DNA from: a virus | Taxonomy: Duplodnaviria > Caudoviricetes | Strand: one strand, 5' to 3' | IMG/VR virus record: IMGVR_UViG_3300042543_000175 | Location: 1 to 56,545 of that record | Length of the DNA stretch: 56,545 bases | Part shown: positions 1-56,545 of the stretch, piece by piece | Layout: the number at the start of each line of letters is the position of its first letter | Numbering within the stretch: the first letter of the stretch is position 1 | Translations under genes and position numbers: made by a program | Notes under the pieces: generated by a model | Databases searched by the model: none | The model's input: only the letters and a program-made list of their open reading frames with translations | Told to the model about the DNA's origin: nothing

Positions 1-1716
1 AAACAATACCGAATGAGGCTCAAAAGTCTGTCCTTGTCCCACTCCTTCAGATTGTTTAGTGCGAACAGTTTTGCCTTCGGGCGTCACCTCGTAAGTGCTT
101 CCTTGGGCTGTAGTAAATCCAGCTACTGTCGGTTTTTCGGCAGGAACGGCTTCTGCGGGCGTTGGAATCGGCGTGGGCGGCTCCTCCCTCTCTACGATCT
201 CTGGAGGCTCTACAGGGGCTACTGCGCCTTCGGGAGTGGGGACTACGGGAGGAGTTACAGGAACAGTGGGTTCAACCCCGCCTTCCCCCTCCTCTTCTAG
301 TTCTATTCCTGCTGCTGCGGTAGCTTCTTCTTGGAGACGGGCTACTCGCTGTTCGGGGGTTTCCTGAACAGTCTCAGCAATGATGGCATCGGCTTGTCTG
401 GCTACTGTTTCGGCGCTCGCGGGAGCAATATCCTTATTAGCCTCAGAAGACACCTTGGCTTTGGCTGCGGCGTTTTCCTTGGGATTGCCAGAGATAAATC
501 CACCAACCCCGCCAATAGCCCCGCCGCCCAGACCCCCCAAGGCGGAAGCATTGATGTATTCATTGATAGCCTCATCACTAAGGATATCTTTTCCTGCACC
601 AAAACGCTCTCCAACGGTTTGAACGGCTTCGGTTGCCGCCTCACCAACAGTTCCGATACCGCCAGCCACTGCCGCGCCAGCCAGCCTTCCAGCAGGAAGC
701 TTGTCTGAAAGTTTGCCCTTCAAGAGATCCAATCCAAATTTATCGACAACGCCTTCTATGCCGCCAGTGGCAACGCCCGTTCCCCAGATACGCGCCAAAT
801 CAACACCAGTAAGTTCCCGCCCTTCTGCTCGCGCCTGCTCTTCGGCTGATCCATAGATTGAACCAAGCTGCATTCCAACAGCATTAGCAAAAATGGCAGC
901 GTTAGATCCGATCTCCTTACCAGCCTGACGCTTGACAGCTTCTTGAGATGCGCGTTTGGCAACTTGCTCGGCTGTTAATTCAATGCCTTCTTTTTTAGCT
1001 TGGTTGGCAACAATTTTGGTTGCTTGGTTGGCAATGGCTTTTTCAACAAGATTTTTAGCAAGGGCTTTGAATCCAGTTTTCCCAGCCGCTGCAATTACTG
1101 CTCCTCCTGCCGCTGCTGGGGCTGCTGTAGGCCCGCCAGCCGCTCCCGCTGCACCGCCAGCTATGCCGCCCAAAACAGCAACTGCCGCTGTTTCTCCAAG
1201 TTGTCCAAGAGCATAGCCGATTCCGTATTGCGCCCAATCAACAAGTGCCCCAACATCACCTTCTTTTGCGCGTTGCCAAGCCACTGTAACATCATCGGTT
1301 TCTTTGGAGATTGGCTCCATGCTCTCAGCCCAATCCTGATATCCCTTGAATCCAAAATCCCGAAGACTCTCTCCATAACCCGTAATCTGTTCTGCGGTTT
1401 CCCCGACCAAACCCGCAACCCCATAAGCTAACTGCGGAACTTGCCGCATCGAAACTTCAAGACCTCGGAGCGTATCCCAGCTATTATCCCTTGGCTCTTC
1501 TACTACTGGTTGTGTTTCAAACCCATAAAGATCTAAATCACTAACTGGCTTTACGCCAAGAGCCTCAAAATCTATTTCGGTTTTTTTCGCTGGTTGTTCC
1601 TCTTCTTGCACGGAAGAAAGTCCAAACAAGTCTTCGTCACTAACGGGCTTAACGCCCAAAGCCTCAAAGTCTATGGCTGGTTGCCCGACAATAGTATCAT
1701 CTTTCTGGATGGCCAT
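1..1716 (-). CDS. Large internal virion/ejection-type protein, N-terminal 572 aa (runs off the window; absent from the ORF track)
   Basis: ATG at 1716 right after the upstream stop; reads open to position 1 (MAIQKDDTIVGQPAIDFEALGVKPVSD...); Gly/Ala-rich hydrophobic helices then a Pro/Glu-rich linker; last gene of the virion operon. Confidence 0.7.
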   Translation of the reverse strand, partial: MAIQKDDTIVGQPAIDFEALGVKPVSDEDLFGLSSVQEEEQPAKKTEIDFEALGVKPVSDLDLYGFETQPVVEEPRDNSWDTLRGLEVSMRQVPQLAYGVAGLVGETAEQITGYGESLRDFGFKGYQDWAESMEPISKETDDVTVAWQRAKEGDVGALVDWAQYGIGYALGQLGETAAVAVLGGIAGGAAGAAGGPTAAPAAAGGAVIAAAGKTGFKALAKNLVEKAIANQATKIVANQAKKEGIELTAEQVAKRASQEAVKRQAGKEIGSNAAIFANAVGMQLGSIYGSAEEQARAEGRELTGVDLARIWGTGVATGGIEGVVDKFGLDLLKGKLSDKLPAGRLAGAAVAGGIGTVGEAATEAVQTVGERFGAGKDILSDEAINEYINASALGGLGGGAIGGVGGFISGNPKENAAAKAKVSSEANKDIAPASAETVARQADAIIAETVQETPEQRVARLQEEATAAAGIELEEEGEGGVEPTVPVTPPVVPTPEGAVAPVEPPEIVEREEPPTPIPTPAEAVPAEKPTVAGFTTAQGSTYEVTPEGKTVRTKQSEGVGQGQTFEPHSVLF

Positions 1717-1719
1717 TAT

Positions 1720-2928
1720 TTACGGAATGTCTATTGCGATTCTTCCAATAAAAGCTCTAACTCCAGACGGAATTTTCCCTGCGTCTTTTGCCGCTTTAAA
1801 GTCTTCTTGATTGTCAAAAGCGAAACCACGAAGCGCAGCTTTGTCGATTTGCTTATCGATTAAGTTATCCTTTGCAGCCTGAAGGCTAGATTGTTGAGTG
1901 GCCGACAGAGATTTACGACCAGCCAAAGAGGCATTTAATTTGCGAAGATCCTCTGTTGCTCTGCGAATTTCTTTTTGGATCTCTCGTTCTTGAGATGTAA
2001 TGTTTTTTTCTTCAGCAACATTCGCTTGCGCTTCTGCCCTGCGAGTTTCAGTAGCTATGGCCCTTTCTTCTGCTTTGCTGGCCTCCTCTGCTTTTAAGAA
2101 ATCACCAGCATCAGCAATTGCGCTTAGATTTGGTTTAAACATACCGCGCTCGTCGTATGAACCAAATTCTTCAAATGGTCTTTTTGTTGCGGCTGAAATT
2201 TTAGCAGCCTCCAATTCTTGCTGTTGGGATTGTTGAATATTGCGATCACGAACTTTCAATGCATCATTAAGAAGCCCGCCCAATGTTTCTTTAACATACT
2301 GTTTTTCCATACCAAATGGATTCATTGCCATGACAGATTGAATTCGTTCTACAGCATTTTCATCGTTGATATTGATGGGGCTAACCCTGACTCCATCTGG
2401 GCGAGTGTAACCCATAACAGAATTCATTGCGTTTTGAGCCTGCTTAGATGCTTCTTCTTCGCGAAATTCTTTGGCAAGACCAGCCTTGCGAGCCGCATCT
2501 TGTTCTGCAACCATTCTGGCCTCTTGTGATCTTTGGATTGCGATGCGCTCCTGTTCTGCTTCTAGTTGCTTGGCAAACTTTTCCTCCTCCATCCTCATCT
2601 CATATTGCTTATCCCACTCTTGTTGCATACGAAGACCTCTGCGGGTTGTGGCTTCGGGGCGTTCTCCCATTCCCCCATAAGCTTTTGGAAGATCCATTGG
2701 ATCACGGCGACCAGCCATAACTTCAGAAGCAACCCAAGCATCTTTTTCTGCTCGTGTTGCCATGGGAGATATTCCTCTTCCAGCTTCAAATCTTTCACGT
2801 TGTTGTGTTCCCAATGGAGAAAGTCCTGCTTCAGCATAGGCTTGGCGCGTTTCTCCAGAAGCAAGCGGAGAAACCCCGAATCCCATACGCTCCCTAATAA
2901 TATCAGTAGATGTTAGCGGTTCGGCCAT
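1720..2928 (-). CDS. Putative internal virion (ejection) protein, coiled-coil
   Basis: Long ORF; likely start MAEPLTS at 2928 next to the upstream stop; E/K/A/Q-rich helical sequence; position in operon. Confidence 0.55.
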   Translation of the reverse strand: MAEPLTSTDIIRERMGFGVSPLASGETRQAYAEAGLSPLGTQQRERFEAGRGISPMATRAEKDAWVASEVMAGRRDPMDLPKAYGGMGERPEATTRRGLRMQQEWDKQYEMRMEEEKFAKQLEAEQERIAIQRSQEARMVAEQDAARKAGLAKEFREEEASKQAQNAMNSVMGYTRPDGVRVSPININDENAVERIQSVMAMNPFGMEKQYVKETLGGLLNDALKVRDRNIQQSQQQELEAAKISAATKRPFEEFGSYDERGMFKPNLSAIADAGDFLKAEEASKAEERAIATETRRAEAQANVAEEKNITSQEREIQKEIRRATEDLRKLNASLAGRKSLSATQQSSLQAAKDNLIDKQIDKAALRGFAFDNQEDFKAAKDAGKIPSGVRAFIGRIAIDIP

Positions 2929-2929
2929 A

Positions 2930-4042
2930 TTACGCTCTTTCAAAAATCCTCCTACGCTGCTCATCTGTTATTGTAGATGAAGCAAGACTTGAAGCGGCTG
3001 GCTGCGGCCCGCCAAGTCGCGATCCAATTCCGCTACGATTAGCAAAAAGAGAAGGAGCTTGAGCCAACGGCCCGCGAAAATCAGGAGCCTGTCCGACAGA
3101 TCTTTGCATTGCGCCAAATCCAGTAGATGCCAAAATGGGGGCATTGCGCTCAACTCTTTGAGCCACCGCTTCTTGAGATTGTGGGAACAAACCAACAAGC
3201 GATTGACCGAATCTTCCTTGTGGCGCTGGTGTAGCAGCAAATCTTGGGCCTCGGCTTTCTCCAAATTCCCTCATGGTCTGTGTGTAGTTGCTGGCAATTT
3301 TTTGACCAGCATTTCTCATTTGTGCAAGCAGTGCCTGTTGCTGTTCGGGTGTTCTACTTCCTCCAAATCCAGCATTTGGTTCTGATGCTTTCATTGCTGC
3401 TAAAGAAACCCCAGAAATGTCTTTTGGAGTAAATGTATTTCTTCCTTGGTTTCTAGCCTGTTCGGTTGCTCTAGCAATAGCAGAAATATCTCCAGTTGCT
3501 TTAGCGGCTTGAACCAACGGGTTTTGACTCCAGTCTGAAATTCTAGCAAAACCAGCCATTGGTCGAGATGCTTGTTCTGTGGCACTTGATGGCAAGATTG
3601 GTTGAGTTGTAGGTTGTGCTTGACTCTGAACTGGCATGGATAGGGCTGAAGAAATCTGTTGAGGTGCGGCAGCAGAATAACTAGAAAATGGAGTTTGTGT
3701 TTTTGTTACATCAAACCTTGGAAGGCCAGCCGTTGCAGCAAAAAGTCCATAGTTATACGGTTGACTTGCTGGTTGTGGAGCGGGCTGTGGCTCGTTCCCC
3801 ATTCCAAACATGGAACCAAACACAGGGCTGGTTCCCATAAGTGGCCCCTTATATTGAAGTTGCGAGAGTGATGCCCCAGCAGGCGGAACACTAACACCAG
3901 CCATGGTTGGGGGAGGGGTTCCAACAGCAGGAGTAAATGCCTGCATGATAGACTGTCCAACGCCGCGCAAAAAATCTCCAGTGCGTTGTGATGAAGGAAA
4001 AAGCGGCTTTCCTAAAATGGTTGGATTAAAATCAATGGCCAT
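2930..4042 (-). CDS. Putative internal virion protein, low-complexity A/Q/P/G/S-rich
   Basis: 370-aa ORF tightly packed between neighbours; function inferred from synteny only. Confidence 0.5.
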   Translation of the reverse strand: MAIDFNPTILGKPLFPSSQRTGDFLRGVGQSIMQAFTPAVGTPPPTMAGVSVPPAGASLSQLQYKGPLMGTSPVFGSMFGMGNEPQPAPQPASQPYNYGLFAATAGLPRFDVTKTQTPFSSYSAAAPQQISSALSMPVQSQAQPTTQPILPSSATEQASRPMAGFARISDWSQNPLVQAAKATGDISAIARATEQARNQGRNTFTPKDISGVSLAAMKASEPNAGFGGSRTPEQQQALLAQMRNAGQKIASNYTQTMREFGESRGPRFAATPAPQGRFGQSLVGLFPQSQEAVAQRVERNAPILASTGFGAMQRSVGQAPDFRGPLAQAPSLFANRSGIGSRLGGPQPAASSLASSTITDEQRRRIFERA

Positions 4043-4046
4043 AAAA

Positions 4047-5051
4047 TCAAGTCATATTTACGAGTCGGCGGGTTAGCCAAGGAGCAATTTGCATAACTCC
4101 TTCTTGCCCTGCGTTATACTCTTTTAGTTCGGCATTGAGAAGAAGAATCGCACGATCCATGTAGTATTGGCCGCGCTCTACATCAGCTTTCTCTTCGGCG
4201 TTCAGAGCCATAAGGCCCAGCTTGATGGCTTCCAAGGAATCAGGATAAAGCGGATCATTGTCGCTAATGGCCCAACAATGCTTGCGCTTGAAGATGCCTT
4301 GGACGCTATCCCAATTGCGATCCACTAGATAGCGGCGGTAGCTTATAGCCCGCTCCCCAGCCTCATACTTGGCCAATGTGGTCGCTCCCGCCGATAGGGA
4401 GATAACGCCCGTGGTAGGGGTTTTCTCGACAGAATAGATCTCCTTGAATGTCTGTGATGTGGTCTGGGTTCCGTCTCCAAGGTCAAGACGAATTCCCTCC
4501 ACTCGTTCATTATCAACGTCAGAATAAATTTTATTCCCATTTGAGTCCTTTCCGCGAATCCAGATGTAGCTTCCAGCACATTCAGTCTCGCTGCTAGATA
4601 GGGTAAGTGCTGATGCGGTCTCAATGTCCCGAAAGGTAACAAAGCCTTCACCCATGTCTTGAATCGGGCCGTAGTATTTCTCGTCGGTCTTGCGGATGCC
4701 GCGCCCTTGGGGTAGATACTGATACCATTCGCTTTGGACTGCGTTTGTTTTATATCCAGATTTACCCGCCCGAATACAGGTCTCCAGATGGCGAGGGAGA
4801 GTGATAAACTTATTATCGTTGGCGTCCTCGTAGGCCGTTATTGTTGCTTGTACCAGAGTACCAAGCCATTTACCCTCGCTCAAGACCCTCTCGCAGAAGC
4901 GATTAATATTATTACGGAGTTCGGCGTCCGCATCAAAACCCGCCAGATCGGGAGGATCGGCAACAGGTCGGACGGACGCAGGAATTCTCTCGCAACAAAG
5001 CCCAAGGGAAAGACTCGACATAATTGGCAAAGAAATTACCACCTTCGCCAC
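4047..5051 (-). CDS. Putative tail tubular/head-tail adaptor protein
   Basis: 334-aa ORF upstream of ejection-like genes with a helical C-terminus; synteny inference; start uncertain. Confidence 0.4.
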   Translation of the reverse strand: MAKVVISLPIMSSLSLGLCCERIPASVRPVADPPDLAGFDADAELRNNINRFCERVLSEGKWLGTLVQATITAYEDANDNKFITLPRHLETCIRAGKSGYKTNAVQSEWYQYLPQGRGIRKTDEKYYGPIQDMGEGFVTFRDIETASALTLSSSETECAGSYIWIRGKDSNGNKIYSDVDNERVEGIRLDLGDGTQTTSQTFKEIYSVEKTPTTGVISLSAGATTLAKYEAGERAISYRRYLVDRNWDSVQGIFKRKHCWAISDNDPLYPDSLEAIKLGLMALNAEEKADVERGQYYMDRAILLLNAELKEYNAGQEGVMQIAPWLTRRLVNMT

Positions 5052-5068
5052 AGAAGGTCAATAGCGGA

Positions 5069-5866
5069 TTATTGCTTGAAAAGTAAATCCGCAGAAGCCC
5101 CACTTCCAACCCACGGCAAAAATTGTTTAAGATCTTTTACGGGCCACTCCGTATTACTTTGCAGTCTCTCCCAATCCTCACAGGCATTCTCGTATCCACC
5201 TTTGTATATACGTTGTTTCTGGGCCACTTGTTGCGGGGTCACCCATGCCATATGAAGGATCTTGCCTACCGTCATGGAGGTCTTTCCACGATCTAGAAGC
5301 TTGCCCTTATTCCCGTTGAAGATCGGGGGCTCATGGCGCTCCATCCAAAGCCCAACACTATACCGCCAAGCCCGAATCCACTCATTCTTCCTATTTCCAT
5401 AACCATCTGTAGATGTGGATTTTACGTTAGGGCCAAGCATGTAATCCATTTCAAACTGAGCGGTATTGGTTTCGGGGTTTGCGGCGAATAGTTCGACTAA
5501 TCTCCGCATCTGCTCTTCAGTCCATAACTCGTCGCTATCCATTTGAAGTAAGACGCCATCTTTTTTAAAGGCGGTCAACGCCGCATTAATCATCTCGGTC
5601 TTGCCTCCCCACTCAGACTTGCTATTAACCGTGATTCGGGGATGGGATGCTAGGGCTTGCAGGAATTGATGGGTGCCGTCATGGGAGACTTTCCCTGTCT
5701 GGTTGCCCATCCAAGCAGTGTCCTTCTGGGGCATCGCCGCCCCCTCCACAATCGACCAATGCCAGTCGGTGTCTCTTAGTCGGCACAACTCCGCAAACTG
5801 CGCCCCGATCCACGGAGAACCATCAAGAACAATTGTAAATATGTTGAGGGTCACAACCCGTCCCAA
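5069..5866 (-). CDS. Glycosyltransferase, GT-A/GT2-like
   Basis: DxD motif in LLQMDSDELW, N-terminal IFTIVLDG strand, HEPP and ILH motifs. Confidence 0.7.
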   Translation of the reverse strand: MGRVVTLNIFTIVLDGSPWIGAQFAELCRLRDTDWHWSIVEGAAMPQKDTAWMGNQTGKVSHDGTHQFLQALASHPRITVNSKSEWGGKTEMINAALTAFKKDGVLLQMDSDELWTEEQMRRLVELFAANPETNTAQFEMDYMLGPNVKSTSTDGYGNRKNEWIRAWRYSVGLWMERHEPPIFNGNKGKLLDRGKTSMTVGKILHMAWVTPQQVAQKQRIYKGGYENACEDWERLQSNTEWPVKDLKQFLPWVGSGASADLLFKQ

Positions 5867-6078
5867 AGATCTCCCTGACCAAGCTTATCCAGATACTCTC
5901 CAAAGGTAATTAGCTGTTCTTCGTTATAGATATAGTCGAATAGATGATCTCGGAGTTTATCTTCTCCATCTAATCCAAGCTCAAAGCACAAGGACTCAAA
6001 GTAAGCATCTTGAACCCGCGAGAGTTCGTTGATGAAGTCTTTGACCTTGAAGATGCTATCGTCTGGGTGTGGTTTCAT
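5851..6078 (-). CDS. Hypothetical acidic protein
   Basis: 75-aa ORF, start overlaps upstream stop. Confidence 0.6.
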   Translation of the reverse strand: MKPHPDDSIFKVKDFINELSRVQDAYFESLCFELGLDGEDKLRDHLFDYIYNEEQLITFGEYLDKLGQGDLWDGL

Positions 6079-6212
6079 TTTTCTTTAAACCCACCCTTTT
6101 TGCTCTTCATCTTCTTATAGACCTTGGGGTCAATAGTTGATTTGGATTTCGGGCGGCTAGTGCCAGCCTTCTTCCTTGCGTTGATATTGTCGTATAGTCC
6201 TCGTTTTTTCAT
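6075..6212 (-). CDS. Small very basic phage protein
   Basis: MKKRGLYDNINARKKAGTSRPKSKSTI..., 45 aa, a type recurrent in phage late regions. Confidence 0.65.
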   Translation of the reverse strand: MKKRGLYDNINARKKAGTSRPKSKSTIDPKVYKKMKSKKGGFKEK

Positions 6213-6216
6213 AGTA

Positions 6217-6474
6217 TTAGCATTCCCATTTTTTGCGCGACCAGTAATTGGCCGACAGTTTGTTACTTGTTCCCTTGATACCGCCAGAACGCGCACAGTA
6301 GCTTTTCTTTCGGGCTGGCTGGTCTTTCTTGATCGACATCGTGGGATCTCCGAAGCGAACTAGTTTCACTTCATCTCCCTGTTTGGCAAGGACGGCGAAT
6401 TTTTTAGGGCCGTTGGCCGTGCGTTTTGGCTTGTTATAGCCACTGAACTTTTCTCCTCTGTATTCTATGCTCAT
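6217..6474 (-). CDS. Small basic conserved phage protein (KLVRFGDP...SYCARS...SANYWS)
   Basis: Start MSIEYRG at 6474; motif pattern of a widespread phage hypothetical family. Confidence 0.7.
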   Translation of the reverse strand: MSIEYRGEKFSGYNKPKRTANGPKKFAVLAKQGDEVKLVRFGDPTMSIKKDQPARKKSYCARSGGIKGTSNKLSANYWSRKKWEC

Positions 6475-6479
6475 ATTTA

Positions 6480-7349
6480 TTAATTGGTTTTTAGGTTTCT
6501 TCCGAATTGGCAGAACTGGCGCACTCGACAGTAGTCCATACACCGCGCACAACTCCCTTCCCGTCTCTCGACGGCACCAGAAATTCTTTTTGCGTGTTCT
6601 TTAGCCTCAGATTCAGATTCGTACAGCCCTCCATTAACGGCACGTTTCGCTCCTTCTTTCGGGAGGACGGCGTAGATGGTGGGCTTTTCCCACCGCTCTT
6701 CTGGTGTGCAGATCGGGATCTGGTCATCGGAAAGTTCTTTTGCTTGTTGGTGGAGTGTAATACGGCTTTTGATATATGCAAACGTTTCTTCGGGCTTCCA
6801 TGCATCCAGTTTGATTTCCACAATCGCACACTTTGGATAGTCGGCCTTGATTTTAGAATCCCGCATCCTCCAATCTTTCATTACTAAGATGATGGCTGCG
6901 CGTTTCACTGAATAGCCATTGTGTTCCAGTAGCAGGCGGTTGACCGCCGCCTGTGCCGTCCACTCAAACCTGTCATCACTCATGGCCTTGTAGACGCTAC
7001 TCACCTTGTAGTCATAGAGGACTTGCTCCTGTTTGTCATAGAGATCGATCTGGCCTCCGAGTTTCACGCCATCAACATCCATGTAGAATCTCTCCTCGCA
7101 GACGTAGCGTTCGGGGTTGCGCTTGGCAATTTGTTCTAGAACGTAGTGGTTGGCTGTCCCCAACATTGTCCATACCCGATCCGAAGCATCTTCGGTGATG
7201 GTATCGGCATGACGCCGCATTAACTCCCGAATCTTCGGAGGTTGGAAGAGGCTCGTTGTGGTGATGTCTGCCTCCCCCGCCGAATATGAAGACTCGCTCA
7301 CCAAGTCAACGAACGGCTGGGGGAGATTGAATGTATTAGTGACAGTCAC
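6480..7349 (-). CDS. PD-(D/E)XK exonuclease, Cas4/RecB-like
   Basis: GTANH motif, GQIDLYD...YDYK catalytic motifs, C-terminal Cys cluster (CMDYCRVRQFC). Confidence 0.8.
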   Translation of the reverse strand: MTVTNTFNLPQPFVDLVSESSYSAGEADITTTSLFQPPKIRELMRRHADTITEDASDRVWTMLGTANHYVLEQIAKRNPERYVCEERFYMDVDGVKLGGQIDLYDKQEQVLYDYKVSSVYKAMSDDRFEWTAQAAVNRLLLEHNGYSVKRAAIILVMKDWRMRDSKIKADYPKCAIVEIKLDAWKPEETFAYIKSRITLHQQAKELSDDQIPICTPEERWEKPTIYAVLPKEGAKRAVNGGLYESESEAKEHAKRISGAVERREGSCARCMDYCRVRQFCQFGRNLKTN

Positions 7350-7510
7350 TAGCGTTTCTTTTTCTTTTTGCTCATGCCAGCCTCGCTGAGTGCGATGGCC
7401 ACAGCCTGTTTCTGGCTGGTAACTTTCTTACCAGAACCGCTTTTGAGTTTCCCGCTGCCATACTCGCGCATGACCTTACTGATCTTTTTTTCTCCTTTGG
7501 ATTTCTTCAT
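7349..7510 (-). CDS. DUF6496-like small basic protein (53 aa, below ORF-track cutoff)
   Basis: Translates MKKSKGEKKISKVMREYGSGKLKSGSGKKVTSQKQAVAIALSEAG... Confidence 0.75.
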   Translation of the reverse strand: MKKSKGEKKISKVMREYGSGKLKSGSGKKVTSQKQAVAIALSEAGMSKKKKKR

Positions 7511-7513
7511 ATA

Positions 7514-7774
7514 CTATGCTGCTATTTCTAGTTGGTTGTTGTTGGTTGGCTTCGGCGTTTCGACGCCCAAGAGTTTACAGAGGTATCTGATGTGGAAGCA
7601 CTCTTTGCGGAAGTGATAGCCTGAACAAGTGCAGGAACATCCTGTGATGTCTCCCGCTTCATCGGTAGTGAACTCCACCAAGTAGTAGTCTTCGCGATTA
7701 GACCGACTTTGAACGAGGAATGATCCCTTATCATGCGACAGAATTTCGATGCCGCGCTCTCGCTCATCAGTCAT
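7514..7774 (-). CDS. SWIM zinc-finger protein
   Basis: CTC...CFH (CxC-xn-CxH) preceded by beta strands. Confidence 0.75.
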   Translation of the reverse strand: MTDERERGIEILSHDKGSFLVQSRSNREDYYLVEFTTDEAGDITGCSCTCSGYHFRKECFHIRYLCKLLGVETPKPTNNNQLEIAA

Positions 7775-8390
7775 TCGCTTGAGGATTTTTCAAGGATTCG
7801 GCCTTGCTTGCCCCGAAGCCAAGTTGTTCGGGCGTGTATGCCGTGATGGGCATTGCTGAAATATGGCCTTGGCGATCTGCCTGAATGAAGAGGGTGGTTG
7901 CAATTCCCTGACGATGCTGCTCTGGAAGGTTGAGTTCCACCGCAATGTCGTTGGCCTTCTTGACGCATAGACGCATCAGATTTGCCGCCTGACAGAGGAA
8001 TTGCTTGGCGTCCTTATCTGGATGGGCTGGGGCCGTAATGACCTTTTCTGCGGGCTTCTGAGCTTGTTGCGGGGCGCTCTGGGCTGCGGGCAGGCTGGAA
8101 GCGGGAACCCCAGCAGGCTGAATCTCCATGGAATCGGTCTTCTGCTTAGAGTTGCCAGAAGCAATAAGTACCACAGACTTGCCGACATATTGCTGGAATT
8201 TCGATGCAATGTCCTTGTTCTCAGTAAAATACACATGAGCTACGCCGTCAACGATCAATTCGATAACGCACAGGCTGTTTGACTTCACCCATTTAGGGGG
8301 CGATTTAACTGATACGAGCTTCGGCCCATTTTTGGCCAAAGTAAAATGTGAGAGGATTGGTGCTTTAGGTTGGTTGGATTGATATGCCAT
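7767..8390 (-). CDS. Hypothetical protein, possibly ssDNA-binding/recombination
   Basis: 207 aa; beta-rich N-terminus, A/P/Q linker, helical C-terminus; next to the exonuclease. Confidence 0.45.
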   Translation of the reverse strand: MAYQSNQPKAPILSHFTLAKNGPKLVSVKSPPKWVKSNSLCVIELIVDGVAHVYFTENKDIASKFQQYVGKSVVLIASGNSKQKTDSMEIQPAGVPASSLPAAQSAPQQAQKPAEKVITAPAHPDKDAKQFLCQAANLMRLCVKKANDIAVELNLPEQHRQGIATTLFIQADRQGHISAMPITAYTPEQLGFGASKAESLKNPQAND

Positions 8391-8437
8391 ATAGGTAGAT
8401 GTTCGTTATATCCGACAACCCAACTTGTCAAGCGTTC

Positions 8438-8474
8438 AAAAAAAGCGGGGCCGAGTTTTTAGCCCGACCCCGCT
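8438..8474 (-). terminator. Intrinsic terminator (minus strand)
   Basis: AGCGGGG...CCCCGCT stem followed by a U-tract on the minus strand. Confidence 0.7.
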
Positions 8475-8519
8475 CCACACACACATTGAAAACAGGAAGA
8501 CGAATGCCCTCCAATCTGC

Positions 8520-8589
8520 AATCTAGCAAAGACACGGAATCATGCAAGCGGAAAATCATCTTGCCGCCACCTTCTTTTTAGAGTAGATT
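8520..8589. promoter_or_regulatory. Back-to-back sigma70-type promoters
   Basis: Plus: TTGCCG(8561)-17-TAGATT(8584); minus: TTGCAT(8547)-16-TAGATT(8525). Confidence 0.5.
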
Positions 8590-8600
8590 TTCGGGATTCT

Positions 8601-11150
8601 ATGGCCGAACAACCAGCTTTAAATCGTTCCTACGTTATTTCTTATGCGGCAAATGATCGGGACTTTCCTGTAATAGGATTGAGGCTTGATCCTCGTGTTG
8701 CGGGATATCGGGTTCCAGAAGATCTAAGTCCGCATCCAGACTCCAAGCGGTATCCCAACCATGTCTTTACAGGCTCCAATCCAACCAACGGAGATGAACG
8801 AGTTACCCACGTTTACGAAATTTTGCCCGCTCCTTGGGTTCCGTTCACCCGCTATGATGACGATTTAGGGCCAGTTCAGGGACGGCGGAGGGCGGTTAAA
8901 AATGAAGGACAGCAAGCCAGTTTGTCGTCTGATAAAAAGATATCATATGAAGGGCGGGACGGATCGGCCATTGTTTCTCTAGAAATAGAAGAGATTTGGT
9001 CTATAAAGACCGACGAAGATGAAAACTCTCTATTCCCAATAAAAGATCGGGATTTTTACGATCCAAGACTTGGCGCTGTTAAGGAAAGAAGGCAATTATT
9101 TGTTCCGACAGGGGAAGAAAAAGCATCAATTGAATTTAATGATCCTGTAGTAACACAGATTGGTTATGAAGCGTACAACGAATATCTATCATACAAGGTA
9201 ACAACAACTTACACATTAAACGGCCCAGTTCGCAGAGAGGACGTTTATGATCCAATCAAAGGCCCGATTGAAAGGATTAGTCAGATTGTTTACGATGATG
9301 GAAGTCTTGAGGGATCACTTGTTAATAACGGCGGAATAATTACTCAGACATCTTATCAGCCCATCAATACTTTGGTTGTTGATAAAATTGTTGAAAAATA
9401 TTCCGTAAGCGGCCCCCAATTAATCGGGCAAGCAACTGACAACGAAAAACAACTTGTTACTATAACAACGCAGCGAAAGGCGGCAGATGGATATGTTCCG
9501 CCAAATCCAACAGCAATCAAAACAGTTGAAGTTTCACGCGAAGACGCCGAATCAATAATTGAAAGAATTACTGAAACTCCAGAAATTTTTAGCGCAAAAG
9601 TTTTCTCAACAGAGCGCCCAGATCCGATACCAGAAAAGTTCAGGGTTCTTATTCCGTCTACCACAGAACAGTCAAACATAGAAGGAACTGCAACAACTCC
9701 TATTTTGTCTTCTGGGCAAATATCCAAAAGCGAACAGCAAGTAGATAAGTTTGTAAAGCGTATATCATCAACATCAAGAAATCAAACATTACTTCCAAGA
9801 ACTCTTACACAAAAAACAACTAACAATGATTTGCAACTTGCAAATATTACAGAAACGCTTCAAGGCGGAGACACAACAGAGCAACCAACAGCAAAAAAAA
9901 TCATTCAAAGCGAAGCTCTTGGAGATGGAAACTATGTAGTAAGAAAAACAGAGATTGATAATGTATTTGACTCTAAGCTTTTGTCGGTTCAAAAAACCGA
10001 TCCAATACCTGAAAAATTCAGAATTAATAGCCCTCTCAATAGAACGGAGGAAACAAAAGAACAAACTACTGTTTCTATTCCAGTTTTAGAAGATGGACAA
10101 TTTTTAAAATCAGAACAAAGGCTTACGGCTCACACTGTTCAATCTGTTACACTGCAAAGAGAAGAAAATTACGAACAAATAAATAACGCAGATCTTGACG
10201 AAAGTTGGGGAATTCAACTTCCTTTTGTAGAATATATATCTTCCACTGTTGTAACTGGATCAAATATTGAAGTTCAGGGACTTGGTGATGACAAATATCT
10301 AATCAGGCAATATGACCTAGCCGCATTAGGCTCTATACTTGGAGACTTTTCTATAGTTATTCCTTCATCTGTAGATGTGAATACACCAAGAGTTCTTTCT
10401 GATATTAAAATTGCAGGATGGCAGGAAGAAAAGAACTTGGGGGAAAGTGAATTTGATTCTTCTGGACTTTCAGGATCTTTTGATTCTTTAGCACAAAGAG
10501 ACAATGGATCAATATCTTCAACACTGTCGTTAGTTCCAAAAATTGAAATAATATTTAAAGAATATTGGGGCAATAATATTCCAGCAAATATTCATATATT
10601 CTTTTTGAGAAAATCCAACTTGACGAGCGACTCTATTAAAAGCAGGGTTGGAGCAGTGGGAAATTGGCCAGTGTTCAAACCAGAATCTTTTGTTGGAACA
10701 GTATATGGAATATCCGAAACAAAAAACATTTCTGTTGGAATAGGTAGGGCTATTTCTTTTACTTCTGGAGGTGATACGGGATTCCAGCCAACAAAAGAAT
10801 CTCAAACGGATTATAAAAAATCATTAATTCCTGTTATTATAAATATACCAACATGTTTGCGACCACAAAAAACTCTTAATCTTTCAAAAACATTAAGTAA
10901 TGATTCTGGATCAATCGAATTAAGCTATGAAGGATTGGCCACATCTAACGGAGAAATATTGCCTGCCGTAAATCAAACAAAAACACTTACACACAGTATT
11001 ACAATTTCAGACACATTAACAATCGGTTCAACGCAACAAACAGATGTTCCAAAGTCTGGAAAATATATAATCAGCACATCTGTGGAGCCATACAAATTTG
11101 ATTGGTTTTTGGTTAGGGCTGTTGTTTTTGATGCTTCTGTTTTTGCTTGA
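8601..11150 (+). CDS. Large putative virion/tail protein with internal repeats
   Basis: 849 aa, beta-rich; repeated module DPIPEKFR (x2) and ALGDGNY/GLGDDKY. Confidence 0.55.
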   Translation: MAEQPALNRSYVISYAANDRDFPVIGLRLDPRVAGYRVPEDLSPHPDSKRYPNHVFTGSNPTNGDERVTHVYEILPAPWVPFTRYDDDLGPVQGRRRAVKNEGQQASLSSDKKISYEGRDGSAIVSLEIEEIWSIKTDEDENSLFPIKDRDFYDPRLGAVKERRQLFVPTGEEKASIEFNDPVVTQIGYEAYNEYLSYKVTTTYTLNGPVRREDVYDPIKGPIERISQIVYDDGSLEGSLVNNGGIITQTSYQPINTLVVDKIVEKYSVSGPQLIGQATDNEKQLVTITTQRKAADGYVPPNPTAIKTVEVSREDAESIIERITETPEIFSAKVFSTERPDPIPEKFRVLIPSTTEQSNIEGTATTPILSSGQISKSEQQVDKFVKRISSTSRNQTLLPRTLTQKTTNNDLQLANITETLQGGDTTEQPTAKKIIQSEALGDGNYVVRKTEIDNVFDSKLLSVQKTDPIPEKFRINSPLNRTEETKEQTTVSIPVLEDGQFLKSEQRLTAHTVQSVTLQREENYEQINNADLDESWGIQLPFVEYISSTVVTGSNIEVQGLGDDKYLIRQYDLAALGSILGDFSIVIPSSVDVNTPRVLSDIKIAGWQEEKNLGESEFDSSGLSGSFDSLAQRDNGSISSTLSLVPKIEIIFKEYWGNNIPANIHIFFLRKSNLTSDSIKSRVGAVGNWPVFKPESFVGTVYGISETKNISVGIGRAISFTSGGDTGFQPTKESQTDYKKSLIPVIINIPTCLRPQKTLNLSKTLSNDSGSIELSYEGLATSNGEILPAVNQTKTLTHSITISDTLTIGSTQQTDVPKSGKYIISTSVEPYKFDWFLVRAVVFDASVFA

Positions 11151-11938
11151 TTATGGAATTCAGTTCAGATATTAGAGCAAATGAAGTTGACGCTCGCAAC
11201 AAGGAAAGACGGGAACAAAAAAGTTTAGCGTCTTCAATTCTTTCTACACGGTCTGGACAAGAAGCTTTATTACAGTCTATGGCAAGTGGCGGGCCACTTG
11301 GTCGTAAAATAACTAGAGAAATAAAAAGATCTCAATCTTCTGGAAGAATTAGCGGCTGGTTGGCCGATCAGACTATTAATAGCGCGATACAATCAACAAA
11401 AAACACAAAAACAAACACTGATGAAAATGGCTCAATTCAAATTGGATCTCCAATTAATTTTGAAACAATTCAGCCGTTTAATGGATTACAAAAATTTAAA
11501 CCAGAAATACCATCATCTGCTACAGCATCCAGTTTAAATCCATGGGATATTTATATAGTCAAAACAGAAGAATCGTCATTTGATGTTAAAGTTAGGGCTG
11601 GAACAATTAGTGGGATTTTGCCACAAAACTGGGATGATGAATTTACTTGCAGTAAAGATACTCTTTATTATGGAAAGGTAATTGTTCAAACAGACGGAAG
11701 AAATGTTACTTCAGCGACAATAGACATTGATACATCAGAACCACAAGCCCAAGAAGCCAATGAGTTTTCTGTTGAATCTCCCGTTGAATTTTTGTTTGGT
11801 CTGTTTCGTAATACTGGGTTCCGTATTGCTACACAAGGAAATATACCAGCAAGTCCATCACTTGTATTGACCACAACTAAATCCCCAGCGGCACAAGCTG
11901 GAGAATCCCCTTATGTTTTCTGGTATCGGCTGCAATAG
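11147..11938 (+). CDS. Hypothetical, putative virion protein
   Basis: 263-aa ORF coupled to upstream gene. Confidence 0.5.
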   Translation: MIMEFSSDIRANEVDARNKERREQKSLASSILSTRSGQEALLQSMASGGPLGRKITREIKRSQSSGRISGWLADQTINSAIQSTKNTKTNTDENGSIQIGSPINFETIQPFNGLQKFKPEIPSSATASSLNPWDIYIVKTEESSFDVKVRAGTISGILPQNWDDEFTCSKDTLYYGKVIVQTDGRNVTSATIDIDTSEPQAQEANEFSVESPVEFLFGLFRNTGFRIATQGNIPASPSLVLTTTKSPAAQAGESPYVFWYRLQ

Positions 11939-11941
11939 TCC

Positions 11942-13786
11942 ATGATCTCGTGGACAATTAGCGTTGAGCCTGTAACGTCAAGCACCGCTTCGACAAACGT
12001 ATACAGCAGTGGCGGGCTGTTTTTGCAAAACTACAACGAAGGAGCTTTGGGCGTCCCAGCGATTTCTTCGGCGCTTGGAGTTAGAAGAAACGAAAGCACT
12101 TTTAGAACGGCAAACTGGAGCCAAACCATACAAGATCAGTCTGGAGTTGATTTTACATATCTTGCCACAACTATTCGCGGGACAACCAATAGCACCGTTG
12201 AAGACGTTGGGCTAAATTCTTACTTTCGTGTCACTGGCATTACTCGAAACGTGACACTTTTGGGAACTGTCGCGTCTCAAACCTCGACCACAACAACAGC
12301 CCAACGCACATCTACGGGAACGTCTACAACGACACAAAACTACGTTGTCTACACGACAACAAATCCAAGCGCGTCAAGCGACATTGTAACAACAGCCACA
12401 ATTACGACAACGCGCACCGTCCAAAGAACTACATCGGCCACGCACTCTGTGGAAATAGACACCATAACTACCACGGGTTCTCACTTGAACAATGTTGCTG
12501 CCGCCACAGTTTACCAAGCCAACACCAGATACGCAACGGACGCCAATGTGATATGGGTAGCCGACCAGAGTTTGATTTCAGACGAGATTGCAACAGGTGC
12601 GGCTAGTGTGACTGCAACCAGCACTACGCGCACAACATTATATCCCGATACGCAGACAATGACTTATTCAGTCGTTGCCAAATCTGCTACATCGGAAATA
12701 GATCACACTAACGTAAGCTCAACTCAAAATCTTGCATTTGTCAGCGGACAAAACACCACAACAGAAACAACTTATGTGACATCGGAATTTGCAATCCCGC
12801 AACTGACCAGCAATGGGCAAACAGAAACGCAGCGAACGACGGCCTCAAACAGAACAACATCGGTATTTACCTCCAATGTTTTTGGCGCAGCGTTTACAAA
12901 AACAGCCACGCAGTTAGGCACAAGTTTGTTCAAAGCCAACGACACGTTTTACGGACTGCAATGCGACAGGACATATACTCGGCAAACATCTCGGACAATT
13001 AAAGCCGAAGACAATGCTTGGGTCACAAGCGGCAGCACCACGACTTCTGCGGCAGCGCCAACATCAACTTGGACAACAAGCTCTGCGCTGTCTGATACAC
13101 AAGTCGTCGTCGGAAACCCCATTAGCCAAAGCACACAAGAAGTAAGGGGCATAACGGCCATGCTTATGTTGCATGGGCAAGCGACTACGGTAAGCGGCGG
13201 CTCGGTGTCGCGTGTTGTAGAAATTAAGTATGGCGTCAGAACTCCGCAAAATAGCGTGGCGGGATTTTACGCCGCCAACGGATTGGACGAAACTCTATTT
13301 GTCGATGATGCTTATGCTTTTGCTTCTCGCGGCGTCAGCACGGCAAAGCCCGTTTCTTTTGCTGTTTTCTCAACCTATGGAGATTCTGAATATCCCGACT
13401 TTGACAATATCGGAACAGCGTCTTTCAGCGGATTAAACGGATCGGCTACAACCACAACATCAAGCGGATCGGAAACTAGTTCGTCCTTTACATTTTCTTT
13501 GCAGCCACAGGGAGACGCTAGAATGGAGCAAACCAACTCAACGCGCAATTTGGCGGGGTTTAGCGGGGTGCTTGGTGAATTTGAAACCTTGCTTGTAACT
13601 ATTCCTCGCGGAATTTACCTCAAATCGAACGGAGACACTGTTTCCCATAGCGAGCAAGTTGTTTCCTATACAAGCGGATCAGGCGTAGAATGGCTTGAGC
13701 CAATCACTTATTTCCGCTCAACCGTAGACCAAAGTGAAACGGCTATTCTTTGGACTGCCCCCCGCAACTCAACTAATTTGCCTTAA
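11942..13786 (+). CDS. Thr/Ser-rich (mucin-like) putative virion surface protein
   Basis: 614 aa dominated by T/S runs (e.g. TSTTTTAQRTSTGTSTTT). Confidence 0.6.
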   Translation: MISWTISVEPVTSSTASTNVYSSGGLFLQNYNEGALGVPAISSALGVRRNESTFRTANWSQTIQDQSGVDFTYLATTIRGTTNSTVEDVGLNSYFRVTGITRNVTLLGTVASQTSTTTTAQRTSTGTSTTTQNYVVYTTTNPSASSDIVTTATITTTRTVQRTTSATHSVEIDTITTTGSHLNNVAAATVYQANTRYATDANVIWVADQSLISDEIATGAASVTATSTTRTTLYPDTQTMTYSVVAKSATSEIDHTNVSSTQNLAFVSGQNTTTETTYVTSEFAIPQLTSNGQTETQRTTASNRTTSVFTSNVFGAAFTKTATQLGTSLFKANDTFYGLQCDRTYTRQTSRTIKAEDNAWVTSGSTTTSAAAPTSTWTTSSALSDTQVVVGNPISQSTQEVRGITAMLMLHGQATTVSGGSVSRVVEIKYGVRTPQNSVAGFYAANGLDETLFVDDAYAFASRGVSTAKPVSFAVFSTYGDSEYPDFDNIGTASFSGLNGSATTTTSSGSETSSSFTFSLQPQGDARMEQTNSTRNLAGFSGVLGEFETLLVTIPRGIYLKSNGDTVSHSEQVVSYTSGSGVEWLEPITYFRSTVDQSETAILWTAPRNSTNLP

Positions 13787-14817
13787 TGAGCAATCCATGG
13801 TTGTTTTATAGTTCTGAGATGACCTGAATATTCTCCATTTTGTTCATGAAACGCTTTATAGTGAATAATATCTGGATCATCTGATGTATCATTTTTTGAT
13901 TTTCTTTTAACATGATCACAAACCGCATGTGGAACACAAGCAATACGCAATCCCGCTGGATACCAGCGATGCCAGCATAAATATAAATCTTGAGTTCCCT
14001 TGCCATCGTATCCATCGAATGTAGCTAATGCCAAAGCTTTTTGCGAAAGTAACGTACACCCAAGTCCGCACCAATCTGACGGAACAATGGATCCCCTGCC
14101 AATCGCTGGATAAGCAAAATCCATCCACCCCCTTTTTCTCCATCCGTATTTTGCCGTAATCTCCCAAATATTTCCATCGGGTGGATATTTTTTTACTTTT
14201 TCCCTTAAACGATGCATCCGTTTTGATTCTTTTTCTCCAGTTAATTTATCCTTGCAAGATTTTAACCTTTCTTCGCAGGACTTTATGGCTTTTTTAAGAC
14301 GCTTTGGAAGCTTTCTTTCCTCTGGAATAAAATCTTCAGCTATTGGATGTTGCGGGGTTCCAAAACCGCCCAAGAATAACCCATTGGGATAAGTTACCGC
14401 TGCAATATCATAGTATGGAGTTCCATCAGCTTGAGGCATCTGTAATACCCATTCTGCAACGCGAAGGCTTTCTGCGCTGACCAACATATCACTTTCCACG
14501 CTCCAAAATGATGTCGCTCTTATTTTTCTAGCCAGACTAAAAGCCGCTCCTTGAAGAGAGGTGATTAGCATTTGGCTTTTTTCTTTATATTTTTCTCCTT
14601 CGGAATCATTCAAATCTAAATTAATAGATGAAATTTTCCATCCGTCTGGAAGTTCTGATTGGGCTACATCAATAGCTTCTTTGGATTCCTTGCTTTTATC
14701 TGTGGCAAGAATAAAATGGGCTTCTTCGTGGTGGGACGCAGCAGCCGAAATATTTCTAACTACCGATCTCCAACAGTAGAAATACTTTTTAGTTGCGTAA
14801 GTGGCTATAGCAATCAT
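13783..14817 (-). CDS. Glycosyltransferase-like (GT-A fold) protein
   Basis: N-terminal IAIATYAT strand, ILATD, ExD motif SVESDML, WCGLGCTLLS, QDLYLC, CDH. Confidence 0.6.
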   Translation of the reverse strand: MIAIATYATKKYFYCWRSVVRNISAAASHHEEAHFILATDKSKESKEAIDVAQSELPDGWKISSINLDLNDSEGEKYKEKSQMLITSLQGAAFSLARKIRATSFWSVESDMLVSAESLRVAEWVLQMPQADGTPYYDIAAVTYPNGLFLGGFGTPQHPIAEDFIPEERKLPKRLKKAIKSCEERLKSCKDKLTGEKESKRMHRLREKVKKYPPDGNIWEITAKYGWRKRGWMDFAYPAIGRGSIVPSDWCGLGCTLLSQKALALATFDGYDGKGTQDLYLCWHRWYPAGLRIACVPHAVCDHVKRKSKNDTSDDPDIIHYKAFHEQNGEYSGHLRTIKQPWIAH

Positions 14818-15242
14818 CGTGATTCGGGGTTCCAGTTGTAATTAAATTCATAAGGCCCGACTCTATCTTCGTCTGGATTTTCCAAATTATATGGCTTTGA
14901 AACAATATTCAAAATGGCAGTTTCGCGATATCCCCAAGCTGGTGTAAATCCATGCCATATTCCAGCAGGAATCGTCACAAGCATAGGAACTAAAGATGAT
15001 AGAATTATGGTTTGGTTAATTCCAGATTCGCTGTTATATAAACCAAGCCTTGCCGCGCCATTTACACAATACCAGCGATCTATTTGCTTTTGATGGCGAT
15101 GCCAAGCTTTAATTACTCCTTGTGTGCAAGTTGTAATATATGCCTGCCCAAATCCATGGGGATCGTCGGTAAGCCTGAATATTTCAGTCAAGCATCCACG
15201 ATCATCAATATTTACTTTAAGTTGTTTGATTTGTGCTAACAT
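14814..15242 (-). CDS. rmlC: dTDP-4-dehydrorhamnose 3,5-epimerase-like cupin
   Basis: DDRGCLTEIF, GVIKAWHRH, IPAGIWHGF motifs. Confidence 0.8.
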   Translation of the reverse strand: MLAQIKQLKVNIDDRGCLTEIFRLTDDPHGFGQAYITTCTQGVIKAWHRHQKQIDRWYCVNGAARLGLYNSESGINQTIILSSLVPMLVTIPAGIWHGFTPAWGYRETAILNIVSKPYNLENPDEDRVGPYEFNYNWNPESR

Positions 15243-15526
15243 TTTGGCCTGACAAAGTTCATTGTTTTAATAGTCCCTCCATCTTTGACCCTTTTCTTTT
15301 CACGATCAAACTTCTCCTCGCTGATCATGTTGCGAATTCGGGAATTGGACAGTCCAGTAATTTTCATTACTTGATCCACTGTCTTCCATCCATCAGCGTT
15401 CATCGCCTCAATGGTGGTGTATTCGCTGTTGTCTTTAAAAGACTCCCAAACATCATCCCAAGAAGGGACTATAATTTTAGGAGCGGAGCCTTTTGTTCTA
15501 CGAGTTTTGCTATGTGTTGTTTCCAT
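15236..15526 (-). CDS. Putative helix-turn-helix DNA-binding protein
   Basis: WKTVDQVMKITGLSNSRIRNMI HTH-like segment; start uncertain. Confidence 0.5.
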   Translation of the reverse strand: METTHSKTRRTKGSAPKIIVPSWDDVWESFKDNSEYTTIEAMNADGWKTVDQVMKITGLSNSRIRNMISEEKFDREKKRVKDGGTIKTMNFVRPKC

Positions 15527-16266
15527 GAGAATGAACCTTTGTCTACGGTGAAGGTGAGGAATCCAAAGTCTACTTTGCCCACACATCGGCGGGCTCCGAA
15601 CTTGCTGCCTGCTCCTTGGAGTGCTGGGGTGGTCATGGCGATCCAGTCGCTTCCTCCGCAGAAGTTGTGGTAATGAACATGACTTCTTAGCAAGACGTTG
15701 GCCTTGTGCTGCTCTCCTTCTTCGGTAAGCAATACATTCCAGAGGCGGTCTTTGGCTACCCCCGTGTGCCTTGTGTGGGGGAGGCTCCCGCTTCCTGCTG
15801 GGTGGTGTTTGAGATCGAAGACGATTCCTTCGACTTCAATCCAGAGTTGGTCGGAGATGGTGGCTCCCACTCGTTCTGCGATAACATTCTCCCAATCCTC
15901 TCCGTCTGAGGAACTCACATGGTAGGGAGTGCCCCTTGAAATTGCTATCTTGCAGTTCTTTGTTTTCGGGATTTGACGGATGATCTTTACGGCCATATCC
16001 GCCTGATCCTCCATATCGGGGGCTAGAAGCTCCGTAGCCCCGCTTTTCTTGCCCTTACCATCCACCAGATCCCCGTTGACGAAAATAATGTCGTAGGGGC
16101 CGTTACGCGCAATCTCGCGGGCATACCATGTCCAGTGGGCTTTGTTGATTTGCGCCCAGAGCGGGATTTCCCCGTTTTCATCTTTTTCGGGCAACCAGCC
16201 TGTAGGGGTAAGCCCAACACGATGGCCGCAGTGAAAGTCCGAAAGGACTGCTATTTTTTTGCTCAT
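15469..16266 (-). CDS. Calcineurin-like metallophosphoesterase
   Basis: SDFHCG, NGDLVDG, GTPYH, KHH, SHVH motifs. Confidence 0.8.
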   Translation of the reverse strand: MSKKIAVLSDFHCGHRVGLTPTGWLPEKDENGEIPLWAQINKAHWTWYAREIARNGPYDIIFVNGDLVDGKGKKSGATELLAPDMEDQADMAVKIIRQIPKTKNCKIAISRGTPYHVSSSDGEDWENVIAERVGATISDQLWIEVEGIVFDLKHHPAGSGSLPHTRHTGVAKDRLWNVLLTEEGEQHKANVLLRSHVHYHNFCGGSDWIAMTTPALQGAGSKFGARRCVGKVDFGFLTFTVDKGSFSWKQHIAKLVEQKAPLLKL

Positions 16267-16865
16267 AGAGAGGTTGCTTGGTTGCAAAGATCTAAACACC
16301 GCGCATAGCCTATAATGTCTACACAACTATCCTTATGACGGGGTGAGTTGGTGAGTCTGGAAAGCTTGACCGCAATCATGCACATGGCGATTTGTTGCGG
16401 GGTCACATTGGTTCCAAGGATGGCCCCCCACATCTTGGCTTGCTTGGTAAAATCTTCAATCGGGCTTCCGTAGTCGGTCTGGCGATCATAGGAAGTAAGA
16501 CGTTTGGCAATGTCGCACACATCTTCTTTGTCCAATCTAACCATAGATGGGTAGAGACGCAAGGGTTTTTCTAGCCATTGGGCTACAGCAACTTCCGCTC
16601 TGGCTCCTTTGGACTTCTCCCACTTGGGAATAAGAACCAACTCATCGCATTCAAAGACCGCATCAATATCTCTTCGGGCACAGTCCTCAATAAACTTGCT
16701 GTCCATTTGGGAGTTGTGGGGATTTAACCCTAACTCCTGATCCATCCTTGCGGGATTGATGACATTGTATCCTTTGGCTTTGAGTCTTTCTTCGGCCTCA
16801 AAGAAGGCAGGATGATTAAGATTTTTAATGCCCCTCATGGCCCCACAAATATATACTGTAGTCAT
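16263..16865 (-). CDS. DUF4406 (nucleoside deoxyribosyltransferase-like) fused to DUF6378-like domain
   Basis: VYICGAMRG..NHPAF..VINPA..WEKSKGARAE, then DRQTDYGSP..F..MIAVKLSR..DSCVDIIGY. Confidence 0.75.
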   Translation of the reverse strand: MTTVYICGAMRGIKNLNHPAFFEAEERLKAKGYNVINPARMDQELGLNPHNSQMDSKFIEDCARRDIDAVFECDELVLIPKWEKSKGARAEVAVAQWLEKPLRLYPSMVRLDKEDVCDIAKRLTSYDRQTDYGSPIEDFTKQAKMWGAILGTNVTPQQIAMCMIAVKLSRLTNSPRHKDSCVDIIGYARCLDLCNQATSL

Positions 16866-16929
16866 TGGTGTGTGTTTTGGTTTAGTTGAAATGGATAGAC
16901 CTAGCGTCTATCAAAATTGTTCAATCTTT

Positions 16930-17193
16930 TTAGAGATCTTTGATAACTTTTTTCAAATCACCGTCATCCAAATCGTCATCATCGTCATCTTCTTCCGATT
17001 GCCCGTAAAGGATATCATGGATGTTAGAGACCAGTCCTTCAATGGCGTAGTCATTGCCAAACTTAATGAAGGCGTTCTTTGTTTCCTGTCCCTCTTCAAA
17101 TGTGGCCACAATAAACCCAGAATCGAAATATTCAACCAGATCTTTCGATAGCTTGTCCAAGACTTTTTGGAGCCTTTCGTCGTGGACGGCCAT
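16930..17193 (-). CDS. Hypothetical protein with acidic tail
   Basis: 87-aa ORF. Confidence 0.6.
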   Translation of the reverse strand: MAVHDERLQKVLDKLSKDLVEYFDSGFIVATFEEGQETKNAFIKFGNDYAIEGLVSNIHDILYGQSEEDDDDDDLDDGDLKKVIKDL

Positions 17194-17197
17194 AGAA

Positions 17198-17353
17198 TCA
17201 GATTTGTTGCTCTCGACAATCTTTGCATATCCGAATTACTCCGACATGCGAAATTGTTAAACGTTCAAGATTTTTTGACCCACAAGCATAACATTCTTGG
17301 CTTTCGGGCTTGCGGTAGATTTTTTTCTTGCGGGGTTTTGCCTCGTCTTTCAT
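17198..17353 (-). CDS. Small zinc-ribbon protein (51 aa)
   Basis: ATGA overlap with endolysin stop; MKDEAKPR...CYACG...CKDC. Confidence 0.6.
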   Translation of the reverse strand: MKDEAKPRKKKIYRKPESQECYACGSKNLERLTISHVGVIRICKDCREQQI

Positions 17354-18063
17354 TGCACTGTTGATGGATGGATTCTGATGTAATTCCTTACCAGTGAAGG
17401 CGTTCTGGTTTTAAGCCAAACCCCGTCCCCAGAATCACTGTCTCTGGTTCCTTTTTGGTTAGTATTTCCCTCCACACATTGAAAGTTTTTTTCTCCGACT
17501 TTGACGATGATGCCGATATGAGAGAAATCAAACACCACGATGTCTCCAATTTTGGGCTTGGCTTTTTCGGTTAGAATCTTCGTGGTGGCAGGGCGACCCT
17601 TGGCCCATTCGATATATCCAAATGCTGCTGCCGTCTTAGGTCTCCATTTCTCTGGAGTCAGTAATTTGAGATTGAGCCATTTAACAACCTCTGGGTCTTT
17701 AAGCCATTCGCGAATTATCCACGATGTAAAGGCGGCGCACCATGGCCAAGCTGCTGGTTTTAAGGTAGTTGCAGATTGGTATTCCCGAATCTTTGCACCC
17801 TTGTTATTACCACCAACTTCCTTGACTCCGACTTGAGACAATGCGATCTCAACGAGTCTTTCGATTGCGGGGCTTTCTTTTTTTTGGGGCGCTACGGAAA
17901 CGCTCGGCTCTGGCGCTGAGTTCTGCTTGGATTCGGATGGCAATCTCGGCAAGGACGGCGCTTGGCCATCTTTTGATTCTAGCCCAAGTAGTTTCAGGAT
18001 CAATTGCCACACGGCGGCATTTCTCCAATCTACCATTTGCAGACTCGGCGTCCAATGTCCCAA
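17350..18063 (-). CDS. CHAP-domain endolysin (true start possibly GTG at 18012)
   Basis: ALSQVGVKE..N.G, PWCAAF catalytic Cys, SHIGII His, VEGNT. Confidence 0.85.
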   Translation of the reverse strand: MGHWTPSLQMVDWRNAAVWQLILKLLGLESKDGQAPSLPRLPSESKQNSAPEPSVSVAPQKKESPAIERLVEIALSQVGVKEVGGNNKGAKIREYQSATTLKPAAWPWCAAFTSWIIREWLKDPEVVKWLNLKLLTPEKWRPKTAAAFGYIEWAKGRPATTKILTEKAKPKIGDIVVFDFSHIGIIVKVGEKNFQCVEGNTNQKGTRDSDSGDGVWLKTRTPSLVRNYIRIHPSTVQ

Positions 18064-18066
18064 TTC

Positions 18067-18246
18067 CTAGAAATCCGTTCCACCTCGGACTCCGATGGTG
18101 ACGGCAGTCTTTCCCCCATCGCTCCGCTTGACTTTGGTGAAGAATCGGATGGAACTGAATAAACGGACAAGGAAACTTCTGCGATCTTCTTTGGGAGGGA
18201 CGGAGACGAGTATTGCTTTGAGGACTTCATGGGAAAGAGGCTTCAC
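18067..18246 (-). CDS. Small lysis-cassette protein (59 aa)
   Basis: GTG overlaps upstream TGA; ends VTIGVRGGTDF. Confidence 0.5.
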   Translation of the reverse strand: MKPLSHEVLKAILVSVPPKEDRRSFLVRLFSSIRFFTKVKRSDGGKTAVTIGVRGGTDF

Positions 18247-18599
18247 AGACGTTTCTTGCGGCTACAGGCGGGCTTGCGGGCTTTCATAGCCTTGGGAACC
18301 TCAATGGCCCGACGAACCTCTGTATAGGTCACGGGGCCAGCAACTCCGTCTACATCGGTATTAACCAAGGCTTGGATCTTCTTAACCCCCCTGACGTTAA
18401 TCTCGTTAGTAACGTAATTAACAATGGAGAGAATAAGGGCAACAATAAATCCTGTGAGGCTGACTTGATCAACAGACTCAGCCAACTTGGGATCAATCAT
18501 GGCGAGCTTAGAAACAACCGCCGCCACAGCCATGGCGATAAGCGGAGTGATGATGCCTCCAGATTTAGAGACTAGGAATGCTAGGATTTTATCTTTCAT
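18243..18599 (-). CDS. Holin-like 2-TM protein with peptidoglycan-binding-like C-terminal motif
   Basis: Two hydrophobic helices, then VKKIQ...DGVAGPVT, then basic tail. Confidence 0.6.
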   Translation of the reverse strand: MKDKILAFLVSKSGGIITPLIAMAVAAVVSKLAMIDPKLAESVDQVSLTGFIVALILSIVNYVTNEINVRGVKKIQALVNTDVDGVAGPVTYTEVRRAIEVPKAMKARKPACSRKKRL

Positions 18600-18603
18600 T
18601 TGA

Positions 18604-18888
18604 TTATTCTTCCACCTTCACGCGCTGAACTGCCGATTCAATCGTAAAACGAATTAAGGACTCGGAAGCATCGATGCCGTTACGAAGAGCCGCTTGGGTA
18701 AGCTTTTTAACAGCAGCCTCGCGTTTTTGCGACCCAGTTTTGCTAGAGTCAGCCAACTCGCGGACGATGTCCAATGCGAGAGGCAGGAGGGATGCGGCGG
18801 CATCCACGAAGAGTTCACGAAGGATGGGAGCATAGAAACTCCAGATTTTGGCGGGAACCCCGAATAGATAAGTGAAGAATGATTTCAT
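18604..18888 (-). CDS. Putative holin (LL-H-like)
   Basis: Hydrophobic N-terminus, TGSQKREAA...IESAV pattern, lysis cluster. Confidence 0.55.
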   Translation of the reverse strand: MKSFFTYLFGVPAKIWSFYAPILRELFVDAAASLLPLALDIVRELADSSKTGSQKREAAVKKLTQAALRNGIDASESLIRFTIESAVQRVKVEE

Positions 18889-18904
18889 AGGTTTTAAAGC
18901 TAGA

Positions 18905-19189
18905 CTAGAATCCTTTGGATTTCAAGTAATCTTCGATTCTTTTTGTGCGCTCGTCAATGCGGGCTAGGGTCTCAGATCTCTCTTGGTTTTCCTTATTAAT
19001 CATTTCAATCCGCGCATCCTGTTTAGCATCATTAGCTTGGATAGACCGCATTTGTTCTGGCAAGACAACCCATCCATTGAGCGCCGAAAATAAAGTAACC
19101 ATCAAAGCAACCCCAGCAATCAACTCACTCATCGTAAGCTTTACTCCGCGCTCCAGACCTCTGCGTCTTGGTATTTCTTCGATACTCAT
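18905..19189 (-). CDS. Single-TM coiled-coil membrane protein of the lysis cluster
   Basis: LIAGVALMVTLFSAL helix followed by LARIDERTKRIE. Confidence 0.55.
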   Translation of the reverse strand: MSIEEIPRRRGLERGVKLTMSELIAGVALMVTLFSALNGWVVLPEQMRSIQANDAKQDARIEMINKENQERSETLARIDERTKRIEDYLKSKGF

Positions 19190-19878
19190 AGTGAAGTAAT
19201 AATTGCAGCAACTTGGTAACGCCAAGGCCAGTTGATGTAGGTGGCTAGGTTGGCGGAATTGCCTGTGTCTCCGCGATAGGCTGCTGCGATATGGCCCAGA
19301 GCCTGCTTCTCGCTCCAGTCGATAGTGCCAAGGCTCGACCCCGAAACAGCATTATAAATATCTTTCCAAGCGTATTGTTTCGGTAGTCCAATATAAGCCG
19401 CTTCATCTTTCGGTGCGCCTGCGGCTACGGCAATCTTGGCCCAGAGGTAGCGTTCTGGGAGGGTGACGTAATTGGCAATTGGATTGGTTGCGGGGATTTC
19501 GGTGACTGTGGGGGCTGGCCCAGTCCCCACATCAGATGGCTCCCATGTTTCAACTAACCAAGGAAATTCAACATCTTCAGTCGATTCATAATAGGTATCG
19601 CTAGCAGAGTCGTTTATTCTCCAGAGTTCAGTTGTCCAATATATTGAAGAATCTGTTACACTGTTTGCAGCGTCAACCAAATTATAGTAAGGCTTCCCAT
19701 TTTCCTCACCACGCGCAGTGTAAGTGCCATTAGCCTCATCAGACCCCGCCCCAGAAACCAAAACACTAGATGGCCCAGCTACTTCTTCTTTTTCTCCTAC
19801 CAGCCATTGGGAAAGCATCATCCTTCGGGGCAGATCCGCCGCCGAAGCAAAAGTAGCATTTAAAGTTGGAAGGGCCAT
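19186..19878 (-). CDS. Putative virion protein
   Basis: 230 aa downstream of the capsid gene; repeated Y-x2-(L/W)P-x2-Y motif. Confidence 0.5.
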   Translation of the reverse strand: MALPTLNATFASAADLPRRMMLSQWLVGEKEEVAGPSSVLVSGAGSDEANGTYTARGEENGKPYYNLVDAANSVTDSSIYWTTELWRINDSASDTYYESTEDVEFPWLVETWEPSDVGTGPAPTVTEIPATNPIANYVTLPERYLWAKIAVAAGAPKDEAAYIGLPKQYAWKDIYNAVSGSSLGTIDWSEKQALGHIAAAYRGDTGNSANLATYINWPWRYQVAAIITSL

Positions 19879-19899
19879 AGTCTATGGAACCCTTACAGC

Positions 19900-20145
19900 T
19901 TAAGCCATGCCCATGATTCGCTCACCCATGCCAGCCATAGGGGACACGCCAGCTTCCATTTCGTCAGCAGCCTCGTCCTCCATCTCGTCTTCGTCTTCGG
20001 CCTCTTCAGCCGCAATCTCGACGCCAGCCAACATAGTGGGAACCAGCGAATCTCCGTCAACACGGAAGGTCACAAGCTCTTCAAAGGTGTCGCCATCAGC
20101 AACATCTTCAGGCAAGGTATAATCGGTCGGTATAGTTAATTTCAT
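19900..20145 (-). CDS. Acidic hypothetical protein
   Basis: 81 aa, E/D-rich. Confidence 0.6.
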   Translation of the reverse strand: MKLTIPTDYTLPEDVADGDTFEELVTFRVDGDSLVPTMLAGVEIAAEEAEDEDEMEDEAADEMEAGVSPMAGMGERIMGMA

Positions 20146-20167
20146 AATAGTTATTCTCTCCTCATAG

Positions 20168-20198
20168 AGCTTGCCTTAGATTTTACTCCAAGGCAAGC
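20168..20198. terminator. Hairpin downstream of the capsid gene (terminator or processing site)
   Basis: GCTTGCCTT...AAGGCAAGC inverted repeat; no clear U-tract. Confidence 0.4.
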
Positions 20199-20221
20199 CT
20201 TGATGAATAGAGACTAACTAA

Positions 20222-21454
20222 TTACGCGAGGTAGCCGTAGCCTGCGCCAGACGGGCAAGCGACGAGGTCGCCAGCCAGATTGCAGCGCAAGTGAAGCAGA
20301 TAATATCCAAACTCAGGGAAGATCTGTTTCGCCGCACAGGCCATCTTTGCCCGCCAGTAACCGCTGTTTTTGTCAGGGTTGCAATTCTTGTCGTACTCGT
20401 TGATCCAGCGGAAGTCTCCGCGATAGTTCTGAGCATCATAGACAAGCTTGCCAACCTTGAGGTTCGGGTTCGGGACGAGCCACTCAACGGCCTTCGGATG
20501 GAAGATAACCGTGGAGGTATACTTCGCAGCCTTGTAGGCGGGGTTGATGATATACTTCGTTCCCTTGACCGCGCCAGAGGCAGCGATATACGGGGCAACT
20601 TCGGTATAACCACCAGCACCGTCATCGTTGAAACGTTTCGGGAACGGGCGGCTATGGAAGACGAATCCACCGTAAGCCTTCTTGGGCAGGAGCGAGGAGC
20701 CGTTGGCACCAAGCAGATCGTTAACGCGATCACTGTAACGGATATCCTGACGGACATCTTCGTTGAGCTTGATCAGGTTCTCAATCGTGGCGCGTTCGGC
20801 AAACACGTTGAACACAGGCGAACCGTCATCAGTCACCGCATCACCGTCATCACCAGCGTTGTTCTGGTAGAGGCGGTCATAGAGTTCGCGAAGGACACCA
20901 ACCGTGAGGACGGAGGTAGGATTCGGCAGGGAGCCAAAGGTGGAACCAGCGGTCTCAGCGAGGCCAGCCTCGACAGAGATCTTGGTCACCGTGGCATAGT
21001 AATCGTCATCATAACGCTTGATCCACTCAACGTTGACGTTGTCGGCCAAGATTTTGATGTAGTTGTTGACATCGTCAATCGGGAAAGCCGAAGTGCGAAC
21101 GTCTTCCAAGCAGATCCAATCCGACTCAATCGCCTGATGGCGGAGCGAAAAGGTCTTCTGATCGAAGGCGTAGCCGACTTTCTTGACGGGAGCCAAGCAG
21201 GAGTTGTCCTGACCAGACTCACCCGTCACACCGATTTCCTCCCAGCCGCTGCCTGTGGCAACCGTGCGCTGGGCGATGGTGTTGGTGATGGTTTTCCCCA
21301 TGTTGTCGGGGAATGCGGACTGCGTAACAAAACGCAGATAAGGGTCTTTATACAGACCCAAGCGATGGGTGCCAAGGGCAATACGTCCAGTCTCTCTCTG
21401 GAAATTGTCATTGATACTTTCGCATGTAACGGAAGCAGCATTTGGTGCTGACAT
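20222..21454 (-). CDS. Major capsid protein
   Basis: 410 aa, follows portal and scaffold, strongly biased codon usage, own promoter and downstream hairpin. Confidence 0.75.
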   Translation of the reverse strand: MSAPNAASVTCESINDNFQRETGRIALGTHRLGLYKDPYLRFVTQSAFPDNMGKTITNTIAQRTVATGSGWEEIGVTGESGQDNSCLAPVKKVGYAFDQKTFSLRHQAIESDWICLEDVRTSAFPIDDVNNYIKILADNVNVEWIKRYDDDYYATVTKISVEAGLAETAGSTFGSLPNPTSVLTVGVLRELYDRLYQNNAGDDGDAVTDDGSPVFNVFAERATIENLIKLNEDVRQDIRYSDRVNDLLGANGSSLLPKKAYGGFVFHSRPFPKRFNDDGAGGYTEVAPYIAASGAVKGTKYIINPAYKAAKYTSTVIFHPKAVEWLVPNPNLKVGKLVYDAQNYRGDFRWINEYDKNCNPDKNSGYWRAKMACAAKQIFPEFGYYLLHLRCNLAGDLVACPSGAGYGYLA

Positions 21455-21627
21455 AGTTTTAGTTTCTTTCTATTTAGTTTAAGGGTTAGGTTTGATTTCA
21501 GGGCATAGAATGCCCATCTATCGGTTGAGTTTCTGGGCCGCGACCAGAGATTTACGGCTACAAATTTTGAAGGCGCTAACCCGCCAGCGAGGTGTCTGCG
21601 ACCAACTCAGACTTCAGTCTTGGGTGC

Positions 21628-21656
21628 AAGCTATTACATTTGCACAAATTTGTCAA
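21628..21656 (-). promoter_or_regulatory. sigma70-type promoter for the capsid gene
   Basis: TTGACA-17-TAGCTT. Confidence 0.65.
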
Positions 21657-21666
21657 TAGCAGAATT

Positions 21667-22986
21667 TTAGCGCCGACCAAGAATCGTCTTGCCAAAGTTC
21701 ATCAGACTATCAACATCTTCATCATCGTCGCTAACATCAGTCTCGGTGGCCTTGCCCAAGCTGGGGGTGGCCCCGACTAGACCTTCTAGCTGGGTTTGGA
21801 GTTCTTTGATCTTAGCATCTTTTTCGGCGCTTAATTTTTCGGTCTGGGCCGTATAGTGATTAATGGCGCTCTCAAGGAAGGGGACTACTGCTGCCCGTGC
21901 GAGGATGGCACTGCGGTCTTCGACGCTCAAACGATCCAGATTGGTCTCGGCAGCATTCTTCTTGGCTGCGCGGATGTGGCTATTCCAATCATCCTGCCCG
22001 TCGATTTCTTGGAGGAAGCTGTAGCGGTCTTCCAGATTTGTCCATGTCTTGGCTGTAAAGGCTTTCTGGAGGCGGAGGTCATTCTCAATAAACTCCTGCT
22101 CGGATTGGGCCTTACGAGCATTTTCGGCCTCTGCGAGGGATTCCGCCTCTTTCTGGAACCGCTCATGGTATTGGGCCAACTCATGGTATTTATCGGCCAT
22201 CTTGACGATGGACAACTGCTCCATGCGCTTGAAGTCCGCCGTCAGGTCTTCCAGAGAGTCGATACGCTTGCGGGCATCTGGCTCTGTTAGGGCTTGCCAA
22301 AGTTTGGAGAAGTCGGCGTCATTGGCTTCTGCAATAGCCTTCAAATCACCTTGGAGGCCACTCAGGGGCTTTTTAATTGTTTCGACGTATTCGGGGCTTC
22401 TTTCAAAGTTTGCGGTCTTTAGCTCGCGATTAAGCTCTGCCATGCGAGTTTTGTAAGCCTCAAGCTCTTCTTGGAGGGTCTTGACCGTTTCCCCTTCATA
22501 CTTACCAACCTTCTCTTTGGTGGCTTCCAGTTCGGCCTTCAGGCGATCCCGCTCTTCGCGGGCTTTTTTCATTTCACCTTTGATCTCTTTCCAACTTGAG
22601 ATTCCTTTCTCGGAATCATCTCCTTCAGGTTTATCGGAAACAGGCTTGTCGGAGAAGTGGGGATTGATCGGAAGATCATCCTCTGAAGTGTTCTCATTTG
22701 ATTTCTCTTCGGTCTTCTCGGAAGAGACTTCTTTGGTAATATCTGCAACCTTTTTCTCTACCTCTTCCTTGGTGGACTTGGATTTGGTTTCCGCCTTAAC
22801 GGGAGTTTTTTTCTCCGCTTTGGGAGTTTCCTCTTTTGGGGTTTCGGCTGCGGGTTGCTCTTGCTCTTGTGTTTCGGGCGTTTCATTGGGTTGAGCTTCT
22901 GGGGCTGGTTCGACATTAGCCGTTCCAAAAACAGTTCCTGCAAAGTCCGCATCACCCGTAAGGGCAGAGTTGAGTATATTAGCCAT
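21667..22986 (-). CDS. Putative capsid scaffolding protein
   Basis: Disordered E/K/P N-terminus plus long coiled coil, between portal and capsid genes. Confidence 0.65.
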   Translation of the reverse strand: MANILNSALTGDADFAGTVFGTANVEPAPEAQPNETPETQEQEQPAAETPKEETPKAEKKTPVKAETKSKSTKEEVEKKVADITKEVSSEKTEEKSNENTSEDDLPINPHFSDKPVSDKPEGDDSEKGISSWKEIKGEMKKAREERDRLKAELEATKEKVGKYEGETVKTLQEELEAYKTRMAELNRELKTANFERSPEYVETIKKPLSGLQGDLKAIAEANDADFSKLWQALTEPDARKRIDSLEDLTADFKRMEQLSIVKMADKYHELAQYHERFQKEAESLAEAENARKAQSEQEFIENDLRLQKAFTAKTWTNLEDRYSFLQEIDGQDDWNSHIRAAKKNAAETNLDRLSVEDRSAILARAAVVPFLESAINHYTAQTEKLSAEKDAKIKELQTQLEGLVGATPSLGKATETDVSDDDEDVDSLMNFGKTILGRR

Positions 22987-22994
22987 AAGTTATA

Positions 22995-23282
22995 TTAGTT
23001 AGTTTCTTCTGAAGTTATATGAGAGAAGGGTTCTGGCAAGTCAAATTTAGGTTTATTTACCTGTCCATAACCCAAAGTTTCAATGAGATCCATAACCTCT
23101 TGACTGCCCTCATAAAAACCCGCGCTCTTAATAAACACGGGCGACAGATCGAACCCTTGGGCCACGGGACTGCTACTCCGTTTCGGTCGAACCCGTTTGG
23201 AGATAAATTTAAGCCCCTTCTGCATATGGGGCATCGCCCATGTCTTAGCCCACTCGCGGGCATCTTGATCTGTCCAATCCAT
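22995..23282 (-). CDS. Hypothetical protein (head module)
   Basis: 95-aa ORF. Confidence 0.55.
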   Translation of the reverse strand: MDWTDQDAREWAKTWAMPHMQKGLKFISKRVRPKRSSSPVAQGFDLSPVFIKSAGFYEGSQEVMDLIETLGYGQVNKPKFDLPEPFSHITSEETN

Positions 23283-23327
23283 TAAGAAAATAGCTACACC
23301 TTATTGGTGGTGCTGTTTATAGAAAAT

Positions 23328-23669
23328 CTATTTCTTGCTTTTCTTTTTCCACTCTTCGTATTGACGGCGATTATCGCGGGCTTTTTCGGCACTTTCGCGA
23401 CCAATGCTTCCGCTCTTTGCGGGAGCCTTAACTTTGCCAAAATTAGGAGAAGACATCATGCCTTCAATTCTTTTACGGCTTTCTTCGGGTGTGCGAGAAT
23501 AAGTTGTCTCTCGTTTTGGATAGCTCATTGCGCGAGCCTCGTTTCTGGCGTCTGTTTTTACTTTATTGATAGCCATACTGCCAAGTCTAGCAGCGGCAAC
23601 TCCTGCGGGGCCAAGAGCCATGGTTGCTCCCTTAATCCAATCATCCCAAGGTTTTTTCTTTTCGGCCAT
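23328..23669 (-). CDS. Hypothetical basic protein
   Basis: 113-aa ORF with an apparent own promoter in the AT-rich gap. Confidence 0.55.
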   Translation of the reverse strand: MAEKKKPWDDWIKGATMALGPAGVAAARLGSMAINKVKTDARNEARAMSYPKRETTYSRTPEESRKRIEGMMSSPNFGKVKAPAKSGSIGRESAEKARDNRRQYEEWKKKSKK

Positions 23670-23711
23670 AATCGTGTATATTATCTATTGTTTAGTTTTT
23701 GTCTAGTAAAA

Positions 23712-25988
23712 TTATGCCTGTGCCGCCATAGGGGGTCGGCCTGCGGGTTTGGCGGTTTTCTCCAGAATAGAACTGCGGGTCTTGAGGTCATTGAGAGCCA
23801 TCTGCTGACGGATTGTCTCCATCTTCTGTTGATGTGTCTCTTGGTTCATCATCCGCTTTTCCTGCATTTCGGCCAACTTTAGTTGCGCTTTTTGCATTTC
23901 CATCTCCATCTTAGGATCGATTTGCCCCTGCGACTGCTCTCCAGCTTGAATGGCCTGTTCTTGCGCTTGGCTTTGTTGGGCCATCATGCGGTTGATTACT
24001 TGTTGTTCTAGCTCATCAATGTAAGCCGTAAGATTCTGGAGTTGGCGCTTGAGTTCGCGAACCTCCTGCGCCCTAAAGCTGTTATTAGAAAACAAGACAA
24101 GATGTTCTGTAACGTGGTCGGCGGCAGGACGAAGAATTTGCATTGCTTGCTCATCGGCCATCTGTTGCTGACGATGAGCTTCAATAATCTCGGCAATCAT
24201 CGGGATGTGAGCCTCAATATGAACAGCATGGTTTTGACTGTCGTGAACCATCTGCTGGATACCTTGACGAAGATTTCCGTTTTCCAGATTGGCAATATCG
24301 TAATCGATGGTACGGCGCGGGCCTTTATCGGAGACAAAGAGATTAACTTTTTGCCAACCCACACCAGAGATGCCAGCGATGACAGAACGAAGAGTGTTTT
24401 CTTTGCCCTTCTCATCCATCAAGGAATAAAGCTCCATGAGTTGCTTGGATGCCATTTCGGTCATTACGGGACTTCCATCACCCATGGCGCGGAAGGCTGT
24501 GACTTTAAGAAACTGGCGCATACGCTCGACACTCACGCCCCTGCGGGCGCAACGCCTGCGAAACTCAAGAGCAAGCTGTCCTCCCTTATCATTGGCGGTT
24601 AGAAGCGGATTTACAGCCCTGCGGTATTGCTCGGTCAAAAGCTTGTTATACGGGGTGTAAAAGAGTTCCAGTGCTGCGGCGTTCAGTGTGGATTCTTGGC
24701 GAGCCTGTTGAACAACCTCTGTAGCAGAACGGGCCTGACCATCTGATCCTGTTTGGCGTGAGCGGTAACTACCTGTGTTATTTTGCAACACTTGGCTCAT
24801 CAGGTTGTAAACAGGAAGACCTTGAGTGGCAATCGAAGGAGGTTGAAGTTGAATCGGGGTTAGTCCGCTTGGTATGAACGTATAAGGCCCGACTTCGATA
24901 TACTGGAAGTCTTGGATTGCTTCGGCGTCACCCTGCAATTGTATGAGTCCTGCTGTGATGGCAGCTTGTGCTGATTGACAAAGAACGCGATTGGAAATCT
25001 GGATCTGGTTGTAAATCTTTTGTTTGAGTCCGCGAATTGTGTGGAAGGTTCCTTGTCCCACTCCATAGGTGAAGATAACGAAGCACTGATTCACGTTTCC
25101 ATAACGGCTGTAACGCTCATAGAGAAAATCCGAAGAATCGCGGGAACCGATAAGTTGAGTGAACTTGCCATCAAATTCGCGGTTGTAGCCGTAGATTAGT
25201 TGGGCGCGGTGGTAGGCTGACTCACCAGCATAAAGGTCATTCTCTTTAATTTCGCGCTCAAAGTCTTCCCAGTGGGCAGTGTAGTTCTTCCATTGATCGC
25301 GCTTGGTAGAAGCTTTCCAAATAGCTTGTTTAACCGAATTAAGATTCCAGCCCAGTTCTTTTGCGGCTTTAGGATTGCGGATATAACGATAAAGTTCGCT
25401 TACGCTCATGGAGCGTTGGACGATAGCCACTTCGATAGACTCATCTGATACTTTTGTATCACGGGCTACTTTGAAGTCTTTGAGACCGCAAGGCTCCCAG
25501 AAGATAGAACGTTCGTCTGGCCACATAGCTACTCCGACCCCGTCACCCACAAACTCGCGGGAAAGAAGTTGCATGTTGTAGGCATGATCACTCCACTCTT
25601 TAAGCATCCAGTCAAACTCTTCAGAGATAATTTCGGAATCTTCATTGGAGTCCCCTTGATAGGAGTCCATAACGACATTAGCAATGCGAGGAACCCCGTT
25701 CTGGAGTTCAATATATGGGGCCAAAGCCGCTTCCATGATGGCATTAGCTTCCCCGAAGTTGGCGTTGACCACATGGGTCAGTCCTTTGGATTTTAATTCT
25801 TCGGCATCGTAGGGGGCTTCTCCATTGACTAGGGCTTGCGCCCGCGCCCGAAGATATGCCGCATCCTCATCTTGTTCGATATACTTGTCTGCAATAGAGA
25901 CAAGGCTATCAGATGATTTGATGCGTTTTTTCGGGGGACTACCACTTTCTGGTAGATTTTCCAATTCTGCGTTGCCGTTAGAAGCCAT
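23712..25988 (-). CDS. Portal protein (P22-like architecture)
   Basis: 758 aa; RSATEV motif, Q/M-rich helical C-terminus, upstream of scaffold/capsid. Confidence 0.75.
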   Translation of the reverse strand: MASNGNAELENLPESGSPPKKRIKSSDSLVSIADKYIEQDEDAAYLRARAQALVNGEAPYDAEELKSKGLTHVVNANFGEANAIMEAALAPYIELQNGVPRIANVVMDSYQGDSNEDSEIISEEFDWMLKEWSDHAYNMQLLSREFVGDGVGVAMWPDERSIFWEPCGLKDFKVARDTKVSDESIEVAIVQRSMSVSELYRYIRNPKAAKELGWNLNSVKQAIWKASTKRDQWKNYTAHWEDFEREIKENDLYAGESAYHRAQLIYGYNREFDGKFTQLIGSRDSSDFLYERYSRYGNVNQCFVIFTYGVGQGTFHTIRGLKQKIYNQIQISNRVLCQSAQAAITAGLIQLQGDAEAIQDFQYIEVGPYTFIPSGLTPIQLQPPSIATQGLPVYNLMSQVLQNNTGSYRSRQTGSDGQARSATEVVQQARQESTLNAAALELFYTPYNKLLTEQYRRAVNPLLTANDKGGQLALEFRRRCARRGVSVERMRQFLKVTAFRAMGDGSPVMTEMASKQLMELYSLMDEKGKENTLRSVIAGISGVGWQKVNLFVSDKGPRRTIDYDIANLENGNLRQGIQQMVHDSQNHAVHIEAHIPMIAEIIEAHRQQQMADEQAMQILRPAADHVTEHLVLFSNNSFRAQEVRELKRQLQNLTAYIDELEQQVINRMMAQQSQAQEQAIQAGEQSQGQIDPKMEMEMQKAQLKLAEMQEKRMMNQETHQQKMETIRQQMALNDLKTRSSILEKTAKPAGRPPMAAQA

Positions 25989-26015
25989 TGAATTAAAGAG
26001 TTTAGGTTATTATGT

Positions 26016-27041
26016 CTACTGTGTCCAGCCAGTTATGATCCCGTTGGATATGGTCACGGAGTTCGTGGTGTAGTTAGTTCCGTTGTAGGAGACAAAAGTG
26101 CGGTTGGTGGTGATGCCACCGCCGAGGCCGAGGTTGGTTCTGGTTGTATCGGCGTTTGTCGTGGCGTTGAAGCTGATTGCGCCGTCGATTCTGGTATTTC
26201 CTCCGAGTTGAACTCGCTGTGCTGCTGATGATGAAAACGCTCCTCCGATGATCACGCCATTAGTAACAGCCTGTAAGATATGATAAGACGGTGAATGGTT
26301 TCCGTATATTTCAAACTTGTTCTGTTTTGCATAAAAGATAGTGCTGTTGGCAGAGTTAACAAATTGAAGTTCTGCATAACTACCACCGTTTGTTGCCATG
26401 TTTGCAATAACCGCTGTGCCGCCTGCGCCAGCATTATTGAATTCTACCTTTAATGCGCTTGCCGCATTCCAACCTAGATTGGTTACACCTATGGTCAACG
26501 GGTAAACTGAATACCCCCAACCAAGAGCCGAGTTTGTCTGACTGCCAACAAACATCAATGGACGGGTTCTTTGTCCAGAGATATCCGTCACATCAAAATA
26601 CATTTCCGCGACAGTTCGCGCAGGGTTATTTGTATTTTGTTCGGAATTGTATTCGTTCTCCAACACTAACGCCACTGAGCCAAAGTTGGTGTTTTTGCGT
26701 GTAAAATCATTTCCATCAGCAGTTGGCTGAATGTTTTGCCCCCACGCGCCCTGTGACCAATTGGTTTGATTGATACCAAACCACAGATTTGTCGCATGGC
26801 GACGAGAAAATGCCAACATAGATCCATCTCCAACCCCATCTGAAGTTTGCCAAAACAATGTTGGAATATTGGTGGTGTCAGATCCTTTGATCTGAATGTT
26901 TTTTAAGAACGTGAGCGTGTTCGTGCCGCTATAAACCACCTGACCGTTGGTTGTGTTATACCCCAGACTCTTGATCGTCTGGCCATAGACCCCGACTCCC
27001 AGAATCCCGAATAAAAGTGTAAGTGCTAGTTTCTTCATCAT
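26016..27041 (-). CDS. Tail fibre/spike-like protein with signal-peptide-like N-terminus
   Basis: T/N/G-rich beta sequence, TRTNLGLG motif, C-terminal VTISNGIIT. Confidence 0.55.
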   Translation of the reverse strand: MMKKLALTLLFGILGVGVYGQTIKSLGYNTTNGQVVYSGTNTLTFLKNIQIKGSDTTNIPTLFWQTSDGVGDGSMLAFSRRHATNLWFGINQTNWSQGAWGQNIQPTADGNDFTRKNTNFGSVALVLENEYNSEQNTNNPARTVAEMYFDVTDISGQRTRPLMFVGSQTNSALGWGYSVYPLTIGVTNLGWNAASALKVEFNNAGAGGTAVIANMATNGGSYAELQFVNSANSTIFYAKQNKFEIYGNHSPSYHILQAVTNGVIIGGAFSSSAAQRVQLGGNTRIDGAISFNATTNADTTRTNLGLGGGITTNRTFVSYNGTNYTTNSVTISNGIITGWTQ

Positions 27042-27253
27042 GGTAATACCTCTGTTAGCGGGGTTCCGTCTGTGTCTACTCTGAGTCGGCGTCTGACCCC
27101 ATTGGAATCCCGAAAGATAATCCCCTTGGCCGCATTGGTGATCTCAATGTCATCTGACCCCACCTTGAAGGCAGCATCGTCTCCCTCCGCATAGGTTCCT
27201 GCGGTGGTGCCAGCTACTACTGGTAATGGGTAATATGCAGAGAGGGAGGCCAT
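27038..27253 (-). CDS. Small fibre-associated protein
   Basis: GTTAGTYAEGDD motif resembles one in the 1052-aa fibre. Confidence 0.5.
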   Translation of the reverse strand: MASLSAYYPLPVVAGTTAGTYAEGDDAAFKVGSDDIEITNAAKGIIFRDSNGVRRRLRVDTDGTPLTEVLP

Positions 27254-27294
27254 GAAATATGTATTGTATTATGTTTCGGGATTTGGGGCTACTA

Positions 27295-27780
27295 TTATGT
27301 TTCAGGATTTTGACCTGATTGCAACCCCGCCACAGCCTCCCCACTCGCCTCCGCAAAGCTCGCCTGCGGCACGCCGAAAGACCCCGCTGGTGCGGGTGTC
27401 GGGTTCGCGGCCCATGAAAGCATGACGGTTTCCAGCCATGTCTTCGCGGCGGTCATCTTCGGGCCGAGGGGCTTGCCTGCTTGAGCAAGGGCCATGCGAA
27501 GCTCTTGCAGGGCGGCGATCTGGTAGGCGCTGAAGTATTGGCTGACGGCTTGTTCGGCGGTGATCGTCGCCACAGGCGCAGGAGTCCCCGCGACCCACTG
27601 CCGCTCCACGCGATCCTCAAGCCAAACAACATTCGGCTCCCATGCGCCTTGTTCGGGCTTCGGGATTTTGACCAGCGGCACAACCGTCTGCCCCTCTGGC
27701 ACATCGCGCCAGTTGCCCTCGTCATCGGTGAGCAGGCTGACGAGTTGCTGTGAGGGCACAAGGCCGACTGTGAACATTTG
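27295..27780 (-). CDS. Putative tail fibre assembly/chaperone protein
   Basis: Directly downstream of the fibre gene; ATG at 27780 (track start 27792). Confidence 0.45.
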   Translation of the reverse strand, partial: QMFTVGLVPSQQLVSLLTDDEGNWRDVPEGQTVVPLVKIPKPEQGAWEPNVVWLEDRVERQWVAGTPAPVATITAEQAVSQYFSAYQIAALQELRMALAQAGKPLGPKMTAAKTWLETVMLSWAANPTPAPAGSFGVPQASFAEASGEAVAGLQSGQNPET

Positions 27781-27781
27781 A

Positions 27782-30700
27782 TTAGGTTCCATAAGCGACC
27801 TCCACGGCGTCCACGCTGGCGACCCAGCGCCATGTTTCGGATGTGATTCCAGTTGGGCGGATGCGGATGTAGTCGCCTGCGTCCACCGTTGCGACTTCCA
27901 GAGATGTCGATGAGGCGTTGTCCGTGCCGATAGTTACTGGCGCAAACACTTCACTGCTCGTCCCCGCCACATTCTTGGCCGCGTATTGCCGCTCGTAGGT
28001 GGCGACTACGGAGCCGTCTGACTTCACGCCGACCACCTTGATATTGCAGAAAATGACCTTGCCGCTGGGGATCGTCAAATAAGTCGCGCTGCCGTCGAGG
28101 GCCATTTCTACGGCGGCGTTGGTGGTGGTCTTGCAGCGCAGGACGGCGCGGATTCTTTGGGCGTCACCGTTGGCGGCAAAATTTGCAGATGCGTGGGCAA
28201 ACAAACCGCGCCGATCCGAAACAGATCGCTCGCCAAGCGCCACCGAGTTGGTCGCTGAAGCCGTGTTCGATTGCCCCAAAGCAAAACTGTTGGTTCCGCT
28301 TGAAGTATTTCCATCGCCCGCCGCCATTGAGCGGTCGCCGCTGGCCGTATTGTTGCGACCAGAAAATATGCCCGCCAAGAATCCGCTTGCCGTGTTGCCC
28401 GTGCCGCCGCAGCAAACCGAATCTGGCCCGCTGCCTGTATTATTTGCGCCTCCCCCAATGAACGCCCGCTCGCCTGACGCAACGGCAGTTGCCGAGGTGC
28501 GAACCATTTGAAGCTCGACGGCGCTGACGCCTCGCGCATTTCCTCCGCTGCTGCTTGCGTCAGGCTGCGGCCCCAACACAAACGCCCCGCCGCCTTTTGG
28601 GCTTAAAACCAGCGCCGAATTGGTATCGCTGGCGACATTGGACACGCGCACCAATGTTTGCACGGCATGGCCCGTGAGCAATGTGCCCGCCGTGATGTTG
28701 GTCGTGAAGAGCGATGCCGACCCGCCGTCCGTGGTGGACAACTGGAAAGTCGCCCCGCTGGCGTTGATGACGAAGTAGTTGGTCGTGGTGTTAAGCCCCG
28801 CGCCTCCAGTGAGGGAGGTAAAGCGCACTCGCTGGCCGTTGGCGAAGGCCGACCCTGTGGCGGTGATAATATCGGTGCCCGCATCGCCTGTGATGCCTGT
28901 GAAAGCGGTCACTGTGTCTTCGATGACAAGGCCGCTGGCCTGCAACGTGCTGCCCCCCGTGCCGTCACTCCGCAAAATAGAATTGTCGGTGGAGCCTGTG
29001 CCGCCGCCGATGGTGCCTGTGGCCGTAGCCGTCAAGGTCGTGCCCGAAATCGACAACCCCGATCCCGCCTCCAGATAGCGCCACTTGCCCTCGCTATCGT
29101 CGTAGAAAACGATGCGGTCGGCATTCGGGTCATCGGCAACCAGATCAGACCCCGACACGCTCAACACATCGGCGGTGGATGCGCCGACTGCGGTGACGCC
29201 CGATCCCGTTGCCGACAACTCCCCCGCCGACAGACTCAAGCCCGACCCGATTGTGATCTCCTCGACGGCACCTGTGCTCGCTGTCGTTCTTCCGAGGATG
29301 CGGGCGGTGGCTTGCGTGAGGCCGCTGGTGGTGATGGCTCCTGCCGCTACCGCGCCAACATCTCCTGCGGTGGTTGGGATGTCTGTAACGACTGCGATAG
29401 TTCCCGACTGGTCGGGGATCGTGAGGGTTACGTCATCTGTAAGCTGCTCTTGAACATCTATTGTCGCAGTATATGGCCCTTGCTCGTCAAAGCCTAAATC
29501 GTCAACAAGTTTGGCGCTTGCCATGAGGATGTTGGCAAGCCCGCCGCCGCCTTGCTCAATGCGGACATCGGGGTTGCTTCCTTGCAAAAACATTTCGCCC
29601 GCACGAAGACCAAGCAACGCCTCATTGTTGCTTTCGTCCGTAACGGAAATGTAGGGAGTACCATTGCCGCCAGTATGTTGAAATGTTAGCTCTCCTGATT
29701 CAAATTCAATGATATTGCTTGATGCGCCGTTTAGCGAAACTAATGAAACATCATTGCCATCATTAACGGCAAGTTGAGAAAAAGACGGAATTGGGTCTGA
29801 TCCGCCAGCAGTCCCGCCAGAAAGTGTAATGTCCGCGCCATTGGATGGGATTTGTTCTTCGTCACCCCAAATTAAAGTTGCTTGGTTAGATGGATTGGCC
29901 GAGTTCCACGCAGACAGTCGGTTACTTACCGACTGAGAGCCATTAAATGTAAGCGTGATGCTGTTGCCTGCGGTTCCAGCGGCGTTTGCGCGAACAAGAA
30001 CGGGCGTGGTGGCTCCTGCGGGTATATCTTTAAATTCGGCCCTAACTCCAGCCGCATGACTGGCCGCATGAGCCAGCGTTGAACTCGGCGTCCTCGCATC
30101 CGAAAGCCGCGCATCATTGCCTTGGCAGGCAGTTCCTGCCGTTGTTCCGTAGCTTACTGCCAGTGTGCGGTCTGCCGTGAGGTCTCCGCCACCCGTCAAT
30201 CCCGCACCGCTACTGACGGTTCGGGATGTCGGGACTGCTCCGATATCTGTCGGGGTCGCGGAAGCTCCAACGGTTGCCCGTCCCTTGGCATCAACGGTGA
30301 CCTTGGTATAAGTGCCAGCGACAACCCCCGTAGTAGTTAAGGTTGGATTAGGATAAGTTCCAGTAAGGTCTCCGCCTGCGGGGCCGCTGGGTGCTGTGGA
30401 GATGGTTCCCCATTCGGGGGCCGTGGCTCCGCTGTTTACTTTAAGAACCTGTCCTGCTGTTCCAATTGGGAGTCGGGCATTGACGCCCGTAGCCCGATAA
30501 AGCATATCGCCAGTTGTGGTAAGCGTGGATTCTCCAGCACCGCCAGAAGTGCCATAGCGCGGAAGAATCTGCCATCCACGGGTAGCCCCCGTGTAGATCA
30601 TCGTGAAGTAAGCTCCTTCGATGTTACATACTAAATTCTCTTCAATTCCCTCAATCTTTGTTCCGTTTCGGGCGATGGTCAGATTGTTGGTGTCGAAAGT

Positions 30701-30940
30701 ATCAGAAAAGTCGAAGATATCTACCGCATCACCATTACTTGGGTTTGCTGGCAAAGTAAGAGTAAACGCCCCTCCAGATGTATCGGCAGCTATAAGGTCT
30801 GCTGCTTCTAGGGTTCGGGCGCTTGAAACTACCTCATAGTTGATATCGGGTTGCGGGCCAGTAGGCCCAGCGGGGCCGCGCTCAACGATCTCAATAACCT
30901 CAATCTCCCTCTCTGTTACCTCAATGACTTCTTGGCTCAT
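27782..30940 (-). CDS. Tail fibre protein
   Basis: 1052 aa; collagen-like [28 protein letters not shown], YadA-head-like NTASG repeats near the C-terminus. Confidence 0.8.
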
Positions 30941-31305
30941 CGGGCAATCTCCTGATAGACCTTGGCCTTGCCAGTTGCGAACGCGATATAGGTGTAGCCA
31001 GAATAAAGTTCGATTTCGTAGACATTGTCTCCTGCTGTTAAATTTGCTGCTTGTGTGGCAGTTATTTCTATTTCGATGGTTCCAGCGGTTCCGCCAAGCG
31101 TAATCCCGCTTCCAGAGGTCAATGTGAGCAATGTAGCACTATCCTTGGCGCACTCACGAATAACCATATTTGCCCCATAGCCAGTAAGATTGACTGGGAC
31201 GTTAGACTTTCCCTTGCAAGACTTGGTCAGATAACGAAACTTCGCCGTCCATGTTTTTCCTTGGACGATTTCAATATCTCTCTCAAGTCTCCAGTAGTTG
31301 GTCAT
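30937..31305 (-). CDS. Fibre adaptor / Ig-like baseplate-type protein (paralogue 1)
   Basis: QGKTW...PVNLTGY.A.M.IR...VYEIEL...G pattern. Confidence 0.65.
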
Positions 31306-33809
31306 TGATGGGCTGGAATATAAAAAACATTAGTTCCAACACGAATTTGCAGCCATCTAGCTGGTGTATTCGGGGTCACAGGTGTCGCGTTGGTGTGGTT
31401 GGTGGAGAAGTCTACAAACCCATTAACCACAAGATTGGTGGTTGCCGTCACAGTGCCAGTAGCTGTCAGAGTTCCAGATGCCGTTATATTGCTGAATGTG
31501 ACATCGTTGGTTTGGCCAAGGCCGAGGTTGGTGCGGGTGGCTGATGCATTTGAAACACTTATTGTGTTAGCGTTTAAATTCCCAAGATCTCCTTGAGTAG
31601 TTTCTACGCGAACATTTGTAGAAGAACTTTGTAAAAACATATCATCACCACGAATTCCCAATATAGCAGATTTGTGCAACGCGGAATTTGTGTAGCTTTG
31701 TAAATAAACAGCACCGTCATTTGTGTTTGTCGTTTTAAACTGAAACGATCCAGAAATCGGTGAATCGACAACAAAAGCGGAAAAATTTGTTCCAGACTTA
31801 AATCCTGAAGCGGCGACATTGCTGAATGTGACATCGTTGGTTGATCCGAGTGCGAGGTTTGTGCGGGTGATAGCAGCTTCATTAGTGTTTGCAAAATTAA
31901 TAGATGGAAAATTATAAATATACCCAGTTCCATCAAAATCTATAATTCCCTCATCTAAAATAAGAATCTTCCCAAACTGATTATAATTTGTTGAGTTAGG
32001 AACAATAATATTTCCAAATGTTACAAAGTTGGTGCTACCCAACCCCAAATTGGTTCTGCTTGCCGCCGCATTGGCTGTTGCGTTTGTTCCAGAAAATCGA
32101 ATTGGTTCCACAAAACTAATGTTGTGATAAAACACCCAATCTCCATTTTCGTAAATAAACTTAACAGCCTCATCAAGATTATTGATAGTGATAAAATTGT
32201 TTGTTTCACCCAACCTCCTAATTGCTGTTGTGGAATTAGTTAATCCCTGATGGGTTACGGTAACAGTGTCACCAGCTAGTGTTGCCGCATTGGTGGGAAG
32301 TGTAATGGTATTGGTAACTCCAGAAACATTGGTAGACAAAGAATATACGTAGACATTTCTTCCGTTGGTTGTGGCATTTGTCGAATTGGTATTCGGAGAA
32401 AATGTCTGGACAATGGTTAGCAAATTGGAAGAAATGGGGGCTAATTGCCAAAAATTTGTCGGGCTTACCACAGATCCATTGGAGTCCACGGAAACCAATC
32501 TAGTTCCAGTATTGCTGTTTGTTAGCGCAGACCATCCAAGACCGAGGTTGGTGCGGGTGATGGCGGCGTTGGTGGCGCTGTTAAAAGAAATGGGCCTCCA
32601 CGCCGTAATTAAATCGTTGGTAAAATATAAATAATCAGAACCATCAGAATAAATTATACTATCACCACTAAAATAAATTGCTTCAGTCTGAATTGCTCTA
32701 AACGTAACATCATTCGTCGCCCCCAACCCAATCGCCGTCCTAAAATTCGTGACATTGGTGTTGGTGAGCCATGTGGCTCCGAGGCCGAGGTTGGTGCGAT
32801 TGACCCCAGCAAATGCGCTAATCGTAAAACTATTGGTGTCTTCGATTAGCTCAATGCTTTGAAAGTTTGGTTCACTTGTCGCACCCAAACCCAAATTGGT
32901 TCTGCTTGCCGCCGCATTGGCTGTTGCGTTTGTTCCAGAGAAATAAACAGGATTGGCAAATGCTTGGTTTTCCAAAAGACTCCAAGATGTTGTGTAAATA
33001 AATTTTGCAGCTTCTTGGAAATTACTGATGCTTATTAGGTTTGTTATTTCTCCCTGCTGCCTAATAGCTGTTGTCGAATTGGTTAATCCGCGATGAACAA
33101 CTGTTGCAATGTCACCAGAAGATGCGTTGGTCGGAAGCTGGATTGTGCTAACGACTCCAGAAATATTTGTTCTGCTGCTATAGACATAAAGATCTCTGCT
33201 ATTTGTAACGGTGTTTGTTTCGCTTGAAACGAGATTTGTAAAGCTTTGAACTACTGTTGAAATTGGAGAATTTGCCCAAAAATTTGTCGGACTCACAACA
33301 ACTCCGCTTGTGTTTACCAAAACTAGATTGGTATTAGTTCCAAATAACGCAGTTTGAAATGTAGAAGCACTGGAATTAGTCAGCCCAGACCAAGGAAGAC
33401 CAAGATTTGTTCTGGCTGTTTCGGCATTGGTTGCCCCCGTTCCTCCAGAAATAATTCCAAGAACTCCACTTAAATTTGTAAGCTCAATTGTTGGAAGGTT
33501 TGAGCTTGATATTTGTCCAACAAGATTTGTGGAATTCAAATTAGTTAAAGATCCACCATTACTTAAAGCAAGATTACTAAGAGATAAGCTAGAAGGCTGA
33601 AAGGCTGTTGCGGGGTTGGTAGCAGCGGTTCCAAGACCAAGTCCTGCGCGGGCATTGGATGCATCAACGCTCCAGAAGTTAGTCGGCTGAACCACTGTGT
33701 TATTAGTTCCAACAAGAACATTGCGAGTTTGCCCGAAGCCCGAAACAACCAAAGCTCCTCCGATAATAAGTGAGAGAATAAGTTTCATTTTTACATTAAT
33801 CGCTTCCAA
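31302..33809 (-). CDS. Repeat-rich tail fibre-like protein (start probably 33788)
   Basis: Many RTNLGLG repeats, a duplicated domain, Thr/Asn-rich, signal-peptide-like N-terminus. Confidence 0.7.
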   Translation of the reverse strand: MEAINVKMKLILSLIIGGALVVSGFGQTRNVLVGTNNTVVQPTNFWSVDASNARAGLGLGTAATNPATAFQPSSLSLSNLALSNGGSLTNLNSTNLVGQISSSNLPTIELTNLSGVLGIISGGTGATNAETARTNLGLPWSGLTNSSASTFQTALFGTNTNLVLVNTSGVVVSPTNFWANSPISTVVQSFTNLVSSETNTVTNSRDLYVYSSRTNISGVVSTIQLPTNASSGDIATVVHRGLTNSTTAIRQQGEITNLISISNFQEAAKFIYTTSWSLLENQAFANPVYFSGTNATANAAASRTNLGLGATSEPNFQSIELIEDTNSFTISAFAGVNRTNLGLGATWLTNTNVTNFRTAIGLGATNDVTFRAIQTEAIYFSGDSIIYSDGSDYLYFTNDLITAWRPISFNSATNAAITRTNLGLGWSALTNSNTGTRLVSVDSNGSVVSPTNFWQLAPISSNLLTIVQTFSPNTNSTNATTNGRNVYVYSLSTNVSGVTNTITLPTNAATLAGDTVTVTHQGLTNSTTAIRRLGETNNFITINNLDEAVKFIYENGDWVFYHNISFVEPIRFSGTNATANAAASRTNLGLGSTNFVTFGNIIVPNSTNYNQFGKILILDEGIIDFDGTGYIYNFPSINFANTNEAAITRTNLALGSTNDVTFSNVAASGFKSGTNFSAFVVDSPISGSFQFKTTNTNDGAVYLQSYTNSALHKSAILGIRGDDMFLQSSSTNVRVETTQGDLGNLNANTISVSNASATRTNLGLGQTNDVTFSNITASGTLTATGTVTATTNLVVNGFVDFSTNHTNATPVTPNTPARWLQIRVGTNVFYIPAHQ
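32044..32939. repeat. 50-bp exact direct repeat (32044-32093 and 32890-32939) within the fibre gene
   Basis: CCCAAATTGGTTCTGCTTGCCGCCGCATTGGCTGTTGCGTTTGTTCCAGA occurs twice. Confidence 0.9.
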
Positions 33810-34114
33810 ACCCGCTTGGTTCCTGTTTGGCTATCATAGTCATTGGGTCGAACTACAAATGGTAGATTTTCGGAGTCAGTACCCTCAGTTAATTGATATA
33901 TGGCTGGTAGTCCGCTGATAACCAAAAAGATAACAATACCAACAGCGTAGGTTCCACTGACGGTATTTAAGCTGTCAAGATTGGTTGCTCCACCACCATC
34001 CAAGCCTGTAATCGATGGCTCAACACGAAGGATGTTGACGCTGGGAGTTTGTATCGGGGTTGAGGAAACTCCGATAACACTAGAGGAAGGAATAGGAATA
34101 CAGATTTTGCTCAT
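33791..34114 (-). CDS. Small virion/fibre-associated protein
   Basis: 107 aa, GGGATNLDS...VVRPNDY. Confidence 0.5.
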   Translation of the reverse strand: MSKICIPIPSSSVIGVSSTPIQTPSVNILRVEPSITGLDGGGATNLDSLNTVSGTYAVGIVIFLVISGLPAIYQLTEGTDSENLPFVVRPNDYDSQTGTKRVWKRLM

Positions 34115-34473
34115 CGGGTTACCTCTGGAGAAATAATTACGTTACCTTGTAGAATGCGGGTTGTGACGGCCCCTGTAGTAAGCTCAAGGTCATATACGGC
34201 TTTATCACAGACCGAGAGCAATGCCGTGTCAGACGCTGAAATAAACAACCTAATAGATCCAGTAGTCTCATTTAAAATAATTCTACCATTGTCTGTCGAT
34301 AGTTCAAGGATTAGTGCTTTGGATTCGGGCTTTGAGCGGATATGCATCTTGGCTGTATAACCCGCAAGGTTGACAGGAGCCGAAGGTTCGCCCGTCTCAT
34401 AGAAAAGAGTCTGGTTAAAAGTCGCGCCTTGGAATATACAGATATCCGCAATGGCAATAGGTAGTTCGGCCAT
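34111..34473 (-). CDS. Fibre adaptor / Ig-like protein (paralogue 2)
   Basis: QGATF...PVNLAGYTAKMHIR...VYDLEL...RILQG..SPEVTR. Confidence 0.65.
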   Translation of the reverse strand: MAELPIAIADICIFQGATFNQTLFYETGEPSAPVNLAGYTAKMHIRSKPESKALILELSTDNGRIILNETTGSIRLFISASDTALLSVCDKAVYDLELTTGAVTTRILQGNVIISPEVTR

Positions 34474-34491
34474 AAAAATTCAGATTAGAAT

Positions 34492-36333
34492 CTACCATTT
34501 TGTCTTCAGAGTCAAGGACTGTTTAAGTTTCTTGAAGCTTTCTTTGTTGAGCCGTTTCTTTTCCTCAATCGCCTCGCTGCCAGCCATAGCTCCGAATATC
34601 TTGCGGGCGACAAACAATCCTACTGCAAAAGAGTCAAATAAGTCAGGAGACTTTCCTATCCGCTTTTTCATGTCGGTTTTAGACTCAATAATAATCTTCC
34701 GAGTCCTACGCACATACTTTCTCTGAGTCATCTCCCATGCCAGATCGGGGGTTATTCCTTTGAGTTGTTCGCATTCTAGAAAGTAGCGAGCGGCAAAGCA
34801 GAGTTCGCTTGCCATATTGTGAAACAATTCTTTGCCAACTTGGGGTTTTCCCGTGACTTCGTTCCTCATGGCGTATTGGGCGCTGACGGGCAAATCGGAT
34901 GCTGCCCCTGCGAAACTCACTGCATGCCAACCCTTTAGGAGTTCTCGTTCTCCGATTGACCAGAAGATACCACCCGCCGAAGCATCCACCCCCATCCATT
35001 GATTTGGTATTCCCAATTTAAGGGATAGGTCGTGGATTTGCTGGATCATCTCGTATTGGAAGTCCTCTTGAGATCCCGCCCTTCGGTTGAGGACATACTG
35101 TTTCTCGACAGCTATCGCCCACTTGCCGCTGATCAGCCTCCCATACTTCATGTGTGTGAAAACAAAGCGGTCTCCTCCTTCGGTGTAGCTAGGGTCAATT
35201 CCAGCTATATCTTTCGGGGTTCCATCCCAGATGGGTTTATCCAATGCCCCGTGACGAGCTAGTAGGATATCTGACACAATCGTGGAATCATCGGCGTCTG
35301 CGGGAGGCCAGAAGCCCCGAAACTTTCTCCAATACTGCGGGTTTAGCTCTCCGAGTTCCTTTTTGGCCAATGCCACATCGTTTGGCTTGGGTAGGAATGG
35401 GTAACGGAGTCCCTTGCCAGCATCGAAGGATTGTTGGTTGGGGTTGTCGTTTTCTGAATCAAACCTGATACAAACCCCCTCAATACCAGCTACTCGTATC
35501 TTCCAATTCGGGGTTTGCTCGTCCACACTCATCCACCCCTTGATGGGTTCGCAGAACTTCCCGTGGGGGTCAAAGATGGAGGATGGGTTGCCAGCGCCCA
35601 CAATATAGAGTTCTTGCGCTCCTTTGAACCCCCACACCGCCTCGTTAATTATAGAAGCCGAACAATCTTGTAACTCATCTGCTATCAACACGATACGACG
35701 ATTTTTCTTACCTTGAAGTCGCTTCTGGGCATCATCCTTGTATTCGTCACCCGCTGCTAGGAGCATGATGGAAGATGCATCACTCACACCTGTTTCGGGG
35801 TCGATAATAGCCCCCTCTTCATCCGAGAGCTTGATGATGTCCATGGACTCAATGAGTCGTCCAGAGGCTAGTCCCATGTTTCGGGCTTCGCGGTACATCT
35901 TGACCAGTGCCGCCCAGATTCGCTGCTTTGCGTCTATTTTTGACGTAGAGACCACAATGGTCATCGTATTGATTGGGTCGCAGAACCAGTTTACAAGAGC
36001 AAACGCCGCCATCCCGTAGGATTTACCAGAGTCCGTTCCGCCAGCGAGACCAGTAACACTTCGGACAAATCGGTTACCCGTAGCCTCGTCCACCTCGTAG
36101 ATTTGGTTGCAGAATGCCTGTGCGCTCAGTTCAGCCCACCTATGCCATTGGAACGTTGGCCAGATAGCAGAGACAATATTGCGATAATGGCGGGCCTTTC
36201 CAAGTCCTCCATCTTCTGGAGTAAGTCCCTGCAAAAAGGCGTCCATCTCAATACGAATTGGAGTAATCGCCTGTCCGTCTTTGGGTAACCACAACCTCCC
36301 GTATTTCTCTATCCCTTGATCAACTGTTGCCAT
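34492..36333 (-). CDS. terL: Terminase large subunit
   Basis: Walker A GGTDSGKS, Walker B LIADE, GAGNP motif, nuclease AGIDP..GGD and SPDLFD. Confidence 0.9.
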   Translation of the reverse strand: MATVDQGIEKYGRLWLPKDGQAITPIRIEMDAFLQGLTPEDGGLGKARHYRNIVSAIWPTFQWHRWAELSAQAFCNQIYEVDEATGNRFVRSVTGLAGGTDSGKSYGMAAFALVNWFCDPINTMTIVVSTSKIDAKQRIWAALVKMYREARNMGLASGRLIESMDIIKLSDEEGAIIDPETGVSDASSIMLLAAGDEYKDDAQKRLQGKKNRRIVLIADELQDCSASIINEAVWGFKGAQELYIVGAGNPSSIFDPHGKFCEPIKGWMSVDEQTPNWKIRVAGIEGVCIRFDSENDNPNQQSFDAGKGLRYPFLPKPNDVALAKKELGELNPQYWRKFRGFWPPADADDSTIVSDILLARHGALDKPIWDGTPKDIAGIDPSYTEGGDRFVFTHMKYGRLISGKWAIAVEKQYVLNRRAGSQEDFQYEMIQQIHDLSLKLGIPNQWMGVDASAGGIFWSIGERELLKGWHAVSFAGAASDLPVSAQYAMRNEVTGKPQVGKELFHNMASELCFAARYFLECEQLKGITPDLAWEMTQRKYVRRTRKIIIESKTDMKKRIGKSPDLFDSFAVGLFVARKIFGAMAGSEAIEEKKRLNKESFKKLKQSLTLKTKW

Positions 36334-36361
36334 TTATGAAATTTCTACTAAACTAATCTGG

Positions 36362-37132
36362 ATGGAGAAAAAGCGCAAGAGCGGAGAGCGTGATTGGGAT
36401 AGCCCCGAAAACCGCATTAAAAAACAAAACGCATTCAGGCTTTATGCCGCTGGAAGAGATATGCCTGAAGTAATGAAAGCCTTGGAAACCAAACACAAAG
36501 CTACGCTAGAAAAGTTGATTTATAGCGAGAAGTGGGATGACCATGCCAAAATCTGGAAAGATAATCCCGAAAAAGAAAACCCTTATCCTTGGGACATTGA
36601 AAAACCTATAGCCTTGGTTCCTCCTCCAGCCAAGATGGAAGAGATGGACAAGAGACGCAGGCTTGAGTGTATCAAGGGATTCTCCATGTATTGTTCGGGG
36701 CGCACCCTGCGTGACATTGCCGAAGAGCTTAAAGTAAGCGAATCTACTGTTTGTCTGTGGCGGGATACCCAACGTTGGATTCAATGCCGTGAGCGTCTTA
36801 CCAATGAGCAATCTCCAGCACCTTGGGAAGATGACGGAGTTCCAACATTGATGTCTGAAATTACGGCTTCATTGGAGACCATGAAGAAGTCGATCAAGTT
36901 TCTGACTGGTAAAGTATTAGTCAAGGCCGCTGATGCTGCTCAAGATCTAGACGGCATGGAGGCTCTTGGCATGATGAGAAACATTAAACAACTTGCCGAG
37001 GCGGCATCTATCAATTTTTCAGAAGGCCCGAATCAGCAAAATGCCATCCAGATTAATATTGCAACTAAACTAGAGTCCATGAAGATTCCCGAAGACTCAA
37101 CCTACGAAGCAGAACTTGTAGTCAATGAGTAG
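36362..37132 (+). CDS. Tandem HTH protein, putative terminase small subunit
   Basis: Two repeats of F..Y..GR....I...L.....W HTH; helical C-terminus ending IQINI. Confidence 0.55.
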   Translation: MEKKRKSGERDWDSPENRIKKQNAFRLYAAGRDMPEVMKALETKHKATLEKLIYSEKWDDHAKIWKDNPEKENPYPWDIEKPIALVPPPAKMEEMDKRRRLECIKGFSMYCSGRTLRDIAEELKVSESTVCLWRDTQRWIQCRERLTNEQSPAPWEDDGVPTLMSEITASLETMKKSIKFLTGKVLVKAADAAQDLDGMEALGMMRNIKQLAEAASINFSEGPNQQNAIQINIATKLESMKIPEDSTYEAELVVNE

Positions 37133-37724
37133 TCCGAGGTTTTGTTATTCCCGCAAAAGCGATGTTCCGCCACAAGGCTGGTGGGTAAAATGCCCCGTTC
37201 TTGATGAGCCAGTTCGCGGAGGCGATTGGAATGACATGGTCAATAACTGCGAGAAGCTTCTAATCTCAAGGGGTATTACGCCGCCAATAGATTTTGTGTC
37301 ACAAATAGAACATAATCTTTGTGACCGCATGGCTGGTCATGTGCATTGCATTCCATGCACACAAGAGAAACAAACATTAGGATTTGCACAGATTGTTCGA
37401 TGGGTTAAGGCCATGTATCAATTTGCCATCAATGGAAAGTTTGAGCTTGTCTCTCAAGAAGAAGCAGAACGGCGGGCTAAGATTTGCGCGGCCTGTCCAC
37501 ACCAAATTGCAACCTCTGGATGCTGGGGATGTAAGGGCATTGCTGGGATGCTTCCGCATATTGCTGGAGCCAGAAAAACCTCTTACGATCCACAACTAAA
37601 AGCTTGCGGAATCTGCGGTTGCTATTCCGCAATCGCTGTCCATCTTCCATTAAATGTTCAAGGCGGAGAAGGATTGAACTTCCCAGACTTCTGCTGGAAG
37701 TCTAAGCAGGCTCAAAGCGAGTAA
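37125..37724 (+). CDS. Cys-rich hypothetical protein
   Basis: RRAKICAACP...CWGC...CGICGC...CWK. Confidence 0.6.
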   Translation: MSSPRFCYSRKSDVPPQGWWVKCPVLDEPVRGGDWNDMVNNCEKLLISRGITPPIDFVSQIEHNLCDRMAGHVHCIPCTQEKQTLGFAQIVRWVKAMYQFAINGKFELVSQEEAERRAKICAACPHQIATSGCWGCKGIAGMLPHIAGARKTSYDPQLKACGICGCYSAIAVHLPLNVQGGEGLNFPDFCWKSKQAQSE

Positions 37725-39006
37725 TCGCCTTGTTGAAATACATATTGGCTACACCAGTAGGGCCGTCACGATGCTTTCCGACGATAAATTCCATAGTTGG
37801 CATTTGTCCGTGATCTTGTGATTCTTCGCTATGAAGCATGATGACAATATCAGAGTCTTGCTCAATAGCTCCAGAACCCTTTAGGTCTGAAAGGCTTGGG
37901 CGTCCTCCGCGCTTGTCTGGATCGCGATTAAGTTGAGCCAGTACCAAAACTGGTACTTTGAGAGTCTTGGCAAGGTCTTTGATTCCTCCGCTAATCTCCT
38001 CAACTTCGCACACGCGATTGTCCTTACCACGCTTGCTATCACCCTTCACTAACTGTAGGTAGTCAATGATAATGAGATCTAATGGAGTGCGTTGATGTGC
38101 GCGTCGAGCAACGGCCTTGAGATAACCGATAGATTTAGCAGAGCTATCGTCGCAGATAATTTCAGAGCCTTGGATCTCTTGAACGGCCCGTCCTAGAGAT
38201 TGTTTTTGATGCGGGGTTACGCGACCAGAAAGAATATCAGCCGCACCCACACGCGCCCGCGAGCGTATCATGCGCTCCATCAAAGCAACGCTTGTCATTT
38301 CCAATGAGAAGATAAGAACACGCTTCTTCTGATTCAATGCCACGTTCTCCGCAATCTGAAGGGCGCTTGCCGTCTTGCCGACTGCTGGCCTTGCGGCCAA
38401 GACAACCATGTCTCCTCCGCGCAATCCAAACATCAAAAGATCGTCCAATGGTGTGATTCCAGTGCGAATACCAATACATGGTTTTCCAGCAATCGTAGAT
38501 TCGATGTTCTGGGCAGCGCGGTCTAATGCATTGACGATAGAAAGCTTGTTGCCGTCATCAATTTCGTAGTCAGCCCTCATCACTGTGGTTTCCGACCAGT
38601 TCTTGAGTTCTTCGATCTTTAGCTCGCGGTCTCTGGCCTTGTGAACCATATCGTTGGCCAAGTATTCTAACGACCTTCTGTATCGGGCTTCCTCCAGCTT
38701 TGGGTAGTAGCGTTTCCAGTTATTATGGGCCACACACGAAGTTGCAACTTCTGCAATTTTTTGTTCACCGCCAATGATGTCGTATTCATTGGCGGCTTCG
38801 ATCTCCCCCTTGACATTGATAATATCGGCCTGCATCCCCTTGGCGATACAACGCATGATCGCCCGAAAGATGATCTTGTTCTCCTGTAGATAGAAATGAT
38901 CCTCCTTGATTGATAGAAGAATCTCGCGTTGATCCTCTGTCGGCGCATGACAGAGGCAGGAAAGGATTGCGGTTTCAGCCGATGGTTCGTGAATGACTTC
39001 GTGCAT
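37702..39006 (-). CDS. dnaB: Replicative DNA helicase
   Basis: AARPAVGKT, FSLEM, IIDYLQL, LAQLNR, LSDLKGSGAIEQDSD, KHRDGPTG. Confidence 0.97.
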   Translation of the reverse strand: MHEVIHEPSAETAILSCLCHAPTEDQREILLSIKEDHFYLQENKIIFRAIMRCIAKGMQADIINVKGEIEAANEYDIIGGEQKIAEVATSCVAHNNWKRYYPKLEEARYRRSLEYLANDMVHKARDRELKIEELKNWSETTVMRADYEIDDGNKLSIVNALDRAAQNIESTIAGKPCIGIRTGITPLDDLLMFGLRGGDMVVLAARPAVGKTASALQIAENVALNQKKRVLIFSLEMTSVALMERMIRSRARVGAADILSGRVTPHQKQSLGRAVQEIQGSEIICDDSSAKSIGYLKAVARRAHQRTPLDLIIIDYLQLVKGDSKRGKDNRVCEVEEISGGIKDLAKTLKVPVLVLAQLNRDPDKRGGRPSLSDLKGSGAIEQDSDIVIMLHSEESQDHGQMPTMEFIVGKHRDGPTGVANMYFNKAITRFEPA

Positions 39007-39014
39007 AGGAAGCG

Positions 39015-40007
39015 TTAGACAGCCGATTGGGCCTTTCGTTCACGCTTTCTTTGCAAAATCACCAACATAGATTGCCTGCGGCGTTCGCGCTCTTCTTCAG
39101 AGATAACCCGTTTCTTTTTCGCCTTTTGTGGCGATTTGGGGCGGGATTCTGGCTTTAATTCGTCATTTGTGACGATTTGTTCGACATTGCTGCAAACCGT
39201 CCCACTTTGTGCCTCATTGTTGACGCTTTGTGGCATTGGAAACCCCTCTTGCGCCATCTTGTGGAGTGACCCATCTTTACATCCGTGGATGACCACGGCT
39301 TGGCTGGAGATGGTTCTGTCTGGGCAAGTGACTCCTTGAACGGCTTGGGCTTCGGGGTCTTCGGCGTAGAAGACAATCTTCCCATCTTTCCACTGATAGT
39401 TCACACTTTTCCAGTAGGTTCGGATAAGTGGAGTGTCGCGGCCAATAGCCATAAAATCCCAACGACAACGAACATCCCAAGGCTCTGGAATTGTCCCTGC
39501 GTTCTTGTAAGCCAAGTTATAGGTGGACAAGGACTGTGCGGATGGGCAAAAGTCTAAGAAGTTGTGCGGATACACCGCGCTACCCACAATCATCTTGTAG
39601 ATATTCTTCCCATTGGTTGCCATACCTCCTTCATAGAGATGACCCATGATGCCGATCTTTTTATGGTATTCAGTGTCCAAGTCATCCACCCACCCTTCTT
39701 TCATCGGAACACAATCTGGCTCCCAGAAATAAAATGGTACGCCAGTGGCGTACATGGCAGCAGCCGCATCAGCAAACATTTGGTTCGGGCCAAGCGGCCA
39801 TCCGTCAAACCCGTCTTGGACAAACATCTGATCCACTTCTTGAAAAGACTTTTTCAGTTCTTGGATGATGGCGTTGCAATCTTTAGTGCCTTGTTTGGTA
39901 CAGACATAGGCTTTGTGACGCATATTGAGTCCCATGGCTGTAATAGCCTTAGCTGACTCCATGGCCAATTCGGCGTCCCCATTGTGGTATGTGAAAACAA
40001 TGTTCAT
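39015..40007 (-). CDS. Glycosyltransferase-like protein
   Basis: GWPLGPNQMF, FWEPDCVP (ExD), MVGSAVY, PWD, VIHGCKD. Confidence 0.5.
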   Translation of the reverse strand: MNIVFTYHNGDAELAMESAKAITAMGLNMRHKAYVCTKQGTKDCNAIIQELKKSFQEVDQMFVQDGFDGWPLGPNQMFADAAAAMYATGVPFYFWEPDCVPMKEGWVDDLDTEYHKKIGIMGHLYEGGMATNGKNIYKMIVGSAVYPHNFLDFCPSAQSLSTYNLAYKNAGTIPEPWDVRCRWDFMAIGRDTPLIRTYWKSVNYQWKDGKIVFYAEDPEAQAVQGVTCPDRTISSQAVVIHGCKDGSLHKMAQEGFPMPQSVNNEAQSGTVCSNVEQIVTNDELKPESRPKSPQKAKKKRVISEEERERRRQSMLVILQRKRERKAQSAV

Positions 40008-40195
40008 TGTGCGTCAAAGTTGAGCGGCCAAGTCGGATGGACGGGATCCTCCAGACGCACTCGCACATTTTTGTATCCTTGTCCCATAAGTTTGTGGGCT
40101 TCCATCTCAGCTTCTTCCTTGCTGAGTCCGTGTTTGTGAAGCTCCACAACTTTCTCTCCGTGGCACACAATGTAAGTTTTATTACTTTCGCTCAT
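40004..40195 (-). CDS. Hypothetical protein
   Basis: Overlapping start/stop coupling. Confidence 0.55.
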   Translation of the reverse strand: MSESNKTYIVCHGEKVVELHKHGLSKEEAEMEAHKLMGQGYKNVRVRLEDPVHPTWPLNFDAQ

Positions 40196-40416
40196 TTTTT
40201 CTTTTTTTTCTCTGATTGGTTGATGTATTTGGCAAACTGTTCAGCGCATGTTCTGGCCATCTCGACTTCTGATTCTGGGTCAAAGAAATAACCGCCACGT
40301 TCAGAGTAGAGTATTTCCATCGGCATGGGGGTTCCTCTACGAAATCGTGGGCCAACCACGAATGGGGAGACGGAGTCTTCATTGATAACGGTTAATACTA
40401 CTTTGAATCGGGCCAT
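40192..40416 (-). CDS. Hypothetical protein
   Basis: Coupled ORF. Confidence 0.55.
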   Translation of the reverse strand: MARFKVVLTVINEDSVSPFVVGPRFRRGTPMPMEILYSERGGYFFDPESEVEMARTCAEQFAKYINQSEKKKKK

Positions 40417-40586
40417 GGACTCCAATACTTAATCACGCGCTCAAGGATATGTCCAATCCCGCTCCATCCATGGTGGGGATGGTAGTGGCAGGCCCACCTC
40501 AAAGGAGGGTTTGACTCGTCGTTTTTGATAAGATAGATTCCCTCTGTATCGGGCTTCATCTGGTTGTAATCGTTCCAAGTAATCAT
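40398..40586 (-). CDS. DUF551-like small protein
   Basis: MITW...P...GIYLI...W...VIKYWSPWP. Confidence 0.5.
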   Translation of the reverse strand: MITWNDYNQMKPDTEGIYLIKNDESNPPLRWACHYHPHHGWSGIGHILERVIKYWSPWPDSK

Positions 40587-40593
40587 AGTAGGT

Positions 40594-40965
40594 ATGACAA
40601 GAAAAACTCCACTTCGTTCAAAAACTCCACTGAAGCGCGGCAACTGGTTGCGGGCTGCATCGAAAAAACGCCAAGGTGAATACAATCAGTATGCAAAGGA
40701 GAAAAAGGCGTACCTTGCCCTCCACCCACAGTGTGAACGCTGCAAGAGTAAAAAAGCAACCGATCTCCACCACAAGGCGGGCAGGGTTGGTCAATGGCTG
40801 TGCCGTTACGAATACTTCGCGGCTCTTTGCCGCCAGTGTCACGATTGGCTCCACGCCAACGGCAAGGAGGCCCGCAAAGCTGGATGGATTATCGACGTTC
40901 ATAAGATAGGTCTTGCTGATAATTCTGCATCAGAGGATCCCAGACCCTCCCCTTCGGAGAAGTAA
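40594..40965 (+). CDS. HNH-type nuclease
   Basis: CERC..ATDLHH..GR...ALCRQCHDWLH. Confidence 0.75.
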   Translation: MTRKTPLRSKTPLKRGNWLRAASKKRQGEYNQYAKEKKAYLALHPQCERCKSKKATDLHHKAGRVGQWLCRYEYFAALCRQCHDWLHANGKEARKAGWIIDVHKIGLADNSASEDPRPSPSEK

Positions 40966-41128
40966 GTCTTCGATAGGTATCCACGGCATTCTGCCAACTT
41001 GTTTCAAAAGGCTGGTTCCACTCCTCTTCTGGGGGGAAGTTCCATGGATAAGGTCTTGGATAGGAAACACAACCACTTGCAATAAGTAGTGCTAAAACTA
41101 TCCCTGCTCTTTGAAATCGTAGAACCAT
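40889..41128 (-). CDS. Putative lipoprotein
   Basis: Hydrophobic stretch ending in lipobox IASG-C. Confidence 0.5.
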   Translation of the reverse strand: MVLRFQRAGIVLALLIASGCVSYPRPYPWNFPPEEEWNQPFETSWQNAVDTYRRLTSPKGRVWDPLMQNYQQDLSYERR

Positions 41129-41745
41129 AGTTCCTCCTCGCTTTCGCTGACCCAGCGGCTTCCGACATGCTCGCAACTGAATTCTTGGCTGAAGACTTTC
41201 CAGTCGGGCTTGATGGGAAATTTCTTGGCAATAAACGATCCGCCATCCATCCACAGCACACGATTATTTGGTTGAATGAAATATTGCCCATCGCCCGCAA
41301 ATACATGGCCGCATTTATGCCCAGCGGCCATTTCTCCGTAGCCGCTAGTATATTGAGGGCCGAAACACCAGTCCAAGGTGAACATATACTTAGCCGCCTC
41401 AAAAGATTTGTTCTTGAGCATGATGTTTGCCGCACGATTCTTGCAGTAGTCTAGGATATTGACCGAGCAATAGTAGCTCATAGAGTCCCAGAGTTGTATC
41501 CAGTCTAACGGATAAAACGTCCCTCCAACATCATCAGTGTGGAGATAGTGGATCGGGACTCTGGCGTGTTGGCTTCCGTATTCCGTCATCACGCTAAACA
41601 TCCCGCAACGTTGTGGAATTGACGTATAGGCAAATACCTCGACTAGCTGCCTTTCGCGATTGACGTTGGGTTCCAAATCATAAAAGAATCCCTCGTCTAC
41701 AAAGGCAAAGAATGTCGGTATATTGACGTTGAGATAATTGCTCAT
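41098..41745 (-). CDS. Conserved phage hypothetical protein
   Basis: LQLWD-like IQLWD, YMFTLDW, HKCGH, QPNNR motifs. Confidence 0.7.
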   Translation of the reverse strand: MSNYLNVNIPTFFAFVDEGFFYDLEPNVNRERQLVEVFAYTSIPQRCGMFSVMTEYGSQHARVPIHYLHTDDVGGTFYPLDWIQLWDSMSYYCSVNILDYCKNRAANIMLKNKSFEAAKYMFTLDWCFGPQYTSGYGEMAAGHKCGHVFAGDGQYFIQPNNRVLWMDGGSFIAKKFPIKPDWKVFSQEFSCEHVGSRWVSESEEELWFYDFKEQG

Positions 41746-42023
41746 TTGTCGGCAATCTGTTGAAGGAGTCGCGTCTGACGGCGGAGTTCTTCAAGCTGAT
41801 GGCTTGCCGCAATCTCCGCGCTTAAACGGTCGTTTGATTCTTTTAACTCTGCATTGATCCGCCTCATGGTCTGAAGAAGGGTATCCTTTGGTTGTGGGGA
41901 ATCAACAGATCCGTTGATAACTTGAATACGGCCCGAATCCAAATCAAAGACTGTACCCGAAAAGCTACCGTCTTGTGCCTGAATATTTGTAGCTAGTGTT
42001 AATAACAGTAGTAGTTTTTTCAT
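41742..42023 (-). CDS. Putative secreted protein
   Basis: MKKLLLLLTLA..AQ signal peptide. Confidence 0.6.
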   Translation of the reverse strand: MKKLLLLLTLATNIQAQDGSFSGTVFDLDSGRIQVINGSVDSPQPKDTLLQTMRRINAELKESNDRLSAEIAASHQLEELRRQTRLLQQIADK

Positions 42024-42032
42024 AAAAGAGAT

Positions 42033-42112
42033 TGGAGGCAGGGTGGCGCGGACTTCATTGGCCCCCCGACCTTTGAAGCTTTCGCATTTTCATGCTGGGT
42101 CTCCCCACCTCC
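42033..42112 (-). ncRNA. Candidate 80-nt structured RNA
   Basis: 10-bp closing stem GGAGGUGGGG/CCCUGCCUCC plus A, internal GACC/GGUC stem and GCAU-GAAA-AUGC hairpin. Confidence 0.5.
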
Positions 42113-42117
42113 AAAAG

Positions 42118-42183
42118 TGGTGGAGGAGTCGGCATTGCAGCCGAGTCCGCGCATTAAATGGCGCGTCGAACCTATTCTCCCCC
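42118..42183 (-). ncRNA. Minimal tmRNA-like RNA (tRNA-like domain only, 66 nt)
   Basis: GGGGGAG-AAUAGGUUCGAC-GCGC(CAUUUAAU)GCGC-GGAC-UCGGC(UGCAAU)GCCGA-CUCCUCC-ACCA; G3.U70 wobble, encoded CCA. Confidence 0.75.
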
Positions 42184-42254
42184 TTAAAGTTGTCATGGAG
42201 TAATAGACCACAGCCGCTTCGCGGCGTTCAATATTTTTTCTTTTTTTTCTTTGG

Positions 42255-42752
42255 GGGTATTCGGCGGGCTAAAGCCGTGCGCCCGCCTATATAGCGGCTC
42301 TCTTTCGCTTGAACCCCGAACGCCGCCGTCATTGGATTAATAATTCCTTGAGCTAGATCCGACCGATTGACTACACCTCGCCCCCGCAGGGGCAAAGGCA
42401 TAGTCAAAATTGGATTCTCATTCCTATGAGTGAGTCCTCCGCTTTATTCCACAGATTGCGATCTAGGCTCCGAAGCCGCTAGTAGACCTTCAAACAACCG
42501 CAATCGACCTCCGAGGGTATTATCCCTCGCGCTTACTCTGTTGGCTGACACAATTTTTGTATATTTTATGTGTCAGGCTTGAAAGAAATACTTATATCTT
42601 TTTCTTTCAAAAACCAGAGATTCCCACGCCGCAATGTGTTCAGGCTATGGGACGGATGGCTGATCCGTAAGTGCGGCGGTTTTATCCTTGCATACCTCGT
42701 TACGGGGTTTAGTGGCGTATGTCGCGCCCACTTTGCGCTTGTCCTTCCAGAC
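42255..42752 (-). ncRNA. Candidate ~500-nt highly structured RNA
   Basis: At least 8 inverted repeats in an ORF-poor region downstream of a consensus-like promoter. Confidence 0.5.
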
Positions 42753-42758
42753 ATGCGG

Positions 42759-42787
42759 AGGCTACGACACGTTCAAAATTAAGTCAA
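42759..42787 (-). promoter_or_regulatory. sigma70-type promoter
   Basis: TTGACT-17-TAGCCT. Confidence 0.6.
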
Positions 42788-42789
42788 GA

Positions 42790-42868
42790 AAAGAAAAAGG
42801 GTGCGGCTCCGAAGCGAGGTCTGGAAGACAAGCGCAACATTTTTGGAACCGCACCCAGATGCAAGGAT
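42790..42868 (-). ncRNA. Candidate antisense sRNA with built-in terminator
   Basis: 12-bp stem GGGUGCGGUUCC/GGAGCCGCACCC followed by UUUUUCUUUU; loop complementary to 42733-42752 transcript. Confidence 0.6.
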
Positions 42869-42874
42869 CGACGC

Positions 42875-42903
42875 AGAGTAACGCCAGTGTTGTAGAGTGT
42901 CAA
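42875..42903 (-). promoter_or_regulatory. sigma70-type promoter
   Basis: TTGACA-17-TACTCT. Confidence 0.65.
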
Positions 42904-42923
42904 CAAGAGAGTAATATGTTTCT

Positions 42924-43214
42924 ATGGATAAAGAATCCTATAGATCCTACTTGAGAACGCCTTATTGGAAGGAAGTGAGCCGTCTTGTGAAAAAACGTTT
43001 TGGCTGGAGATGTGGGGTTTGCAACAGTCCCCTAGAACTCCAAGCCCACCACCGCACCTACGAACACCGAGGGGACGAACTCAACCATCTGGATGATCTG
43101 ATCTGCCTCTGCAAGCTCTGCCACAAATTGTTCCATAAAGAACAGAGGAAAGCCCGTAAACCACAGAGGGCGCAGAAACGAAAGTCTCCACGCCCCCGAA
43201 ATATTAATATTTGA
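42924..43214 (+). CDS. HNH endonuclease
   Basis: YLRTPYW...CGVC..LQAHHRTY...DLICLCKLCH. Confidence 0.85.
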   Translation: MDKESYRSYLRTPYWKEVSRLVKKRFGWRCGVCNSPLELQAHHRTYEHRGDELNHLDDLICLCKLCHKLFHKEQRKARKPQRAQKRKSPRPRNINI

Positions 43215-43241
43215 CGGCAAGTAAAGCCCAGCTACTGTGTA

Positions 43242-43571
43242 ATGTCAATACATAATTATATGATCAACACATCTACTCTACCTACTGAAATTCAGGAAAA
43301 CCCCGAAATCACCATTGGCGAACTGGCCGTAAAACACGGATCAAGCTACCATGCTATGGCTTCGGCGTTGAAGCGGACTGGTATTCGGGCCAAGCGCAAG
43401 AAGACTACCAAGAGGCGAATGTCCAATGGGGGGCGGGCTTTCAAAATCCTTGGCTATCTCATGGCCAACCCTGAAATGAACTTCACTGCTGTTGCCGAAC
43501 AATTCAATTGTACCCGCGAGTATGTGAGCCAGATTGAGGCCATTGCCCGTGAGGAGGGGATCATTAAATGA
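43242..43571 (+). CDS. Tandem HTH DNA-binding protein
   Basis: ITIGELAVKHG and NFTAVAEQFNCTREYVSQI. Confidence 0.65.
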   Translation: MSIHNYMINTSTLPTEIQENPEITIGELAVKHGSSYHAMASALKRTGIRAKRKKTTKRRMSNGGRAFKILGYLMANPEMNFTAVAEQFNCTREYVSQIEAIAREEGIIK

Positions 43572-43765
43572 CTGTAGGAACCACACAAATGACGGTAGGA
43601 CGCATTCATTCTACTATGAATCCTACTCCTGTTTCGGGGATCTTGGAGGCTCTACTAGAACAGAAAGAGAGACAATTGGAGAAAGCCCGCCAAGCACTGA
43701 TGATGTGCATCGCCCCCGACCCCGAAGCCGAAAGACTCAAAGAGGAAGTATTGCTTGAGCAATAA
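43568..43765 (+). CDS. Hypothetical protein
   Basis: Short coupled ORF; start uncertain. Confidence 0.45.
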   Translation: MTVGTTQMTVGRIHSTMNPTPVSGILEALLEQKERQLEKARQALMMCIAPDPEAERLKEEVLLEQ

Positions 43766-43789
43766 CCCCATTGTGTGATATACGGAGAA

Positions 43790-44737
43790 ATGGCAAGTTT
43801 CTTAGAGAGGGTATCAAAAAGACTACAGAGCGCACTTGGATTGGATGATCCACTGGAAAGCTTTGTTTCAAAAGGAAGGCCATACACCACAATGACTGAT
43901 GAGGAGTTGGCTGGGCAATCTTTTCCCGCCCTTGACGAACTTCGCGCCAGAGCATACTCGTCCGAAAGATTCCAACTTACCCCAAGACAATTTCTTGAGC
44001 CATACTACGGCAAAAACCTAGATACGGAGATTGCTGCTGCTCGCGGCGTCCAAGGCGCACAAGATGTGGGCGGGGCTTTTTACAGCGTGTATAGGAAGGC
44101 ATTTGAGCAAGATTACTCAAAAATTGACGAACCTGTTAATTTTGAAATACAGCAAAATCCGCGAAGACAATACAGCCCAGATTATACATATTCAAAAAAC
44201 TTGGCCCGATTAAATGATCCCAGCTTTCAATGGGGGGCAAAACAAGATGCGGAAAACCTTGCCAGCCCCGACCCCGAAAAGCAAAAAAGAATTGAAAAAT
44301 TCATGCGGACAAATGCCTACATCCCAGAAGACATAACTTTTGCCGCCCAAAACCCAATGAACAAGTTGGTTCAAGATGCGGAACATGAAATGGGCCATTC
44401 CTTCACCTCATCCACAATGTCTTCCAGTCATCCTAGAACCAAAGGGCGAGGACATATTGCGAAACCCAATGAAATGGCCAACGCTCTTGGAAAGATACAA
44501 AGAGATACTTATTCAATTTTTAATCAAAGGTTTGACAAGAGATCGTTTTCAGCTTTTATGGAAAAAGAAGCCGCGAAAAAGCCCGAAGAAAGATTTAAAG
44601 ATTATTCAAGGGAATCCAAAAGGGGGCTTAGAACGCTGATGGAATTCTACGAAAAGAAAGAAGAGCCATTCCAGTGGGCGGCGGACAACATTGGTAAATT
44701 TGTAAAGACCAATCAAAAAGCCAAACCAGTTGCATGA
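43790..44737 (+). CDS. Zincin-motif (HExxH) protein
   Basis: AEHEMGH followed by KPNE; ATG at 43790. Confidence 0.55.
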   Translation: MASFLERVSKRLQSALGLDDPLESFVSKGRPYTTMTDEELAGQSFPALDELRARAYSSERFQLTPRQFLEPYYGKNLDTEIAAARGVQGAQDVGGAFYSVYRKAFEQDYSKIDEPVNFEIQQNPRRQYSPDYTYSKNLARLNDPSFQWGAKQDAENLASPDPEKQKRIEKFMRTNAYIPEDITFAAQNPMNKLVQDAEHEMGHSFTSSTMSSSHPRTKGRGHIAKPNEMANALGKIQRDTYSIFNQRFDKRSFSAFMEKEAAKKPEERFKDYSRESKRGLRTLMEFYEKKEEPFQWAADNIGKFVKTNQKAKPVA

Positions 44738-45102
44738 AGGAACTACCAGCGGGCTATGTGGAAGTAAGCAAAGGAGTCTATGAAAGAACTGATATTGCGG
44801 CTAAACGTCGATTACAAAATACACGGACTCAACAGCCTGTTCAGCATGAACCACTGGCAAAGATCGAAGATCAAGAAGGAGACTCAAAACGCCTGCTTGT
44901 CCGCATTGAAAGTGTGCGAAAGTTCTTCCTCGACACCGATGGACTCTACGGCGGGAGCAAGTTTTACATCGATTTTTTACGATACTGCGGTGCAATCAGG
45001 CAGGATACTGAAAAAGACATTGAACTCAAAATCACGCAAAGGAAGCCGAAAAAAGGCGAAGCCGAAAAAACGATAATTGAAGTTTGGAAGCGAAGCCAGT
45101 AG
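44734..45102 (+). CDS. RusA-like resolvase-fold protein
   Basis: LDTDGL...IDFL..GAIRQD...ITQ pattern. Confidence 0.55.
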   Translation: MKELPAGYVEVSKGVYERTDIAAKRRLQNTRTQQPVQHEPLAKIEDQEGDSKRLLVRIESVRKFFLDTDGLYGGSKFYIDFLRYCGAIRQDTEKDIELKITQRKPKKGEAEKTIIEVWKRSQ

Positions 45103-45268
45103 TATAGGGCAAATGACACAGTCGCAATTCGATGCTGATCTAAAAGTCGCCTACGATGATACAGGTGTTCTGATGCCATTTCCAGAGCAAGAAGAAGGCT
45201 TTTGCGACAATCCTATCAGAAGGCTGTTTGAACAAGTTGAGGAAGAAGATGTCGAAGAAGAGGAATAA

Positions 45269-45841
45269 ATGGATCAAAACACCATTAACTTTCTTGGTCG
45301 GTCTATCCTCAAATACCGCCGATTCAAGCTGTCTTTTGTTCCGCAAAAGTATCTGATTACGGGCAAGGCCACCTCTGTAGGGTGGGCTGATAATAAGGAG
45401 TTACGCATAGCCACCAAGCGCCCGCTTTCCACATGGCTGGATGTCTTTGTCCATGAGACCTGTCACCTAGACCAGCAAATCCAAAGACCCAAGTGGCACA
45501 AATCCAAAGAAGATGCCCTTGGATTTGTAGACGAATGGCTTGCTGGCAAACGAGTGGACTACGTCGATAAATATATCCGCCTAGTCGTTGAACTGGAATG
45601 GGACTGCGAGATGCGGTCTGTGCGTAAGATTCGGGCCAATAAGCTTCCTGTGGATCTTAAACGCTATGCCCAGATGGCCAATGCCTATATCTTGGGTTAT
45701 CACTGGACATTCAATAATCGCAAGTGGTGCAAGAAAAGTTACGAGACAAGCCGTATATGGAGCCAGATGCCCGAAAAAATCATCCCTTTAAAGACCGCAT
45801 TATTTCCACCTAGTAAATTGACCGATCCGTACTATGATTGA
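45269..45841 (+). CDS. Zincin-like metallopeptidase
   Basis: VHETCH plus downstream LEWDCE. Confidence 0.6.
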   Translation: MDQNTINFLGRSILKYRRFKLSFVPQKYLITGKATSVGWADNKELRIATKRPLSTWLDVFVHETCHLDQQIQRPKWHKSKEDALGFVDEWLAGKRVDYVDKYIRLVVELEWDCEMRSVRKIRANKLPVDLKRYAQMANAYILGYHWTFNNRKWCKKSYETSRIWSQMPEKIIPLKTALFPPSKLTDPYYD

Positions 45842-46109
45842 TCTGATGGATGGACTTAACGGCAGCAACGGAAAAGACGAGGATAGTTATATCCCGTGTC
45901 CTGCATGTTCGCAGCTTGAGGAGATAAAAGAACTAATCTCCGAATATTACACCTTCCAAGAAGAAAATCCATCAATCACAATTGATCTACTTGTATCAGA
46001 AGTAAAGATGTGGAGAGCAAAGGACGCTTACGAGCGCAAGCTTAAAACCACTATGATTGGTGGGATGGTAAAGAAATTGCAGGACAATGGATTCCAAGTG
46101 GATAGCTAG
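45834..46109 (+). CDS. Hypothetical protein
   Basis: Coupled ORF with CPAC. Confidence 0.5.
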   Translation: MIDLMDGLNGSNGKDEDSYIPCPACSQLEEIKELISEYYTFQEENPSITIDLLVSEVKMWRAKDAYERKLKTTMIGGMVKKLQDNGFQVDS

Positions 46110-46524
46110 GTATACCAAGTTGGCAAAAGAGATTGCCACTTGGAGTAAGGACGCCTCATCGCAAGTTGGCGCGGTCATTGTCCGACCAGACCGAACCATA
46201 GCTTCTGTAGGGTTTAATGGATTCCCGCGAGGGGTTGAAGACAACCACCATCGGATTACCAACAGAGAGGTTAAGCTTCTCTACACAATCCATGCTGAGA
46301 TGAATGCCATCTTGTCGGCCAAGGAGCCTCTGGCTGGATACTCTATCTTTGTCTGGCCCTTCCAGCCATGCGCCCATTGCGCGGCATCTATCATTCAATC
46401 TGGGATCAAGGATGTGTATTGCCCGTTTAACGCCCATCTAGAAAGCTACGAACGCTGGGCCGACTCATTTAAGGCGGCTCTCCAGATGTTTGACGAGGCG
46501 GGGGTTAGGGTTATTTTCTCTTGA
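46087..46524 (+). CDS. dCMP deaminase
   Basis: SKD..QVGAVIV, GFNGFPRG, HAEMNAI, PCAHC. Confidence 0.92.
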   Translation: MDSKWIARYTKLAKEIATWSKDASSQVGAVIVRPDRTIASVGFNGFPRGVEDNHHRITNREVKLLYTIHAEMNAILSAKEPLAGYSIFVWPFQPCAHCAASIIQSGIKDVYCPFNAHLESYERWADSFKAALQMFDEAGVRVIFS

Positions 46525-46558
46525 CATCCCCGCAATCCTCGTCTCTATTAACCAAATT

Positions 46559-46774
46559 ATGAGCGAAGGACTAGCTAAAACCTTTGAAAAGGTCAGTGGA
46601 TGGCGTGAGTATTCGGAGTTTGAACACGACCATGAGGGATATATCACCAAAGAAAGAGTGGGAGACGCCGCAGCTTTTTTCCTTTGGAGGGTTGACAAGG
46701 AACCCGTCCACCTCGACCATATGTATATGGATGGAAAAACCTTCATCCGATTTACAGATAACCAACATTTATGA
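46559..46774 (+). CDS. Hypothetical protein
   Basis: ATG at 46559 after a TTGACA element. Confidence 0.5.
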   Translation: MSEGLAKTFEKVSGWREYSEFEHDHEGYITKERVGDAAAFFLWRVDKEPVHLDHMYMDGKTFIRFTDNQHL

Positions 46775-47013
46775 GCGAAGAAGCAAACAAAACCGCCAGC
46801 CCGCTGGCCCCCGAAACCCTCCAAGAGCGCGTAGACAAAGCATATATCGCAAAAGGCTACACACTTCTTAACGGAGGAACTGATAACATCCTGATGATTC
46901 AGGGAGAAAAGAACGAAACCACCGCCGACATCCTGATGACCTTTGACGGCGTCAAGGAAATGGTTGATCAGCTTGAGCCTGACACTCAACCAAAAGAAGA
47001 AAAAAATGACTAG
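46771..47013 (+). CDS. Hypothetical protein
   Basis: Coupled ORF. Confidence 0.55.
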   Translation: MSEEANKTASPLAPETLQERVDKAYIAKGYTLLNGGTDNILMIQGEKNETTADILMTFDGVKEMVDQLEPDTQPKEEKND

Positions 47014-47164
47014 CATTTGGCTGATTGGGGCAGTGGGTATCTGCTACGGGATTGTCTCCATTGAACAGGCAATTCGCGGAAACATAGCCCTATCAGTTAT
47101 CTGGGGAGGATATTGCTTCTCTCAATGGGGATTACTTTGGGTAACACTTTACGGAACCAAATAA
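47006..47164 (+). CDS. Small 2-TM membrane protein
   Basis: MTSIWLIGAVGICYGIVS...GYCFSQWGL. Confidence 0.55.
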   Translation: MTSIWLIGAVGICYGIVSIEQAIRGNIALSVIWGGYCFSQWGLLWVTLYGTK

Positions 47165-47214
47165 TTCTGGCATAATTCCCGCTTCGTTCTTTTACAGAAA
47201 GGAGGTGGGAAGAT

Positions 47215-47355
47215 TTGAACAACTACTATACCAATGGATTCGGTATTGTCTACGGCCCTTACGGGAGTATTGGATATGCCCCGCGACCCAAAACGAAGCA
47301 GGATAAACCCAACTGTTTCGGGTTGTGCCGCTGGATTGCGTGTCTTTTTCTGTAG
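47215..47355 (+). CDS. 46-aa peptide with strong SD (type I toxin-like unit)
   Basis: AAGGAGGT 8 nt before TTG; MNNYYTNGFGIVYGPYGSIGYAPRPKTKQDKPNCFGLCRWIACLFL. Confidence 0.5.
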   Translation: MNNYYTNGFGIVYGPYGSIGYAPRPKTKQDKPNCFGLCRWIACLFL

Positions 47356-47381
47356 ACTAACGGGTTCAAACTACAGAAACA

Positions 47382-47418
47382 AAGGGAGGGGGCAATTAGT
47401 CCCCTCCCTATTCTTTTT
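47382..47418 (+). terminator. Intrinsic terminator
   Basis: AGGGAGGGG...CCCCTCCCT followed by ATTCTTTTT. Confidence 0.7.
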
Positions 47419-47624
47419 ATGGAAACAATCGTAATTATCCACGCCATGATGGGATGTCTATTCATCGGATGGTGGAAGGTGACAGGAAAACACATTGATA
47501 AAGACATATGATCGACTACCTTCTGGCCTATGGGATGTTTATCGCTATCGCGATAGTGGCTTTGAAAATCATCAAGGATTCAATCAATCCAAAATGAAAC
47601 CACTACTATTCATCGCTTCTTGTC

Positions 47625-47861
47625 TTGCCACGGCCACATTTTGGCTTTTTGCGCTTTATGGAGTCTACGCCTACTTCTGGAAATAAACTGGATAACTGGA
47701 TCAAGGCCCGATTTGCCGACCAGAAAGAAGTCCTTAACGTCTTGCAGGAATACGGGGTTATCTCAGACAACTGCGTTAACGTGGAAGATGTGGGCAACGA
47801 CAAGGAGGCTATGATATGGCTGGCAAAAAACTTTGAACATTTCAAGCGCCATGGTGTCTAA
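47625..47861 (+). CDS. Hypothetical protein (start probably 47658)
   Basis: EVLNVLQEYGVISDNCV. Confidence 0.5.
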   Translation: MPRPHFGFLRFMESTPTSGNKLDNWIKARFADQKEVLNVLQEYGVISDNCVNVEDVGNDKEAMIWLAKNFEHFKRHGV

Positions 47862-47868
47862 TAGCTCA

Positions 47869-48324
47869 ATGGATACATGCTATGAAATAGGCCAGTCGGC
47901 GGAAAAGAGGTTTGCCACAAAACTTAGTAAGCCCTCATTCTCCACTCCAGAGCAGGACATGGAAGAGCATTGGGATATAGAATCCTTCGGTAAGAAGTAC
48001 GATGTTAAGGCCATGAAGAAGTGGAGGCGGTCAGACACCGAACCAACAGATCGTATGCACTATGTCGAGCTACGCAACGTCCACGGAAACAGGGGATGGC
48101 TTTACGGTCAAGCCAACTACATTGTCTTTGAAACAAGATCCTACTGGCTTGTGGTTCCCAGAGAAGATCTGGTCAATTTTATTGATGGGGCCGTAGAAAA
48201 GAATGAACGAAGCTTACAGCCAGAGGTCTATAAACTTTACCAACGCCATGAAAGAAAAGATTTGATTACGGTAGTTCCAACAGTGGATCTGCTGTCAATC
48301 ACTGAAACAGCAATAAAAAAATAA
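47869..48324 (+). CDS. PD-(D/E)XK-type nuclease
   Basis: GQSAE, HWD, YDVK, VELRNVHGNRGWLYG. Confidence 0.65.
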   Translation: MDTCYEIGQSAEKRFATKLSKPSFSTPEQDMEEHWDIESFGKKYDVKAMKKWRRSDTEPTDRMHYVELRNVHGNRGWLYGQANYIVFETRSYWLVVPREDLVNFIDGAVEKNERSLQPEVYKLYQRHERKDLITVVPTVDLLSITETAIKK

Positions 48325-48329
48325 ATACA

Positions 48330-48545
48330 ATGAGCAACCAACAACAAAAAGATAATTCGGGAGCGTTGTTCCCGAACAAAAGTGACAACCCTAAAGCCCC
48401 TACTCACAAAGGCAAAGTCATCGTCAATGGAGTAGCCTTGGATGTGGCAGGCTGGAAACAGAAGTCCCAAAAGGGTGTGGACTATATCAGCCTGAAGTTC
48501 TCTCCTCCTTACAAGAAGGAAGAAGAGGTAGACGAGGCATTCTAA
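48330..48545 (+). CDS. Small DUF736/SSB-like protein
   Basis: NSGALF..N.KAP..G...VAGW...YISL, acidic tail ending in F. Confidence 0.6.
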   Translation: MSNQQQKDNSGALFPNKSDNPKAPTHKGKVIVNGVALDVAGWKQKSQKGVDYISLKFSPPYKKEEEVDEAF

Positions 48546-48563
48546 TTTAGGGTGTCAGCCCAT

Positions 48564-48610
48564 GGGGTGGGAGGTAATTCGACCTATCTCCCGCCCCAAC
48601 TCTTACTTTT
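48564..48610 (+). terminator. Probable terminator hairpin
   Basis: GGGGTGGGAG...CTCCCGCCCC followed by a T-rich tract. Confidence 0.5.
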
Positions 48611-49120
48611 ATGAAAACAGAAACAGTAGATCACAACAGAATAAACGATAAATATTTATTCCCTATAGAGCAATATGAAGAGGAGACTGATCTTGCGGAA
48701 GGCCAATCCAAAAGTTGCGATACGGGCACCCAAGCCGAAATACTCTTTATGGCAGCGGCCTCTCAGCAGGGTTGGTGCGTTTATGCCCCGCTAGGACACT
48801 CAACTCAAGTAGATGTTATTTTGCTTAAATCAGGAATAACGCCCATAACCGTTCAGGTTAAAAAAGGAGTCTACCAAAAAGATGGCGGGTTTTGGAAAAC
48901 AGTAATGGGTTCATGTAAGCCGACCTGTGCAGCCAATCCTAATGACTATGGAAAACGCTATCGCAAATATCAAAAAGGAGAATTTGACATCCTTGCTTTG
49001 TGGATTATGGAGCGCAATGGATTTGCCCTTTATTCGCTGAGTGAACTTGTTGAGGTGGGATATTGCACAGTTAGTTGGCGTGATGGCGGTCGGCTGAACA
49101 ATTGGTGCATATTGGAGTAA
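48611..49120 (+). CDS. PD-(D/E)XK endonuclease (group I intron-associated type)
   Basis: GTQAE..F, VYAP, VDVIL, VQVK, FDIL. Confidence 0.7.
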   Translation: MKTETVDHNRINDKYLFPIEQYEEETDLAEGQSKSCDTGTQAEILFMAAASQQGWCVYAPLGHSTQVDVILLKSGITPITVQVKKGVYQKDGGFWKTVMGSCKPTCAANPNDYGKRYRKYQKGEFDILALWIMERNGFALYSLSELVEVGYCTVSWRDGGRLNNWCILE

Positions 49121-49140
49121 TTAACGCTAAACCCCGAAAC

Positions 49141-49338
49141 ATGAATAATACAATTTCACAGCTTAACGACGATCTCGTCCACGCCGAATCAACGTTAAGA
49201 TCTCTGTTGGAATCCACCCGCGACTGGCTAGATAGCGAGATCAAGGAGTCTGGAGAAGACTTCGTCAAGGGTATGCAACGCCGAATCATAGACCGCCATC
49301 CGCAATTGGGATGGGTTATTGACCCATTGGAGTTTTAA
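49141..49338 (+). CDS. Hypothetical protein
   Basis: ATG at 49141. Confidence 0.5.
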   Translation: MNNTISQLNDDLVHAESTLRSLLESTRDWLDSEIKESGEDFVKGMQRRIIDRHPQLGWVIDPLEF

Positions 49339-49341
49339 GCC

Positions 49342-49866
49342 ATGAGTGACACACTTCAGACGTTGGGCGATGCTCGGAAGCAATTCATGGAACGTTTAGA
49401 CAAAGGGGACGAATGCCCCTGTTGTGGTCGATACACCAAGCGTTACAAGCGTAAATTAAACAGCGGAATGGCGTGGATGATAATTCAAATTTACCAGAAA
49501 TGTTGCAGCACCAAATCTATGGTTTTGCATGTTACTGATTCCTTTCTGGCTGAAAGAAAAAACGCGGTGGCGCAAGAATATTCAAAACTACGTTTCTGGG
49601 GGCTGCTTTTGCCAGTAGAATCCGATGATCCAAGAGTGCAACGAGAGCAATCGGGGTCTGGCCTGTGGCGGCTGACTTCCGAAGGGGTCGCTTTTGTCAC
49701 GGGGCAAACAACAGTTCCCAAACACGTTTTCCTAGTAAACGGCAAACGCGAAGGATTTAGCGACGAAAGAACATCTATAAGACAGTGCTTGGGAAGCAAG
49801 TTTAATTACGATGAACTGATGGCCCACTCTAACTTTGAAGAAATAAAAAAACGAAATGGCTGGTAA
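49342..49866 (+). CDS. Conserved phage protein with CxxC and winged-helix-like segment
   Basis: CPCCGR..K.YKRKLN, YSKLRFWGL, SGLWRLT..G. Confidence 0.65.
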   Translation: MSDTLQTLGDARKQFMERLDKGDECPCCGRYTKRYKRKLNSGMAWMIIQIYQKCCSTKSMVLHVTDSFLAERKNAVAQEYSKLRFWGLLLPVESDDPRVQREQSGSGLWRLTSEGVAFVTGQTTVPKHVFLVNGKREGFSDERTSIRQCLGSKFNYDELMAHSNFEEIKKRNGW

Positions 49867-50014
49867 AGGAGATCGCCCACGCAAGGTGAATGGCCCGAAG
49901 TATCGGGACAACTACGACTACATTTATGCGAGCAAAAGTCATCGGAATAAAGCAAGATCGCAATGCTGCCAAGCACACCCCCAAACCCCGAAACGTGAAC
50001 CCAAAGATCAATAA
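49856..50014 (+). CDS. Small conserved phage protein (GKGDRPR type)
   Basis: MAGKGDRPRKVNGPKYRDNYDYIY. Confidence 0.55.
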   Translation: MAGKGDRPRKVNGPKYRDNYDYIYASKSHRNKARSQCCQAHPQTPKREPKDQ

Positions 50015-50176
50015 ACTACTCAAGGATGGAAGGCTGCTTCCCATCTACAACGCCATAGGAGAGACTTTGTGCCTCGTTGGCTATCGTCGCAAGCCCAGCA
50101 GCAGAAAAGCCCACCAGCGGCCCTTTATGCTCAAACAACCCATACCCTTGGGGCCGATTGAGACCAAGCCCGAAGC

Positions 50177-50437
50177 ATGACCACAATAGAGGCAGACAAT
50201 CTCCTAAAGGAGAGGGAGGAAAGCGTAGTATTCGCAGATGGCCTAAAAGAAGCCTTTATAGGAATAGGCTACCAATTCCACTCACCAGTAGCCATCTATT
50301 CCCAGAAGAAAGCCATACAATGCCTAGAAAAGCAGGGGATGAGCGAGCTAGAGGCCATAGAGTACTACGACTACAATATCGCAGGATCCTATGTCGGAGA
50401 AAACACACCTATCTTCTTAGATGACCTAGACCAGTGA
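50177..50437 (+). CDS. Conserved phage hypothetical protein
   Basis: ADG..EAFIG...AIY...EAIEYYDYNIAGSYVGENTPIF. Confidence 0.7.
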   Translation: MTTIEADNLLKEREESVVFADGLKEAFIGIGYQFHSPVAIYSQKKAIQCLEKQGMSELEAIEYYDYNIAGSYVGENTPIFLDDLDQ

Positions 50438-50637
50438 GCAACAGATACCTAGAGTACATCGGGATCGACCCAGAACCCACAAACCTAATCCCATTCTCCT
50501 GTATCTACCTCTTCAAGGGAGAGAAGCATAGATTAGTGATCTACGCCCACAACTGGGCAGAAGCCCATAGCTACGCCCAATACCACGGGCTAGTCGTGGA
50601 AGAAAAACTATCCTTCGGAGTACAAAACGAGCAATAG
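50434..50637 (+). CDS. Hypothetical protein
   Basis: Coupled ORF. Confidence 0.5.
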   Translation: MSNRYLEYIGIDPEPTNLIPFSCIYLFKGEKHRLVIYAHNWAEAHSYAQYHGLVVEEKLSFGVQNEQ

Positions 50638-50880
50638 TTCAAATTTGGCTTAATCTATTAGCCAATATGTACACAAAATCCCGAAACATAGACACATTCC
50701 CCCCAACATGTCTAAGCCGTAGACATATTAAAGGATAGAGACAATTCCTTTAATAGAGTAACCCGTTATAAAACCAACCCCGAATTTATAACAGAGAAAA
50801 ATATTTAAGACTGGGTTCGCTTTAAATAAGGGGGTAGGGGGTTCTCTAGAAATAAAAGAGACGGGGGTGGGGGCTAGACA

Positions 50881-50973
50881 ACGCTACGCTCTACCGCCCC
50901 TATATAAGGGCGGATAGCGCGATAGCGTCCACGCTACACCACGCTCAAATAGCGTCCCATAGCGTAGTAGCGT
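50881..50973. repeat. Cluster of ACGCT/AGCGT repeats around a CCGCCC-N8-GGGCGG hairpin
   Basis: ACGCT at 50881, 50886, 50931, 50941; AGCGT at 50924, 50951, 50961, 50969. Confidence 0.75.
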
Positions 50974-51485
50974 TCCTGATAAATTATTACTTGACGGGTT
51001 ACTTTTGCACAGAAAATTTTCGAGAGGGGGTATTTTCCCAGTCGCAGTGCCCGCGCCAAGAGAAGGTCGGGGGGGAGACGGGTGTGGTGGGGTCTGTGAT
51101 CTGCGAGCGTGTTATCGGTGGCTGGCTGGCTGTCCTGCGTCCCGTGGCTGGCTGGCTGAGAGTGTGCTATCGTTTGCGCTCTACTCTGTCCGCCTCTGTC
51201 CGTTAGTCAGACATGATACATGATTCGCGGCTTATACGGCCCTATGGCAAGACTTTCCTTTTTTCGGGACTACTCACCGCCGAGAACCGACAGAGGATCT
51301 AGGGTCAAATCCCGAAACATGACCAACCCTTTCCCGCTTCCCCGCCTTGGGACATATCATCATATCCGCATATCTTGATGCATCATGATATGATGATGCG
51401 TTGATGCGTTGTCTTCTCGCACTAGGGCAATTCTTATTTGTAATTATTCCAATTAGTCCCGCTAAAAACTAATTGAAAATATCAC

Positions 51486-51514
51486 TTGCGCTTTAGTCAG
51501 TCCCGCCTTATTTT
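51486..51514 (+). promoter_or_regulatory. Early sigma70-type promoter
   Basis: TTGCGC-17-TATTTT with AT-rich upstream tract. Confidence 0.5.
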
Positions 51515-51523
51515 TTACTCGTT

Positions 51524-51925
51524 ATGGAAAACACCACTGAAAACATGATGGGCACGGGGATTTCCGCCGTGCGTTTGACCGAATTGGAAACCAAAGCAAT
51601 GCACGTTCTTTTTGATAGTGCAGAGGGTAACGGCCATGATTTTGGGTTTATTGATGACCTGATCGATGCCAAGATCATGGGGCGCAATCAGGTTTCGGGC
51701 GTTGTCTCTTCACTTGTAAAGAAGGGCATTATTGAGGATTGGGGAGAAGAAAAAGTTAATTGGGATTCCTCCTACACTCAATTCACTTGGGGCAAACAAT
51801 GCGGATTCGGCCCGAACATGAATGAAGGTTGGGACAGATTGCCTGACACTGTATCGCAATTCTTCACCATGTTTAACATTCTTCCCGCCCTTGTTAGTTT
51901 TGAGGGATTGAGACAGAATGCCTGA
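51524..51925 (+). CDS. Early protein, winged-helix-like
   Basis: LTELE...QVSGVVSSLVKKGII. Confidence 0.55.
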   Translation: MENTTENMMGTGISAVRLTELETKAMHVLFDSAEGNGHDFGFIDDLIDAKIMGRNQVSGVVSSLVKKGIIEDWGEEKVNWDSSYTQFTWGKQCGFGPNMNEGWDRLPDTVSQFFTMFNILPALVSFEGLRQNA

Positions 51926-51993
51926 TTGCTTCCCCGTCTCCCCGTGGGCTCTGTCTCGCGGGGAGCAGGGGAGACAATCCCGCAAAAAACCAT

Positions 51994-52182
51994 ATGAAAA
52001 ACAATCCATCAAACCGCATTGCGCTTCATGCGCGCTGCATCATTCGCAATCCGTCACGCTGGTCATTCTATGCTCACGGGATCATTCGGGAGTTTCGGGA
52101 GTGTTCTACGCTCGCTGTATGCGTAGTCTTTACTCTCTTTGTTTTCGGGCTCTCGCTCGTCAACTCGTTTTTTCAACACTAA
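51994..52182 (+). CDS. Hypothetical early protein with hydrophobic C-terminus
   Basis: A/C-rich leader then ATG. Confidence 0.45.
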   Translation: MKNNPSNRIALHARCIIRNPSRWSFYAHGIIREFRECSTLAVCVVFTLFVFGLSLVNSFFQH

Positions 52183-52201
52183 CACCAACACCATACACCA
52201 T

Positions 52202-52519
52202 ATGATCACAATCAGCAAAACATACGAGATAGTCACTCCCGAATCCGCCGAAAGCGGGGACGTTCAAGATTCGGGATTCCTCACTGAAGCGGAAAGCGTC
52301 ACGTTTCGGGAGCTTGTCAGCATGATGCGGGATTTTCCTTGCCCCTCATGCTCTCCCGCCAGCGGAAACGAAAACGAATGGCTCTCTTCCTACCCTGAAA
52401 CCGATTTTCGGACGGGAGAAGAAGAAACGCAAAGCCTGCACTATTCGCGGGAGAATGCACCTTGCAAGGCGAAATACTGGCGCAAAGCTATGATCGCGGC
52501 GGGAATCATCAAAGCCTAA
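52202..52519 (+). CDS. Conserved phage early protein
   Basis: TYEIVTPESAESGD..DSGF. Confidence 0.65.
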   Translation: MITISKTYEIVTPESAESGDVQDSGFLTEAESVTFRELVSMMRDFPCPSCSPASGNENEWLSSYPETDFRTGEEETQSLHYSRENAPCKAKYWRKAMIAAGIIKA

Positions 52520-52533
52520 CACCTGACAACACC

Positions 52534-53211
52534 ATGAAACTACTTAGCACCAACAACACCAAAATCAAAAAAGGGGAGAAACTAGGCTGGAGAACCTATG
52601 GTCTTTCCCTTTCTCCCGCTGGAAAGAGTGGCAAGCAATTCTGTCCGCATCGCTCAAAAGGGTGCGAGATGGCTTGTCTCGATACGTCAGGCATGGGGAT
52701 TTTCGGAAACGTGCAGGAAGCTAGACTTGCAAAATCCCGCTATTTCATCGAATCCCGCCCCGAATTTCTCTCACAATTCCAGCGGGAATTATGCAATGCG
52801 GAAACATGGGGAAAGCGTAAAAACAAGCCTGTAGCATGCCGCCCGAATGTTTTGTCGGATCTTCCATGGTATAAATTGATTGAAATGGAAAGGTTCCCTT
52901 CCATTCAATTCTATGATTACACGCCAAACCTAGAACGCATGATGCAATTCTTAAACGGGGAATTGCCAAAAAACTATCACCTGACGTTCTCCCGAAAGGA
53001 AGATAACCAGCATAGGGTGCATGCGGTAATTGCGGCGGGGGGAAATGTCGCGGTAGTCTTTAATGAGTTACCAGAGACCTATCTTGGCAAGCCTGTCATT
53101 AATGGCGATGAGAGCGACCTTCGTTTTCTAGATCCGAAAGGAGTGATTGTTGGATTAAAGGCCAAGGGGAAAGCGATTAAGGATGATTCGGGCTTTGTCG
53201 TTCAAGTCTAA
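52534..53211 (+). CDS. Gene product 88 (gp88)-like protein
   Basis: LSLSPA..FCP..GC..ACL..SG.G, RPNVLSD, FYDYT, NYHLTFS, GDESDLRFLD. Confidence 0.85.
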   Translation: MKLLSTNNTKIKKGEKLGWRTYGLSLSPAGKSGKQFCPHRSKGCEMACLDTSGMGIFGNVQEARLAKSRYFIESRPEFLSQFQRELCNAETWGKRKNKPVACRPNVLSDLPWYKLIEMERFPSIQFYDYTPNLERMMQFLNGELPKNYHLTFSRKEDNQHRVHAVIAAGGNVAVVFNELPETYLGKPVINGDESDLRFLDPKGVIVGLKAKGKAIKDDSGFVVQV

Positions 53212-53296
53212 GGTTATTCCCGTCCCCGCTTCCTGAGTGTAACAGGGAGCGGCACGGGGAAAATCCCCTGACAACAACACCAAACACCATAACCAT

Positions 53297-53629
53297 ATGA
53301 TAACAAAAGATCAAGAGTTAGCAACACTGAGAGAAACTGCTGCCAAGCTTGGCCCGAATTCCTATCTTGGCCCTTGGATGGAATCCGTAGCGTTTGAGCT
53401 TGAAGCGATGATGCGGGCGGATTCCTTCCCGTGCGTAAATCTGGCCGAATCAGAGCATCATGCGGGGAAGATCGTCGCGGAGGCTGAGAGGAAAGCGGAA
53501 ACCATCATCGCGAATGCGAAACGGGAAGCTAATGACCGCGAAAGGCTAATCGATGACCAAAGGGAACGCGCACGGGCGCTTATCATTGGGGCTCAACAAT
53601 CCCTGTTGGCGATTGAAGAAAGACTCTGA
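53297..53629 (+). CDS. Hypothetical coiled-coil protein
   Basis: TKDQE...LGPNSYLGPW. Confidence 0.6.
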   Translation: MITKDQELATLRETAAKLGPNSYLGPWMESVAFELEAMMRADSFPCVNLAESEHHAGKIVAEAERKAETIIANAKREANDRERLIDDQRERARALIIGAQQSLLAIEERL

Positions 53630-53819
53630 CCCGATAAGGTGACAAGGTGCGCGGAGTCCGATCCTCCGCCCCGTCCCGCCCGATTTTCGCGCTTAAATGC
53701 CCCGCACGGCCCTTTTTATTCCCTCCCCGCTATGATGACATCCCCCAAGGCAAGCCCGATCCCCCGCGACATGGTGACAAGGGGCGCAATCTTTTTTCTT
53801 TCCCCATTAAAAAAACCAG

Positions 53820-53847
53820 TTGACAAACAATCTCCCCAAGCTATTTT
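53820..53847 (+). promoter_or_regulatory. sigma70-type promoter
   Basis: TTGACA-16-TATTTT with upstream A/T tracts. Confidence 0.55.
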
Positions 53848-53926
53848 TACTTTCATCAGACCAAGCCTTGCCCCGATAGGGTGACAAGATGCGGAATGAT
53901 AAAAAACAAAACCACACAACACCAAA

Positions 53927-54079
53927 ATGACAGCACCAACAACACAAGCAACGGAAACGCAAGTTGTAGAACAAATCATGCAAGCCATAGACGGAATTGA
54001 TCGTGAGGGCTTGGTTGATCTCGCCAACACTCTTCTGGGAACTGATTTCGTTCTGGAAGACATTGAATGGGCAAAATAA
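53927..54079 (+). CDS. Small acidic protein (50 aa)
   Basis: A/C-rich leader; MTAPTTQATETQVVEQIMQAIDG... Confidence 0.55.
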   Translation: MTAPTTQATETQVVEQIMQAIDGIDREGLVDLANTLLGTDFVLEDIEWAK

Positions 54080-54110
54080 AAAACAAACCACAATACAAAA
54101 TACCGCACAT

Positions 54111-55151
54111 ATGGCACACAAAATCGAACAACCCCATGATATCGTTCTGTCCGTTCAAGGAACCGAATGGCATGGACTCGCTCAACACGTTTCAGCAATT
54201 GGAGATCAGGAAGTCTCTCCTTTGCTGTTCGACATTATCGAATCCCCTGCATTTGTTCAGGTGGACGGGGAACAGGCAACACTTGAAGACTACAAAGTCC
54301 TCGTGGCGGATCATCGCAAAGTTCGTCCCGATCTTTCAGGGCGCGATGCTCTGGTTCCGCTTCACATTCCGAAAGCGGGATACAAAGTAATATCGAACCG
54401 CGAAATCTGGAATGTCATGCAAAAATCTTTGCGTGATCTGGATTGCGCCGTCACCTCGGTTTGCACCTTGGAGCGTGGAAAGAAGTTTTCCATATCCTGC
54501 GATATCGGAAACTCCGACATGGTGATCAATGGGGACAAGTTCAAAGCCAATCTGAATTTTGTCACCTCGCATGATGGCACGATTGCAATGGAGTCTTTTG
54601 ATTCCGCGATCCGTATTGTCTGCATGAATACCTTCCAATGGTCGCGGGATGCGGCTCAGAACGTCCTAAAGGTTTACCATACCAAAAATGCAGAGTTTGC
54701 GCTGGAGGGTCTCGGTGACCTTCTGAACGCTATTCTCAAGGGTCGCGTGGAATTGGTTCAGGTGATGGAATACCTCGCGAACCACACTTGTGATGCGAAT
54801 ACCGCGCTGGCTATGGCGGCGGGATATTTTTGCATGACAACGGACGCGAAAGACAACAAACTCGCGACTCGTTCGATGAACGCTGCCCGTGAGATTGCTG
54901 ACCTGTTCGCCAATGGCATCGGAAACAAGGGTCGCAGCCTCTATGATCTCGCTAATGGTGCAACTGAATACTGGACTAGCGGTAACGGCACGGGGCGCAA
55001 AGCCAGCGTGGCCTCGCGTGTCTACCGCTCACAGCTTGGTTCGGCGGCGGAGCATAAGCGCAACTTCATTGCCATGCTCGCTGGCTCTGATCGTGTGACC
55101 ATGTTCAATCGTGGCACAGAAGCTGTCAGGCAAGCCGTCCTAGCGAACTAG
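54111..55151 (+). CDS. DUF932-family protein
   Basis: WHGL, YKVISN, SHDGT, IRIVCMNT, HTKN, YDLANGATEY. Confidence 0.85.
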   Translation: MAHKIEQPHDIVLSVQGTEWHGLAQHVSAIGDQEVSPLLFDIIESPAFVQVDGEQATLEDYKVLVADHRKVRPDLSGRDALVPLHIPKAGYKVISNREIWNVMQKSLRDLDCAVTSVCTLERGKKFSISCDIGNSDMVINGDKFKANLNFVTSHDGTIAMESFDSAIRIVCMNTFQWSRDAAQNVLKVYHTKNAEFALEGLGDLLNAILKGRVELVQVMEYLANHTCDANTALAMAAGYFCMTTDAKDNKLATRSMNAAREIADLFANGIGNKGRSLYDLANGATEYWTSGNGTGRKASVASRVYRSQLGSAAEHKRNFIAMLAGSDRVTMFNRGTEAVRQAVLAN

Positions 55152-55221
55152 GCGAGGGTTTTCCATCTGTCCTCTCTTCGGAGAGGGCAGAATGGGGAAT
55201 CTTCCCCGAATAAACCACACA

Positions 55222-55383
55222 ATGAAAACACCTGAAGAAATCACAAAGCAATTGAATGACGCCGTTTCGGTGATCATCCTCTCACCAGAGATCCGAAAGT
55301 TTCTCACAGTGATGGATCCCAAGGCGCTTGAACAATGTTTCGACGCATTCAACGCCTATCGCAACAGCACAAAAACCAAATAA
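55222..55383 (+). CDS. Hypothetical protein
   Basis: FL..MDPKALEQ; A/C-rich leader. Confidence 0.55.
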   Translation: MKTPEEITKQLNDAVSVIILSPEIRKFLTVMDPKALEQCFDAFNAYRNSTKTK

Positions 55384-55394
55384 AAAACCACACC

Positions 55395-55574
55395 ATGAAC
55401 GCACTGATCAACAAATCCAAAGTAAAAAAATACATTCTGGAATACGCTGCGAACAATCGGGCGCACAAATATACCAGAGTATCGCAGGAAACTATCGACA
55501 GAGTCGAAGCGGCGGCACGTTCTGCTGCCAAGGCTATCGTCACTCAGGCCCCATCGAAAGGAAAGACGCTGTGA
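55395..55574 (+). CDS. Histone-fold-like protein (59 aa)
   Basis: LINKSKVKKYI...RVSQETID...KGKTL matches the prokaryotic histone pattern. Confidence 0.6.
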   Translation: MNALINKSKVKKYILEYAANNRAHKYTRVSQETIDRVEAAARSAAKAIVTQAPSKGKTL

Positions 55575-55903
55575 GTTACTCAATCGAAATAGATAAAGAA
55601 ATACCCATTGGTGACAAGTTATTCTATGCCTTGATCGAAGCGGATGTTTCCTTCCGCGATTCCGAAGACCCTGAACCCTGTGGTCTTGAGATCACAAAGG
55701 CGGAGGTTTCCCCGCTAGACGGCGAACCCATGCCGCTAGAGTATGAGGGGCGGAGGATAGAAAAAGTCATCGTCACGGGCCATCCAGAGCTTACAGAGGC
55801 TATCGATCAAGCCCTTTGGGATGAAGTCTCAAGATTCACAGAAGACAACTTCTGCGACATTGCCCGCGACATGCGGGATGCGGAGGATGAAAGGGATTTA
55901 TGA
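55571..55903 (+). CDS. Acidic hypothetical protein
   Basis: GTGA overlap with upstream stop. Confidence 0.55.
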   Translation: MSYSIEIDKEIPIGDKLFYALIEADVSFRDSEDPEPCGLEITKAEVSPLDGEPMPLEYEGRRIEKVIVTGHPELTEAIDQALWDEVSRFTEDNFCDIARDMRDAEDERDL

Positions 55904-56094
55904 CAGCACAAGTAAAAGCAAAACAAATAAAGGGGAGTCTTGGAGGAGAAAAACCATTTCGGTTTATTCCCGCTGGACTCTACTACTTCGGCGGGGGATG
56001 GGCCAGACCCATGTCCAATCAGTCAATGATAATTGACGGGGCGGCTTACGAACTGCCTAAAAACTGGTTTCAGAAGCTTATCGATAGCCTGTGA
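55900..56094 (+). CDS. Hypothetical protein
   Basis: Coupled ORF. Confidence 0.5.
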   Translation: MTAQVKAKQIKGSLGGEKPFRFIPAGLYYFGGGWARPMSNQSMIIDGAAYELPKNWFQKLIDSL

Positions 56095-56363
56095 AACGCA
56101 AAGTCTCCATCGTAATTGATGACGAGAACCCTCTCATTCCGAAATGGAGTGAGAGGAGTCGCGCCATCCATCCTTTGATGGTTCTGCTTTCGGGATTGAA
56201 GGTAGGAGAGTCCTTCACTTGGCCTGCAATGGCAAAAGAGAATTTGGAATTACTGCGCGCTCGCGCTCATGGTTACGCCCGATCCCACGGGAAAAAGTTT
56301 GCCACTAGGTTGGTGACAAGGGGCCGAAACAAACCCACCATGATGTTCTGGAGGACAAAATGA
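56091..56363 (+). CDS. Small putative DNA-binding protein
   Basis: LKVGESF...KKFATR...FWRTK. Confidence 0.55.
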   Translation: MKRKVSIVIDDENPLIPKWSERSRAIHPLMVLLSGLKVGESFTWPAMAKENLELLRARAHGYARSHGKKFATRLVTRGRNKPTMMFWRTK

Positions 56364-56545
56364 ATCATTTGCCTTTTGTTGCCCACTTCTTTTCTCCTGC
56401 TCGCCGTCTGGCTCCCCGTCCCTTCCTATCGGGACGATTCCGAATGGCAGCAAAGCGGATGGCTTCCTTTTCTTTAGGAGTCAAGGGCGGAGGAACAAAT
56501 GGTTTCTCTGCCACTGGCGCTGGAGCTTCCCCATCCTCTGGAGGA

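What the first reader, a model, noticed from the sequence alone, without database searches (positions are those of the whole stretch)
42118..42183. 66-nt 'mini-tmRNA': complete tRNA-like domain with no mRNA-like domain or tag ORF
Seen: the minus strand reads GGGGGAG AAUAGGUUCGAC GCGC CAUUUAAU GCGC GGAC UCGGC UGCAAU GCCGA CUCCUCC ACCA. This gives a 7-bp acceptor stem with G3.U70, discriminator A, encoded CCA, an unpaired GGUUCGAC loop instead of a D-stem, a GAC linker and a 5-bp T-stem with a 6-nt loop (one nt short). Established: these features define the tmRNA tRNA-like domain, which AlaRS charges and SmpB binds. Here helix 2 is closed by an 8-nt loop where ~270 nt of pseudoknots and tag ORF normally sit. 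Inference: it may be an SmpB decoy that blocks trans-translation, a tag-free ribosome-rescue RNA, or a decoy for tRNA/tmRNA-targeting defence nucleases.
Basis: partly seen in the sequence, partly recalled or inferred. Interest (0 to 1): 0.88.

Follow-up and report, generated by a model that had tools for sequence, protein, structure and literature searches.

The report
Phage tag-less mini-tmRNA gene
This lake-water phage carries a real 66-base gene for only the alanine-accepting, tRNA-like end of the bacterial ribosome-rescue RNA (tmRNA); the type is already known from mycobacteriophage DS6A, and it probably interferes with the host's rescue-and-tagging system.

Summary
Window 42118-42183 (minus strand) reads as a complete tmRNA tRNA-like domain (TLD) whose helix 2 is capped by an 8-nt loop, with no tag ORF or pseudoknots. 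It is not a one-off deletion remnant. A covariance model built from it finds 14 distinct variants of 63-108 nt in phage and metagenome contigs; these keep the fold through compensatory changes.

The link to tmRNA is transitive. Two longer variants pass Rfam's tmRNA threshold and a 68-nt match scores E=7e-14. The window copy itself is missed by ARAGORN and Rfam.

The gene is always the first unit after a conserved promoter-like motif. It occupies a swappable slot that in sister phages is empty or holds other unknown structured RNAs.

The kind is already published: the 'TLD only' tmRNA of mycobacteriophage DS6A, reported to inhibit tmRNA (PMC4131195, PMC11915505). This scan has found it before on other phage DNA. 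I therefore file it as a new member of a known kind.

The most likely function is titration of host SmpB and interference with trans-translation. That is inferred, not shown. Expression evidence is only a weak hint.

The parts
42118..42183 (-). TLD-only mini-tmRNA gene, 66 nt
   Evidence: Sequence; fold; CM R1 self-hit of 98.4 bits and 13 further distinct homologues.
42177..42183 (-). Acceptor stem 5' strand GGGGGAG (G3 of the G3.U70 pair)
   Evidence: Invariant in 14 of 14 variants although no search pattern forced this strand.
42165..42176 (-). D-loop analogue AAUAGGUUCGAC, with no D stem
   Evidence: The same segment in relatives aligns to Rfam tmRNA consensus positions 8-20.
42149..42164 (-). 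Helix 2 stub (GCGC/GCGC) capped by the 8-nt loop CAUUUAAU, where pseudoknots and tag ORF normally lie
   Evidence: All 4 pairs show changes on both sides across variants. The cap is 5-8 nt in the 63-70-nt variants as aligned, and about 55-60 nt are inserted in the two long ones.
42145..42148 (-). GGAC linker. With the GAC of the D-loop analogue it corresponds to the conserved base of tmRNA helix 2a.
   Evidence: Compared with the Rfam RF00023 consensus and structure lines printed (my reading of that alignment).
42129..42144 (-). T arm: UCGGC / UGCAAU / GCCGA (5 bp, 6-nt loop)
   Evidence: The closing pair occurs as U-A, C-G or G-C among variants. The loop is 6 nt in 11 of 14 variants and 7 nt in 3 of 14.
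42118..42128 (-). Acceptor 3' strand CUCCUCC plus discriminator A and encoded CCA
   Evidence: ACCA is encoded in 9 of 14 variants; the others read AACU, ACGG, AAAU, AGAU and AAAA.
42203..42231 (-). Conserved promoter-like motif TTGAAC-N17-GTCTAT, about 20 nt upstream of the gene
   Evidence: 2 matches in the window against 0.01 expected. Conserved upstream of the slot in relatives. It is not a sigma-70 consensus by the simple scan.
42034..42112 (-). Conserved structured leader RNA directly downstream. It is a separate unit, present with or without the mini-tmRNA.
   Evidence: Found next to the gene in 38 of 80 related loci. The alignment shows paired changes. No Rfam match.
41742..42023 (-). 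First ORF of the leftward operon (93 aa). A 215-aa phrog_3704 gene and DnaB lie further downstream in the same operon.

Best explanation
The element is a phage gene for a tag-less, TLD-only mini-tmRNA (identity about 0.9). The proposed mechanism below is inferred.

1. It is transcribed as the first unit after a phage promoter-like motif.
2. It is cut out like a tRNA, by RNase P at G1 and by 3' trimming at or after the encoded CCA.
3. Host AlaRS charges it through G3.U70 and A73.
4. It binds host SmpB; the phage record encodes no SmpB.
5. Because it has no resume codon or tag ORF, it competes with host tmRNA for SmpB, EF-Tu and stalled ribosomes.

The result would be to damp trans-translation and ssrA tagging during infection. 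Its position in a swappable accessory slot fits an optional host-takeover or counter-defence gene rather than a core function.
For: Anatomy.

Homology chain to tmRNA. CM R1, built from three variants, finds 14 distinct variants at E <= 2.6e-5. Of these, L112 (107 nt) and L115 (108 nt) score 69.8 and 59.9 bits with Rfam tmRNA RF00023, whose gathering score is 47. L129 scores 41.7 bits, E=6.9e-14, in a full-span alignment with 312 model positions skipped; this is the same variant as L091.

Selection on the fold. 99.5% of cells are paired. 5 of 16 pairs change on both sides. No shuffle of 500 reaches the covariation score, and slid controls pair in only 43-58% of cells. Variation concentrates in the cap loop.

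Same architecture as the published DS6A TLD-only RNA, which I read myself at JN698994 28478-28560.

Published function for the kind. [quoted passage not shown] PMC11915505 states that the DS6A form inhibited endogenous tmRNA in E. coli (passage).

No SmpB in the record.

First position after the promoter-like motif in every context inspected.

Accessory status. Of the 38 related loci (out of 80) where the leader was located, the slot holds the TLD in 4, other RNA modules in 25 and nothing in 9.
Against: The window copy itself fails ARAGORN and every Rfam threshold, and an identical copy in L130 gave no tmRNA hit at E <= 1. Family assignment is therefore transitive.

Its T loop is 6 nt (UGCAAU) rather than the canonical 7-nt UUCGAnn. 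Whether it still docks on the D-loop analogue and on SmpB is unknown.

The acceptor stem never varies, partly because my search patterns fixed its 3' strand. It therefore gives no covariation evidence. The alignment used for counting was fitted to the model.

No alanylation, SmpB binding, processing or expression is shown. The host is unknown.

The primary paper for the inhibition result (Mao et al. 2009) is not held. I rely on two citing papers.

An RNA-library contig runs from well upstream of the supposed promoter into a relative's mini-TLD. If that contig is RNA, the promoter reading is weakened.
Confidence: 0.55

Rival explanations
1. Productive tag-free ribosome rescue. Ala-TLD with SmpB enters stalled ribosomes and accepts the nascent chain. 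The peptidyl-TLD is then released without a degradation tag, so ribosomes are kept free for phage translation while phage or host proteins escape tagging.
For: CDS-less tmRNAs are conserved in jakobid mitochondria together with SmpB, and occur in Mallomonadaceae plastids at about 65 bp, where a rescue role is suggested (PMC11915505 passage). A complete alanine-identity set and encoded CCA are present. ACCA is encoded in 9 of 14 variants.
Against: There is no known route to terminate or release after transfer without a resume codon. The only experiment reported for the phage form showed inhibition (PMC4131195 and PMC11915505 passages). Nothing here separates rescue from inhibition.
Confidence: 0.2
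2. Mainly a cis-acting tRNA-like processing module. It serves as an RNase P and 3'-processing entry site that defines the 5' end of the downstream RNA array and operon mRNA; any free RNA is a by-product.
For: It is always the first unit after the promoter-like motif and is followed directly by other structured modules or the leader. One relative (L115) heads a five-tRNA array.
Against: Sister phages run the same leader and operon with an empty slot (9 of the 38 loci with the leader), so processing by this unit is not needed. A simple RNase P site would not need the tmRNA-specific GGNUUCGAC and GGAC motifs, which are kept across variants.
Confidence: 0.12
3. A decoy for host defence factors that recognise or cut tRNA or tmRNA, or that carry SmpB-like RNA-binding domains. 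One of several swappable decoy RNAs in this slot.
For: The slot is polymorphic, with alternative structured RNAs in near-identical phages, a pattern typical of accessory counter-defence loci. SmpB-like domains occur in predicted RNA-targeting CoCoNuT restriction systems (PMC10542128 passage).
Against: No defence system is linked to it and no host is known. This is purely contextual inference.
Confidence: 0.08
4. A non-functional remnant of a full-length phage tmRNA, or an attP copy of a host ssrA end, or a tRNA-Ala that has lost its D arm.
For: More distant relatives carry full-length one-piece tmRNAs near the same 215-aa gene (7 loci by ARAGORN; 3 confirmed by Rfam). Phages are known to integrate at ssrA.
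Against: 14 distinct variants keep the fold with compensatory changes. The exact 5' 19-mer and 3' 27-mer occur in IMG/VR only in mini forms. Both halves of the TLD are present, and no integrase or resolvase is in the record. The cap loop is 5-8 nt as aligned, with no fixed anticodon-like position, and ARAGORN calls no tRNA.
Confidence: 0.05

Closest known systems
'TLD only' (CDS-less) tmRNA of Mycobacterium phage DS6A (tmRNA Website tmID 11587; Hudson, Lau & Williams 2014, PMC4131195; Mao et al. 2009, not held)
   Same: Phage-borne. Complete acceptor stem with G3.U70, a GGNNCGAC D-loop analogue, helix 2 closed after a few pairs, a GSAC linker, a T arm and discriminator A. No tag ORF or pseudoknots (DS6A read).
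   Different: DS6A is about 83 nt with a longer helix 2 and inner hairpin, a canonical 7-nt UUCGAUU T loop and no encoded CCA. The window copy is 66 nt with a 6-nt UGCAAU T loop and encoded CCA. There is no detectable sequence relationship beyond the shared motifs: CM R1 gave no DS6A hit at E <= 10. The host lineages differ, an actinobacterium against an unknown lake bacterium.
CDS-less organellar tmRNAs (jakobid mitochondria; Mallomonadaceae plastids, about 65 bp; PMC11915505)
   Same: A natural TLD-only RNA of about the same size.
   Different: They are organellar, co-occur with a dedicated SmpB and are presumed to work in rescue. The Rfam search of the region listed no mt-tmRNA match at E <= 10.
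Two-piece (permuted) alpha-type tmRNAs, as in SAR11 and in marine or aquatic phages such as Melnitz (PMC9004378)
   Same: Metagenome two-piece tmRNAs share the acceptor stem GGGGGAG/CUCCUCC, the GGAC-UCGGN...NCCGA T arm and a UGCAAUU-type T loop.
   Different: Those genes are circularly permuted, 300-450 nt long and carry tags such as ANDNFAPVDYALAA. The window gene is in standard order, is one piece and has no coding part.
Full-length one-piece phage tmRNAs in more distant relatives of this phage group (L062-L065, L074, L079, L080)
   Same: They lie in the neighbourhood of the same 215-aa gene and have GGGGG-start acceptor stems.
   Different: They are about 354 nt (436 nt as called in L080), with tags such as GTNQLALAA. 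The acceptor stem differs (GGGGGCG/CGCCUCC) and the phages are AT-rich.

Membership tests
tmRNA (Rfam RF00023), tRNA-like domain | 7-bp acceptor stem with G3.U70, discriminator A73 and a 3' CCA | tested here: met
   G.U is at pair 3 in 14 of 14 variants. CCA is encoded in the window copy and in 9 of 14 variants.
tmRNA (Rfam RF00023), tRNA-like domain | D-loop analogue GGNUUCGAC without a D stem, and a GAC...GGAC base of helix 2a | tested here: met
   Relatives align over these positions to the RF00023 consensus.
tmRNA (Rfam RF00023), tRNA-like domain | T arm of 5 bp with a 7-nt UUCGAnn loop | tested here: inconclusive
   The 5-bp stem is present. The loop is 6 nt (UGCAAU) in the window copy. 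3 of 14 variants have the canonical 7-nt UUCGAUN and 2 have UUCGAU.
tmRNA (Rfam RF00023), tRNA-like domain | Score at or above the curated gathering threshold (47 bits) | tested here: not met
   The window copy gives no RF00023 hit even at E <= 10. The feature is met only transitively: L112 scores 69.8 and L115 59.9 bits, and L129 scores 41.7 bits, E=6.9e-14. All three are CM R1 homologues or the same variant as one.
Full tmRNA (functional trans-translation RNA) | mRNA-like domain with resume codon, tag ORF and pseudoknots | tested here: not met
   Only 8 nt lie between the two strands of helix 2. ARAGORN finds no tmRNA.
TLD-only / CDS-less tmRNA (DS6A type) | Complete TLD with helix 2 closed by a short cap, about 110 nt or less in total, no tag ORF | tested here: met
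   Compared with DS6A. Family sizes are 63-108 nt.
TLD-only / CDS-less tmRNA (DS6A type) | Inhibits endogenous tmRNA, binds SmpB, is alanylated | not testable with these tools
   Known only from literature statements for the DS6A-like molecule.
Two-piece (permuted) tmRNA (RF04321 / RF01849) | Acceptor piece ending in CCA, followed by an intervening segment and a coding piece that starts GGGG...UUCGAC and carries a tag ORF | tested here: not met
   Only 13.6 bits, E=1.1. The downstream unit is the independent leader, present in empty-slot phages too. ARAGORN finds nothing.
D-armless tRNA-Ala | Anticodon stem with a 7-nt loop carrying an alanine anticodon at a fixed position | tested here: not met
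   The loop is 8 nt here and 5-8 nt among the 63-70-nt variants as aligned, with unrelated sequences. ARAGORN finds nothing.
attP copy of the ssrA 3' end | Only the 3' part of ssrA is present, next to an integrase | tested here: not met
   The 5' half is present too. No Phage_integrase or Resolvase match in the record, though the record is estimated only 78% complete.

The most novel reading that the evidence does not exclude
The promoter-proximal slot is a hot-swappable 'RNA moron' site. Near-identical lake phages carry there, as alternatives or in series, a TLD-only tmRNA mimic, a roughly 58-nt hairpin RNA with a conserved internal loop that has potential tandem G.A pairs (module B), larger structured RNAs (modules C and D), or nothing. 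On this reading the mini-tmRNA is one member of a phage arsenal of small decoy or effector RNAs aimed at host translation-quality-control or defence proteins. Its sequence is drawn from the same pool as alpha-type two-piece tmRNAs and re-joined into a one-piece minimal form.
Probability: 0.25. Interest if true: 0.75.

Novelty: new member of a known kind. Interest (0 to 1): 0.45.

Why it matters
TLD-only tmRNAs are invisible to ARAGORN and, at this size, to Rfam. They are therefore absent from phage annotation, and only one phage case (DS6A) is in print in the papers I could read.

This lineage adds three things:
- a very compact form (63-70 nt);
- natural presence and absence alleles in otherwise near-identical phages, which are ready-made controls for testing what the RNA does;
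- sequence ties to two-piece alpha-type tmRNAs.

If the RNA blocks or redirects trans-translation, it is a phage strategy against a near-universal bacterial quality-control system. It would also be a natural minimal SmpB and AlaRS ligand.

Tried and rejected
1. Similarity searches of cultured phages found nothing useful. BLASTN of the 4.5-kb region against 50,697 phage records gave no match. The 66-mer gave one chance-level 23-nt hit. tblastn with the large terminase gave one hit at 26% identity. So there is no cultured relative and no host clue.

2. Search for a full-length parent. The exact 5' 19-mer and 3' 27-mer occur in IMG/VR only in mini forms. A T-arm plus acceptor pattern scanned over GTDB species genomes gave 9 hits. 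None was called as tmRNA by ARAGORN, and CM scores were at most 19.4 bits. I treat those as chance.

3. CM R1 gave no hit on DS6A at E <= 10. The model is too sequence-specific, so the DS6A TLD was located by coordinate instead.

4. Expression. 20 lake-water DNA runs hold at least half of the sampled words of the stretch. Four RNA-labelled runs, one of them probably DNA, hold only 5-6% of the words, and all are kept as contigs. When laid, contigs of two RNA libraries (X21, X24) end at 42158/42159. Their loose ends read as relatives' mini-TLD variants when reverse-complemented. One 679-nt X24 contig also spans the upstream non-coding region. Contigs cannot show transcription, ends or strand, and DNA carry-over is possible. 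I count this only as a weak hint. Parts of the stretch without cover carry no weight.

5. The simple sigma-70 and terminator scan found nothing in 41700-43000. The promoter reading rests on a conserved, twice-occurring motif only.

6. Modules B, C and D and the leader have no Rfam family. I could not name them.

7. The origin of the two-piece tmRNAs that share the stems is not settled. L131 and L146 neighbours gave weak or no NCBIfam hits, and BLASTN of one against the phage records found only a 38-nt match.

8. Mao et al. 2009 is not held. Supplements of papers were not consulted, and they may list further phage TLD-only cases.

9. No structure, complex or protein-homology jobs were run, because they do not bear on an RNA gene.

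Full report
**What is there.** The window is a 56.5-kb IMG/VR virus record, estimated 78% complete. It has a 7-bp acceptor stem GGGGGAG/CUCCUCC with G3.U70, and a 12-nt unpaired segment ending in GGUUCGAC. A 4-5-bp stem (GCGC/GCGC) is capped by CAUUUAAU. Then come GGAC, a 5-bp T stem with the 6-nt loop UGCAAU, discriminator A and an encoded CCA. The fold is much more stable than shuffles: -29.3 kcal/mol, z = -4.1, 0 of 200 shuffles as good. A post-hoc feature pattern matches once in the window and never in 100 shuffles. Standard detectors miss it. ARAGORN finds no gene and Rfam at gathering finds no hit. At E <= 10 there is only a 13.6-bit match of the T arm, acceptor strand and CCA to the permuted-tmRNA model.

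**Is it really tmRNA-derived?** The link is transitive but solid.
- I built a covariance model (R1) from three variants of the element.
- I searched loci fetched through the neighbouring 215-aa gene and through DNA patterns.
- This gave 14 distinct variants of 63-108 nt at E <= 2.6e-5.
- Two of them, L112 (107 nt) and L115 (108 nt), score 69.8 and 59.9 bits with Rfam tmRNA RF00023, whose gathering score is 47.
- The L129 copy, the same variant as L091, scores 41.7 bits, E=6.9e-14. Its alignment spans the model end to end and skips 312 internal positions.
- The window-type sequence, identical in L130, does not reach E <= 1 in that search. I attribute this to its non-canonical T loop.

The Rfam consensus lines also show that the GAC...GGAC segments flanking the short stem correspond to the conserved base of tmRNA helix 2a.

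**Is it under selection, or a remnant?** On the 14 distinct variants, 99.5% of cells form standard pairs. All four helix-2 pairs and the closing T-stem pair (U-A, C-G or G-C) change on both sides. No shuffle of 500 reaches the observed covariation score, and sliding the partners drops pairing to 43-58%.

Three caveats apply:
- The alignment was fitted to the model.
- The sequences are related.
- The acceptor 3' strand and part of the T stem were fixed by my search patterns, so the invariant acceptor stem says nothing.

Variation concentrates in the cap. It is 5-8 nt with unrelated sequences in the 63-70-nt variants as aligned, and holds about 55-60 extra nt in the two long variants.

ACCA is encoded in 9 of 14 variants. 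The T loop is 6 nt in 11 of 14 and a canonical 7-nt UUCGAUN in 3 of 14. The exact 5' 19-mer and 3' 27-mer of the window copy occur in IMG/VR only in mini forms. No integrase or resolvase is in the record, and both TLD halves are present, so an attP remnant is unlikely.

**Context.** The gene lies at the head of the leftward operon, which holds a 93-aa ORF, a 215-aa phrog_3704 gene and DnaB. It faces an HNH gene on the other strand. About 20 nt upstream is a conserved motif, TTGAAC-N17-GTCTAT. This motif occurs twice in the window against 0.01 expected, although it is not a sigma-70 consensus by the simple scan. Directly downstream is a conserved structured leader of about 80 nt.

Of 80 related loci, the leader could be located in 38. 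In those, the slot between motif and leader holds (alignments):

| Slot content | Loci |
|---|---|
| Mini-tmRNA | 4 |
| Module B alone, an unrelated hairpin RNA of about 58 nt | 14 |
| Module B plus larger structured modules C and D | 10 |
| Module C alone | 1 |
| Nothing (15 nt) | 9 |

In empty-slot phages the flanks join precisely where the element would be (L025 and L035). Where the mini-tmRNA occurs together with other modules it is always first (L004/L084, L085, L092, L047, L052). It therefore behaves as an optional cassette, not as a core gene.

**Relation to full-length tmRNAs.** More distant, AT-rich relatives carry one-piece tmRNAs of about 354 nt near the same 215-aa gene. Their tags include GTNQLALAA, GNNQLALAA and GETQLALAA (7 loci by ARAGORN; 3 confirmed by Rfam; sequences). 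Their acceptor stems differ.

Scanning metagenome contigs for the T-arm plus acceptor pattern gave 46 hits:
- 15 are standard-order TLD-only genes.
- At least 8 are two-piece, permuted, alpha-type tmRNAs confirmed by ARAGORN or Rfam; 14 have that layout.
- The rest include 13 GC-rich, probably chance matches, and a few left unclassified.

The two-piece tmRNAs carry tags such as ANDNFAPVDYALAA. Their coding piece starts GGGGGAGAGUUAGGAU(U)CGAC and their acceptor piece ends GGAC-UCGGG-UGCAAUU-CCCGA-CUCCUCC-ACCA. So the window's unusual UGCAAU T loop and its acceptor stem are those of this two-piece lineage.

The same pattern found no tmRNA in GTDB species genomes. Two-piece alpha-type tmRNAs are known from marine and aquatic phages (PMC9004378 passages). 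Whether these contigs are phage or cellular was not settled.

**What is known.** Hudson, Lau and Williams (PMC4131195; passages read) list 'Mycobacterium phage DS6A (TLD only)'. They state that a similar molecule strongly inhibits tmRNA, perhaps by titrating SmpB, citing Mao et al. 2009, which is not held. The 2025 tmRNA database paper (PMC11915505; passage) adds CDS-less forms in jakobid mitochondria and in Mallomonadaceae plastids (about 65 bp). It repeats that the DS6A form inhibited endogenous tmRNA in E. coli.

I read the DS6A element at JN698994 28478-28560. It has the same architecture with a longer helix 2, a canonical T loop and no encoded CCA. Earlier follow-ups of this scan reached the same classification for other phages, so the scan has found this kind before on other DNA.

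**Mechanism.**
- Shown: the sequence features for alanine identity (G3.U70, A73, CCA), the tmRNA-specific D-loop analogue and helix-2a base, a conserved fold, an accessory position, and no phage SmpB.
- Inferred: processing by RNase P and 3' trimming, charging by AlaRS, binding of host SmpB, and competition with host tmRNA for SmpB, EF-Tu and stalled ribosomes. Lacking a resume codon, the RNA would lower tagging and rescue.

I give identity about 0.9 and this mechanism about 0.55. The rivals are tag-free rescue (0.2), a cis processing module (0.12), a decoy for defence factors (0.08), and a remnant, attP copy or tRNA (0.05).

**Expression.** The phage region is held by 20 lake-water DNA runs. 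Contigs from two RNA libraries carry relatives' mini-TLDs, and one joins the upstream non-coding region to it. Contigs cannot prove transcription, and DNA may be present in these libraries. If the joining contig is RNA, transcription would start upstream of my putative promoter.

**Verdict.** This is a genuine, conserved, very compact TLD-only tmRNA gene. It is a new member of a kind already in print, so novelty is moderate. The added value lies in the swappable-slot context with natural empty alleles and companion unknown RNAs, and in the tie to two-piece alpha-type tmRNAs.

Noticed in passing
window 42034-42112 (-): Conserved structured leader of about 80 nt between the mini-tmRNA and the first ORF. 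It has a 10-bp closing stem (GGAGGUGGGG/CCCUGCCUCC), a GAAA-capped hairpin and a second hairpin. It was located in 38 of 80 related loci, with or without the mini-tmRNA, and shows paired changes (for example CUUCA/UGAAG against CUUUG/CAAAG in L035). No Rfam match.
   Followed up: partly
L005:517-574, L085:963-1020, L014:1065-1122, L043:3561-3618, L056:3574-3631 (not in the window): 'Module B' is a hairpin RNA of about 58 nt (79-85 nt with a longer inner arm). It occupies the same slot in sister phages or follows the mini-tmRNA. An invariant internal loop (YUGAGGG opposite AGCGACCUGA, with potential tandem G.A pairs) sits between two covarying stems. 10 of 19 predicted pairs change on both sides. 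No Rfam family.
   Followed up: partly
L021:3200-3631; L092:377-700: Two further conserved structured units lie in the same leader array. Module C is about 165-200 nt, closed by GCUGGGC.../...CCCAGCA. Module D is about 80 nt and begins AGCAGGAGCAGGAUGGG. Neither has an Rfam match at E <= 1.
   Followed up: partly
window 16895-16924 (-) and 42203-42231 (-): The promoter-like motif TTGAAC-N17/18-GTCTAT occurs twice in the window (0.01 expected), each time upstream of a minus-strand gene block. The same motif recurs before other operons in relatives.
   Followed up: partly
L062-L065, L074, L079, L080: More distant AT-rich relatives carry full-length one-piece tmRNA genes with the tags GTNQLALAA, GNNQLALAA, GETQLALAA and GNTQLALAA, some next to tRNA genes. 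The L080 call (436 nt) overlaps an ORF-like stretch and was not confirmed by Rfam.
   Followed up: partly
L107, L116, L117, L125, L131, L133, L146, L147 (metagenome contigs): Two-piece (permuted) alpha-type tmRNAs share the mini-tmRNA's acceptor stem and T arm. The same pattern found none in GTDB species genomes. The L131 neighbours look phage-like, with a weak DnaB-like hit, a SleB-like hydrolase and several unknowns.
   Followed up: partly
L115:5182-5289: A 108-nt TLD-type gene (RF00023, 59.9 bits) lies directly ahead of a five-tRNA array (Leu, Arg, Lys, Asp, Glu). It is an intermediate-size form embedded in a phage tRNA cluster.
   Followed up: no
window 42255-42752: The long non-coding region upstream of the mini-tmRNA is conserved among relatives. 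Contigs from RNA libraries cover it, including one 679-nt contig at word depth 68.6.
   Followed up: partly
L012:2950-3635: In one relative the slot holds a small ORF-bearing insert of about 450 nt, followed by module C, instead of module B or the mini-tmRNA.
   Followed up: no
window, large ORFs (1-1716, 1720-2964, 2930-4042, 4047-5051, 8601-11150, 21667-22986, 23712-25988, 26016-27041, 31302-33809): 9 of 10 large ORFs tested have no PHROG family at E <= 1e-5; only the large terminase (34492-36333) matches. No cultured phage relative was found. This is a poorly charted lake-water phage lineage.
   Followed up: no

What the first reader, a model, noticed from the sequence alone, without database searches (positions are those of the whole stretch)
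42733..42903. Tandem promoter-sRNA-promoter switch: sRNA loop antisense to the 5' end of the next transcript
Seen (minus strand): TTGACA-17-TACTCT drives a ~80-nt RNA folding into a 12-bp stem with a U-tail. Its loop contains UUGCGCUUGUCUUCCAGAC (42819-42837). Directly after the U-tail a second promoter (TTGACT-17-TAGCCT) starts a transcript predicted to begin near GUCUGGAAGGACAAGCGCAA (42752-42733), complementary to the loop over 19 bp with one bulge. Established analogues: ColE1 RNA I/RNA II, P4 CI and P1 C4 antisense RNAs. Inference: a same-strand, trans-acting antisense control of the large RNA and possibly of the downstream operon ending in dnaB, for replication or immunity control.
Basis: partly seen in the sequence, partly recalled or inferred. 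Interest (0 to 1): 0.82.

Follow-up and report, generated by a model that had tools for sequence, protein, structure and literature searches.

The report
Hypervariable antisense RNA lock in lake phages
A lake-water phage carries a small hairpin RNA whose loop matches the start of the neighbouring long non-coding RNA, and in related phages loop and match have changed together many times, as expected of an RNA-based control or immunity switch.

Summary

The complementarity is under selection. Of 51 distinct related control regions from viral and metagenome contigs, 43 carry the hairpin module. In 42 of those 43 the loop is complementary to the sequence just after the second promoter (-28.8 to -39.9 kcal/mol; shuffled means -12 to -21). 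Both partners are the most variable stretches of an otherwise 85-100% conserved region, with about 15 sequence versions by my reading.

Compensatory changes and G.U wobbles point to RNA made from the minus strand. The outer stem, the U-tract and both promoter-like motifs are kept. Complementarity starts at an invariant G 7 nt after the second -10.

Eight relatives keep the second promoter and the long RNA but lack the hairpin, so the hairpin is an add-on module.

Not shown: the RNA ends, action in trans, the direction of the effect, and the function. Two RNA-library contigs bridge the terminator, so read-through is possible, as in IsrK.

There is no Rfam match. I read it as a new variant of the P1 c4 / P4 CI / IsrK kind.

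First-stage readers of this scan noted the same cassette, unchecked, on two other genomes.

The parts
42898..42903 (-). P1 -35 hexamer, TTGACA
   Evidence: Read; TTGAC is invariant in 23 aligned homologues, and more distant relatives keep TTGAC[A/C]. It overlaps a possible divergent promoter for the HNH-like gene that starts at 42924 on the plus strand (my reading, not tested).
42875..42880 (-). P1 -10 hexamer, TACTCT
   Evidence: Homologues have TACTCT, TATTCT or TATTTT, with spacers of 16-17 nt that differ in sequence. More distant relatives have TTCAAT or TTCAAA.
42857..42868 (-). Predicted single-stranded 5' tail of the small RNA. Positions 42868-42859 are complementary to 42693-42684.
   Evidence: A 10/10 inverted repeat, I8. 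Tail-site duplexes of -12.9 to -18.8 kcal/mol occur in 23 of 26 distinct homologues. Three tail classes use different registers on the same invariant site. The pairing is weak in 2 homologues and absent in 1, and absent by eye in the L012 type. The start of the RNA is inferred.
42845..42856 (-). 5' arm of the 12-bp outer stem
   Evidence: 12 of 12 pairs. Across 10 distinct stem versions, 119 of 120 cells are standard pairs, with two-sided changes at stem positions 4, 6 and 8.
42811..42844 (-). 34-nt loop. The recognition sequence is 42837-42819; an inner 4-bp hairpin (42829-42819) holds the apical U-C-C.
   Evidence: This is the most variable stretch of the region: identity is 0.55 over 42850-42831, against 0.83-0.93 in conserved flanks.
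42799..42810 (-). 3' arm of the outer stem
   Evidence: An A/G difference at one position gives U-A or U.G, a wobble only in minus-sense RNA (11 UA, 12 UG).
42788..42798 (-). U-rich tract directly after the stem (intrinsic-terminator signature)
   Evidence: All 28 hairpin-bearing viral-contig versions have a T-rich tract that differs in sequence. The consensus terminator scan did not list it, because that scan allows loops of 3-8 nt only.
42782..42787 (-). P2 -35 hexamer, TTGACT
   Evidence: Homologues have TTGAC[T/C], TTGCAC, TTGCAT or TTGAAT. Most relatives without the hairpin also keep it.
42771..42777 (-). Invariant TTTGAAC inside the P2 spacer
   Evidence: Invariant in 23 of 23 aligned homologues and present in relatives without the hairpin. 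In some relatives its reverse complement sits at the -10 of the upstream promoter. A role as an operator half-site is my inference.
42759..42764 (-). P2 -10 hexamer, TAGCCT
   Evidence: Of the 35 distinct viral-contig versions, 33 read TAnnnT (TAGCCT, TAGGGT, TAGGTT, TAGCTT, TATCCT); the exceptions are GAGTTT and CGCGAT. Metagenome versions add TAGGCT and TACCCT.
42733..42752 (-). Target: 20 nt complementary to the loop. It starts at the invariant G, 7 nt after the -10.
   Evidence: In group 1, 190 of 190 loop-target cells are paired, and 3 pairs changed on both sides. Together with 42757-42753 it can form its own hairpin.
42619..42732 (-). Conserved structured 5' domain of the downstream RNA. 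It contains the invariant site 42693-42684 that matches the small RNA's 5' tail.
   Evidence: The RNAalifold consensus has two-sided changes in 7 of 23 sequences at each of two pairs of one helix. There is no Rfam match. It is not coding.

Best explanation
This is an RNA-RNA recognition pair in the divergent control region of an uncultivated lake-water phage.

A strong sigma-70-like promoter (P1) makes a short RNA of about 80 nt. That RNA has a single-stranded 5' tail and a 12-bp G+C-rich stem followed by a U-tract, which ends part or all of the transcripts. The stem holds a 29-38-nt loop.

The loop is antisense to the first ~20 nt of the RNA that starts at the next promoter (P2), directly after the U-tract. 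In most relatives the 5' tail is also antisense to an invariant loop about 60 nt further into that RNA.

The downstream RNA is a conserved, structured, non-coding leader of about 730 nt. It runs into the leftward operon that ends in dnaB.

I propose that pairing begins as a loop-loop kiss and spreads from the free 5' end of the P2 transcript. This would open the transcript's 5' hairpin and cover the invariant loop, lowering the activity or stability of the long RNA and of what follows it.

Loop and target are hypervariable and change together, while everything around them is conserved and freely recombined. I therefore read the pair as a specificity determinant that keeps related co-infecting phages from cross-talking, as in heteroimmunity or plasmid incompatibility.

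Shown: the pairing potential, its conservation and covariation, minus-strand RNA polarity, and modularity.

Inferred: the transcript ends, action in trans, the negative sign of the effect, and the immunity-like role.
For: Conservation of the pairing
- 42 of 43 distinct hairpin-bearing relatives keep loop-target complementarity at -28.8 to -39.9 kcal/mol. Shuffled-target means are -12 to -21 (sd about 3), so each of the 42 lies at least 3 sd below its own mean.
- Loop and target are the least conserved stretches. Identity is 0.55 and 0.70, against 0.83-0.93 in conserved flanks.
- Within one sequence group (10 sequences), 310 of 310 cells are paired. Three loop-target pairs changed on both sides, in 9 cells. 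None of 500 shuffles reached the covariation score, and sliding the partner columns gave only 40-46% paired.

RNA polarity
- 18 of 21 cognate duplexes are more stable as minus-sense RNA than as the opposite strand.
- Ten distinct outer-stem versions hold 21 G.U pairs and 1 C.A.

Coupling of loop and target
- Tail x loop gives 13 combinations (5 x 8 classes). Target x next hairpin gives 13 (9 x 6). Loop x target gives only 10 (8 x 9). Loop and target stay together while their neighbours are shuffled.

Terminator and promoter signatures
- A T-rich tract of varying sequence follows the stem in 28 of 28 versions. The P2 -10 reads TAnnnT in 33 of 35 versions, with a fixed spacing.
- Complementarity starts at the invariant G 7 nt after the -10.
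- Eight distinct relatives keep P2 and the long RNA but lack the hairpin. P2 therefore stands on its own and the small RNA is a separate module.

Second contact
- The 5' tail pairs with the invariant site in 23 of 26 homologues, using different registers.

Precedents read in papers
- P1/P7 c4 and heteroimmunity: passages of PMC12197685 and PMC8198154.
- P4 CI RNA, and IsrK's short and read-through isoforms: passages of PMC4825925.
Against: - No RNA ends were seen. The only expression data are assembled contigs, which cannot show starts or ends.
- Contigs from RNA libraries of two studies bridge the U-tract and P2: X20 record 2 (42873-42670) and X23 record 11 (42813-42674). This suggests read-through or carried-over DNA.
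- A 29-38-nt loop is unusual for an intrinsic terminator, and the consensus scan did not call one here.
- In 25 of 36 distinct targets the target's own hairpin begins 1-2 nt after the -10, upstream of the predicted P2 start. That arm must therefore be transcribed from further upstream in at least some RNAs.
- L192 has a hairpin module whose loop does not match its target: -19.2 against a shuffled mean of -21.8.
- Predicted specificity is not clean. Only 19 of 26 loops prefer their own target class. Single-linkage clustering on energies merges 32 of 36 combinations at a 6 kcal/mol margin.
- No integrase or repressor was found among the proteins scanned. A lysogenic immunity role therefore has no support from gene content. 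The record is 78% complete.
Confidence: 0.55

Rival explanations
1. There is one long RNA and no discrete small RNA. Transcription from P1 runs through the hairpin. The loop-target pairing and the tail-site pairing are then long-range intramolecular contacts (a pseudoknot, or alternative folds) of a single ~900-nt structured RNA. The P2-like motif would be weak or serve another purpose.
For: - RNA-library contigs of two studies bridge the hairpin, the U-tract and P2.
- The minimum-free-energy fold of the 861-nt stretch pairs the 5' tail with 42693-42684, and the centroid fold pairs loop with target. z = -6.3 with 20 shuffles.
- The target's 5' arm starts 1-2 nt after the -10 in 25 of 36 distinct targets, so it is transcribed from upstream in some RNAs.
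- The loop is too large for a textbook terminator.
Against: - The U-rich tract is kept in 28 of 28 versions although its sequence drifts. A purely structural linker has no need for that.
- The TTGAC-N17-TAnnnT pattern is kept, and relatives without the hairpin also have it.
- Complementarity begins exactly at the predicted P2 start.
- Pairing of 19-25 bp goes far beyond a tertiary kiss. It would have to melt either the 12-bp stem or the target hairpin.
- Hypervariability of a purely internal contact is hard to explain, given that the rest of the RNA is 85-100% conserved.
- The module is absent from 8 relatives that keep the long RNA.
Confidence: 0.25
2. The repeat works at the DNA level. Loop and target are two copies, in inverted orientation, of a binding site for a phage protein, for example the neighbouring HTH or HNH-like protein. 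One copy overlaps the P2 start. The variability would reflect protein-DNA immunity specificity, or escape from a homing endonuclease.
For: - The region is a divergent control region, with an HNH-like gene (42924-43214) and an HTH gene (43242-43571) next to it.
- One copy overlaps the predicted P2 start.
- Some targets are partly palindromic. In group 2 the loop against the reverse complement of the target scores -21 to -26 kcal/mol.
Against: - Mismatches between the two copies favour G.U in minus-sense RNA: 18 of 21 duplexes are more stable in that sense, and the outer stems hold 21 G.U against 1 C.A.
- In group 1 the direct-repeat reading scores no better than shuffles, -13 to -20 kcal/mol.
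- The two copies differ by small bulges and indels that a duplex tolerates but a protein site would not.
- One copy lies inside the loop of a conserved, covarying RNA hairpin.
Confidence: 0.07
3. The inverted repeat has no function. It is kept alike by templated repair of quasi-palindromes, or by inheritance of the two copies as one linked block.
For: The two copies lie only 66-85 nt apart, so linkage is tight. Template switching is known to homogenise quasi-palindromes (recalled, not read here).
Against: - About 15 sequence versions by my reading all keep the pairing at the same two places.
- Neighbouring modules at similar or shorter distances recombine freely.
- The wobble bias points to RNA.
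- The pairing always ends at the same invariant G.
Confidence: 0.04

Closest known systems
P1/P7 c4 antisense RNA of the immI operon
   Same: - The small RNA is encoded on the same strand, upstream of its target, within one control region.
- Loop sequences are complementary to the downstream target.
- Differences in the complementary sequences underlie heteroimmunity between close relatives (passages of PMC12197685, and PMC8198154).
   Different: - There is no match to any Rfam family, including the C4 model.
- Here one long loop pairs over 19-25 bp, rather than two short loops (the two-loop detail is recalled).
- The target is the 5' end of a non-coding structured RNA, not a ribosome-binding site.
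- The RNA has its own promoter and a terminator-like end, rather than processing by RNase P (the RNase P detail is recalled).
- There are about 15 versions instead of two.
Satellite phage P4 CI RNA (seqB with seqA and seqC)
   Same: A same-strand antisense RNA from an untranslated leader pairs with complementary sequences in the same transcription unit and controls expression of the replication genes (passage of PMC4825925).
   Different: - CI is cut out of the primary transcript and acts by premature termination at two sites, one upstream and one downstream.
- Here I found a single variable site plus one conserved site, both downstream, and no terminator after the target.
- There is no sequence or structure-model match.
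IsrK of the Gifsy-1 prophage
   Same: The short form ends at its own terminator. A fraction reads through to give the long RNA, on which the short form then acts in trans (passage of PMC4825925). RNA-library contigs that bridge the terminator here fit that picture.
   Different: IsrK activates translation of a downstream ORF. Here no ORF starts at the target, and a separate promoter appears to sit between the small RNA and its target.
Plasmid copy-control antisense RNAs (ColE1 RNA I/RNA II; R1 CopA/CopT)
   Same: The target lies at the 5' end of a long structured RNA. A loop-loop kiss followed by pairing from a free end is plausible. Loop variation defines incompatibility groups (recalled, not read here).
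   Different: Those antisense RNAs are transcribed from the opposite strand of the target, so their complementarity is automatic. Here both RNAs come from the same strand, and each change needs a second, compensating change.

Membership tests
Rfam C4 antisense RNA family (P1 c4, P4 CI, IsrK); family name recalled | Match to the family's covariance model | tested here: not met
   No family reached its gathering score in the window. No C4 hit appeared at E <= 10 in 41900-43000, and none in 12 related loci.
c4/CI-type same-strand antisense control | The antisense RNA is encoded on the same strand as, and upstream of, its complementary target | tested here: met
   Loop 42837-42819 and target 42752-42733, both on the minus strand and 66 nt apart.
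c4/CI-type same-strand antisense control | Close relatives differ in specificity through matched changes in RNA and target | tested here: met
   42 of 43 distinct relatives keep complementarity through about 15 sequence versions (my reading). Two-sided changes were counted.
c4/CI-type same-strand antisense control | The target overlaps a ribosome-binding site or start (c4), or pairing causes termination before the replication genes (CI) | tested here: not met
   The 62-aa frame that starts at the target is not conserved. In 49 homologous segments it stays open for 2-62 aa, and the conserved motif falls in all three frames. I saw no terminator-like hairpin with a U-tract after the target.
c4/CI-type same-strand antisense control | The small RNA is released from a longer precursor by processing | not testable with these tools
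   Only assembled contigs of RNA libraries were available.
Intrinsic (Rho-independent) terminator | G+C-rich stem directly followed by a U-tract | tested here: met
   A 12-bp stem with 9 G-C pairs, then 9 T within 11 nt. The tract is kept in 28 of 28 versions.
Intrinsic (Rho-independent) terminator | Short loop (3-8 nt in the consensus scan) | tested here: not met
   The loop is 34 nt here and 29-38 nt in relatives. An inner hairpin shortens it only partly.
Sigma-70-type promoter (P1 and P2) | -35 and -10 hexamers at 16-18 nt spacing, kept in relatives while the spacer varies | tested here: met
   The consensus scan did not list them, because each -10 matches only 3 of 6 consensus positions. 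The P2 spacer holds an invariant TTTGAAC, so it is not free to vary.
Sigma-70-type promoter (P1 and P2) | A mapped transcription start | not testable with these tools
   No raw-read RNA data were available; the contigs cannot show starts.
cis-encoded antisense RNA (ColE1 RNA I, CopA) | Transcribed from the strand opposite its target | tested here: not met
   Both partners lie on the minus strand.
IsrK-type dual isoform | Read-through of the small RNA's terminator produces the target RNA | tested here: inconclusive
   Contigs from RNA libraries of two studies bridge the hairpin, U-tract and P2 (X20 record 2, X23 record 11). DNA carry-over cannot be excluded.

The most novel reading that the evidence does not exclude
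The pair is an RNA-only superinfection or incompatibility lock under diversifying selection in a natural population of lake phages. The resident phage's small RNA would silence the long non-coding RNA of an incoming phage that has the same lock. That long RNA carries tRNA-like and tmRNA-like cassettes and leads into the replication operon. Escape would need matched double changes, which would have produced a natural library of about 15 RNA lock-and-key pairs. The second, conserved contact would be the effector step, masking an invariant functional loop of the long RNA.
Probability: 0.3. Interest if true: 0.85.

Novelty: new variant of a known kind. Interest (0 to 1): 0.68.

Why it matters
Same-strand antisense control is known from only a few enterobacterial elements (P1/P7, P4, Gifsy-1), each with one or two specificities.

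Here an unrelated RNA with no Rfam match does something similar in uncultivated freshwater phages. Comparative data alone show repeated matched changes of key and lock.

That gives three things:
- Evidence for RNA-RNA pairing that comes from natural variation and can be checked directly.
- A set of natural small RNA-target pairs that could be tested for orthogonality.
- A handle on an unknown, highly conserved long phage RNA that the small RNA appears to control.

If the immunity-like reading holds, RNA-based heteroimmunity would extend to environmental phages.

Tried and rejected
Searches that found nothing or did not help
- Rfam: no family at gathering score in the window or in 12 related loci. 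At E <= 10 in 41900-43000 there were five chance-level hits, none on the small RNA or its target.
- ARAGORN: no tRNA or tmRNA in the window.
- GenBank phage records (blastn, distant mode): no match.
- Prokaryote genome scan with a 19-base motif of the long RNA: one hit, in a coding-looking stretch of a MAG labelled Dysgonomonas and without any of the surrounding architecture. I take it for chance.
- PHROGs and Pfam on about 40 proteins: no integrase or repressor was recognised, so the lifestyle stays open.

Readings tested and dropped
- A 62-aa ORF starting at the target. Rejected because it is not conserved.
- A Bacteroidota-type -7 box (TAnnTTTG) overlapping the P2 spacer. The motif occurs 46 times against 36 expected in the window, and homologues do not keep its TA. 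Left undecided.
- TTTGAAC as a repeated operator. It occurs 18 times against 12.7 expected in the window, so it is not enriched genome-wide.

Analyses that fell short
- Column-wise pair counting across all types failed, because MAFFT misaligns the hypervariable loop between types. I counted columns only within group 1 and used alignment-free duplex energies for the rest.
- Sorting the pairs into orthogonal classes by energy did not work.
- The transition-mismatch tally was not decisive: 20 wobble-compatible against 11 incompatible, the latter mostly one site inside an internal loop.

RNA-library contigs
- X20 record 2 begins at 42873. I do not read this as a transcription start, because an adjoining contig of another strain type ends at the same place.
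- Parts without cover, and depth differences between contigs, are not used as evidence.
- The four RNA runs held only 5-7% of the sampled words.

Other checks
- L167 has a window-like target but no hairpin. Its 7.5-kb contig holds no other complementary sequence.
- All sense-strand hairpins in the held loci whose contig reaches that far are followed by P2; there are no stand-alone copies.

Supplementary files of papers were not consulted.
Full report
WHERE IT LIES. The window is an IMG/VR virus record of 56.5 kb, estimated 78% complete. Lake-water metagenomes hold it. The finding sits in a 900-nt stretch without conserved ORFs, 42024-42923. To its right, rightward genes begin with an HNH-like protein (42924-43214) and an HTH protein (43242-43571). 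To its left, a leftward operon ends in a DnaB-like helicase (37702-39006, my reading of the translation).

THE OBSERVATION. On the minus strand I read:
- TTGACA (42903-42898), 17 nt, TACTCT (42880-42875);
- a 12-bp stem (42856-42845 with 42810-42799) closing a 34-nt loop;
- a U-rich tract (42798-42788);
- TTGACT (42787-42782), 17 nt, TAGCCT (42764-42759);
- 20 nt (42752-42733) that pair with loop positions 42837-42819 through 19 base pairs and one bulged G.

The hairpin stretch folds with z = -4.4, and 0 of 200 shuffles fold as well. Only 5 TTGAC-N18-TAnnnT matches exist in the window, against 1.5 expected, and two of them are these. Scanning the loop against all 7,534 windows of 50 nt on both strands puts this site first among non-self partners. 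It scores -34.0 against a mean of -14.6 (sd 4.7), but the runner-up scores -32.2. One genome alone is therefore only suggestive.

RELATIVES. Two flanking proteins brought in 127 related loci from viral contigs. In one search, 211 of 214 candidate stretches encoded a relative and the best 80 were kept. In one search, 47 loci were returned. Pattern scans added more:
- 28 viral contigs carry the exact stem arms.
- 44 viral contigs carry a motif of the downstream RNA.
- 66 metagenome stretches matched that motif. I dropped 36 of them because TTTGAAC was missing upstream (chance matches or cut contigs), and I also dropped any with under 250 nt of upstream sequence.

The first alignment, the window plus 23 distinct homologues, showed the key fact. 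The stem arms, the U-tract region, both promoter motifs and the downstream RNA are conserved. The loop and the stretch just after the second -10 are scrambled, and they are scrambled in a matched way.

QUANTIFYING THE PAIRING. For 21 distinct loop/target combinations, cognate duplexes score -28.9 to -37.8 kcal/mol, against shuffled-target means of -12 to -21. With all data there are 51 distinct upstream regions:
- 43 have a hairpin module.
- 42 of those 43 have a cognate duplex of -28.8 to -39.9, each at least 3 sd below its own shuffled mean.
- The exception is L192, whose loop holds a different inner hairpin and does not match (-19.2 against -21.8).

By eye I count about 15 sequence versions.

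Within the version group that includes the window (10 sequences), 310 of 310 cells of the stem and the loop-target helices are standard pairs. Three loop-target pairs changed on both sides, in 9 cells. No shuffle of 500 reached the covariation score of 0.113. Sliding the partner by 1-3 columns left 40-46% paired. The count of pairs changed on both sides is less striking: 54 of 500 shuffles reached 3.

RNA, AND WHICH STRAND. Of 21 cognate duplexes, 18 are more stable as minus-sense RNA than as the opposite strand. Ten distinct outer-stem versions give 119 of 120 standard pairs, with 21 G.U and one C.A, and two-sided changes at stem positions 4, 6 and 8. A DNA site read by a protein would not show this bias. 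The direct-repeat reading scores like shuffles in group 1.

The frame that opens at the target's ATG in the window (62 aa) is not conserved. In 49 homologous segments it stays open for 2-62 aa, and the conserved downstream motif falls in all three frames.

COUPLING. Classing 26 distinct full-length versions by module gives these counts:
- 13 tail x loop combinations (5 x 8 classes);
- 13 target x next-hairpin combinations (9 x 6 classes), although these two modules touch;
- only 10 loop x target combinations (8 x 9 classes).

Neighbours are shuffled by recombination, while loop and target stay matched.

PROMOTERS, TERMINATOR, MODULARITY. The P1 hexamers are kept while its spacer takes at least three unrelated sequences of 16-17 nt. 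In all 28 hairpin-bearing viral-contig versions, the tract after the stem is T-rich but differs in sequence. That call's filter did not require it; my later hairpin finder did.

P2 keeps TTG at its -35, a fixed spacing, and TAnnnT in 33 of 35 versions. Its spacer holds an invariant TTTGAAC. The complementarity to the loop begins at an invariant G exactly 7 nt after the -10 in every type, which is where a sigma-70 start is expected.

Eight distinct relatives keep P2 (degenerate in two), the 5' hairpin and the downstream RNA, but have no hairpin module. Most of them have a second promoter-like motif in tandem instead. One of the eight, L167, has a window-like target. The small-RNA module is therefore an add-on placed between two promoters.

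A SECOND CONTACT. The predicted 5' tail (42868-42859) is perfectly complementary to 42693-42684. That site lies in an invariant stretch inside the loop of a helix supported by two-sided changes. In 23 of 26 versions the tail-site duplex scores -12.9 to -18.8 kcal/mol, and three unrelated tail classes reach the same site in different registers. Two versions pair weakly and one not at all. The L012 type shows none by eye. Because the site never varies, covariation cannot test this contact. I rate it likely, not shown.

WHAT IS CONTROLLED. The downstream RNA has these parts:
- a 5' domain (42752-42619) with real covariation;
- a variable hairpin stretch (42618-42537);
- a block at 42536-42186 that is 72-94% identical per 20-nt bin (about 85% overall, about 90% over 42530-42331) across 25 homologues, more conserved than the neighbouring ORFs;
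Relatives carry other cassettes, ~400-nt insertions or a homing-endonuclease-like ORF at that place.

None of it matches Rfam. The whole 861 nt folds with z = -6.3 (20 shuffles). I saw no terminator before the first ORF at 42023, so the RNA probably also serves as the leader of the operon that ends in dnaB. That last step is inference.

CIS OR TRANS. This is the open point.

For a discrete, trans-acting RNA:
- the terminator signature;
- an independent P2;
- pairing that starts at the predicted +1;
- the module's add-on nature;
- hypervariability, which makes sense if related phages meet in one cell.

Against:
- RNA-library contigs of two studies bridge the hairpin, U-tract and P2 (X20 record 2 at 42873-42670; X23 record 11 at 42813-42674). 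These are assemblies and may include DNA.
- The loop is large for a terminator.
- In 25 of 36 distinct targets, the target's own hairpin starts 1-2 nt after the -10, upstream of the predicted start. In the clade with the other stem version, the hairpin mostly starts at positions 3-7.

A mixed picture reconciles these points: partial termination gives the short RNA, and read-through plus P2 gives the long one. This is what IsrK does (PMC4825925, passages read).

COMPARISON WITH WHAT IS KNOWN. It works like P1/P7 c4 (PMC12197685 and PMC8198154, passages read) and like P4 CI and IsrK (PMC4825925, passages read). All are same-strand antisense RNAs next to their targets. In P1/P7, matched differences underlie heteroimmunity.

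It is not a member of that RNA family by model match. Its target is not a ribosome-binding site. It appears to have its own promoter and terminator.

Unlike ColE1 or R1 antisense RNAs, it comes from the same strand as its target, so the covariation is not automatic.

My literature searches listed nothing describing this RNA or a same-strand antisense pair with many natural specificities. I read only listings, abstracts and the passages named above, and no supplements.

LIMITS.
- Predicted specificity is not clean. Non-cognate pairs of different loop class average -18.9 (sd 4.9), but the best reaches -35.3, and 19 of 26 loops prefer their own target class. Clustering on energies merges most types.
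- The host, the lifestyle, the RNA ends and the sign of the effect are unknown.

VERDICT. RNA-RNA pairing under selection is well supported (about 0.9). A discrete trans-acting small RNA is likely (about 0.55-0.6). An immunity or incompatibility role is plausible (about 0.3-0.4).

First-stage readers of this scan noted the same cassette on two other genomes (e1-6200814, e1-6210324), unchecked and with other readings.

Noticed in passing
Relatives carry other ~60-nt units with acceptor-like closing stems, ~400-nt structured insertions, or (L013) an inserted ORF that reads like an HNH/AP2-type homing endonuclease. Rfam gives only chance-level tmRNA hits here (13.6 and 9.1 bits).
   Followed up: partly
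window 42186-42536 (minus): A non-coding block 72-94% identical per 20-nt bin (about 85% overall) across 25 homologues, more conserved than the flanking ORFs, with no Rfam match. A 679-nt contig of a freshwater RNA library (X23 record 10, depth 68.6) covers it and the 5' domain, and replaces the variable hairpins 42537-42618 with 13 other letters.
   Followed up: partly
window 42771-42777 (minus); L159, L164, L172, L167, L161, L158, L044: TTTGAAC in the P2 spacer is invariant. In relatives, its reverse complement (CGTTCAAA or CGTTCAAT) forms the -10 region of the upstream promoter. The two make an inverted repeat across the control region, possibly operator half-sites for the divergent HTH protein.
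   Followed up: partly
window 8390-8560 (minus): A second divergent control region with the same layout: TTGCAT-16-TAGATT, about 75 nt, a G+C-rich hairpin with 8 T, then TTGACA and a gene start at 8390.
   Followed up: partly
L192 (metagenome contig), upstream of its long-RNA motif: The only hairpin module whose loop does not match the adjacent target. The loop carries its own G+C-rich inner hairpin. It may be a retargeted or decayed module.
   Followed up: partly
L170 3756-3830 and L161 5091-5165: A tRNA-Met gene lies near the control region in two relatives. In L170 it sits directly upstream of the hairpin module on the same strand, where the P1 promoter would otherwise be.
   Followed up: no
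window 42880-42926 (plus strand): A possible promoter for the HNH-like gene (TTGTAG, 16 nt, TAATAT, 8 nt before the ATG at 42924) overlaps P1 back to back, so the two may compete. This is read from the sequence only.
   Followed up: no
window 42753-42757 with 42735-42743 (minus); the same place in relatives: The 5' arm of the target's own hairpin differs from the small RNA's loop but pairs with the same 3' arm, through different wobble choices (for example in L144). Two separate sequences thus track one partner.
   Followed up: partly

What the first reader, a model, noticed from the sequence alone, without database searches (positions are those of the whole stretch)
42255..42752. ~500-nt hairpin-dense non-coding RNA candidate upstream of the dnaB operon
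Seen: inverted repeats at 42263-42287, 42367-42407 (long stem), 42454-42505 (GATTGCG/CGCAATC enclosing sub-hairpins), 42512-42529, 42545-42576, 42579-42610, and 42627-42678 enclosing 42652-42668. No convincing ORF lies here in an otherwise gene-dense genome. Inference: a large structured RNA (replication primer/origin RNA or a new large phage ncRNA class), or a structured ssDNA origin. DnaB is present but I see no primase or polymerase in the window.
Basis: partly seen in the sequence, partly recalled or inferred. Interest (0 to 1): 0.72.

Follow-up and report, generated by a model that had tools for sequence, protein, structure and literature searches.

The report
New large structured RNA in lake phages
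The hairpin-rich gap holds a roughly 500-base folded non-coding RNA, read from the minus strand, that belongs to an uncatalogued family found only in uncultured lake phages, and its function is still unknown.

Summary
All eight inverted repeats exist and the fold beats shuffles (z -3.96 and -3.92). No ORF is conserved.

This is a structured RNA, but on the MINUS strand: G.U 270 against A.C 54 cells.

- **Distribution:** 63 of 88 distinct motif-bearing stretches from viral and metagenome contigs are true homologues, 48-100% identical. There are none in 185,579 species genomes and no Rfam match.
- **Covariation:** it supports P1-P3, P5-P8. Of 63 pairs, 34 carry compensatory changes, and 0 of 500 shuffles reach the observed score.
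- **Conserved core:** a 24-nt loop is invariant.
- **Lineage-specific parts:** Two other pairings are not conserved.
- **Not an essential origin:** only 25 of 54 relatives carry it.
- **Upstream partner:** the loop of an upstream terminator-like hairpin pairs with the RNA's first 20 nt, with covariation.
- **Downstream neighbour:** a tmRNA-like tRNA mimic.

Closest analogues are GOLLD and ROOL, but it is not a member of either. Another window's first-stage note (e1-6210324) describes a similar locus.

The parts
42255..42752 (-). Body of the large structured RNA. It is 498 nt in this window and about 415 nt without the P4 insertion. The 5' end is inferred at or near G42752. The last conserved hairpin ends at 42263.
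   Evidence: Homologues in 63 distinct sequences. Covariation. Strand from G.U 270 against A.C 54. The ends are inferred, not mapped.
42712..42731 (-). P1 hairpin (42731-42725 with 42717-42712). Its loop holds a conserved CAUA.
   Evidence: Helix 1 of A3: 5 of 6 pairs have a compensatory change and 89.6% of cells are paired. Coordinates.
42665..42705 (-). P2 helix (42705-42700 with 42670-42665). It encloses the invariant 24-nt loop 42697-42674 (AGGUAUGCAAGGAUAAAACCGCCG).
   Evidence: 6 of 6 pairs are compensatory and 96.1% are paired. The loop columns are invariant in 43 sequences. Caveat: the two collection scans used this motif as bait.
42623..42651 (-). P3 hairpin (42651-42643 with 42630-42623)
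   Evidence: 3 of 8 pairs are compensatory and 94.9% are paired.
42536..42619 (-). P4, a variable hairpin. The closing stem is CUCUG 42619-42615 with CAGAG 42540-42536. Here it carries a lineage-specific insertion of about 74 nt (42614-42541) that forms the two A/U-rich hairpins 42610-42579 and 42576-42545.
   Evidence: There are 21 distinct P4 versions of 15-120 nt among 43 sequences, and 20 of them fold with a stem of 5 or more pairs of differing sequence; the 15-nt one (L046) shows only 2 pairs. The insertion occurs only in win, L166, L002 and L005. An RNA-library contig of a relative bridges the site with the 13-nt form (table 5).
42512..42529 (-). P5 hairpin (42529-42524 with 42517-42512)
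   Evidence: 4 of 6 pairs are compensatory and 91.6% are paired.
42454..42505 (-). P6 helix (42505-42496 with 42463-42454). It encloses the near-invariant CUCGGAGCC element (P6a, 42477-42466).
   Evidence: P6: 6 of 10 pairs are compensatory and 96.2% are paired. P6a: no covariation and 83.6% paired.
42417..42434 (-). P7 hairpin (42434-42429 with 42422-42417)
   Evidence: 2 of 5 pairs are compensatory and 91.9% are paired.
42367..42407 (-). P8, an 18-bp hairpin with three G.U pairs on the minus strand
   Evidence: 8 of 18 pairs are compensatory and 92.6% are paired. Energy is -29.0 kcal/mol on the minus strand against -20.1 on the plus strand. Model R3 scores the minus strand at 101.1 bits and the plus strand at 26.5.
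42263..42326 (-). Variable 3' tail with P9 (42326-42322 with 42298-42294) and the G+C-rich hairpin P10 (42287-42281 with 42269-42263). No U-run follows.
   Evidence: P9 was found in the column scan. P10 is present as GGCGGGC/GCCCGCC or GGCGGGG/CCCCGCC in most rows of A1. The tail is absent or different in L043, L048, L053 and L083.
42786..42856 (-). Upstream terminator-like hairpin (arms 42856-42842 and 42813-42799, 28-nt loop) followed by a U-run 42798-42786. This is a candidate small RNA. Loop segment 42837-42819 is complementary to 42752-42733.
   Evidence: The hairpin is 100% paired and invariant in 18 sequences. In the loop-target helices, 7 of 14 pairs are compensatory and 92-100% are paired. 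Cognate duplexes average -30.7 kcal/mol against -22.3 for non-cognate ones. The tool's terminator scan did not call it, because its loop exceeds 8 nt.
42749..42787 (-). Promoter-like region of the large RNA. It reads TTGACT 42787-42782, a 17-nt spacer, then TAGCCT 42764-42759. It overlaps TTGAAC 42776-42771 ... GTCT 42752-42749.
   Evidence: My reading of the sequence and of conservation in A9. TTGAAC-N16-19-GTCT occurs 5 times in the window against 0.61 expected. The tool's sigma-70 scan found none.
42205..42231 (-). Second copy of the TTGAAC...GTCT motif, preceded by an A-rich tract. It is the promoter-like site of the leftward operon and is kept in relatives that lack the large RNA.
   Evidence: L010 keeps it next to the small RNA without the large RNA.
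42118..42183 (-). 66-nt tRNA-like RNA resembling the tRNA-like domain of tmRNA. It has a 7-bp acceptor stem with G.U at the third pair, a T-arm-like hairpin and an ACCA end. It is a neighbour of the finding, not part of it.
   Evidence: Fold. Weak tmRNA-family hits lie below the cut-offs. ARAGORN does not call it.
42033..42113 (-). 81-nt closed-stem small RNA directly before the start of the 93-aa ORF. It is a neighbour of the finding.
   Evidence: Fold of -34.3 kcal/mol. It is conserved in relatives with or without the large RNA.

Best explanation
The region is the gene for a large structured non-coding RNA, transcribed leftwards from the minus strand. It is about 415 nt in most relatives and 498 nt here. 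It is the founding example of a family that Rfam does not hold.

SHOWN
- The minus strand is the one that folds.
- Ten helices (P1-P10) can be drawn. Seven of them (P1-P3, P5-P8) are kept by compensatory changes in tool counts. P4 was examined only by folding each version.
- A 24-nt loop in P2 is invariant in 43 sequences that are otherwise as little as 48% identical.
- P4 is a peripheral expansion site of 15-120 nt.
- The element is accessory and mosaic within one lineage of uncultured lake phages. It always lies where the rightward HTH/HNH operon and the leftward DnaB-structural operon diverge.
- The first 20 nt (42752-42733) are complementary to the loop of a terminator-like hairpin about 70 nt upstream on the same strand. 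This pairing co-varies in at least four specificity types.

INFERRED
- The RNA has its own promoter (TTGACT-17-TAGCCT, overlapping a recurring TTGAAC...GTCT motif).
- It is released at its 3' side by processing at the downstream tRNA-like RNA and protected by hairpin P10.
- It acts in trans as a folded scaffold or decoy that presents the invariant loop to a conserved partner.
- The upstream small RNA binds its 5' end and so sets its stability, folding or read-through.

My odds:
- structured minus-strand RNA: 0.9
- functional pairing between the small RNA and the large RNA: 0.7
- stand-alone trans-acting RNA rather than a leader: 0.55
- a scaffold or decoy role tied to translation or tRNA biology: 0.2
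For: - **Fold:** z is -3.9 on both strands.
- **Distribution:** 63 of 88 distinct motif-bearing stretches are full homologues. Of these, 47 are full length and 48-100% identical to the window.
- **Covariation, model-fitted alignments:**
  - Domain A: 20 pairs, 93.6% paired, 14 compensatory, score 0.434 against 0.186 in shuffles (0 of 500) and 0.04-0.10 when slid.
  - Domain B: 25 pairs, 92.2% paired, 12 compensatory, 0.223 against 0.125.
  - Domain C: 18 pairs, 92.6% paired, 8 compensatory, 0.204 against 0.139.
- **Covariation, plain MAFFT alignment:** RNAalifold still gives 23 of 46 pairs with compensatory changes.
- **Strand:** G.U 270 against A.C 54. P8 folds at -29.0 against -20.1 kcal/mol. 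R3 scores 101.1 bits against 26.5.
- **P4:** 20 of 21 distinct versions fold with a stem of 5 or more pairs of differing sequence; L046 shows only 2 pairs.
- **Small-RNA pairing:** 7 of 14 pairs are compensatory. Cognate duplexes average -30.7 against -22.3 kcal/mol.
- **Context:** an HTH homologue diverges upstream in 42 of 46 loci. The p215 homologue lies downstream on the same strand in 33 of 38.
- **Promoter motif:** it is enriched, 5 against 0.61 expected.
- **tRNA genes nearby in relatives:** tRNA-Met in L022 and L030 and a tRNA in L087.
- **RNA libraries:** contigs of relatives that cover the RNA occur in 4 of 4 RNA libraries laid, from 3 studies.
Against: - No transcript ends are mapped. 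The RNA-library contigs also cover flanking genes at similar depth and may include DNA, so they do not show a discrete RNA.
- The tool's consensus scans found 0 sigma-70 promoters and 0 terminators in 41900-43100. The promoter and terminator calls are therefore my own reading.
- No terminator separates the RNA from the next promoter-like site and the operon, so a leader role is open.
- The three model-fitted alignments lean towards the structure they were fitted to.
- Further pair types do not exceed shuffles (17, 254 and 91 of 500).
- The sequences fall into only about six clades, so independent events are few.
- P6a, the pairs within the invariant loop, P9 and P10 have little or no covariation.
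- No robust long-range helix or pseudoknot emerged.
- The invariance of the 24-nt loop is partly built in, because both collection scans required it. Even so, the 28 loci found through the protein alone, and matched by R1, share it or a near variant.
Confidence: 0.55

Rival explanations
1. It is a cis-acting 5' leader of the leftward DnaB-structural operon. The structured RNA stays attached to the mRNA and controls elongation, processing or translation of what follows. One form would be a processive antitermination element, which I recall for the put RNAs of phage HK022. The upstream small RNA would switch it.
For: The RNA has the same strand and direction as the operon, with no terminator between them. 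The same promoter-like motif heads both units. The small-RNA target lies at the very 5' end.
Against: A second promoter-like site with an A-rich upstream tract lies between the RNA and the genes, and it is kept in relatives that lack the RNA. Only 25 of 54 relatives have the RNA, so the operon does not need it. Two tRNA-like or closed-stem RNAs separate it from the first ORF. At about 415 nt with 10 helices, it is far larger than the antitermination leaders I recall.
Confidence: 0.22
2. It is a replication primer or origin RNA. A long structured transcript would prime DNA synthesis near the DnaB operon, with the small RNA acting as copy-number or timing control in the way RNA I controls RNA II of ColE1 (recalled).
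For: A long structured RNA whose 5' end is bound by a small RNA. It lies upstream of the helicase operon. No polymerase or separate primase was seen among the 34 ORFs scanned.
Against: The element is accessory. Relatives whose flanking protein is 90-93% identical lack it. There are no iterons: one search found one 8-nt two-copy direct repeat. The only A/T-rich stretch is a lineage-specific insertion. RNA alleles differ by up to 50% in backbones whose p215 is 91% identical, which suits a swappable module better than an origin matched to its initiator.
Confidence: 0.08
3. It is a structured DNA element, such as a single-stranded origin, a packaging site or a recombination site, and not an RNA.
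For: The hairpins form on both strands, and the z-scores are equal on both strands. G.T pairs could also favour one DNA strand.
Against: The 5:1 excess of G.U over A.C falls on the strand that carries promoter-like motifs, a partner small RNA and tRNA-like genes. Long internal loops are invariant beside co-varying stems, the pattern typical of folded RNAs. Relatives occur in RNA libraries (weak).
Confidence: 0.04
4. It holds one or more small protein-coding genes.
For: ORFs of 30-88 aa exist on both strands. Many homologues keep a stop-free stretch of about 70 aa on the opposite strand over domain A.
Against: No strand or frame is constant. Indels of 1, 2 and 11 nt fall inside the region. The 24-nt motif is invariant at all codon positions while the flanking stems change by paired substitutions.
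Confidence: 0.02

Closest known systems
[quoted passage not shown]
   Same: It is a large multi-helix non-coding RNA of unknown function, encoded by phages and prophages and often near tRNA genes. Some examples come from lake metagenomes (passages of PMC12286853). The RNA here is also phage-borne, from lake water, beside tRNA-like RNAs and, in relatives, tRNA genes.
   Different: The Rfam GOLLD model gave no match at any threshold tried. The RNA here is about 415-500 nt, against more than 800 nt for many GOLLD members. Oligomeric cage formation was not testable. Here there is also a partner small RNA with co-varying complementarity.
ROOL RNA (rumen-originating, ornate, large)
   Same: It is a phage and prophage RNA near tRNA islands, highly structured, with no known protein partner. 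Its size class, about 580 nt by my recollection, is comparable.
   Different: The Rfam ROOL model gave no match. The habitat and phage lineage differ. I could not establish any pseudoknots here.
Same-strand antisense regulators of phages P4 (CI RNA) and P1/P7 (c4 RNA).
   Same: A small RNA is encoded upstream on the same strand as its target. Complementarity is kept by co-variation, and there are several specificity types among close relatives. It sits ahead of replication genes. This applies to the upstream hairpin and the 5' end of the large RNA.
   Different: Rfam's families, which include a C4 model by my recollection, gave no match. The target here is the 5' end of a 415-nt structured RNA, not a ribosome-binding site that I can see. 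No integrase was found among the 34 ORFs scanned, so a temperate lifestyle and an immunity role are unshown.
ColE1 RNA II primer with RNA I (recalled)
   Same: A structured RNA of about 500 nt whose 5' part is bound by a small regulatory RNA.
   Different: The small RNA here is encoded in tandem, not antisense. The element is dispensable in 29 of 54 relatives. No origin features were seen.

Membership tests
GOLLD RNA | Match to the curated covariance model (conserved 3' domain) | tested here: not met
   No GOLLD match in the window at gathering score or at E up to 10 over 41900-43050. None in 8 related loci at gathering score, or in 12 more at E up to 5.
GOLLD RNA | Phage or prophage location near tRNA genes | tested here: met
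   The window is a virus record. A tRNA-like RNA lies downstream. There is a tRNA-Met in L022 and L030 and a tRNA in L087.
GOLLD RNA | Assembly into a homo-oligomeric cage | not testable with these tools
   This needs cryo-EM or native gels (feature taken from passages of PMC12286853).
ROOL RNA | Match to the curated covariance model | tested here: not met
   The same four Rfam searches found no ROOL match.
   The five sub-threshold matches were GibS, PyrR204, two tmRNA models and Glutamine-II, all far below their cut-offs and mostly outside 42255-42752.
tmRNA (for the large RNA itself) | tRNA-like acceptor and T-arm plus a tag reading frame, as called by ARAGORN or Rfam | tested here: not met
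   ARAGORN found no tRNA or tmRNA in the window and no tmRNA in 18 related loci. The weak tmRNA-model hits lie at 42089-42147, outside the large RNA.
Same-strand antisense RNA control (P4 CI / P1 c4 type), for the upstream hairpin and the 5' end | Small RNA and its target on the same strand, with complementarity maintained by co-variation | tested here: met
   In 14 loop-target pairs, 7 have compensatory changes and 92-100% are paired. Cognate duplexes are 8 kcal/mol better than non-cognate ones on average.
Same-strand antisense RNA control (P4 CI / P1 c4 type) | Sequence or structure homology to the C4 family; temperate phage immunity | tested here: not met
   No Rfam match. No integrase among the 34 ORFs scanned. 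The scan was incomplete and the record is 78% complete, so lifestyle stays open.
Replication origin / primer RNA | Present in all members of the replicon lineage | tested here: not met
   25 of 54 relatives with at least 1500 nt upstream carry it: 23 by motif, plus L013 and L017 by model R1.
Replication origin / primer RNA | Origin activity, or an RNA-DNA hybrid processed to a primer | not testable with these tools
   This needs replication assays.

The most novel reading that the evidence does not exclude
The locus is an RNA-only module of four parts: a regulatory small RNA, a large folded RNA of about 415 nt that it binds, a tRNA-like mimic of the tmRNA acceptor domain, and a closed-stem small RNA. 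Lake phages would use the module to take over or blunt a host RNA-based process, such as ribosome rescue or a tRNA-targeting defence. The large RNA would be a third class of phage ornate RNA beside GOLLD and ROOL, and the first with a dedicated RNA regulator that comes in several co-varying specificities.
Probability: 0.2. Interest if true: 0.9.

Novelty: new variant of a known kind. Interest (0 to 1): 0.72.

Why it matters
Only a few large bacterial or phage non-coding RNAs of unknown function are known. Two of them, GOLLD and ROOL, were recently shown to build RNA-only cages.

A further family would widen that small set. It has about ten helices, an invariant 24-nt loop, an expansion site and a co-varying RNA partner. 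It is a compact object, about 415 nt, suited to structural work.

The paired small RNA gives an experimental handle that GOLLD and ROOL, as far as I recall, lack. The neighbouring tmRNA-like mimic points to a testable link with translation or ribosome rescue.

The mosaic presence, absence and allele swapping in near-identical phage backbones suggests an accessory function under diversifying pressure.

A caveat on novelty: a 2023 catalogue of about 8,500 short candidate structured RNAs from IMG/VR (PMC10690425; passages read) may list single hairpins of this RNA in supplements that I could not open.

Tried and rejected
- **Relatives through the 320-aa protein:** 2 pattern matches, none confirmed.
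- **Cultured phages:** blastn of the gap found no match. The terminase protein found no match. The 215-aa protein reached at most 36.5% identity, to PurM- or ferredoxin-annotated genes of cyanophages, pelagiphages and Flavobacterium phages. No cultured relative or host could be named.
- **Genome contigs pattern scan:** 20 stretches, none a true homologue. nhmmer matched only the motif itself, at 17.7 bits or less.
- **Metagenome pattern scan:** 24 of the 88 distinct motif-bearing stretches were chance matches. One further hit (L136, 9.5 bits) was treated as chance.
- **Consensus scan for promoters and terminators:** 0 and 0.
- **Search for long-range helices or pseudoknots on concatenated model alignments:** only weak or ambiguous stacks. 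One example is GGAGGU of the P5/P6 junction against the 5' arm of P8, which mirrors P8's own 3' arm. None was adopted.
not conserved.
- **A mini-ORF (AUG CAA GGA UAA) inside the invariant loop:** rejected, because the stop is lost in variants with GGAUCAA.
- **RNA libraries:** the four runs hold only 4-9% of the sampled words, all are contigs, and the flanking genes are covered too. Stretches without cover and the depths carry no weight.
- **Co-occurrence of the large RNA with the tRNA-like RNA:** my pattern for the latter was mistyped and too strict, so that count is void.
- **Literature:** two full-text searches listed no paper describing this RNA. I read passages of PMC12286853 and PMC10690425. 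Supplements are closed. One preprint seen in the listing could not be fetched.
Full report
**What the window is.** The window is an IMG/VR virus record of 56,545 bases, linear and estimated 78% complete.
- Its left 42 kb is read leftwards. It holds a tail protein, a large terminase at 34492-36333 and a DnaB-like helicase at 37702-39006.
- From 42924 on it is read rightwards. There it holds a 96-aa HNH protein, a 109-aa HTH protein, a dCMP deaminase and others.
- The finding lies in the ORF-poor gap 42024-42923 between these two arms.
- 18 DNA runs labelled lake water metagenome hold at least 73% of the sampled words of the gap. One of them may be the source.
- No cultured phage is close.

**Checking the observation.**
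- The 498 nt fold better than all 100 shuffles on either strand, with z -3.96 and -3.92.
- Short ORFs exist but none is conserved.

**Relatives.** The 215-aa protein downstream has 211 relatives in viral contigs, and 80 loci were fetched.
- blastn showed that the gap is built of modules: 42000-42124, 42186-42536 and 42619-42950. The stretch 42537-42618 is present only in the closest relatives.
- A 24-nt motif shared by all versions was used to scan viral contigs (42 stretches), metagenomes (58) and one genome for each of 185,579 species (20).
- nhmmer confirmed 63 of 88 distinct stretches from the first two collections. It confirmed none from the genomes.
- 47 sequences are full length and 48-100% identical to the window.

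**Strand.** In the long hairpin 42367-42407 three pairs are G.U on the minus strand and A.C on the plus strand. The energies are -29.0 against -20.1 kcal/mol.
- Over all modelled helices the distinct sequences give 1872 Watson-Crick, 270 G.U, 54 A.C and 114 other cells.
- Model R3 scores the window's minus strand at 101.1 bits and the plus strand at 26.5.
- So the folded molecule is the minus strand, the direction of the DnaB operon.

**Structure.** I built three covariance models and re-aligned all homologues to them.

| Domain | Helices | Window span | Distinct rows | Pairs | Paired | Compensatory pairs | Score vs shuffles |
|---|---|---|---|---|---|---|---|
| A | P1-P3 | 42735-42620 | 34 | 20 | 93.6% | 14 | 0.434 vs 0.186 |
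| B | P5, P6, P6a, P7 | 42536-42414 | 40 | 25 | 92.2% | 12 | 0.223 vs 0.125 |
| C | P8 | 42421-42329 | 39 | 18 | 92.6% | 8 | 0.204 vs 0.139 |

- No shuffle out of 500 reached the observed score in any domain. In domain A the slid controls gave 0.04-0.10.
- P2 is the best case, with 6 of 6 pairs changed on both sides.
- P6a and the pairs inside the invariant loop never co-vary.
- The measure 'further pair types' did not exceed shuffles (17, 254 and 91 of 500).
- These alignments are fitted to the models. However, a plain MAFFT alignment with RNAalifold already gave 23 of 46 pairs with compensatory changes.
- P4 was examined by folding its 21 distinct versions. 20 form a stem of 5 or more pairs of differing sequence (CCAGA/UCUGG, CCAAA/UUUGG, CCAAG/CUUGG, UCAUC/GAUGA, and CUCUG/CAGAG in the window). 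L046, at 15 nt, shows only 2 pairs. Lengths run from 15 to 120 nt.
- The window's two A/U-rich hairpins (42545-42576, 42579-42610) are an insertion in P4 shared by 4 of 43 sequences. Another lineage has a different branched insertion of about 100 nt at the same place.
- The 3' tail (P9, P10) varies between clades.
- No long-range helix could be established.

**Conserved single-stranded sequence.** The loop closed by P2 (42697-42674) is identical in all 43 aligned sequences. The scans required most of it, so this is partly by construction. The loci found through the protein alone, and matched by model R1, also carry it.

**What surrounds it, 5' to 3' on the minus strand.**
1. A hairpin of 15 pairs with a 28-nt loop (42856-42799) is followed by UUUUUCUUUUCUU. 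It is invariant and 100% paired in 18 sequences.
2. Next come TTGACT, a 17-nt spacer and TAGCCT (42787-42759). These overlap TTGAAC...GTCT (42776-42749).
3. The large RNA follows.
4. Then come an A-rich tract and a second TTGAAC...GTCT (42231-42205).
5. A 66-nt RNA (42183-42118) folds as an acceptor stem with G.U at its third pair, a T-arm-like hairpin and an ACCA end.
6. An 81-nt closed-stem RNA (42113-42033) comes next.
7. The 93-aa ORF follows.

The TTGAAC-N16-19-GTCT motif occurs 5 times in the window against 0.61 expected. The tool's own sigma-70 and terminator scans found nothing here, so these signals are my reading.

**The small RNA and the 5' end.** Loop residues 42837-42819 are complementary to 42752-42733.
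- Across 18 distinct sequences, 7 of 14 in-register pairs change on both sides, and 92-100% of cells pair.
- There are four types of the distal segment.
- Cognate loop-target duplexes average -30.7 kcal/mol, non-cognate ones -22.3.
- The complementarity always begins at a conserved GUC. With the TTGACT/TAGCCT reading, that is the expected start of the large RNA.

**Distribution and context.**
- Of 54 relatives with at least 1500 nt upstream of the 215-aa gene, 25 carry the RNA.
- L010 shows the second promoter-like site and the closed-stem RNA directly beside an unrelated gene.
- Where the RNA is present, an HTH homologue diverges upstream in 42 of 46 loci and the HNH gene in 27 of 46. The 215-aa gene follows in 33 of 38.
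- RNA alleles can be 50-61% identical in phages whose 215-aa proteins are 91-93% identical. The module is therefore exchanged or evolves fast.

**Expression.** Contigs of relatives from 4 of 4 RNA libraries (3 studies) lie on the region. One 679-nt contig spans 42159-42689 with the short P4 form. Flanking genes are covered as well, and contigs cannot show ends or strand, so this is only a weak hint.

**Known families.** Rfam 15 gave nothing at gathering score in the window or in 8 loci.
- At E up to 10 there were only five sub-threshold hits, none to GOLLD, ROOL, HEARO or introns.
- In 12 more loci there were only a tRNA, an L20-leader hit at 21 bits and a tmRNA-model hit at 16 bits.
- GOLLD and ROOL are described as phage and prophage RNAs near tRNA islands, of unknown function, that form cages (passages of PMC12286853). 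That is the closest kind, but membership fails.
- The small-RNA arrangement resembles the same-strand antisense controls of P4 and P1/P7, which I recall but did not check in a paper.
- A catalogue of short candidate RNAs from IMG/VR exists, with mean length 67 nt (passages of PMC10690425). I could not see its supplements.
- Another first-stage note, on another genome, describes a similar locus.

**Verdict.** This is a real, conserved, minus-strand structured RNA of a family not in Rfam. It is accessory to one lineage of lake phages and is paired with an upstream small RNA.
- Its role is unknown.
- I favour a stand-alone trans-acting RNA (0.55) over an operon leader (0.22) or an origin or primer (0.08).

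Noticed in passing
window 42118-42183 (-): A 66-nt RNA that folds like the tRNA-like domain of tmRNA alone. It has a 7-bp acceptor stem with G.U at the third pair, a GGUUCGAC stretch, a T-arm-like hairpin and an ACCA end, and a short hairpin stands where the tag-coding part would be. ARAGORN and Rfam do not call it.
   Followed up: partly
window 42033-42113 (-): An 81-nt RNA closed by an 11-bp stem (UGGAGG.../...CCUCCA), ending 9 nt before the start codon of the 93-aa ORF. It is kept in relatives with and without the large RNA, for example L010 5635-5716.
   Followed up: partly
L022, L019, L015, L014, L032, L041, L033, L012, L013 (about 330 nt between the second promoter-like site and the closed-stem RNA): These relatives carry a different structured module of about 330 nt in place of the 66-nt tRNA-like RNA. 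It shows obvious paired substitutions in the alignment, and a stretch on the RNA strand reads as two alanine codons followed by two stop codons. ARAGORN calls no tmRNA there.
   Followed up: no
window 42205-42231, 42749-42776, 16897-16924 (all -), 47833-47859 and 3509-3536 (+): The motif TTGAAC-N16-19-GTCT occurs 5 times against 0.61 expected. Three copies sit just upstream of transcription units on the right strand. It may be a phage-specific promoter class, and its halves recall ECF-type -35 AAC and -10 GTC elements (recalled).
   Followed up: partly
window 42209-42225 (-), spacer of the second promoter-like site: A perfect small hairpin (GCCGC-GAA-GCGGC) lies between the TTGAAC and GTCT elements. 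In relatives it changes to GCCCC...GGGGC and other paired forms (alignment).
   Followed up: no
L022 4165-4240, L030 4052-4126, L087 16-87: tRNA genes (tRNA-Met in two loci) lie a few hundred bases upstream of the small-RNA and large-RNA unit on the same strand.
   Followed up: no
L108, L030, L126, L137, L176 (P4 position): A second, unrelated P4 expansion of about 100 nt folds as a long stem with two branch hairpins, at -43 to -58 kcal/mol.
   Followed up: partly
window 42506-42511 versus 42395-42400 and 42374-42379 (-): GGAGGU in the P5/P6 junction can pair with the 5' arm of P8 in place of P8's own 3' arm. Both co-vary with that arm, so an alternative conformation is possible.
   Followed up: no
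window 41098-41745 (-): The 215-aa protein used as bait is 30-36% identical to genes annotated PurM, phosphoribosylaminoimidazole synthetase or ferredoxin in cyanophages, pelagiphages and Flavobacterium phages. Pfam gives no family.
   Followed up: partly
window 42924-43214 (+) and 40594-40965 (+): Two small HNH-type proteins flank the RNA island. The 96-aa one is present in 27 of 46 RNA-bearing loci, so it is a separate mobile piece.
   Followed up: partly

Follow-up and report, generated by a model that had tools for sequence, protein, structure and literature searches.

Does a tailed phage make a histone of its own, and what could a histone fold do for it when it stops after its second helix and loop? 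The question is raised by a small gene in a 56,545-nucleotide stretch of Caudoviricetes DNA (IMG/VR record IMGVR_UViG_3300042543_000175), called the window below. The original prediction, made from the sequence, saw in it a histone-fold-like phage protein resembling Bd0055 of Bdellovibrio bacteriovorus and archaeal histones, with helix 3 missing, which may coat incoming phage DNA or remodel the host nucleoid. We put at roughly 60% the probability that the product is a minimal histone fold which pairs as a handshake dimer, bends DNA and serves as a phage-made nucleoid-associated protein. The gene and its immediate surroundings are as follows.

55395..55574, + strand: gene for a 59-residue basic protein with a putative minimal, alpha3-less histone fold (from the open reading frame, homologues, dN/dS and charge)
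55375..55394, + strand: A/C-rich leader, G-free and without a Shine-Dalgarno-like run (read from the sequence)
55571..55903, + strand: context, a translationally coupled 110-residue open reading frame of an unnamed viral family (pI 4.07, charge about -20)

Read directly from the sequence, the frame opens with ATG at 55395, closes with TGA at 55572-55574 and specifies 59 residues (about 6.5 kDa, pI 10.2, net charge about +7.6). The peptide first quoted for the gene is this translation letter for letter, and the A/C-rich leader and coupled stop described with it are both present. The 20 nucleotides 5' of the ATG are accaaataaaaaaccacacc, and similar A/C-rich leaders are found at four neighbouring genes (GP88-like, o110a, DUF932 and o53). 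Coupling takes the form of a GTGA at 55571-55574, in which the stop of the histone-like gene overlaps the GTG start of the acidic 110-residue frame. In loci L003, L009, L016 and L020 a homologue of the latter begins where the histone-like gene ends or a few bases from that point; other loci have it further downstream. For the hairpin upstream of the gene, Rfam gave no family, the sole row being mir-320 at E 0.4, under the gathering score.

A chance reading frame is rejected, since selection on the gene is purifying (dN/dS 0.10-0.30 in all 11 of the 11 pairs compared) and the family is large, with at least 560 cluster representatives (clusters at 50% identity, E<=1e-3). Close homologues of the 59-residue protein number 44, and family membership is mostly viral. 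With the protein itself as query, no relative was found among genome contigs, and a search of the same contigs with alignment A4 matched four loci. A Faecalibacillus locus (L039) was discarded as a family member, only 16 residues matching at E 7e-4. Of 300 further genomes sampled in the phylum to which genome G002 belongs, 0 had a member; this is therefore a gene of mobile elements rather than one for a host chromatin protein. Of the 24 runs listed for this phage none is an RNA run, and the DNA runs are lake-water metagenomes.

The link to histones emerges from family profiles. Among 177,635 PDB sequences, the histone HTkC (9f2c) was the only significant match, with E-values of 2.7e-4 for alignment A2 and 7.5e-4 for alignment A5; the two alignments overlap, the sequence link thus being to one PDB target at E of about 1e-4 to 1e-3. 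The shallow profile A1 reached 9f2c only at E 0.64, after two designed proteins, and the bacterial histones HBb and HLp were not reached in PDB by A2 or A5. In the alignment to HTkC, the RVS of loop L1, helix alpha2 and the G(R)KTL of loop L2 are all in register, and from the first residue of RVS to the K of KT there are 29 residues in the phage protein and 30 in HTkC, as counted in the printed alignment. Judged by these profiles, the histone resemblance is beyond chance. An archaeal cluster bearing PF00808, found in the Atlas with a score of 0.88, is a lead only.

Family databases and single-sequence searches gave no such link. Pfam returned 0 families at E<=1 for the single sequence, and the histone families PF00808 (CBFD_NFYB_HMF), PF00125 (Histone) and PF09123 (DUF1931) were not among the Pfam families matched by 101 members, so that the comparison with DUF1931 proposed at the outset gains no support. 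PF00808 had 0 matches at E<=1 in the whole record and likewise 0 loci in control genomes. PHROGs gave phrog_25034 as best row for the single sequence (E 0.024) and 0 families at E<=0.01 for all 101 members of A2, and NCBIfam yielded chance rows only for nine family members. Searching PDB with phmmer and the single sequence produced three chance matches, none of them a histone. In 50,697 GenBank phage records, tblastn of the 59-residue protein found nothing at E<=10, and the distant members P0075, P0116 and P0076 found nothing at E<=0.01.

An AF2 model based on 101 diverse sequences has a pLDDT of 92.6 and a pTM of 0.69 and predicts a confident helix-loop-helix-loop, with the following elements.

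55413..55457, + strand: helix alpha1, residues 7-21, beginning with S8-K9-V10-K11-K12 (DSSP of the AF2 model)
55458..55484, + strand: loop L1, residues 22-30, RAHKYTRVS (AF2 model; RVS aligned to the RVS of HTkC)
55485..55547, + strand: helix alpha2, residues 31-51, the putative dimerisation helix (AF2 model)
55548..55571, + strand: loop L2 and chain end, residues 52-59, APSKGKTL (conservation, HTkC alignment and family chain ends)

The model thus shows the short helix, loop, long central helix and loop (alpha1-L1-alpha2-L2) by which a histone fold is recognised. L1 is about 6 residues longer than that of HTkC, corresponding to a 6-residue gap in the printed alignment. The most conserved columns of the family lie in the two loops (alignment A5): R22, R28 and V29 of L1 are near-invariant, as are P53, S54, G56 and T58 of L2, where the KT motif is present.

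Structure comparison returned histone folds almost exclusively. With VIA-align against 48,161 chains, ranks 1-16 were all histone-fold entries, and in a second structure look all 50 of the 50 rows listed were histone-fold chains. These matches have rmsd values of 2.0-2.5 over 49-59 residues and Z scores of 4.6-6.0, and with every Z at or below 6.0 and every Foldseek E at or above 1 they fall in the range of a common arrangement for a 59-residue, two-helix model. TAF4/TAF12 matched best (Z 5.7-6.0, identity 14-15%); HTkC scored Z 5.3 (rmsd 2.0, 52 residues aligned, 31% identity), HLp 4.9 and HBb 4.7 (50 aligned, 36% identity). Foldseek aligned Bd0055 (8fvx) with TM scores of 0.66/0.62, rmsd 1.6 and 31% identity. 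A search of viral structures in BFVD gave no clear neighbour, its 176 rows all having E>=0.47, with a few low-ranked viral histones among them. A first AF2 model from 45 near-identical sequences (pLDDT 74.1, pTM 0.36) was dropped for the diverse-alignment model; with that first model, Foldseek returned a single row, 9f2c_B at E 6.7, and the VIA-align rows were confined to coiled coils and long helices (Z<=3.9). At the level of sequence and model, the original prediction of a histone fold is supported by the HTkC profile match, the pLDDT 92.6 model and both structure searches, and its proposed closeness to Bd0055/HBb-type and archaeal alpha3-truncated histones agrees with the HTkC profiles and with the 31-36% identity in the structure searches.

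The fold is cut short at its end. The chain finishes at L59, one residue after the KT of L2, and helix alpha3 is absent, as is the residual alpha3 of 3-4 residues that marks alpha3-truncated histones. The L2 motif occurs in 146 of 148 cluster representatives and the chain ends 0-3 residues past it in 133 of those 146; the early end is therefore no defect of the gene in this phage, a pseudogene derived by truncation from some longer histone is rejected, and the missing helix 3, noticed at first in one protein, proves to be a family trait. The RxTxxxxD motif, which makes the arginine-aspartate (R-D) clamp, is absent too. The R of GRKTL in HTkC faces a gap, the residue before it being the near-invariant G56, and the aspartate is impossible because the chain stops after KTL. 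Helix alpha2 spans residues 31-51 and, with an RVS-to-KT spacing close to that of HTkC, agrees with the shortening (4-5 residues against nucleosomal histones) that the available text of PMC11390915 gives for alpha3-truncated histones. The long C-terminal tetramerising helix which the accessible literature ascribes to the "phage histones", or VTTHFP class, is likewise absent, there being no sequence past L2.

As a homodimer, the protein reached an ipSAE of 0.81 in three runs, against 0.00 for the best control. Of proteins with solved structures, 20 of 30 pairs and 1 of 23 single chains reached the mark. Because histone dimers have been solved, the result may in part be owed to the model's memory of them. 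Contact agreement was 97% or more, with partner pLDDT of at least 91. The closest predicted contacts are 41-41, 40-40, 37-44/45, 36-48 and 33-48, the two copies of alpha2 crossing antiparallel near residues 40/41, and residues 14, 17 and 18 of alpha1' meet residues 45, 48 and 49 of alpha2. The predicted interface includes alpha2-alpha2, alpha1-alpha2', L1 (21-30) and L2 (54-59). A handshake-type homodimer, as the initial reading implied, is thus what the model predicts, with both loops in the interface. In a natural tandem form (P0071), repeat 1 has the L1 motif and lacks that of L2, and repeat 2 lacks L1 and has L2; such complementary loss, seen in this one protein only, is what joint action of L1 and L2 in trans would lead one to expect.

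These features suggest how the protein may work. It would be a distant relative of HTkC, HBb/Bd0055 and HLp reduced to alpha1-L1-alpha2-L2, having presumably lost alpha3 and the R-D clamp and gained a longer L1 relative to alpha3-truncated histones. In the predicted antiparallel handshake homodimer, the alpha2 helices cross, each alpha1 packs on the partner's alpha2, and L1 (T-R-V-S) of one chain is set beside L2 (P-S-K-G-K-T-L) of the other. The dimer may bind the backbone of DNA of any sequence, using its two L1-L2 sites and the lysine-rich beginnings of both alpha1 helices, and may bend about 30 bp, as HBb does. It would form no face-to-face (FtF) tetramers, because the FtF interface needs alpha3.

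The charge and the placing of conserved residues are in keeping with DNA binding. Net charge across the family has a median of +6.7 and is at least +3 in 138 of 146 proteins. According to the available text of PMC11317129, HBb contacts DNA through T8, S9, K10 and K12, its alpha3 and R-D clamp stabilise L2, and R57 supplies a further DNA contact. By analogy, the S-K-x-K-K with which alpha1 begins and the KT motif appear to correspond to DNA-contact residues of HBb, and the beginning of alpha1 would lie where the accessible accounts of HBb and HLp describe a "paired ends of helices" contact. On the strength of the model, this is probably a very small DNA-bending protein. During infection it might act as a phage-made nucleoid-associated protein in the replication, recombination, repair and transcription of phage DNA; protection of phage DNA or disturbance of the host nucleoid is possible and less supported.

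The gene stands in a block of many small non-structural + strand genes, apart from the structural genes; DUF932 and GP88 lie upstream of it in the window, as they do in 13 of 23 related loci. Elsewhere, in other phages and one Verrucomicrobiae MAG, it is placed within replication and repair modules (ligase, clamp, PD-(D/E)XK nuclease), and L037 and L028-L031 have an ATP-dependent DNA ligase and a sliding clamp on its flanks. In seven loci on six contigs its neighbour is a gene for a MoxR-like ATPase, one of DUF2201, or both, and it lies between the two in L014, L017, L021 and L022. The context is non-structural and often concerned with DNA metabolism, and since neighbourhoods vary between phage groups it assigns no single role. 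Promoter-like sites (5 vs 4.0 +/- 2.2 in shuffles) and terminator-like sites (7 vs 6.7 +/- 2.8) are at chance level and therefore carry no information on timing; the "early" status given to the gene at the outset can only be inferred from its place among small + strand genes away from the structural genes.

TAF histone folds are protein-protein modules, and their position at the head of the structural matches raises the alternative that the same fold and dimer serve as an adaptor between proteins rather than as a DNA binder. The partner might be the coupled protein, with its charge of -20, or the MoxR ATPase and VWA-peptidase pair that flanks the gene in other phages, a MoxR-like ATPase and/or DUF2201 gene being adjacent in the seven loci mentioned; the clamp arginine and alpha3, which aid DNA binding by HBb, are moreover absent. 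We nevertheless regard an adaptor as unlikely. A net charge of about +7 is kept across the family, and the positions that contact DNA in HBb (alpha1 start, L1 T/S, L2 KT) are retained, forming its best-conserved columns. The neighbours are inconstant, so there is no fixed partner, and identity to DNA-binding alpha3 histones is twice that to the TAFs.

An early-made DNA-binding dimer could also, by analogy, coat injected DNA against restriction or CRISPR nucleases, or decondense or silence the host nucleoid, along the lines of the original prediction. HLp shields DNA from MNase in vitro and reorganises the nucleoid when expressed in E. coli (PMC12701072, available text); the phage gene lies among small non-structural genes, a kind often endowed with host take-over functions, and its family is nearly confined to viruses. 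Such a role nonetheless seems improbable to us, because the promoter-like sites are at shuffle level, the replication and repair modules seen elsewhere fit the phage's own DNA transactions better, and a dimer that only bends DNA in the HBb style covers it poorly. Least credible, and very unlikely in our view, is that the protein is no relative of histones and is instead a convergent small helix-loop-helix dimer, such as a regulator or an antitoxin-like or anti-defence protein: two helices fit many folds, all Z are below 8 with no Foldseek E below 1, Pfam, PHROGs and NCBIfam are without matches and the dimer pass could stem from the model's memory of histone dimers, but the hit lists are almost purely histone folds with no mix of helical hairpins, the HTkC profile match is significant with RVS of L1 and G-(R)-KTL of L2 in register at nearly equal spacing (29 and 30), and structural alignments give 31-36% identity to HTkC and HBb.

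The DNA-bending handshake dimer remains our preferred reading, and its implications reach beyond one phage. Tentatively, and at somewhat less than even odds, we suggest that the protein is the first example of a family of the smallest histone folds known (two helices and two loops), very large and essentially restricted to viruses, which HMM-based surveys of phage histones have missed. If so, tailed phages of freshwater bacteria, Verrucomicrobiota among them, would routinely carry a chromatin protein of their own, histone-fold DNA organisation would be far commoner in the virosphere than in bacteria, and a handshake dimer with an L1-L2 DNA site would be possible without a third helix, which bears on the origin of the histone fold. 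Only a handful of alpha3-truncated histones has been studied so far (HBb, HLp and HTkC), and published phage examples are a few hundred predicted proteins; at least 560 clusters without a Pfam, PHROGs or NCBIfam match would greatly enlarge the phage histone-fold set. A family without alpha3 and the R-D clamp amounts to a natural "deletion experiment" on the histone fold, and a 6.5-kDa protein is easy to make and can be tested for DNA bending, compaction and nuclease protection. Should it bind DNA, it could be one of the means by which certain phages organise their genomes or shield them.

Among characterised proteins, HBb (Bd0055; 8cmp, 8fvx, 9ezz, 9f0e), a "bacterial dimer" alpha3 histone, offers one of the nearest parallels. 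Both proteins have about 60 residues, are basic and form homodimers, predicted in the case of the phage, and alpha1-L1-alpha2-L2 superposes with rmsd 1.6-2.1 over 50-52 residues at 31-36% identity. They share the KT of L2, the T/S of L1 and the lysine-rich start of alpha1 (so far as the HBb contacts are given in the available text), and neither has the features required for an FtF tetramer. Of the two, only HBb possesses a one-turn alpha3, the R51-D58 clamp and a DNA contact by R57 (PMC11317129, same portion), whereas the phage protein ends one residue past KT, with G where the clamp R would be, and its L1 is longer by about 6 residues. As a chromosomal protein, HBb is essential and abundant; the phage family was found in 0 of the 300 other genomes sampled from one host phylum.

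HTkC of Thermococcus kodakarensis (9f2c) and HLp of Leptospira perolatii (9qt0) are face-to-face alpha3 histones with alpha2 shortened as in the phage protein. In the accessible descriptions, FtF histones wrap DNA and assemble into toroidal tetramers by way of L2, alpha3 and the end of alpha2 (HTkC preprint; PMC12701072), with R49, N53, R55, T61 and F63 at the tetramer interface of HLp (PMC12701072). The phage protein would presumably not form an FtF-type interface in the same manner, because it has no alpha3 and no clamp arginine. With archaeal nucleosomal histones (HMfB; PF00808) it shares the core, the RVS of L1, the KT of L2 and the handshake dimer, the last by prediction. Nucleosomal histones alone have the longer alpha2, a 10-residue alpha3, the R-D clamp and hypernucleosomes, as the available part of PMC11390915 describes them, and PF00808 matches neither the phage protein nor any of 101 family members at E<=1.

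Phage histone-fold proteins as such are known already, and the family here is an alpha3-less variant of them. They were reported by Schwab et al. 2024 (PMC11390915) and Liu et al. 2025 (PMC13681535), the latter distinguishing six Caudoviricetes classes in the text available. Like the present family, the published classes, as described there, are tailed-phage relatives of alpha3 histones from metagenomes, known from prediction only, and RxTxxxxD is absent from the "phage histones" of Schwab et al. too (PMC11390915, available part). The accessible portions of this literature contain no description of an alpha3-less family, and the supplementary lists may include members; the surveys cover 84 and 289 non-redundant proteins from phages, the present family at least 560 clusters, with overlap possible. 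Among the additions described in the same portions, the VTTHFP class ("phage histones") has a C-terminal tetramerisation helix, VHHHFP a seven-residue C-terminal loop and BBVHFP a C-terminal helix, the last two absent here when compared by description, and VFFHFP has an N-terminal lysine tail and VKHFP a KOW domain. Compared in this way, by description, the published alpha3-based classes keep the alpha3 fold and add an element to it, whereas the family here stops at L2.

The window is a linear, tailed-phage record of 56,545 bp (CheckV completeness 78%), throughout which no tRNA genes were found. The histone-like open reading frame (ORF) is located some 1 kb from the record end, in a + strand block of mainly small genes.

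Features of the window
27782-30940, - strand: tail protein gene
34492-36333, - strand: large terminase gene
37702-39006, - strand: DnaB-like helicase gene
52534-53211: GP88-family gene (PF17338, E 9.7e-41), upstream of a 53-aa ORF
54111-55151: DUF932 gene (PF06067, E 1.6e-23), upstream of the same 53-aa ORF
55151-55207, + strand: long near-perfect hairpin, between the DUF932 gene and the 53-aa ORF
55395-55574, + strand: histone-like ORF, 59 residues, ATG start, TGA stop
55571-55903, + strand: very acidic 110-aa ORF in translational coupling with the histone-like gene; product of pI 4.07 and a net charge of about -20

The original prediction had read the ORF exactly, as 55395-55574 (+) with an A/C-rich leader and a stop coupled to the next start: the 20 nt 5' of it are A/C-rich and free of G, its TGA stop overlaps the GTG start of the next ORF (GTGA), and the 53-aa ORF stands directly before it. 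A/C-rich, G-poor leaders lacking a Shine-Dalgarno (SD) sequence precede five consecutive + strand genes (52514-52533, 53277-53296, 54091-54110, 55202-55221 and 55375-55394), with a recurring AAACCACAC-like run. At the genes next downstream of these five, initiation uses either overlapping starts or a GGGA-type site. The leader sequences suggest SD-independent initiation in the host. GP88-family (PF17338) genes upstream of the DUF932 gene occur as several diverged copies in the window-like phage group (clusters c1 and c12, at most three per locus). Lake-water metagenome runs contain the window DNA, and none of the runs listed is an RNA run.

The histone-like ORF is a real, constrained gene, as follows from its homologues, its dN/dS and the size of its family. 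Metagenomes hold 44 homologous proteins of 77-92% identity, mostly of 59-60 residues; the longer gene calls differ by extra N-terminal residues only, and the named members are all "hypothetical" except for one odd automatic name. Values of dN/dS (NG86) between the window copy and the 11 of 23 loci with an ungapped 177-nt match (12 with 58-residue or partial matches being excluded) were 0.10-0.30 in every case. Searched against 1.84 billion cluster representatives, the close-homologue profile retrieved at least 560 proteins at E ≤ 1e-3, of which 62 reached E ≤ 1e-10. The consensus of the family reads LIN..x.VK..xLxxA...R.HKFTRVS...L...E...R......V...PSKGKT[LI], in which L15, R22, R28, V29, P53, S54, G56 and T58 are nearly invariant (at least 90% of 145 aligned sequences). 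The C-terminal motif is found in 146 of 148 representatives (P0045-P0192) and is followed by no residue in 62 of these, one in 50, two in 13 and three in 8; the other 13 carry tails of 4-51 residues. Since 133 of 146 chains thus end within three residues of the motif, the missing third helix, originally proposed for this gene, is a trait of the whole family. The window protein is strongly basic (pI 10.2, net charge +7.6), and the 59-residue core of the family has a median charge of +6.7 (range -4.1 to +12.6; at least +3 in 138 of 146).

Single-sequence searches of Pfam and the PDB with the window protein gave no match, and an AlphaFold2 model built on a shallow alignment was poor. When an alignment of 101 diverse sequences was used, the model reached pLDDT 92.6 and pTM 0.69, with helices at 7-21 and 31-51. 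Against the PDB, Foldseek returned 225 rows at E ≤ 10 and none at E ≤ 1e-3, the listed rows being nearly all histones, including the α3-truncated histones HTkC (9f2c_A; TM 0.63, rmsd 2.0) and Bd0055 (8fvx; TM 0.66/0.62, rmsd 1.6, 52 columns, 31% identity), the latter being a bacterial histone to which the protein had first been likened. In VIA-align, which compared the model independently of Foldseek with 48,161 representative chains, ranks 1-16 were all histone-fold entries and the first non-histone row came at rank 17. TAF4/TAF12 (Z 5.7), HTkC (Z 5.3, rmsd 2.0, 52 aligned, 31% identity), HLp (Z 4.9, 24% identity) and HBb (Z 4.7, 50 aligned, 36% identity) were among these entries, and after re-scoring of the 225 Foldseek chains 50 of the 50 listed rows were histone-fold (Z 4.6-6.0), all of which are Z values low in absolute terms, as Z below 8 may reflect a common arrangement. 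Eukaryotic H3 and the TAFs share 12-17% identity with the protein, roughly half the identity of the α3-truncated histones. The histone-fold call rests on how pure the hit lists are and on this twofold difference in identity, not on absolute scores.

Profile searches point the same way. The 101-sequence profile found HTkC (9f2c) as its sole significant match among 177,635 PDB sequences (E 2.7e-4), and the larger 145-sequence profile again matched HTkC (E 7.5e-4), aligning RVS of the first loop (L1), α2 and G-(R)-K-T-L of the second loop (L2) with HTkC chain residues 22-54; the shallow profile hit the same target non-significantly (E 0.64). These alignments show a significant though weak sequence link to α3 histones, and together with the near-pure structural hit lists they bear out the originally proposed likeness to histones at the level of profiles and predicted models. 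On the other hand, the suggested comparison with DUF1931 found no echo, Pfam histone models matching neither the protein, nor 101 family members, nor the whole record. In a language-model Atlas, 27 of 30 neighbours were unnamed clusters, about 90% viral; an archaeal cluster with PF00808 in 47% of its members (score 0.88) is a lead only.

Two-copy prediction with the 101-sequence alignment gave ipSAE values of 0.81, 0.81 and 0.82, against at most 0.00 in three controls, with contact agreement of at least 97% and partner pLDDT of at least 91; in calibration, 20 of 30 proteins with solved one-chain pairs attained the ipSAE mark, as did 1 of 23 whose solved form is a single chain. The closest contacts are 41-41, 40-40, 37-44/45, 36-48 and 33-48, α1 residues 10, 14, 17 and 18 contact 41, 45, 48 and 49 of the partner, and the interface includes residues 21-30 (L1) and 54-59 (L2). 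In the predicted homodimer this pattern is an antiparallel α2 crossing with α1 packed on the partner, i.e., the histone handshake that the original prediction implied. Because histone dimers are already among solved structures, the pass may partly be model memory, and the modelled score speaks for likeness, not binding. P0071, a 118-aa family protein, is a full natural tandem in which repeat 1 retains the L1 motif without L2 and repeat 2 retains L2 without L1; such complementary loss would be expected were the L1 of each unit to act together with the L2 of its partner, and this single case is an independent hint of that. Two other representatives, P0104 and P0122, duplicate α2 and L2 only. Locus L003 has two diverged copies, at 1672-1839 and 5001-5174 (identity to the window protein 55% and 91%, respectively), and heterodimers are conceivable in two-copy carriers such as L003 and the metagenome-assembled genomes (MAGs) G001 and G002. 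Taken together, a histone-type fold and dimer are very probable.

Among 50,697 GenBank phage records, four query proteins found no family member; IMG/VR yielded 23 loci with the close profile and 12 with a wider one. In the window-like group, a DUF932 gene stands upstream, as in the window, in 13 of the 23 loci; the small genes around the histone-like gene vary, while that gene is 78-91% identical. A second group comprises seven loci on six contigs (L014, L015, L017, L021-L024), where the histone-like gene has as neighbours one or both of two genes, that for a MoxR-like AAA ATPase (phrog_1297, E 4.8e-86) and that for a DUF2201 metallopeptidase/VWA protein (PF13203, E 1.8e-38). Where both are present, in L014, L017, L021 and L022, it lies between them. 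This module spans about 3700-6400 in L017, L021 and L022, and a 46-68-aa ORF (cluster c100) separates the ATPase and histone-like genes in L017 and L021. L015 and L024 are the same 70,776-bp viral contig, which has the gene at its start and the first 30 codons again at its very end; this terminal direct repeat marks a probably complete, circularly assembled genome cut inside the histone-like gene.

In a third group (L028-L031), the neighbours are ATP-dependent-ligase-like and processivity-factor-like genes. On a Verrucomicrobiae MAG contig (L037, 2528-6750), a family member lies directly between genes for a WGR/ATP-dependent DNA ligase (PF01068, E 9.3e-12) and a DNA polymerase III beta-like sliding clamp (PF00712/PF02767), with a PD-(D/E)XK nuclease gene upstream and DUF3150 and DUF1257 genes downstream, and the region resembles a module for replication and repair from a prophage or mobile element. 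The viral contig L025 and the Chthoniobacter sp. MAG contig L036 are syntenic around the family member, sharing 18 gene clusters in a row, and some carriers at least are therefore (pro)phages of Verrucomicrobiota. One or two copies are found in each of three MAGs, G001 and G002 having two on different contigs. Within the phylum of G002, 1 of 301 sampled genomes matched, namely G002 itself (0 of 300 others), and such sporadic occurrence marks the family as a mobile-element gene and not a host chromatin protein.

We favour, at a probability of roughly 0.6, a minimal α1-L1-α2-L2 histone-fold dimer that bends DNA and serves the phage's own DNA transactions. DNA binding itself is reasonably likely by analogy with HBb, HLp and HMfB (available portions of PMC11317129 and PMC12701072): the backbone would be held at two L1-L2 sites, T27/R28/S30 with K55/K57/T58', and a second contact would be made by the paired α1 starts (S8, K9, K11, K12). 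Binding would be non-specific, each dimer bending about 30 bp. The role in the phage's own DNA transactions is suggested more weakly, by gene context. The roles originally proposed, coating of DNA against restriction or remodelling of the host nucleoid, are possible and in our view improbable.

The hairpin at 55151-55207 has a stem of about 25 bp and a UUCG loop (-38.3 kcal/mol, z -4.8; 0 of 200 shuffles folded as well). All 11 relatives examined carry a hairpin at the corresponding position; it occurs as two sequence types, both of which keep the pairing (-23.9 to -47.5 kcal/mol). The window hairpin has no U-tract and an Rfam search gave no family; candidate functions are processing, attenuation and unconventional termination. 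The coupled acidic ORF belongs to an unnamed, purely viral family, whose homologue begins at the histone-like gene end, or no more than a few bases from it, in L003, L009, L016 and L020, and further downstream in other loci. Such a basic/acidic pair suggests that the acidic protein is a putative chaperone, antagonist or DNA mimic. P0139 (102 aa) joins the N-terminal part of an acidic-ORF homologue to the last 28 residues of the histone-like protein through a short stretch common to both (...EAID/RVEAA...), and is probably an assembly or recombination chimera.

Phage histone-fold proteins as an idea are not new, α3-type ones having been published (PMC11390915; PMC13681535, both as far as their available text goes). 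Schwab et al. (2024) described "phage histones" with a C-terminal tetramerisation helix (PMC11390915), and Liu et al. (2025) six Caudoviricetes classes from HMM searches of IMG/VR, counting 84 bacterial-like and 289 non-redundant proteins (PMC13681535). As described in the accessible text, the published α3-fold classes keep the fold plus an added element and none stops at L2, a comparison by description in which membership may overlap. In the literature searched, we found no description of an α3-less family, the published classes being compared by their described features. For prokaryotic and viral chromatin research, the interest of this unannotated viral family lies in how large it is, in its minimal architecture and in the ease of testing.

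According to the consulted part of PMC11390915, α3 histones are defined by an α3 of 3-4 residues, a shortened α2 and an RxTxxxxD clamp. The shortened α2 is common to the phage protein and HTkC (29 versus 30 residues from RVS to KT), whereas α3 is absent from the former. The clamp arginine of HTkC falls in a gap of the phage alignment, adjoining the nearly invariant G56, and the clamp aspartate is impossible because the chain ends. In HBb, α3 places I59 in the dimer core, R57 on DNA and D58 in the clamp (PMC11317129, in the portion available). The phage L1 is about 6 residues longer than that of HTkC, with conserved R22, H24, K25 and F/Y26, and we infer that this longer basic loop and the P-S-x-G turn assume the stabilising and DNA-contact roles. 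The tetramer interface of HLp and HTkC includes α3 (PMC12701072, same limit); the phage protein presumably remains a dimer or has a new oligomer interface.
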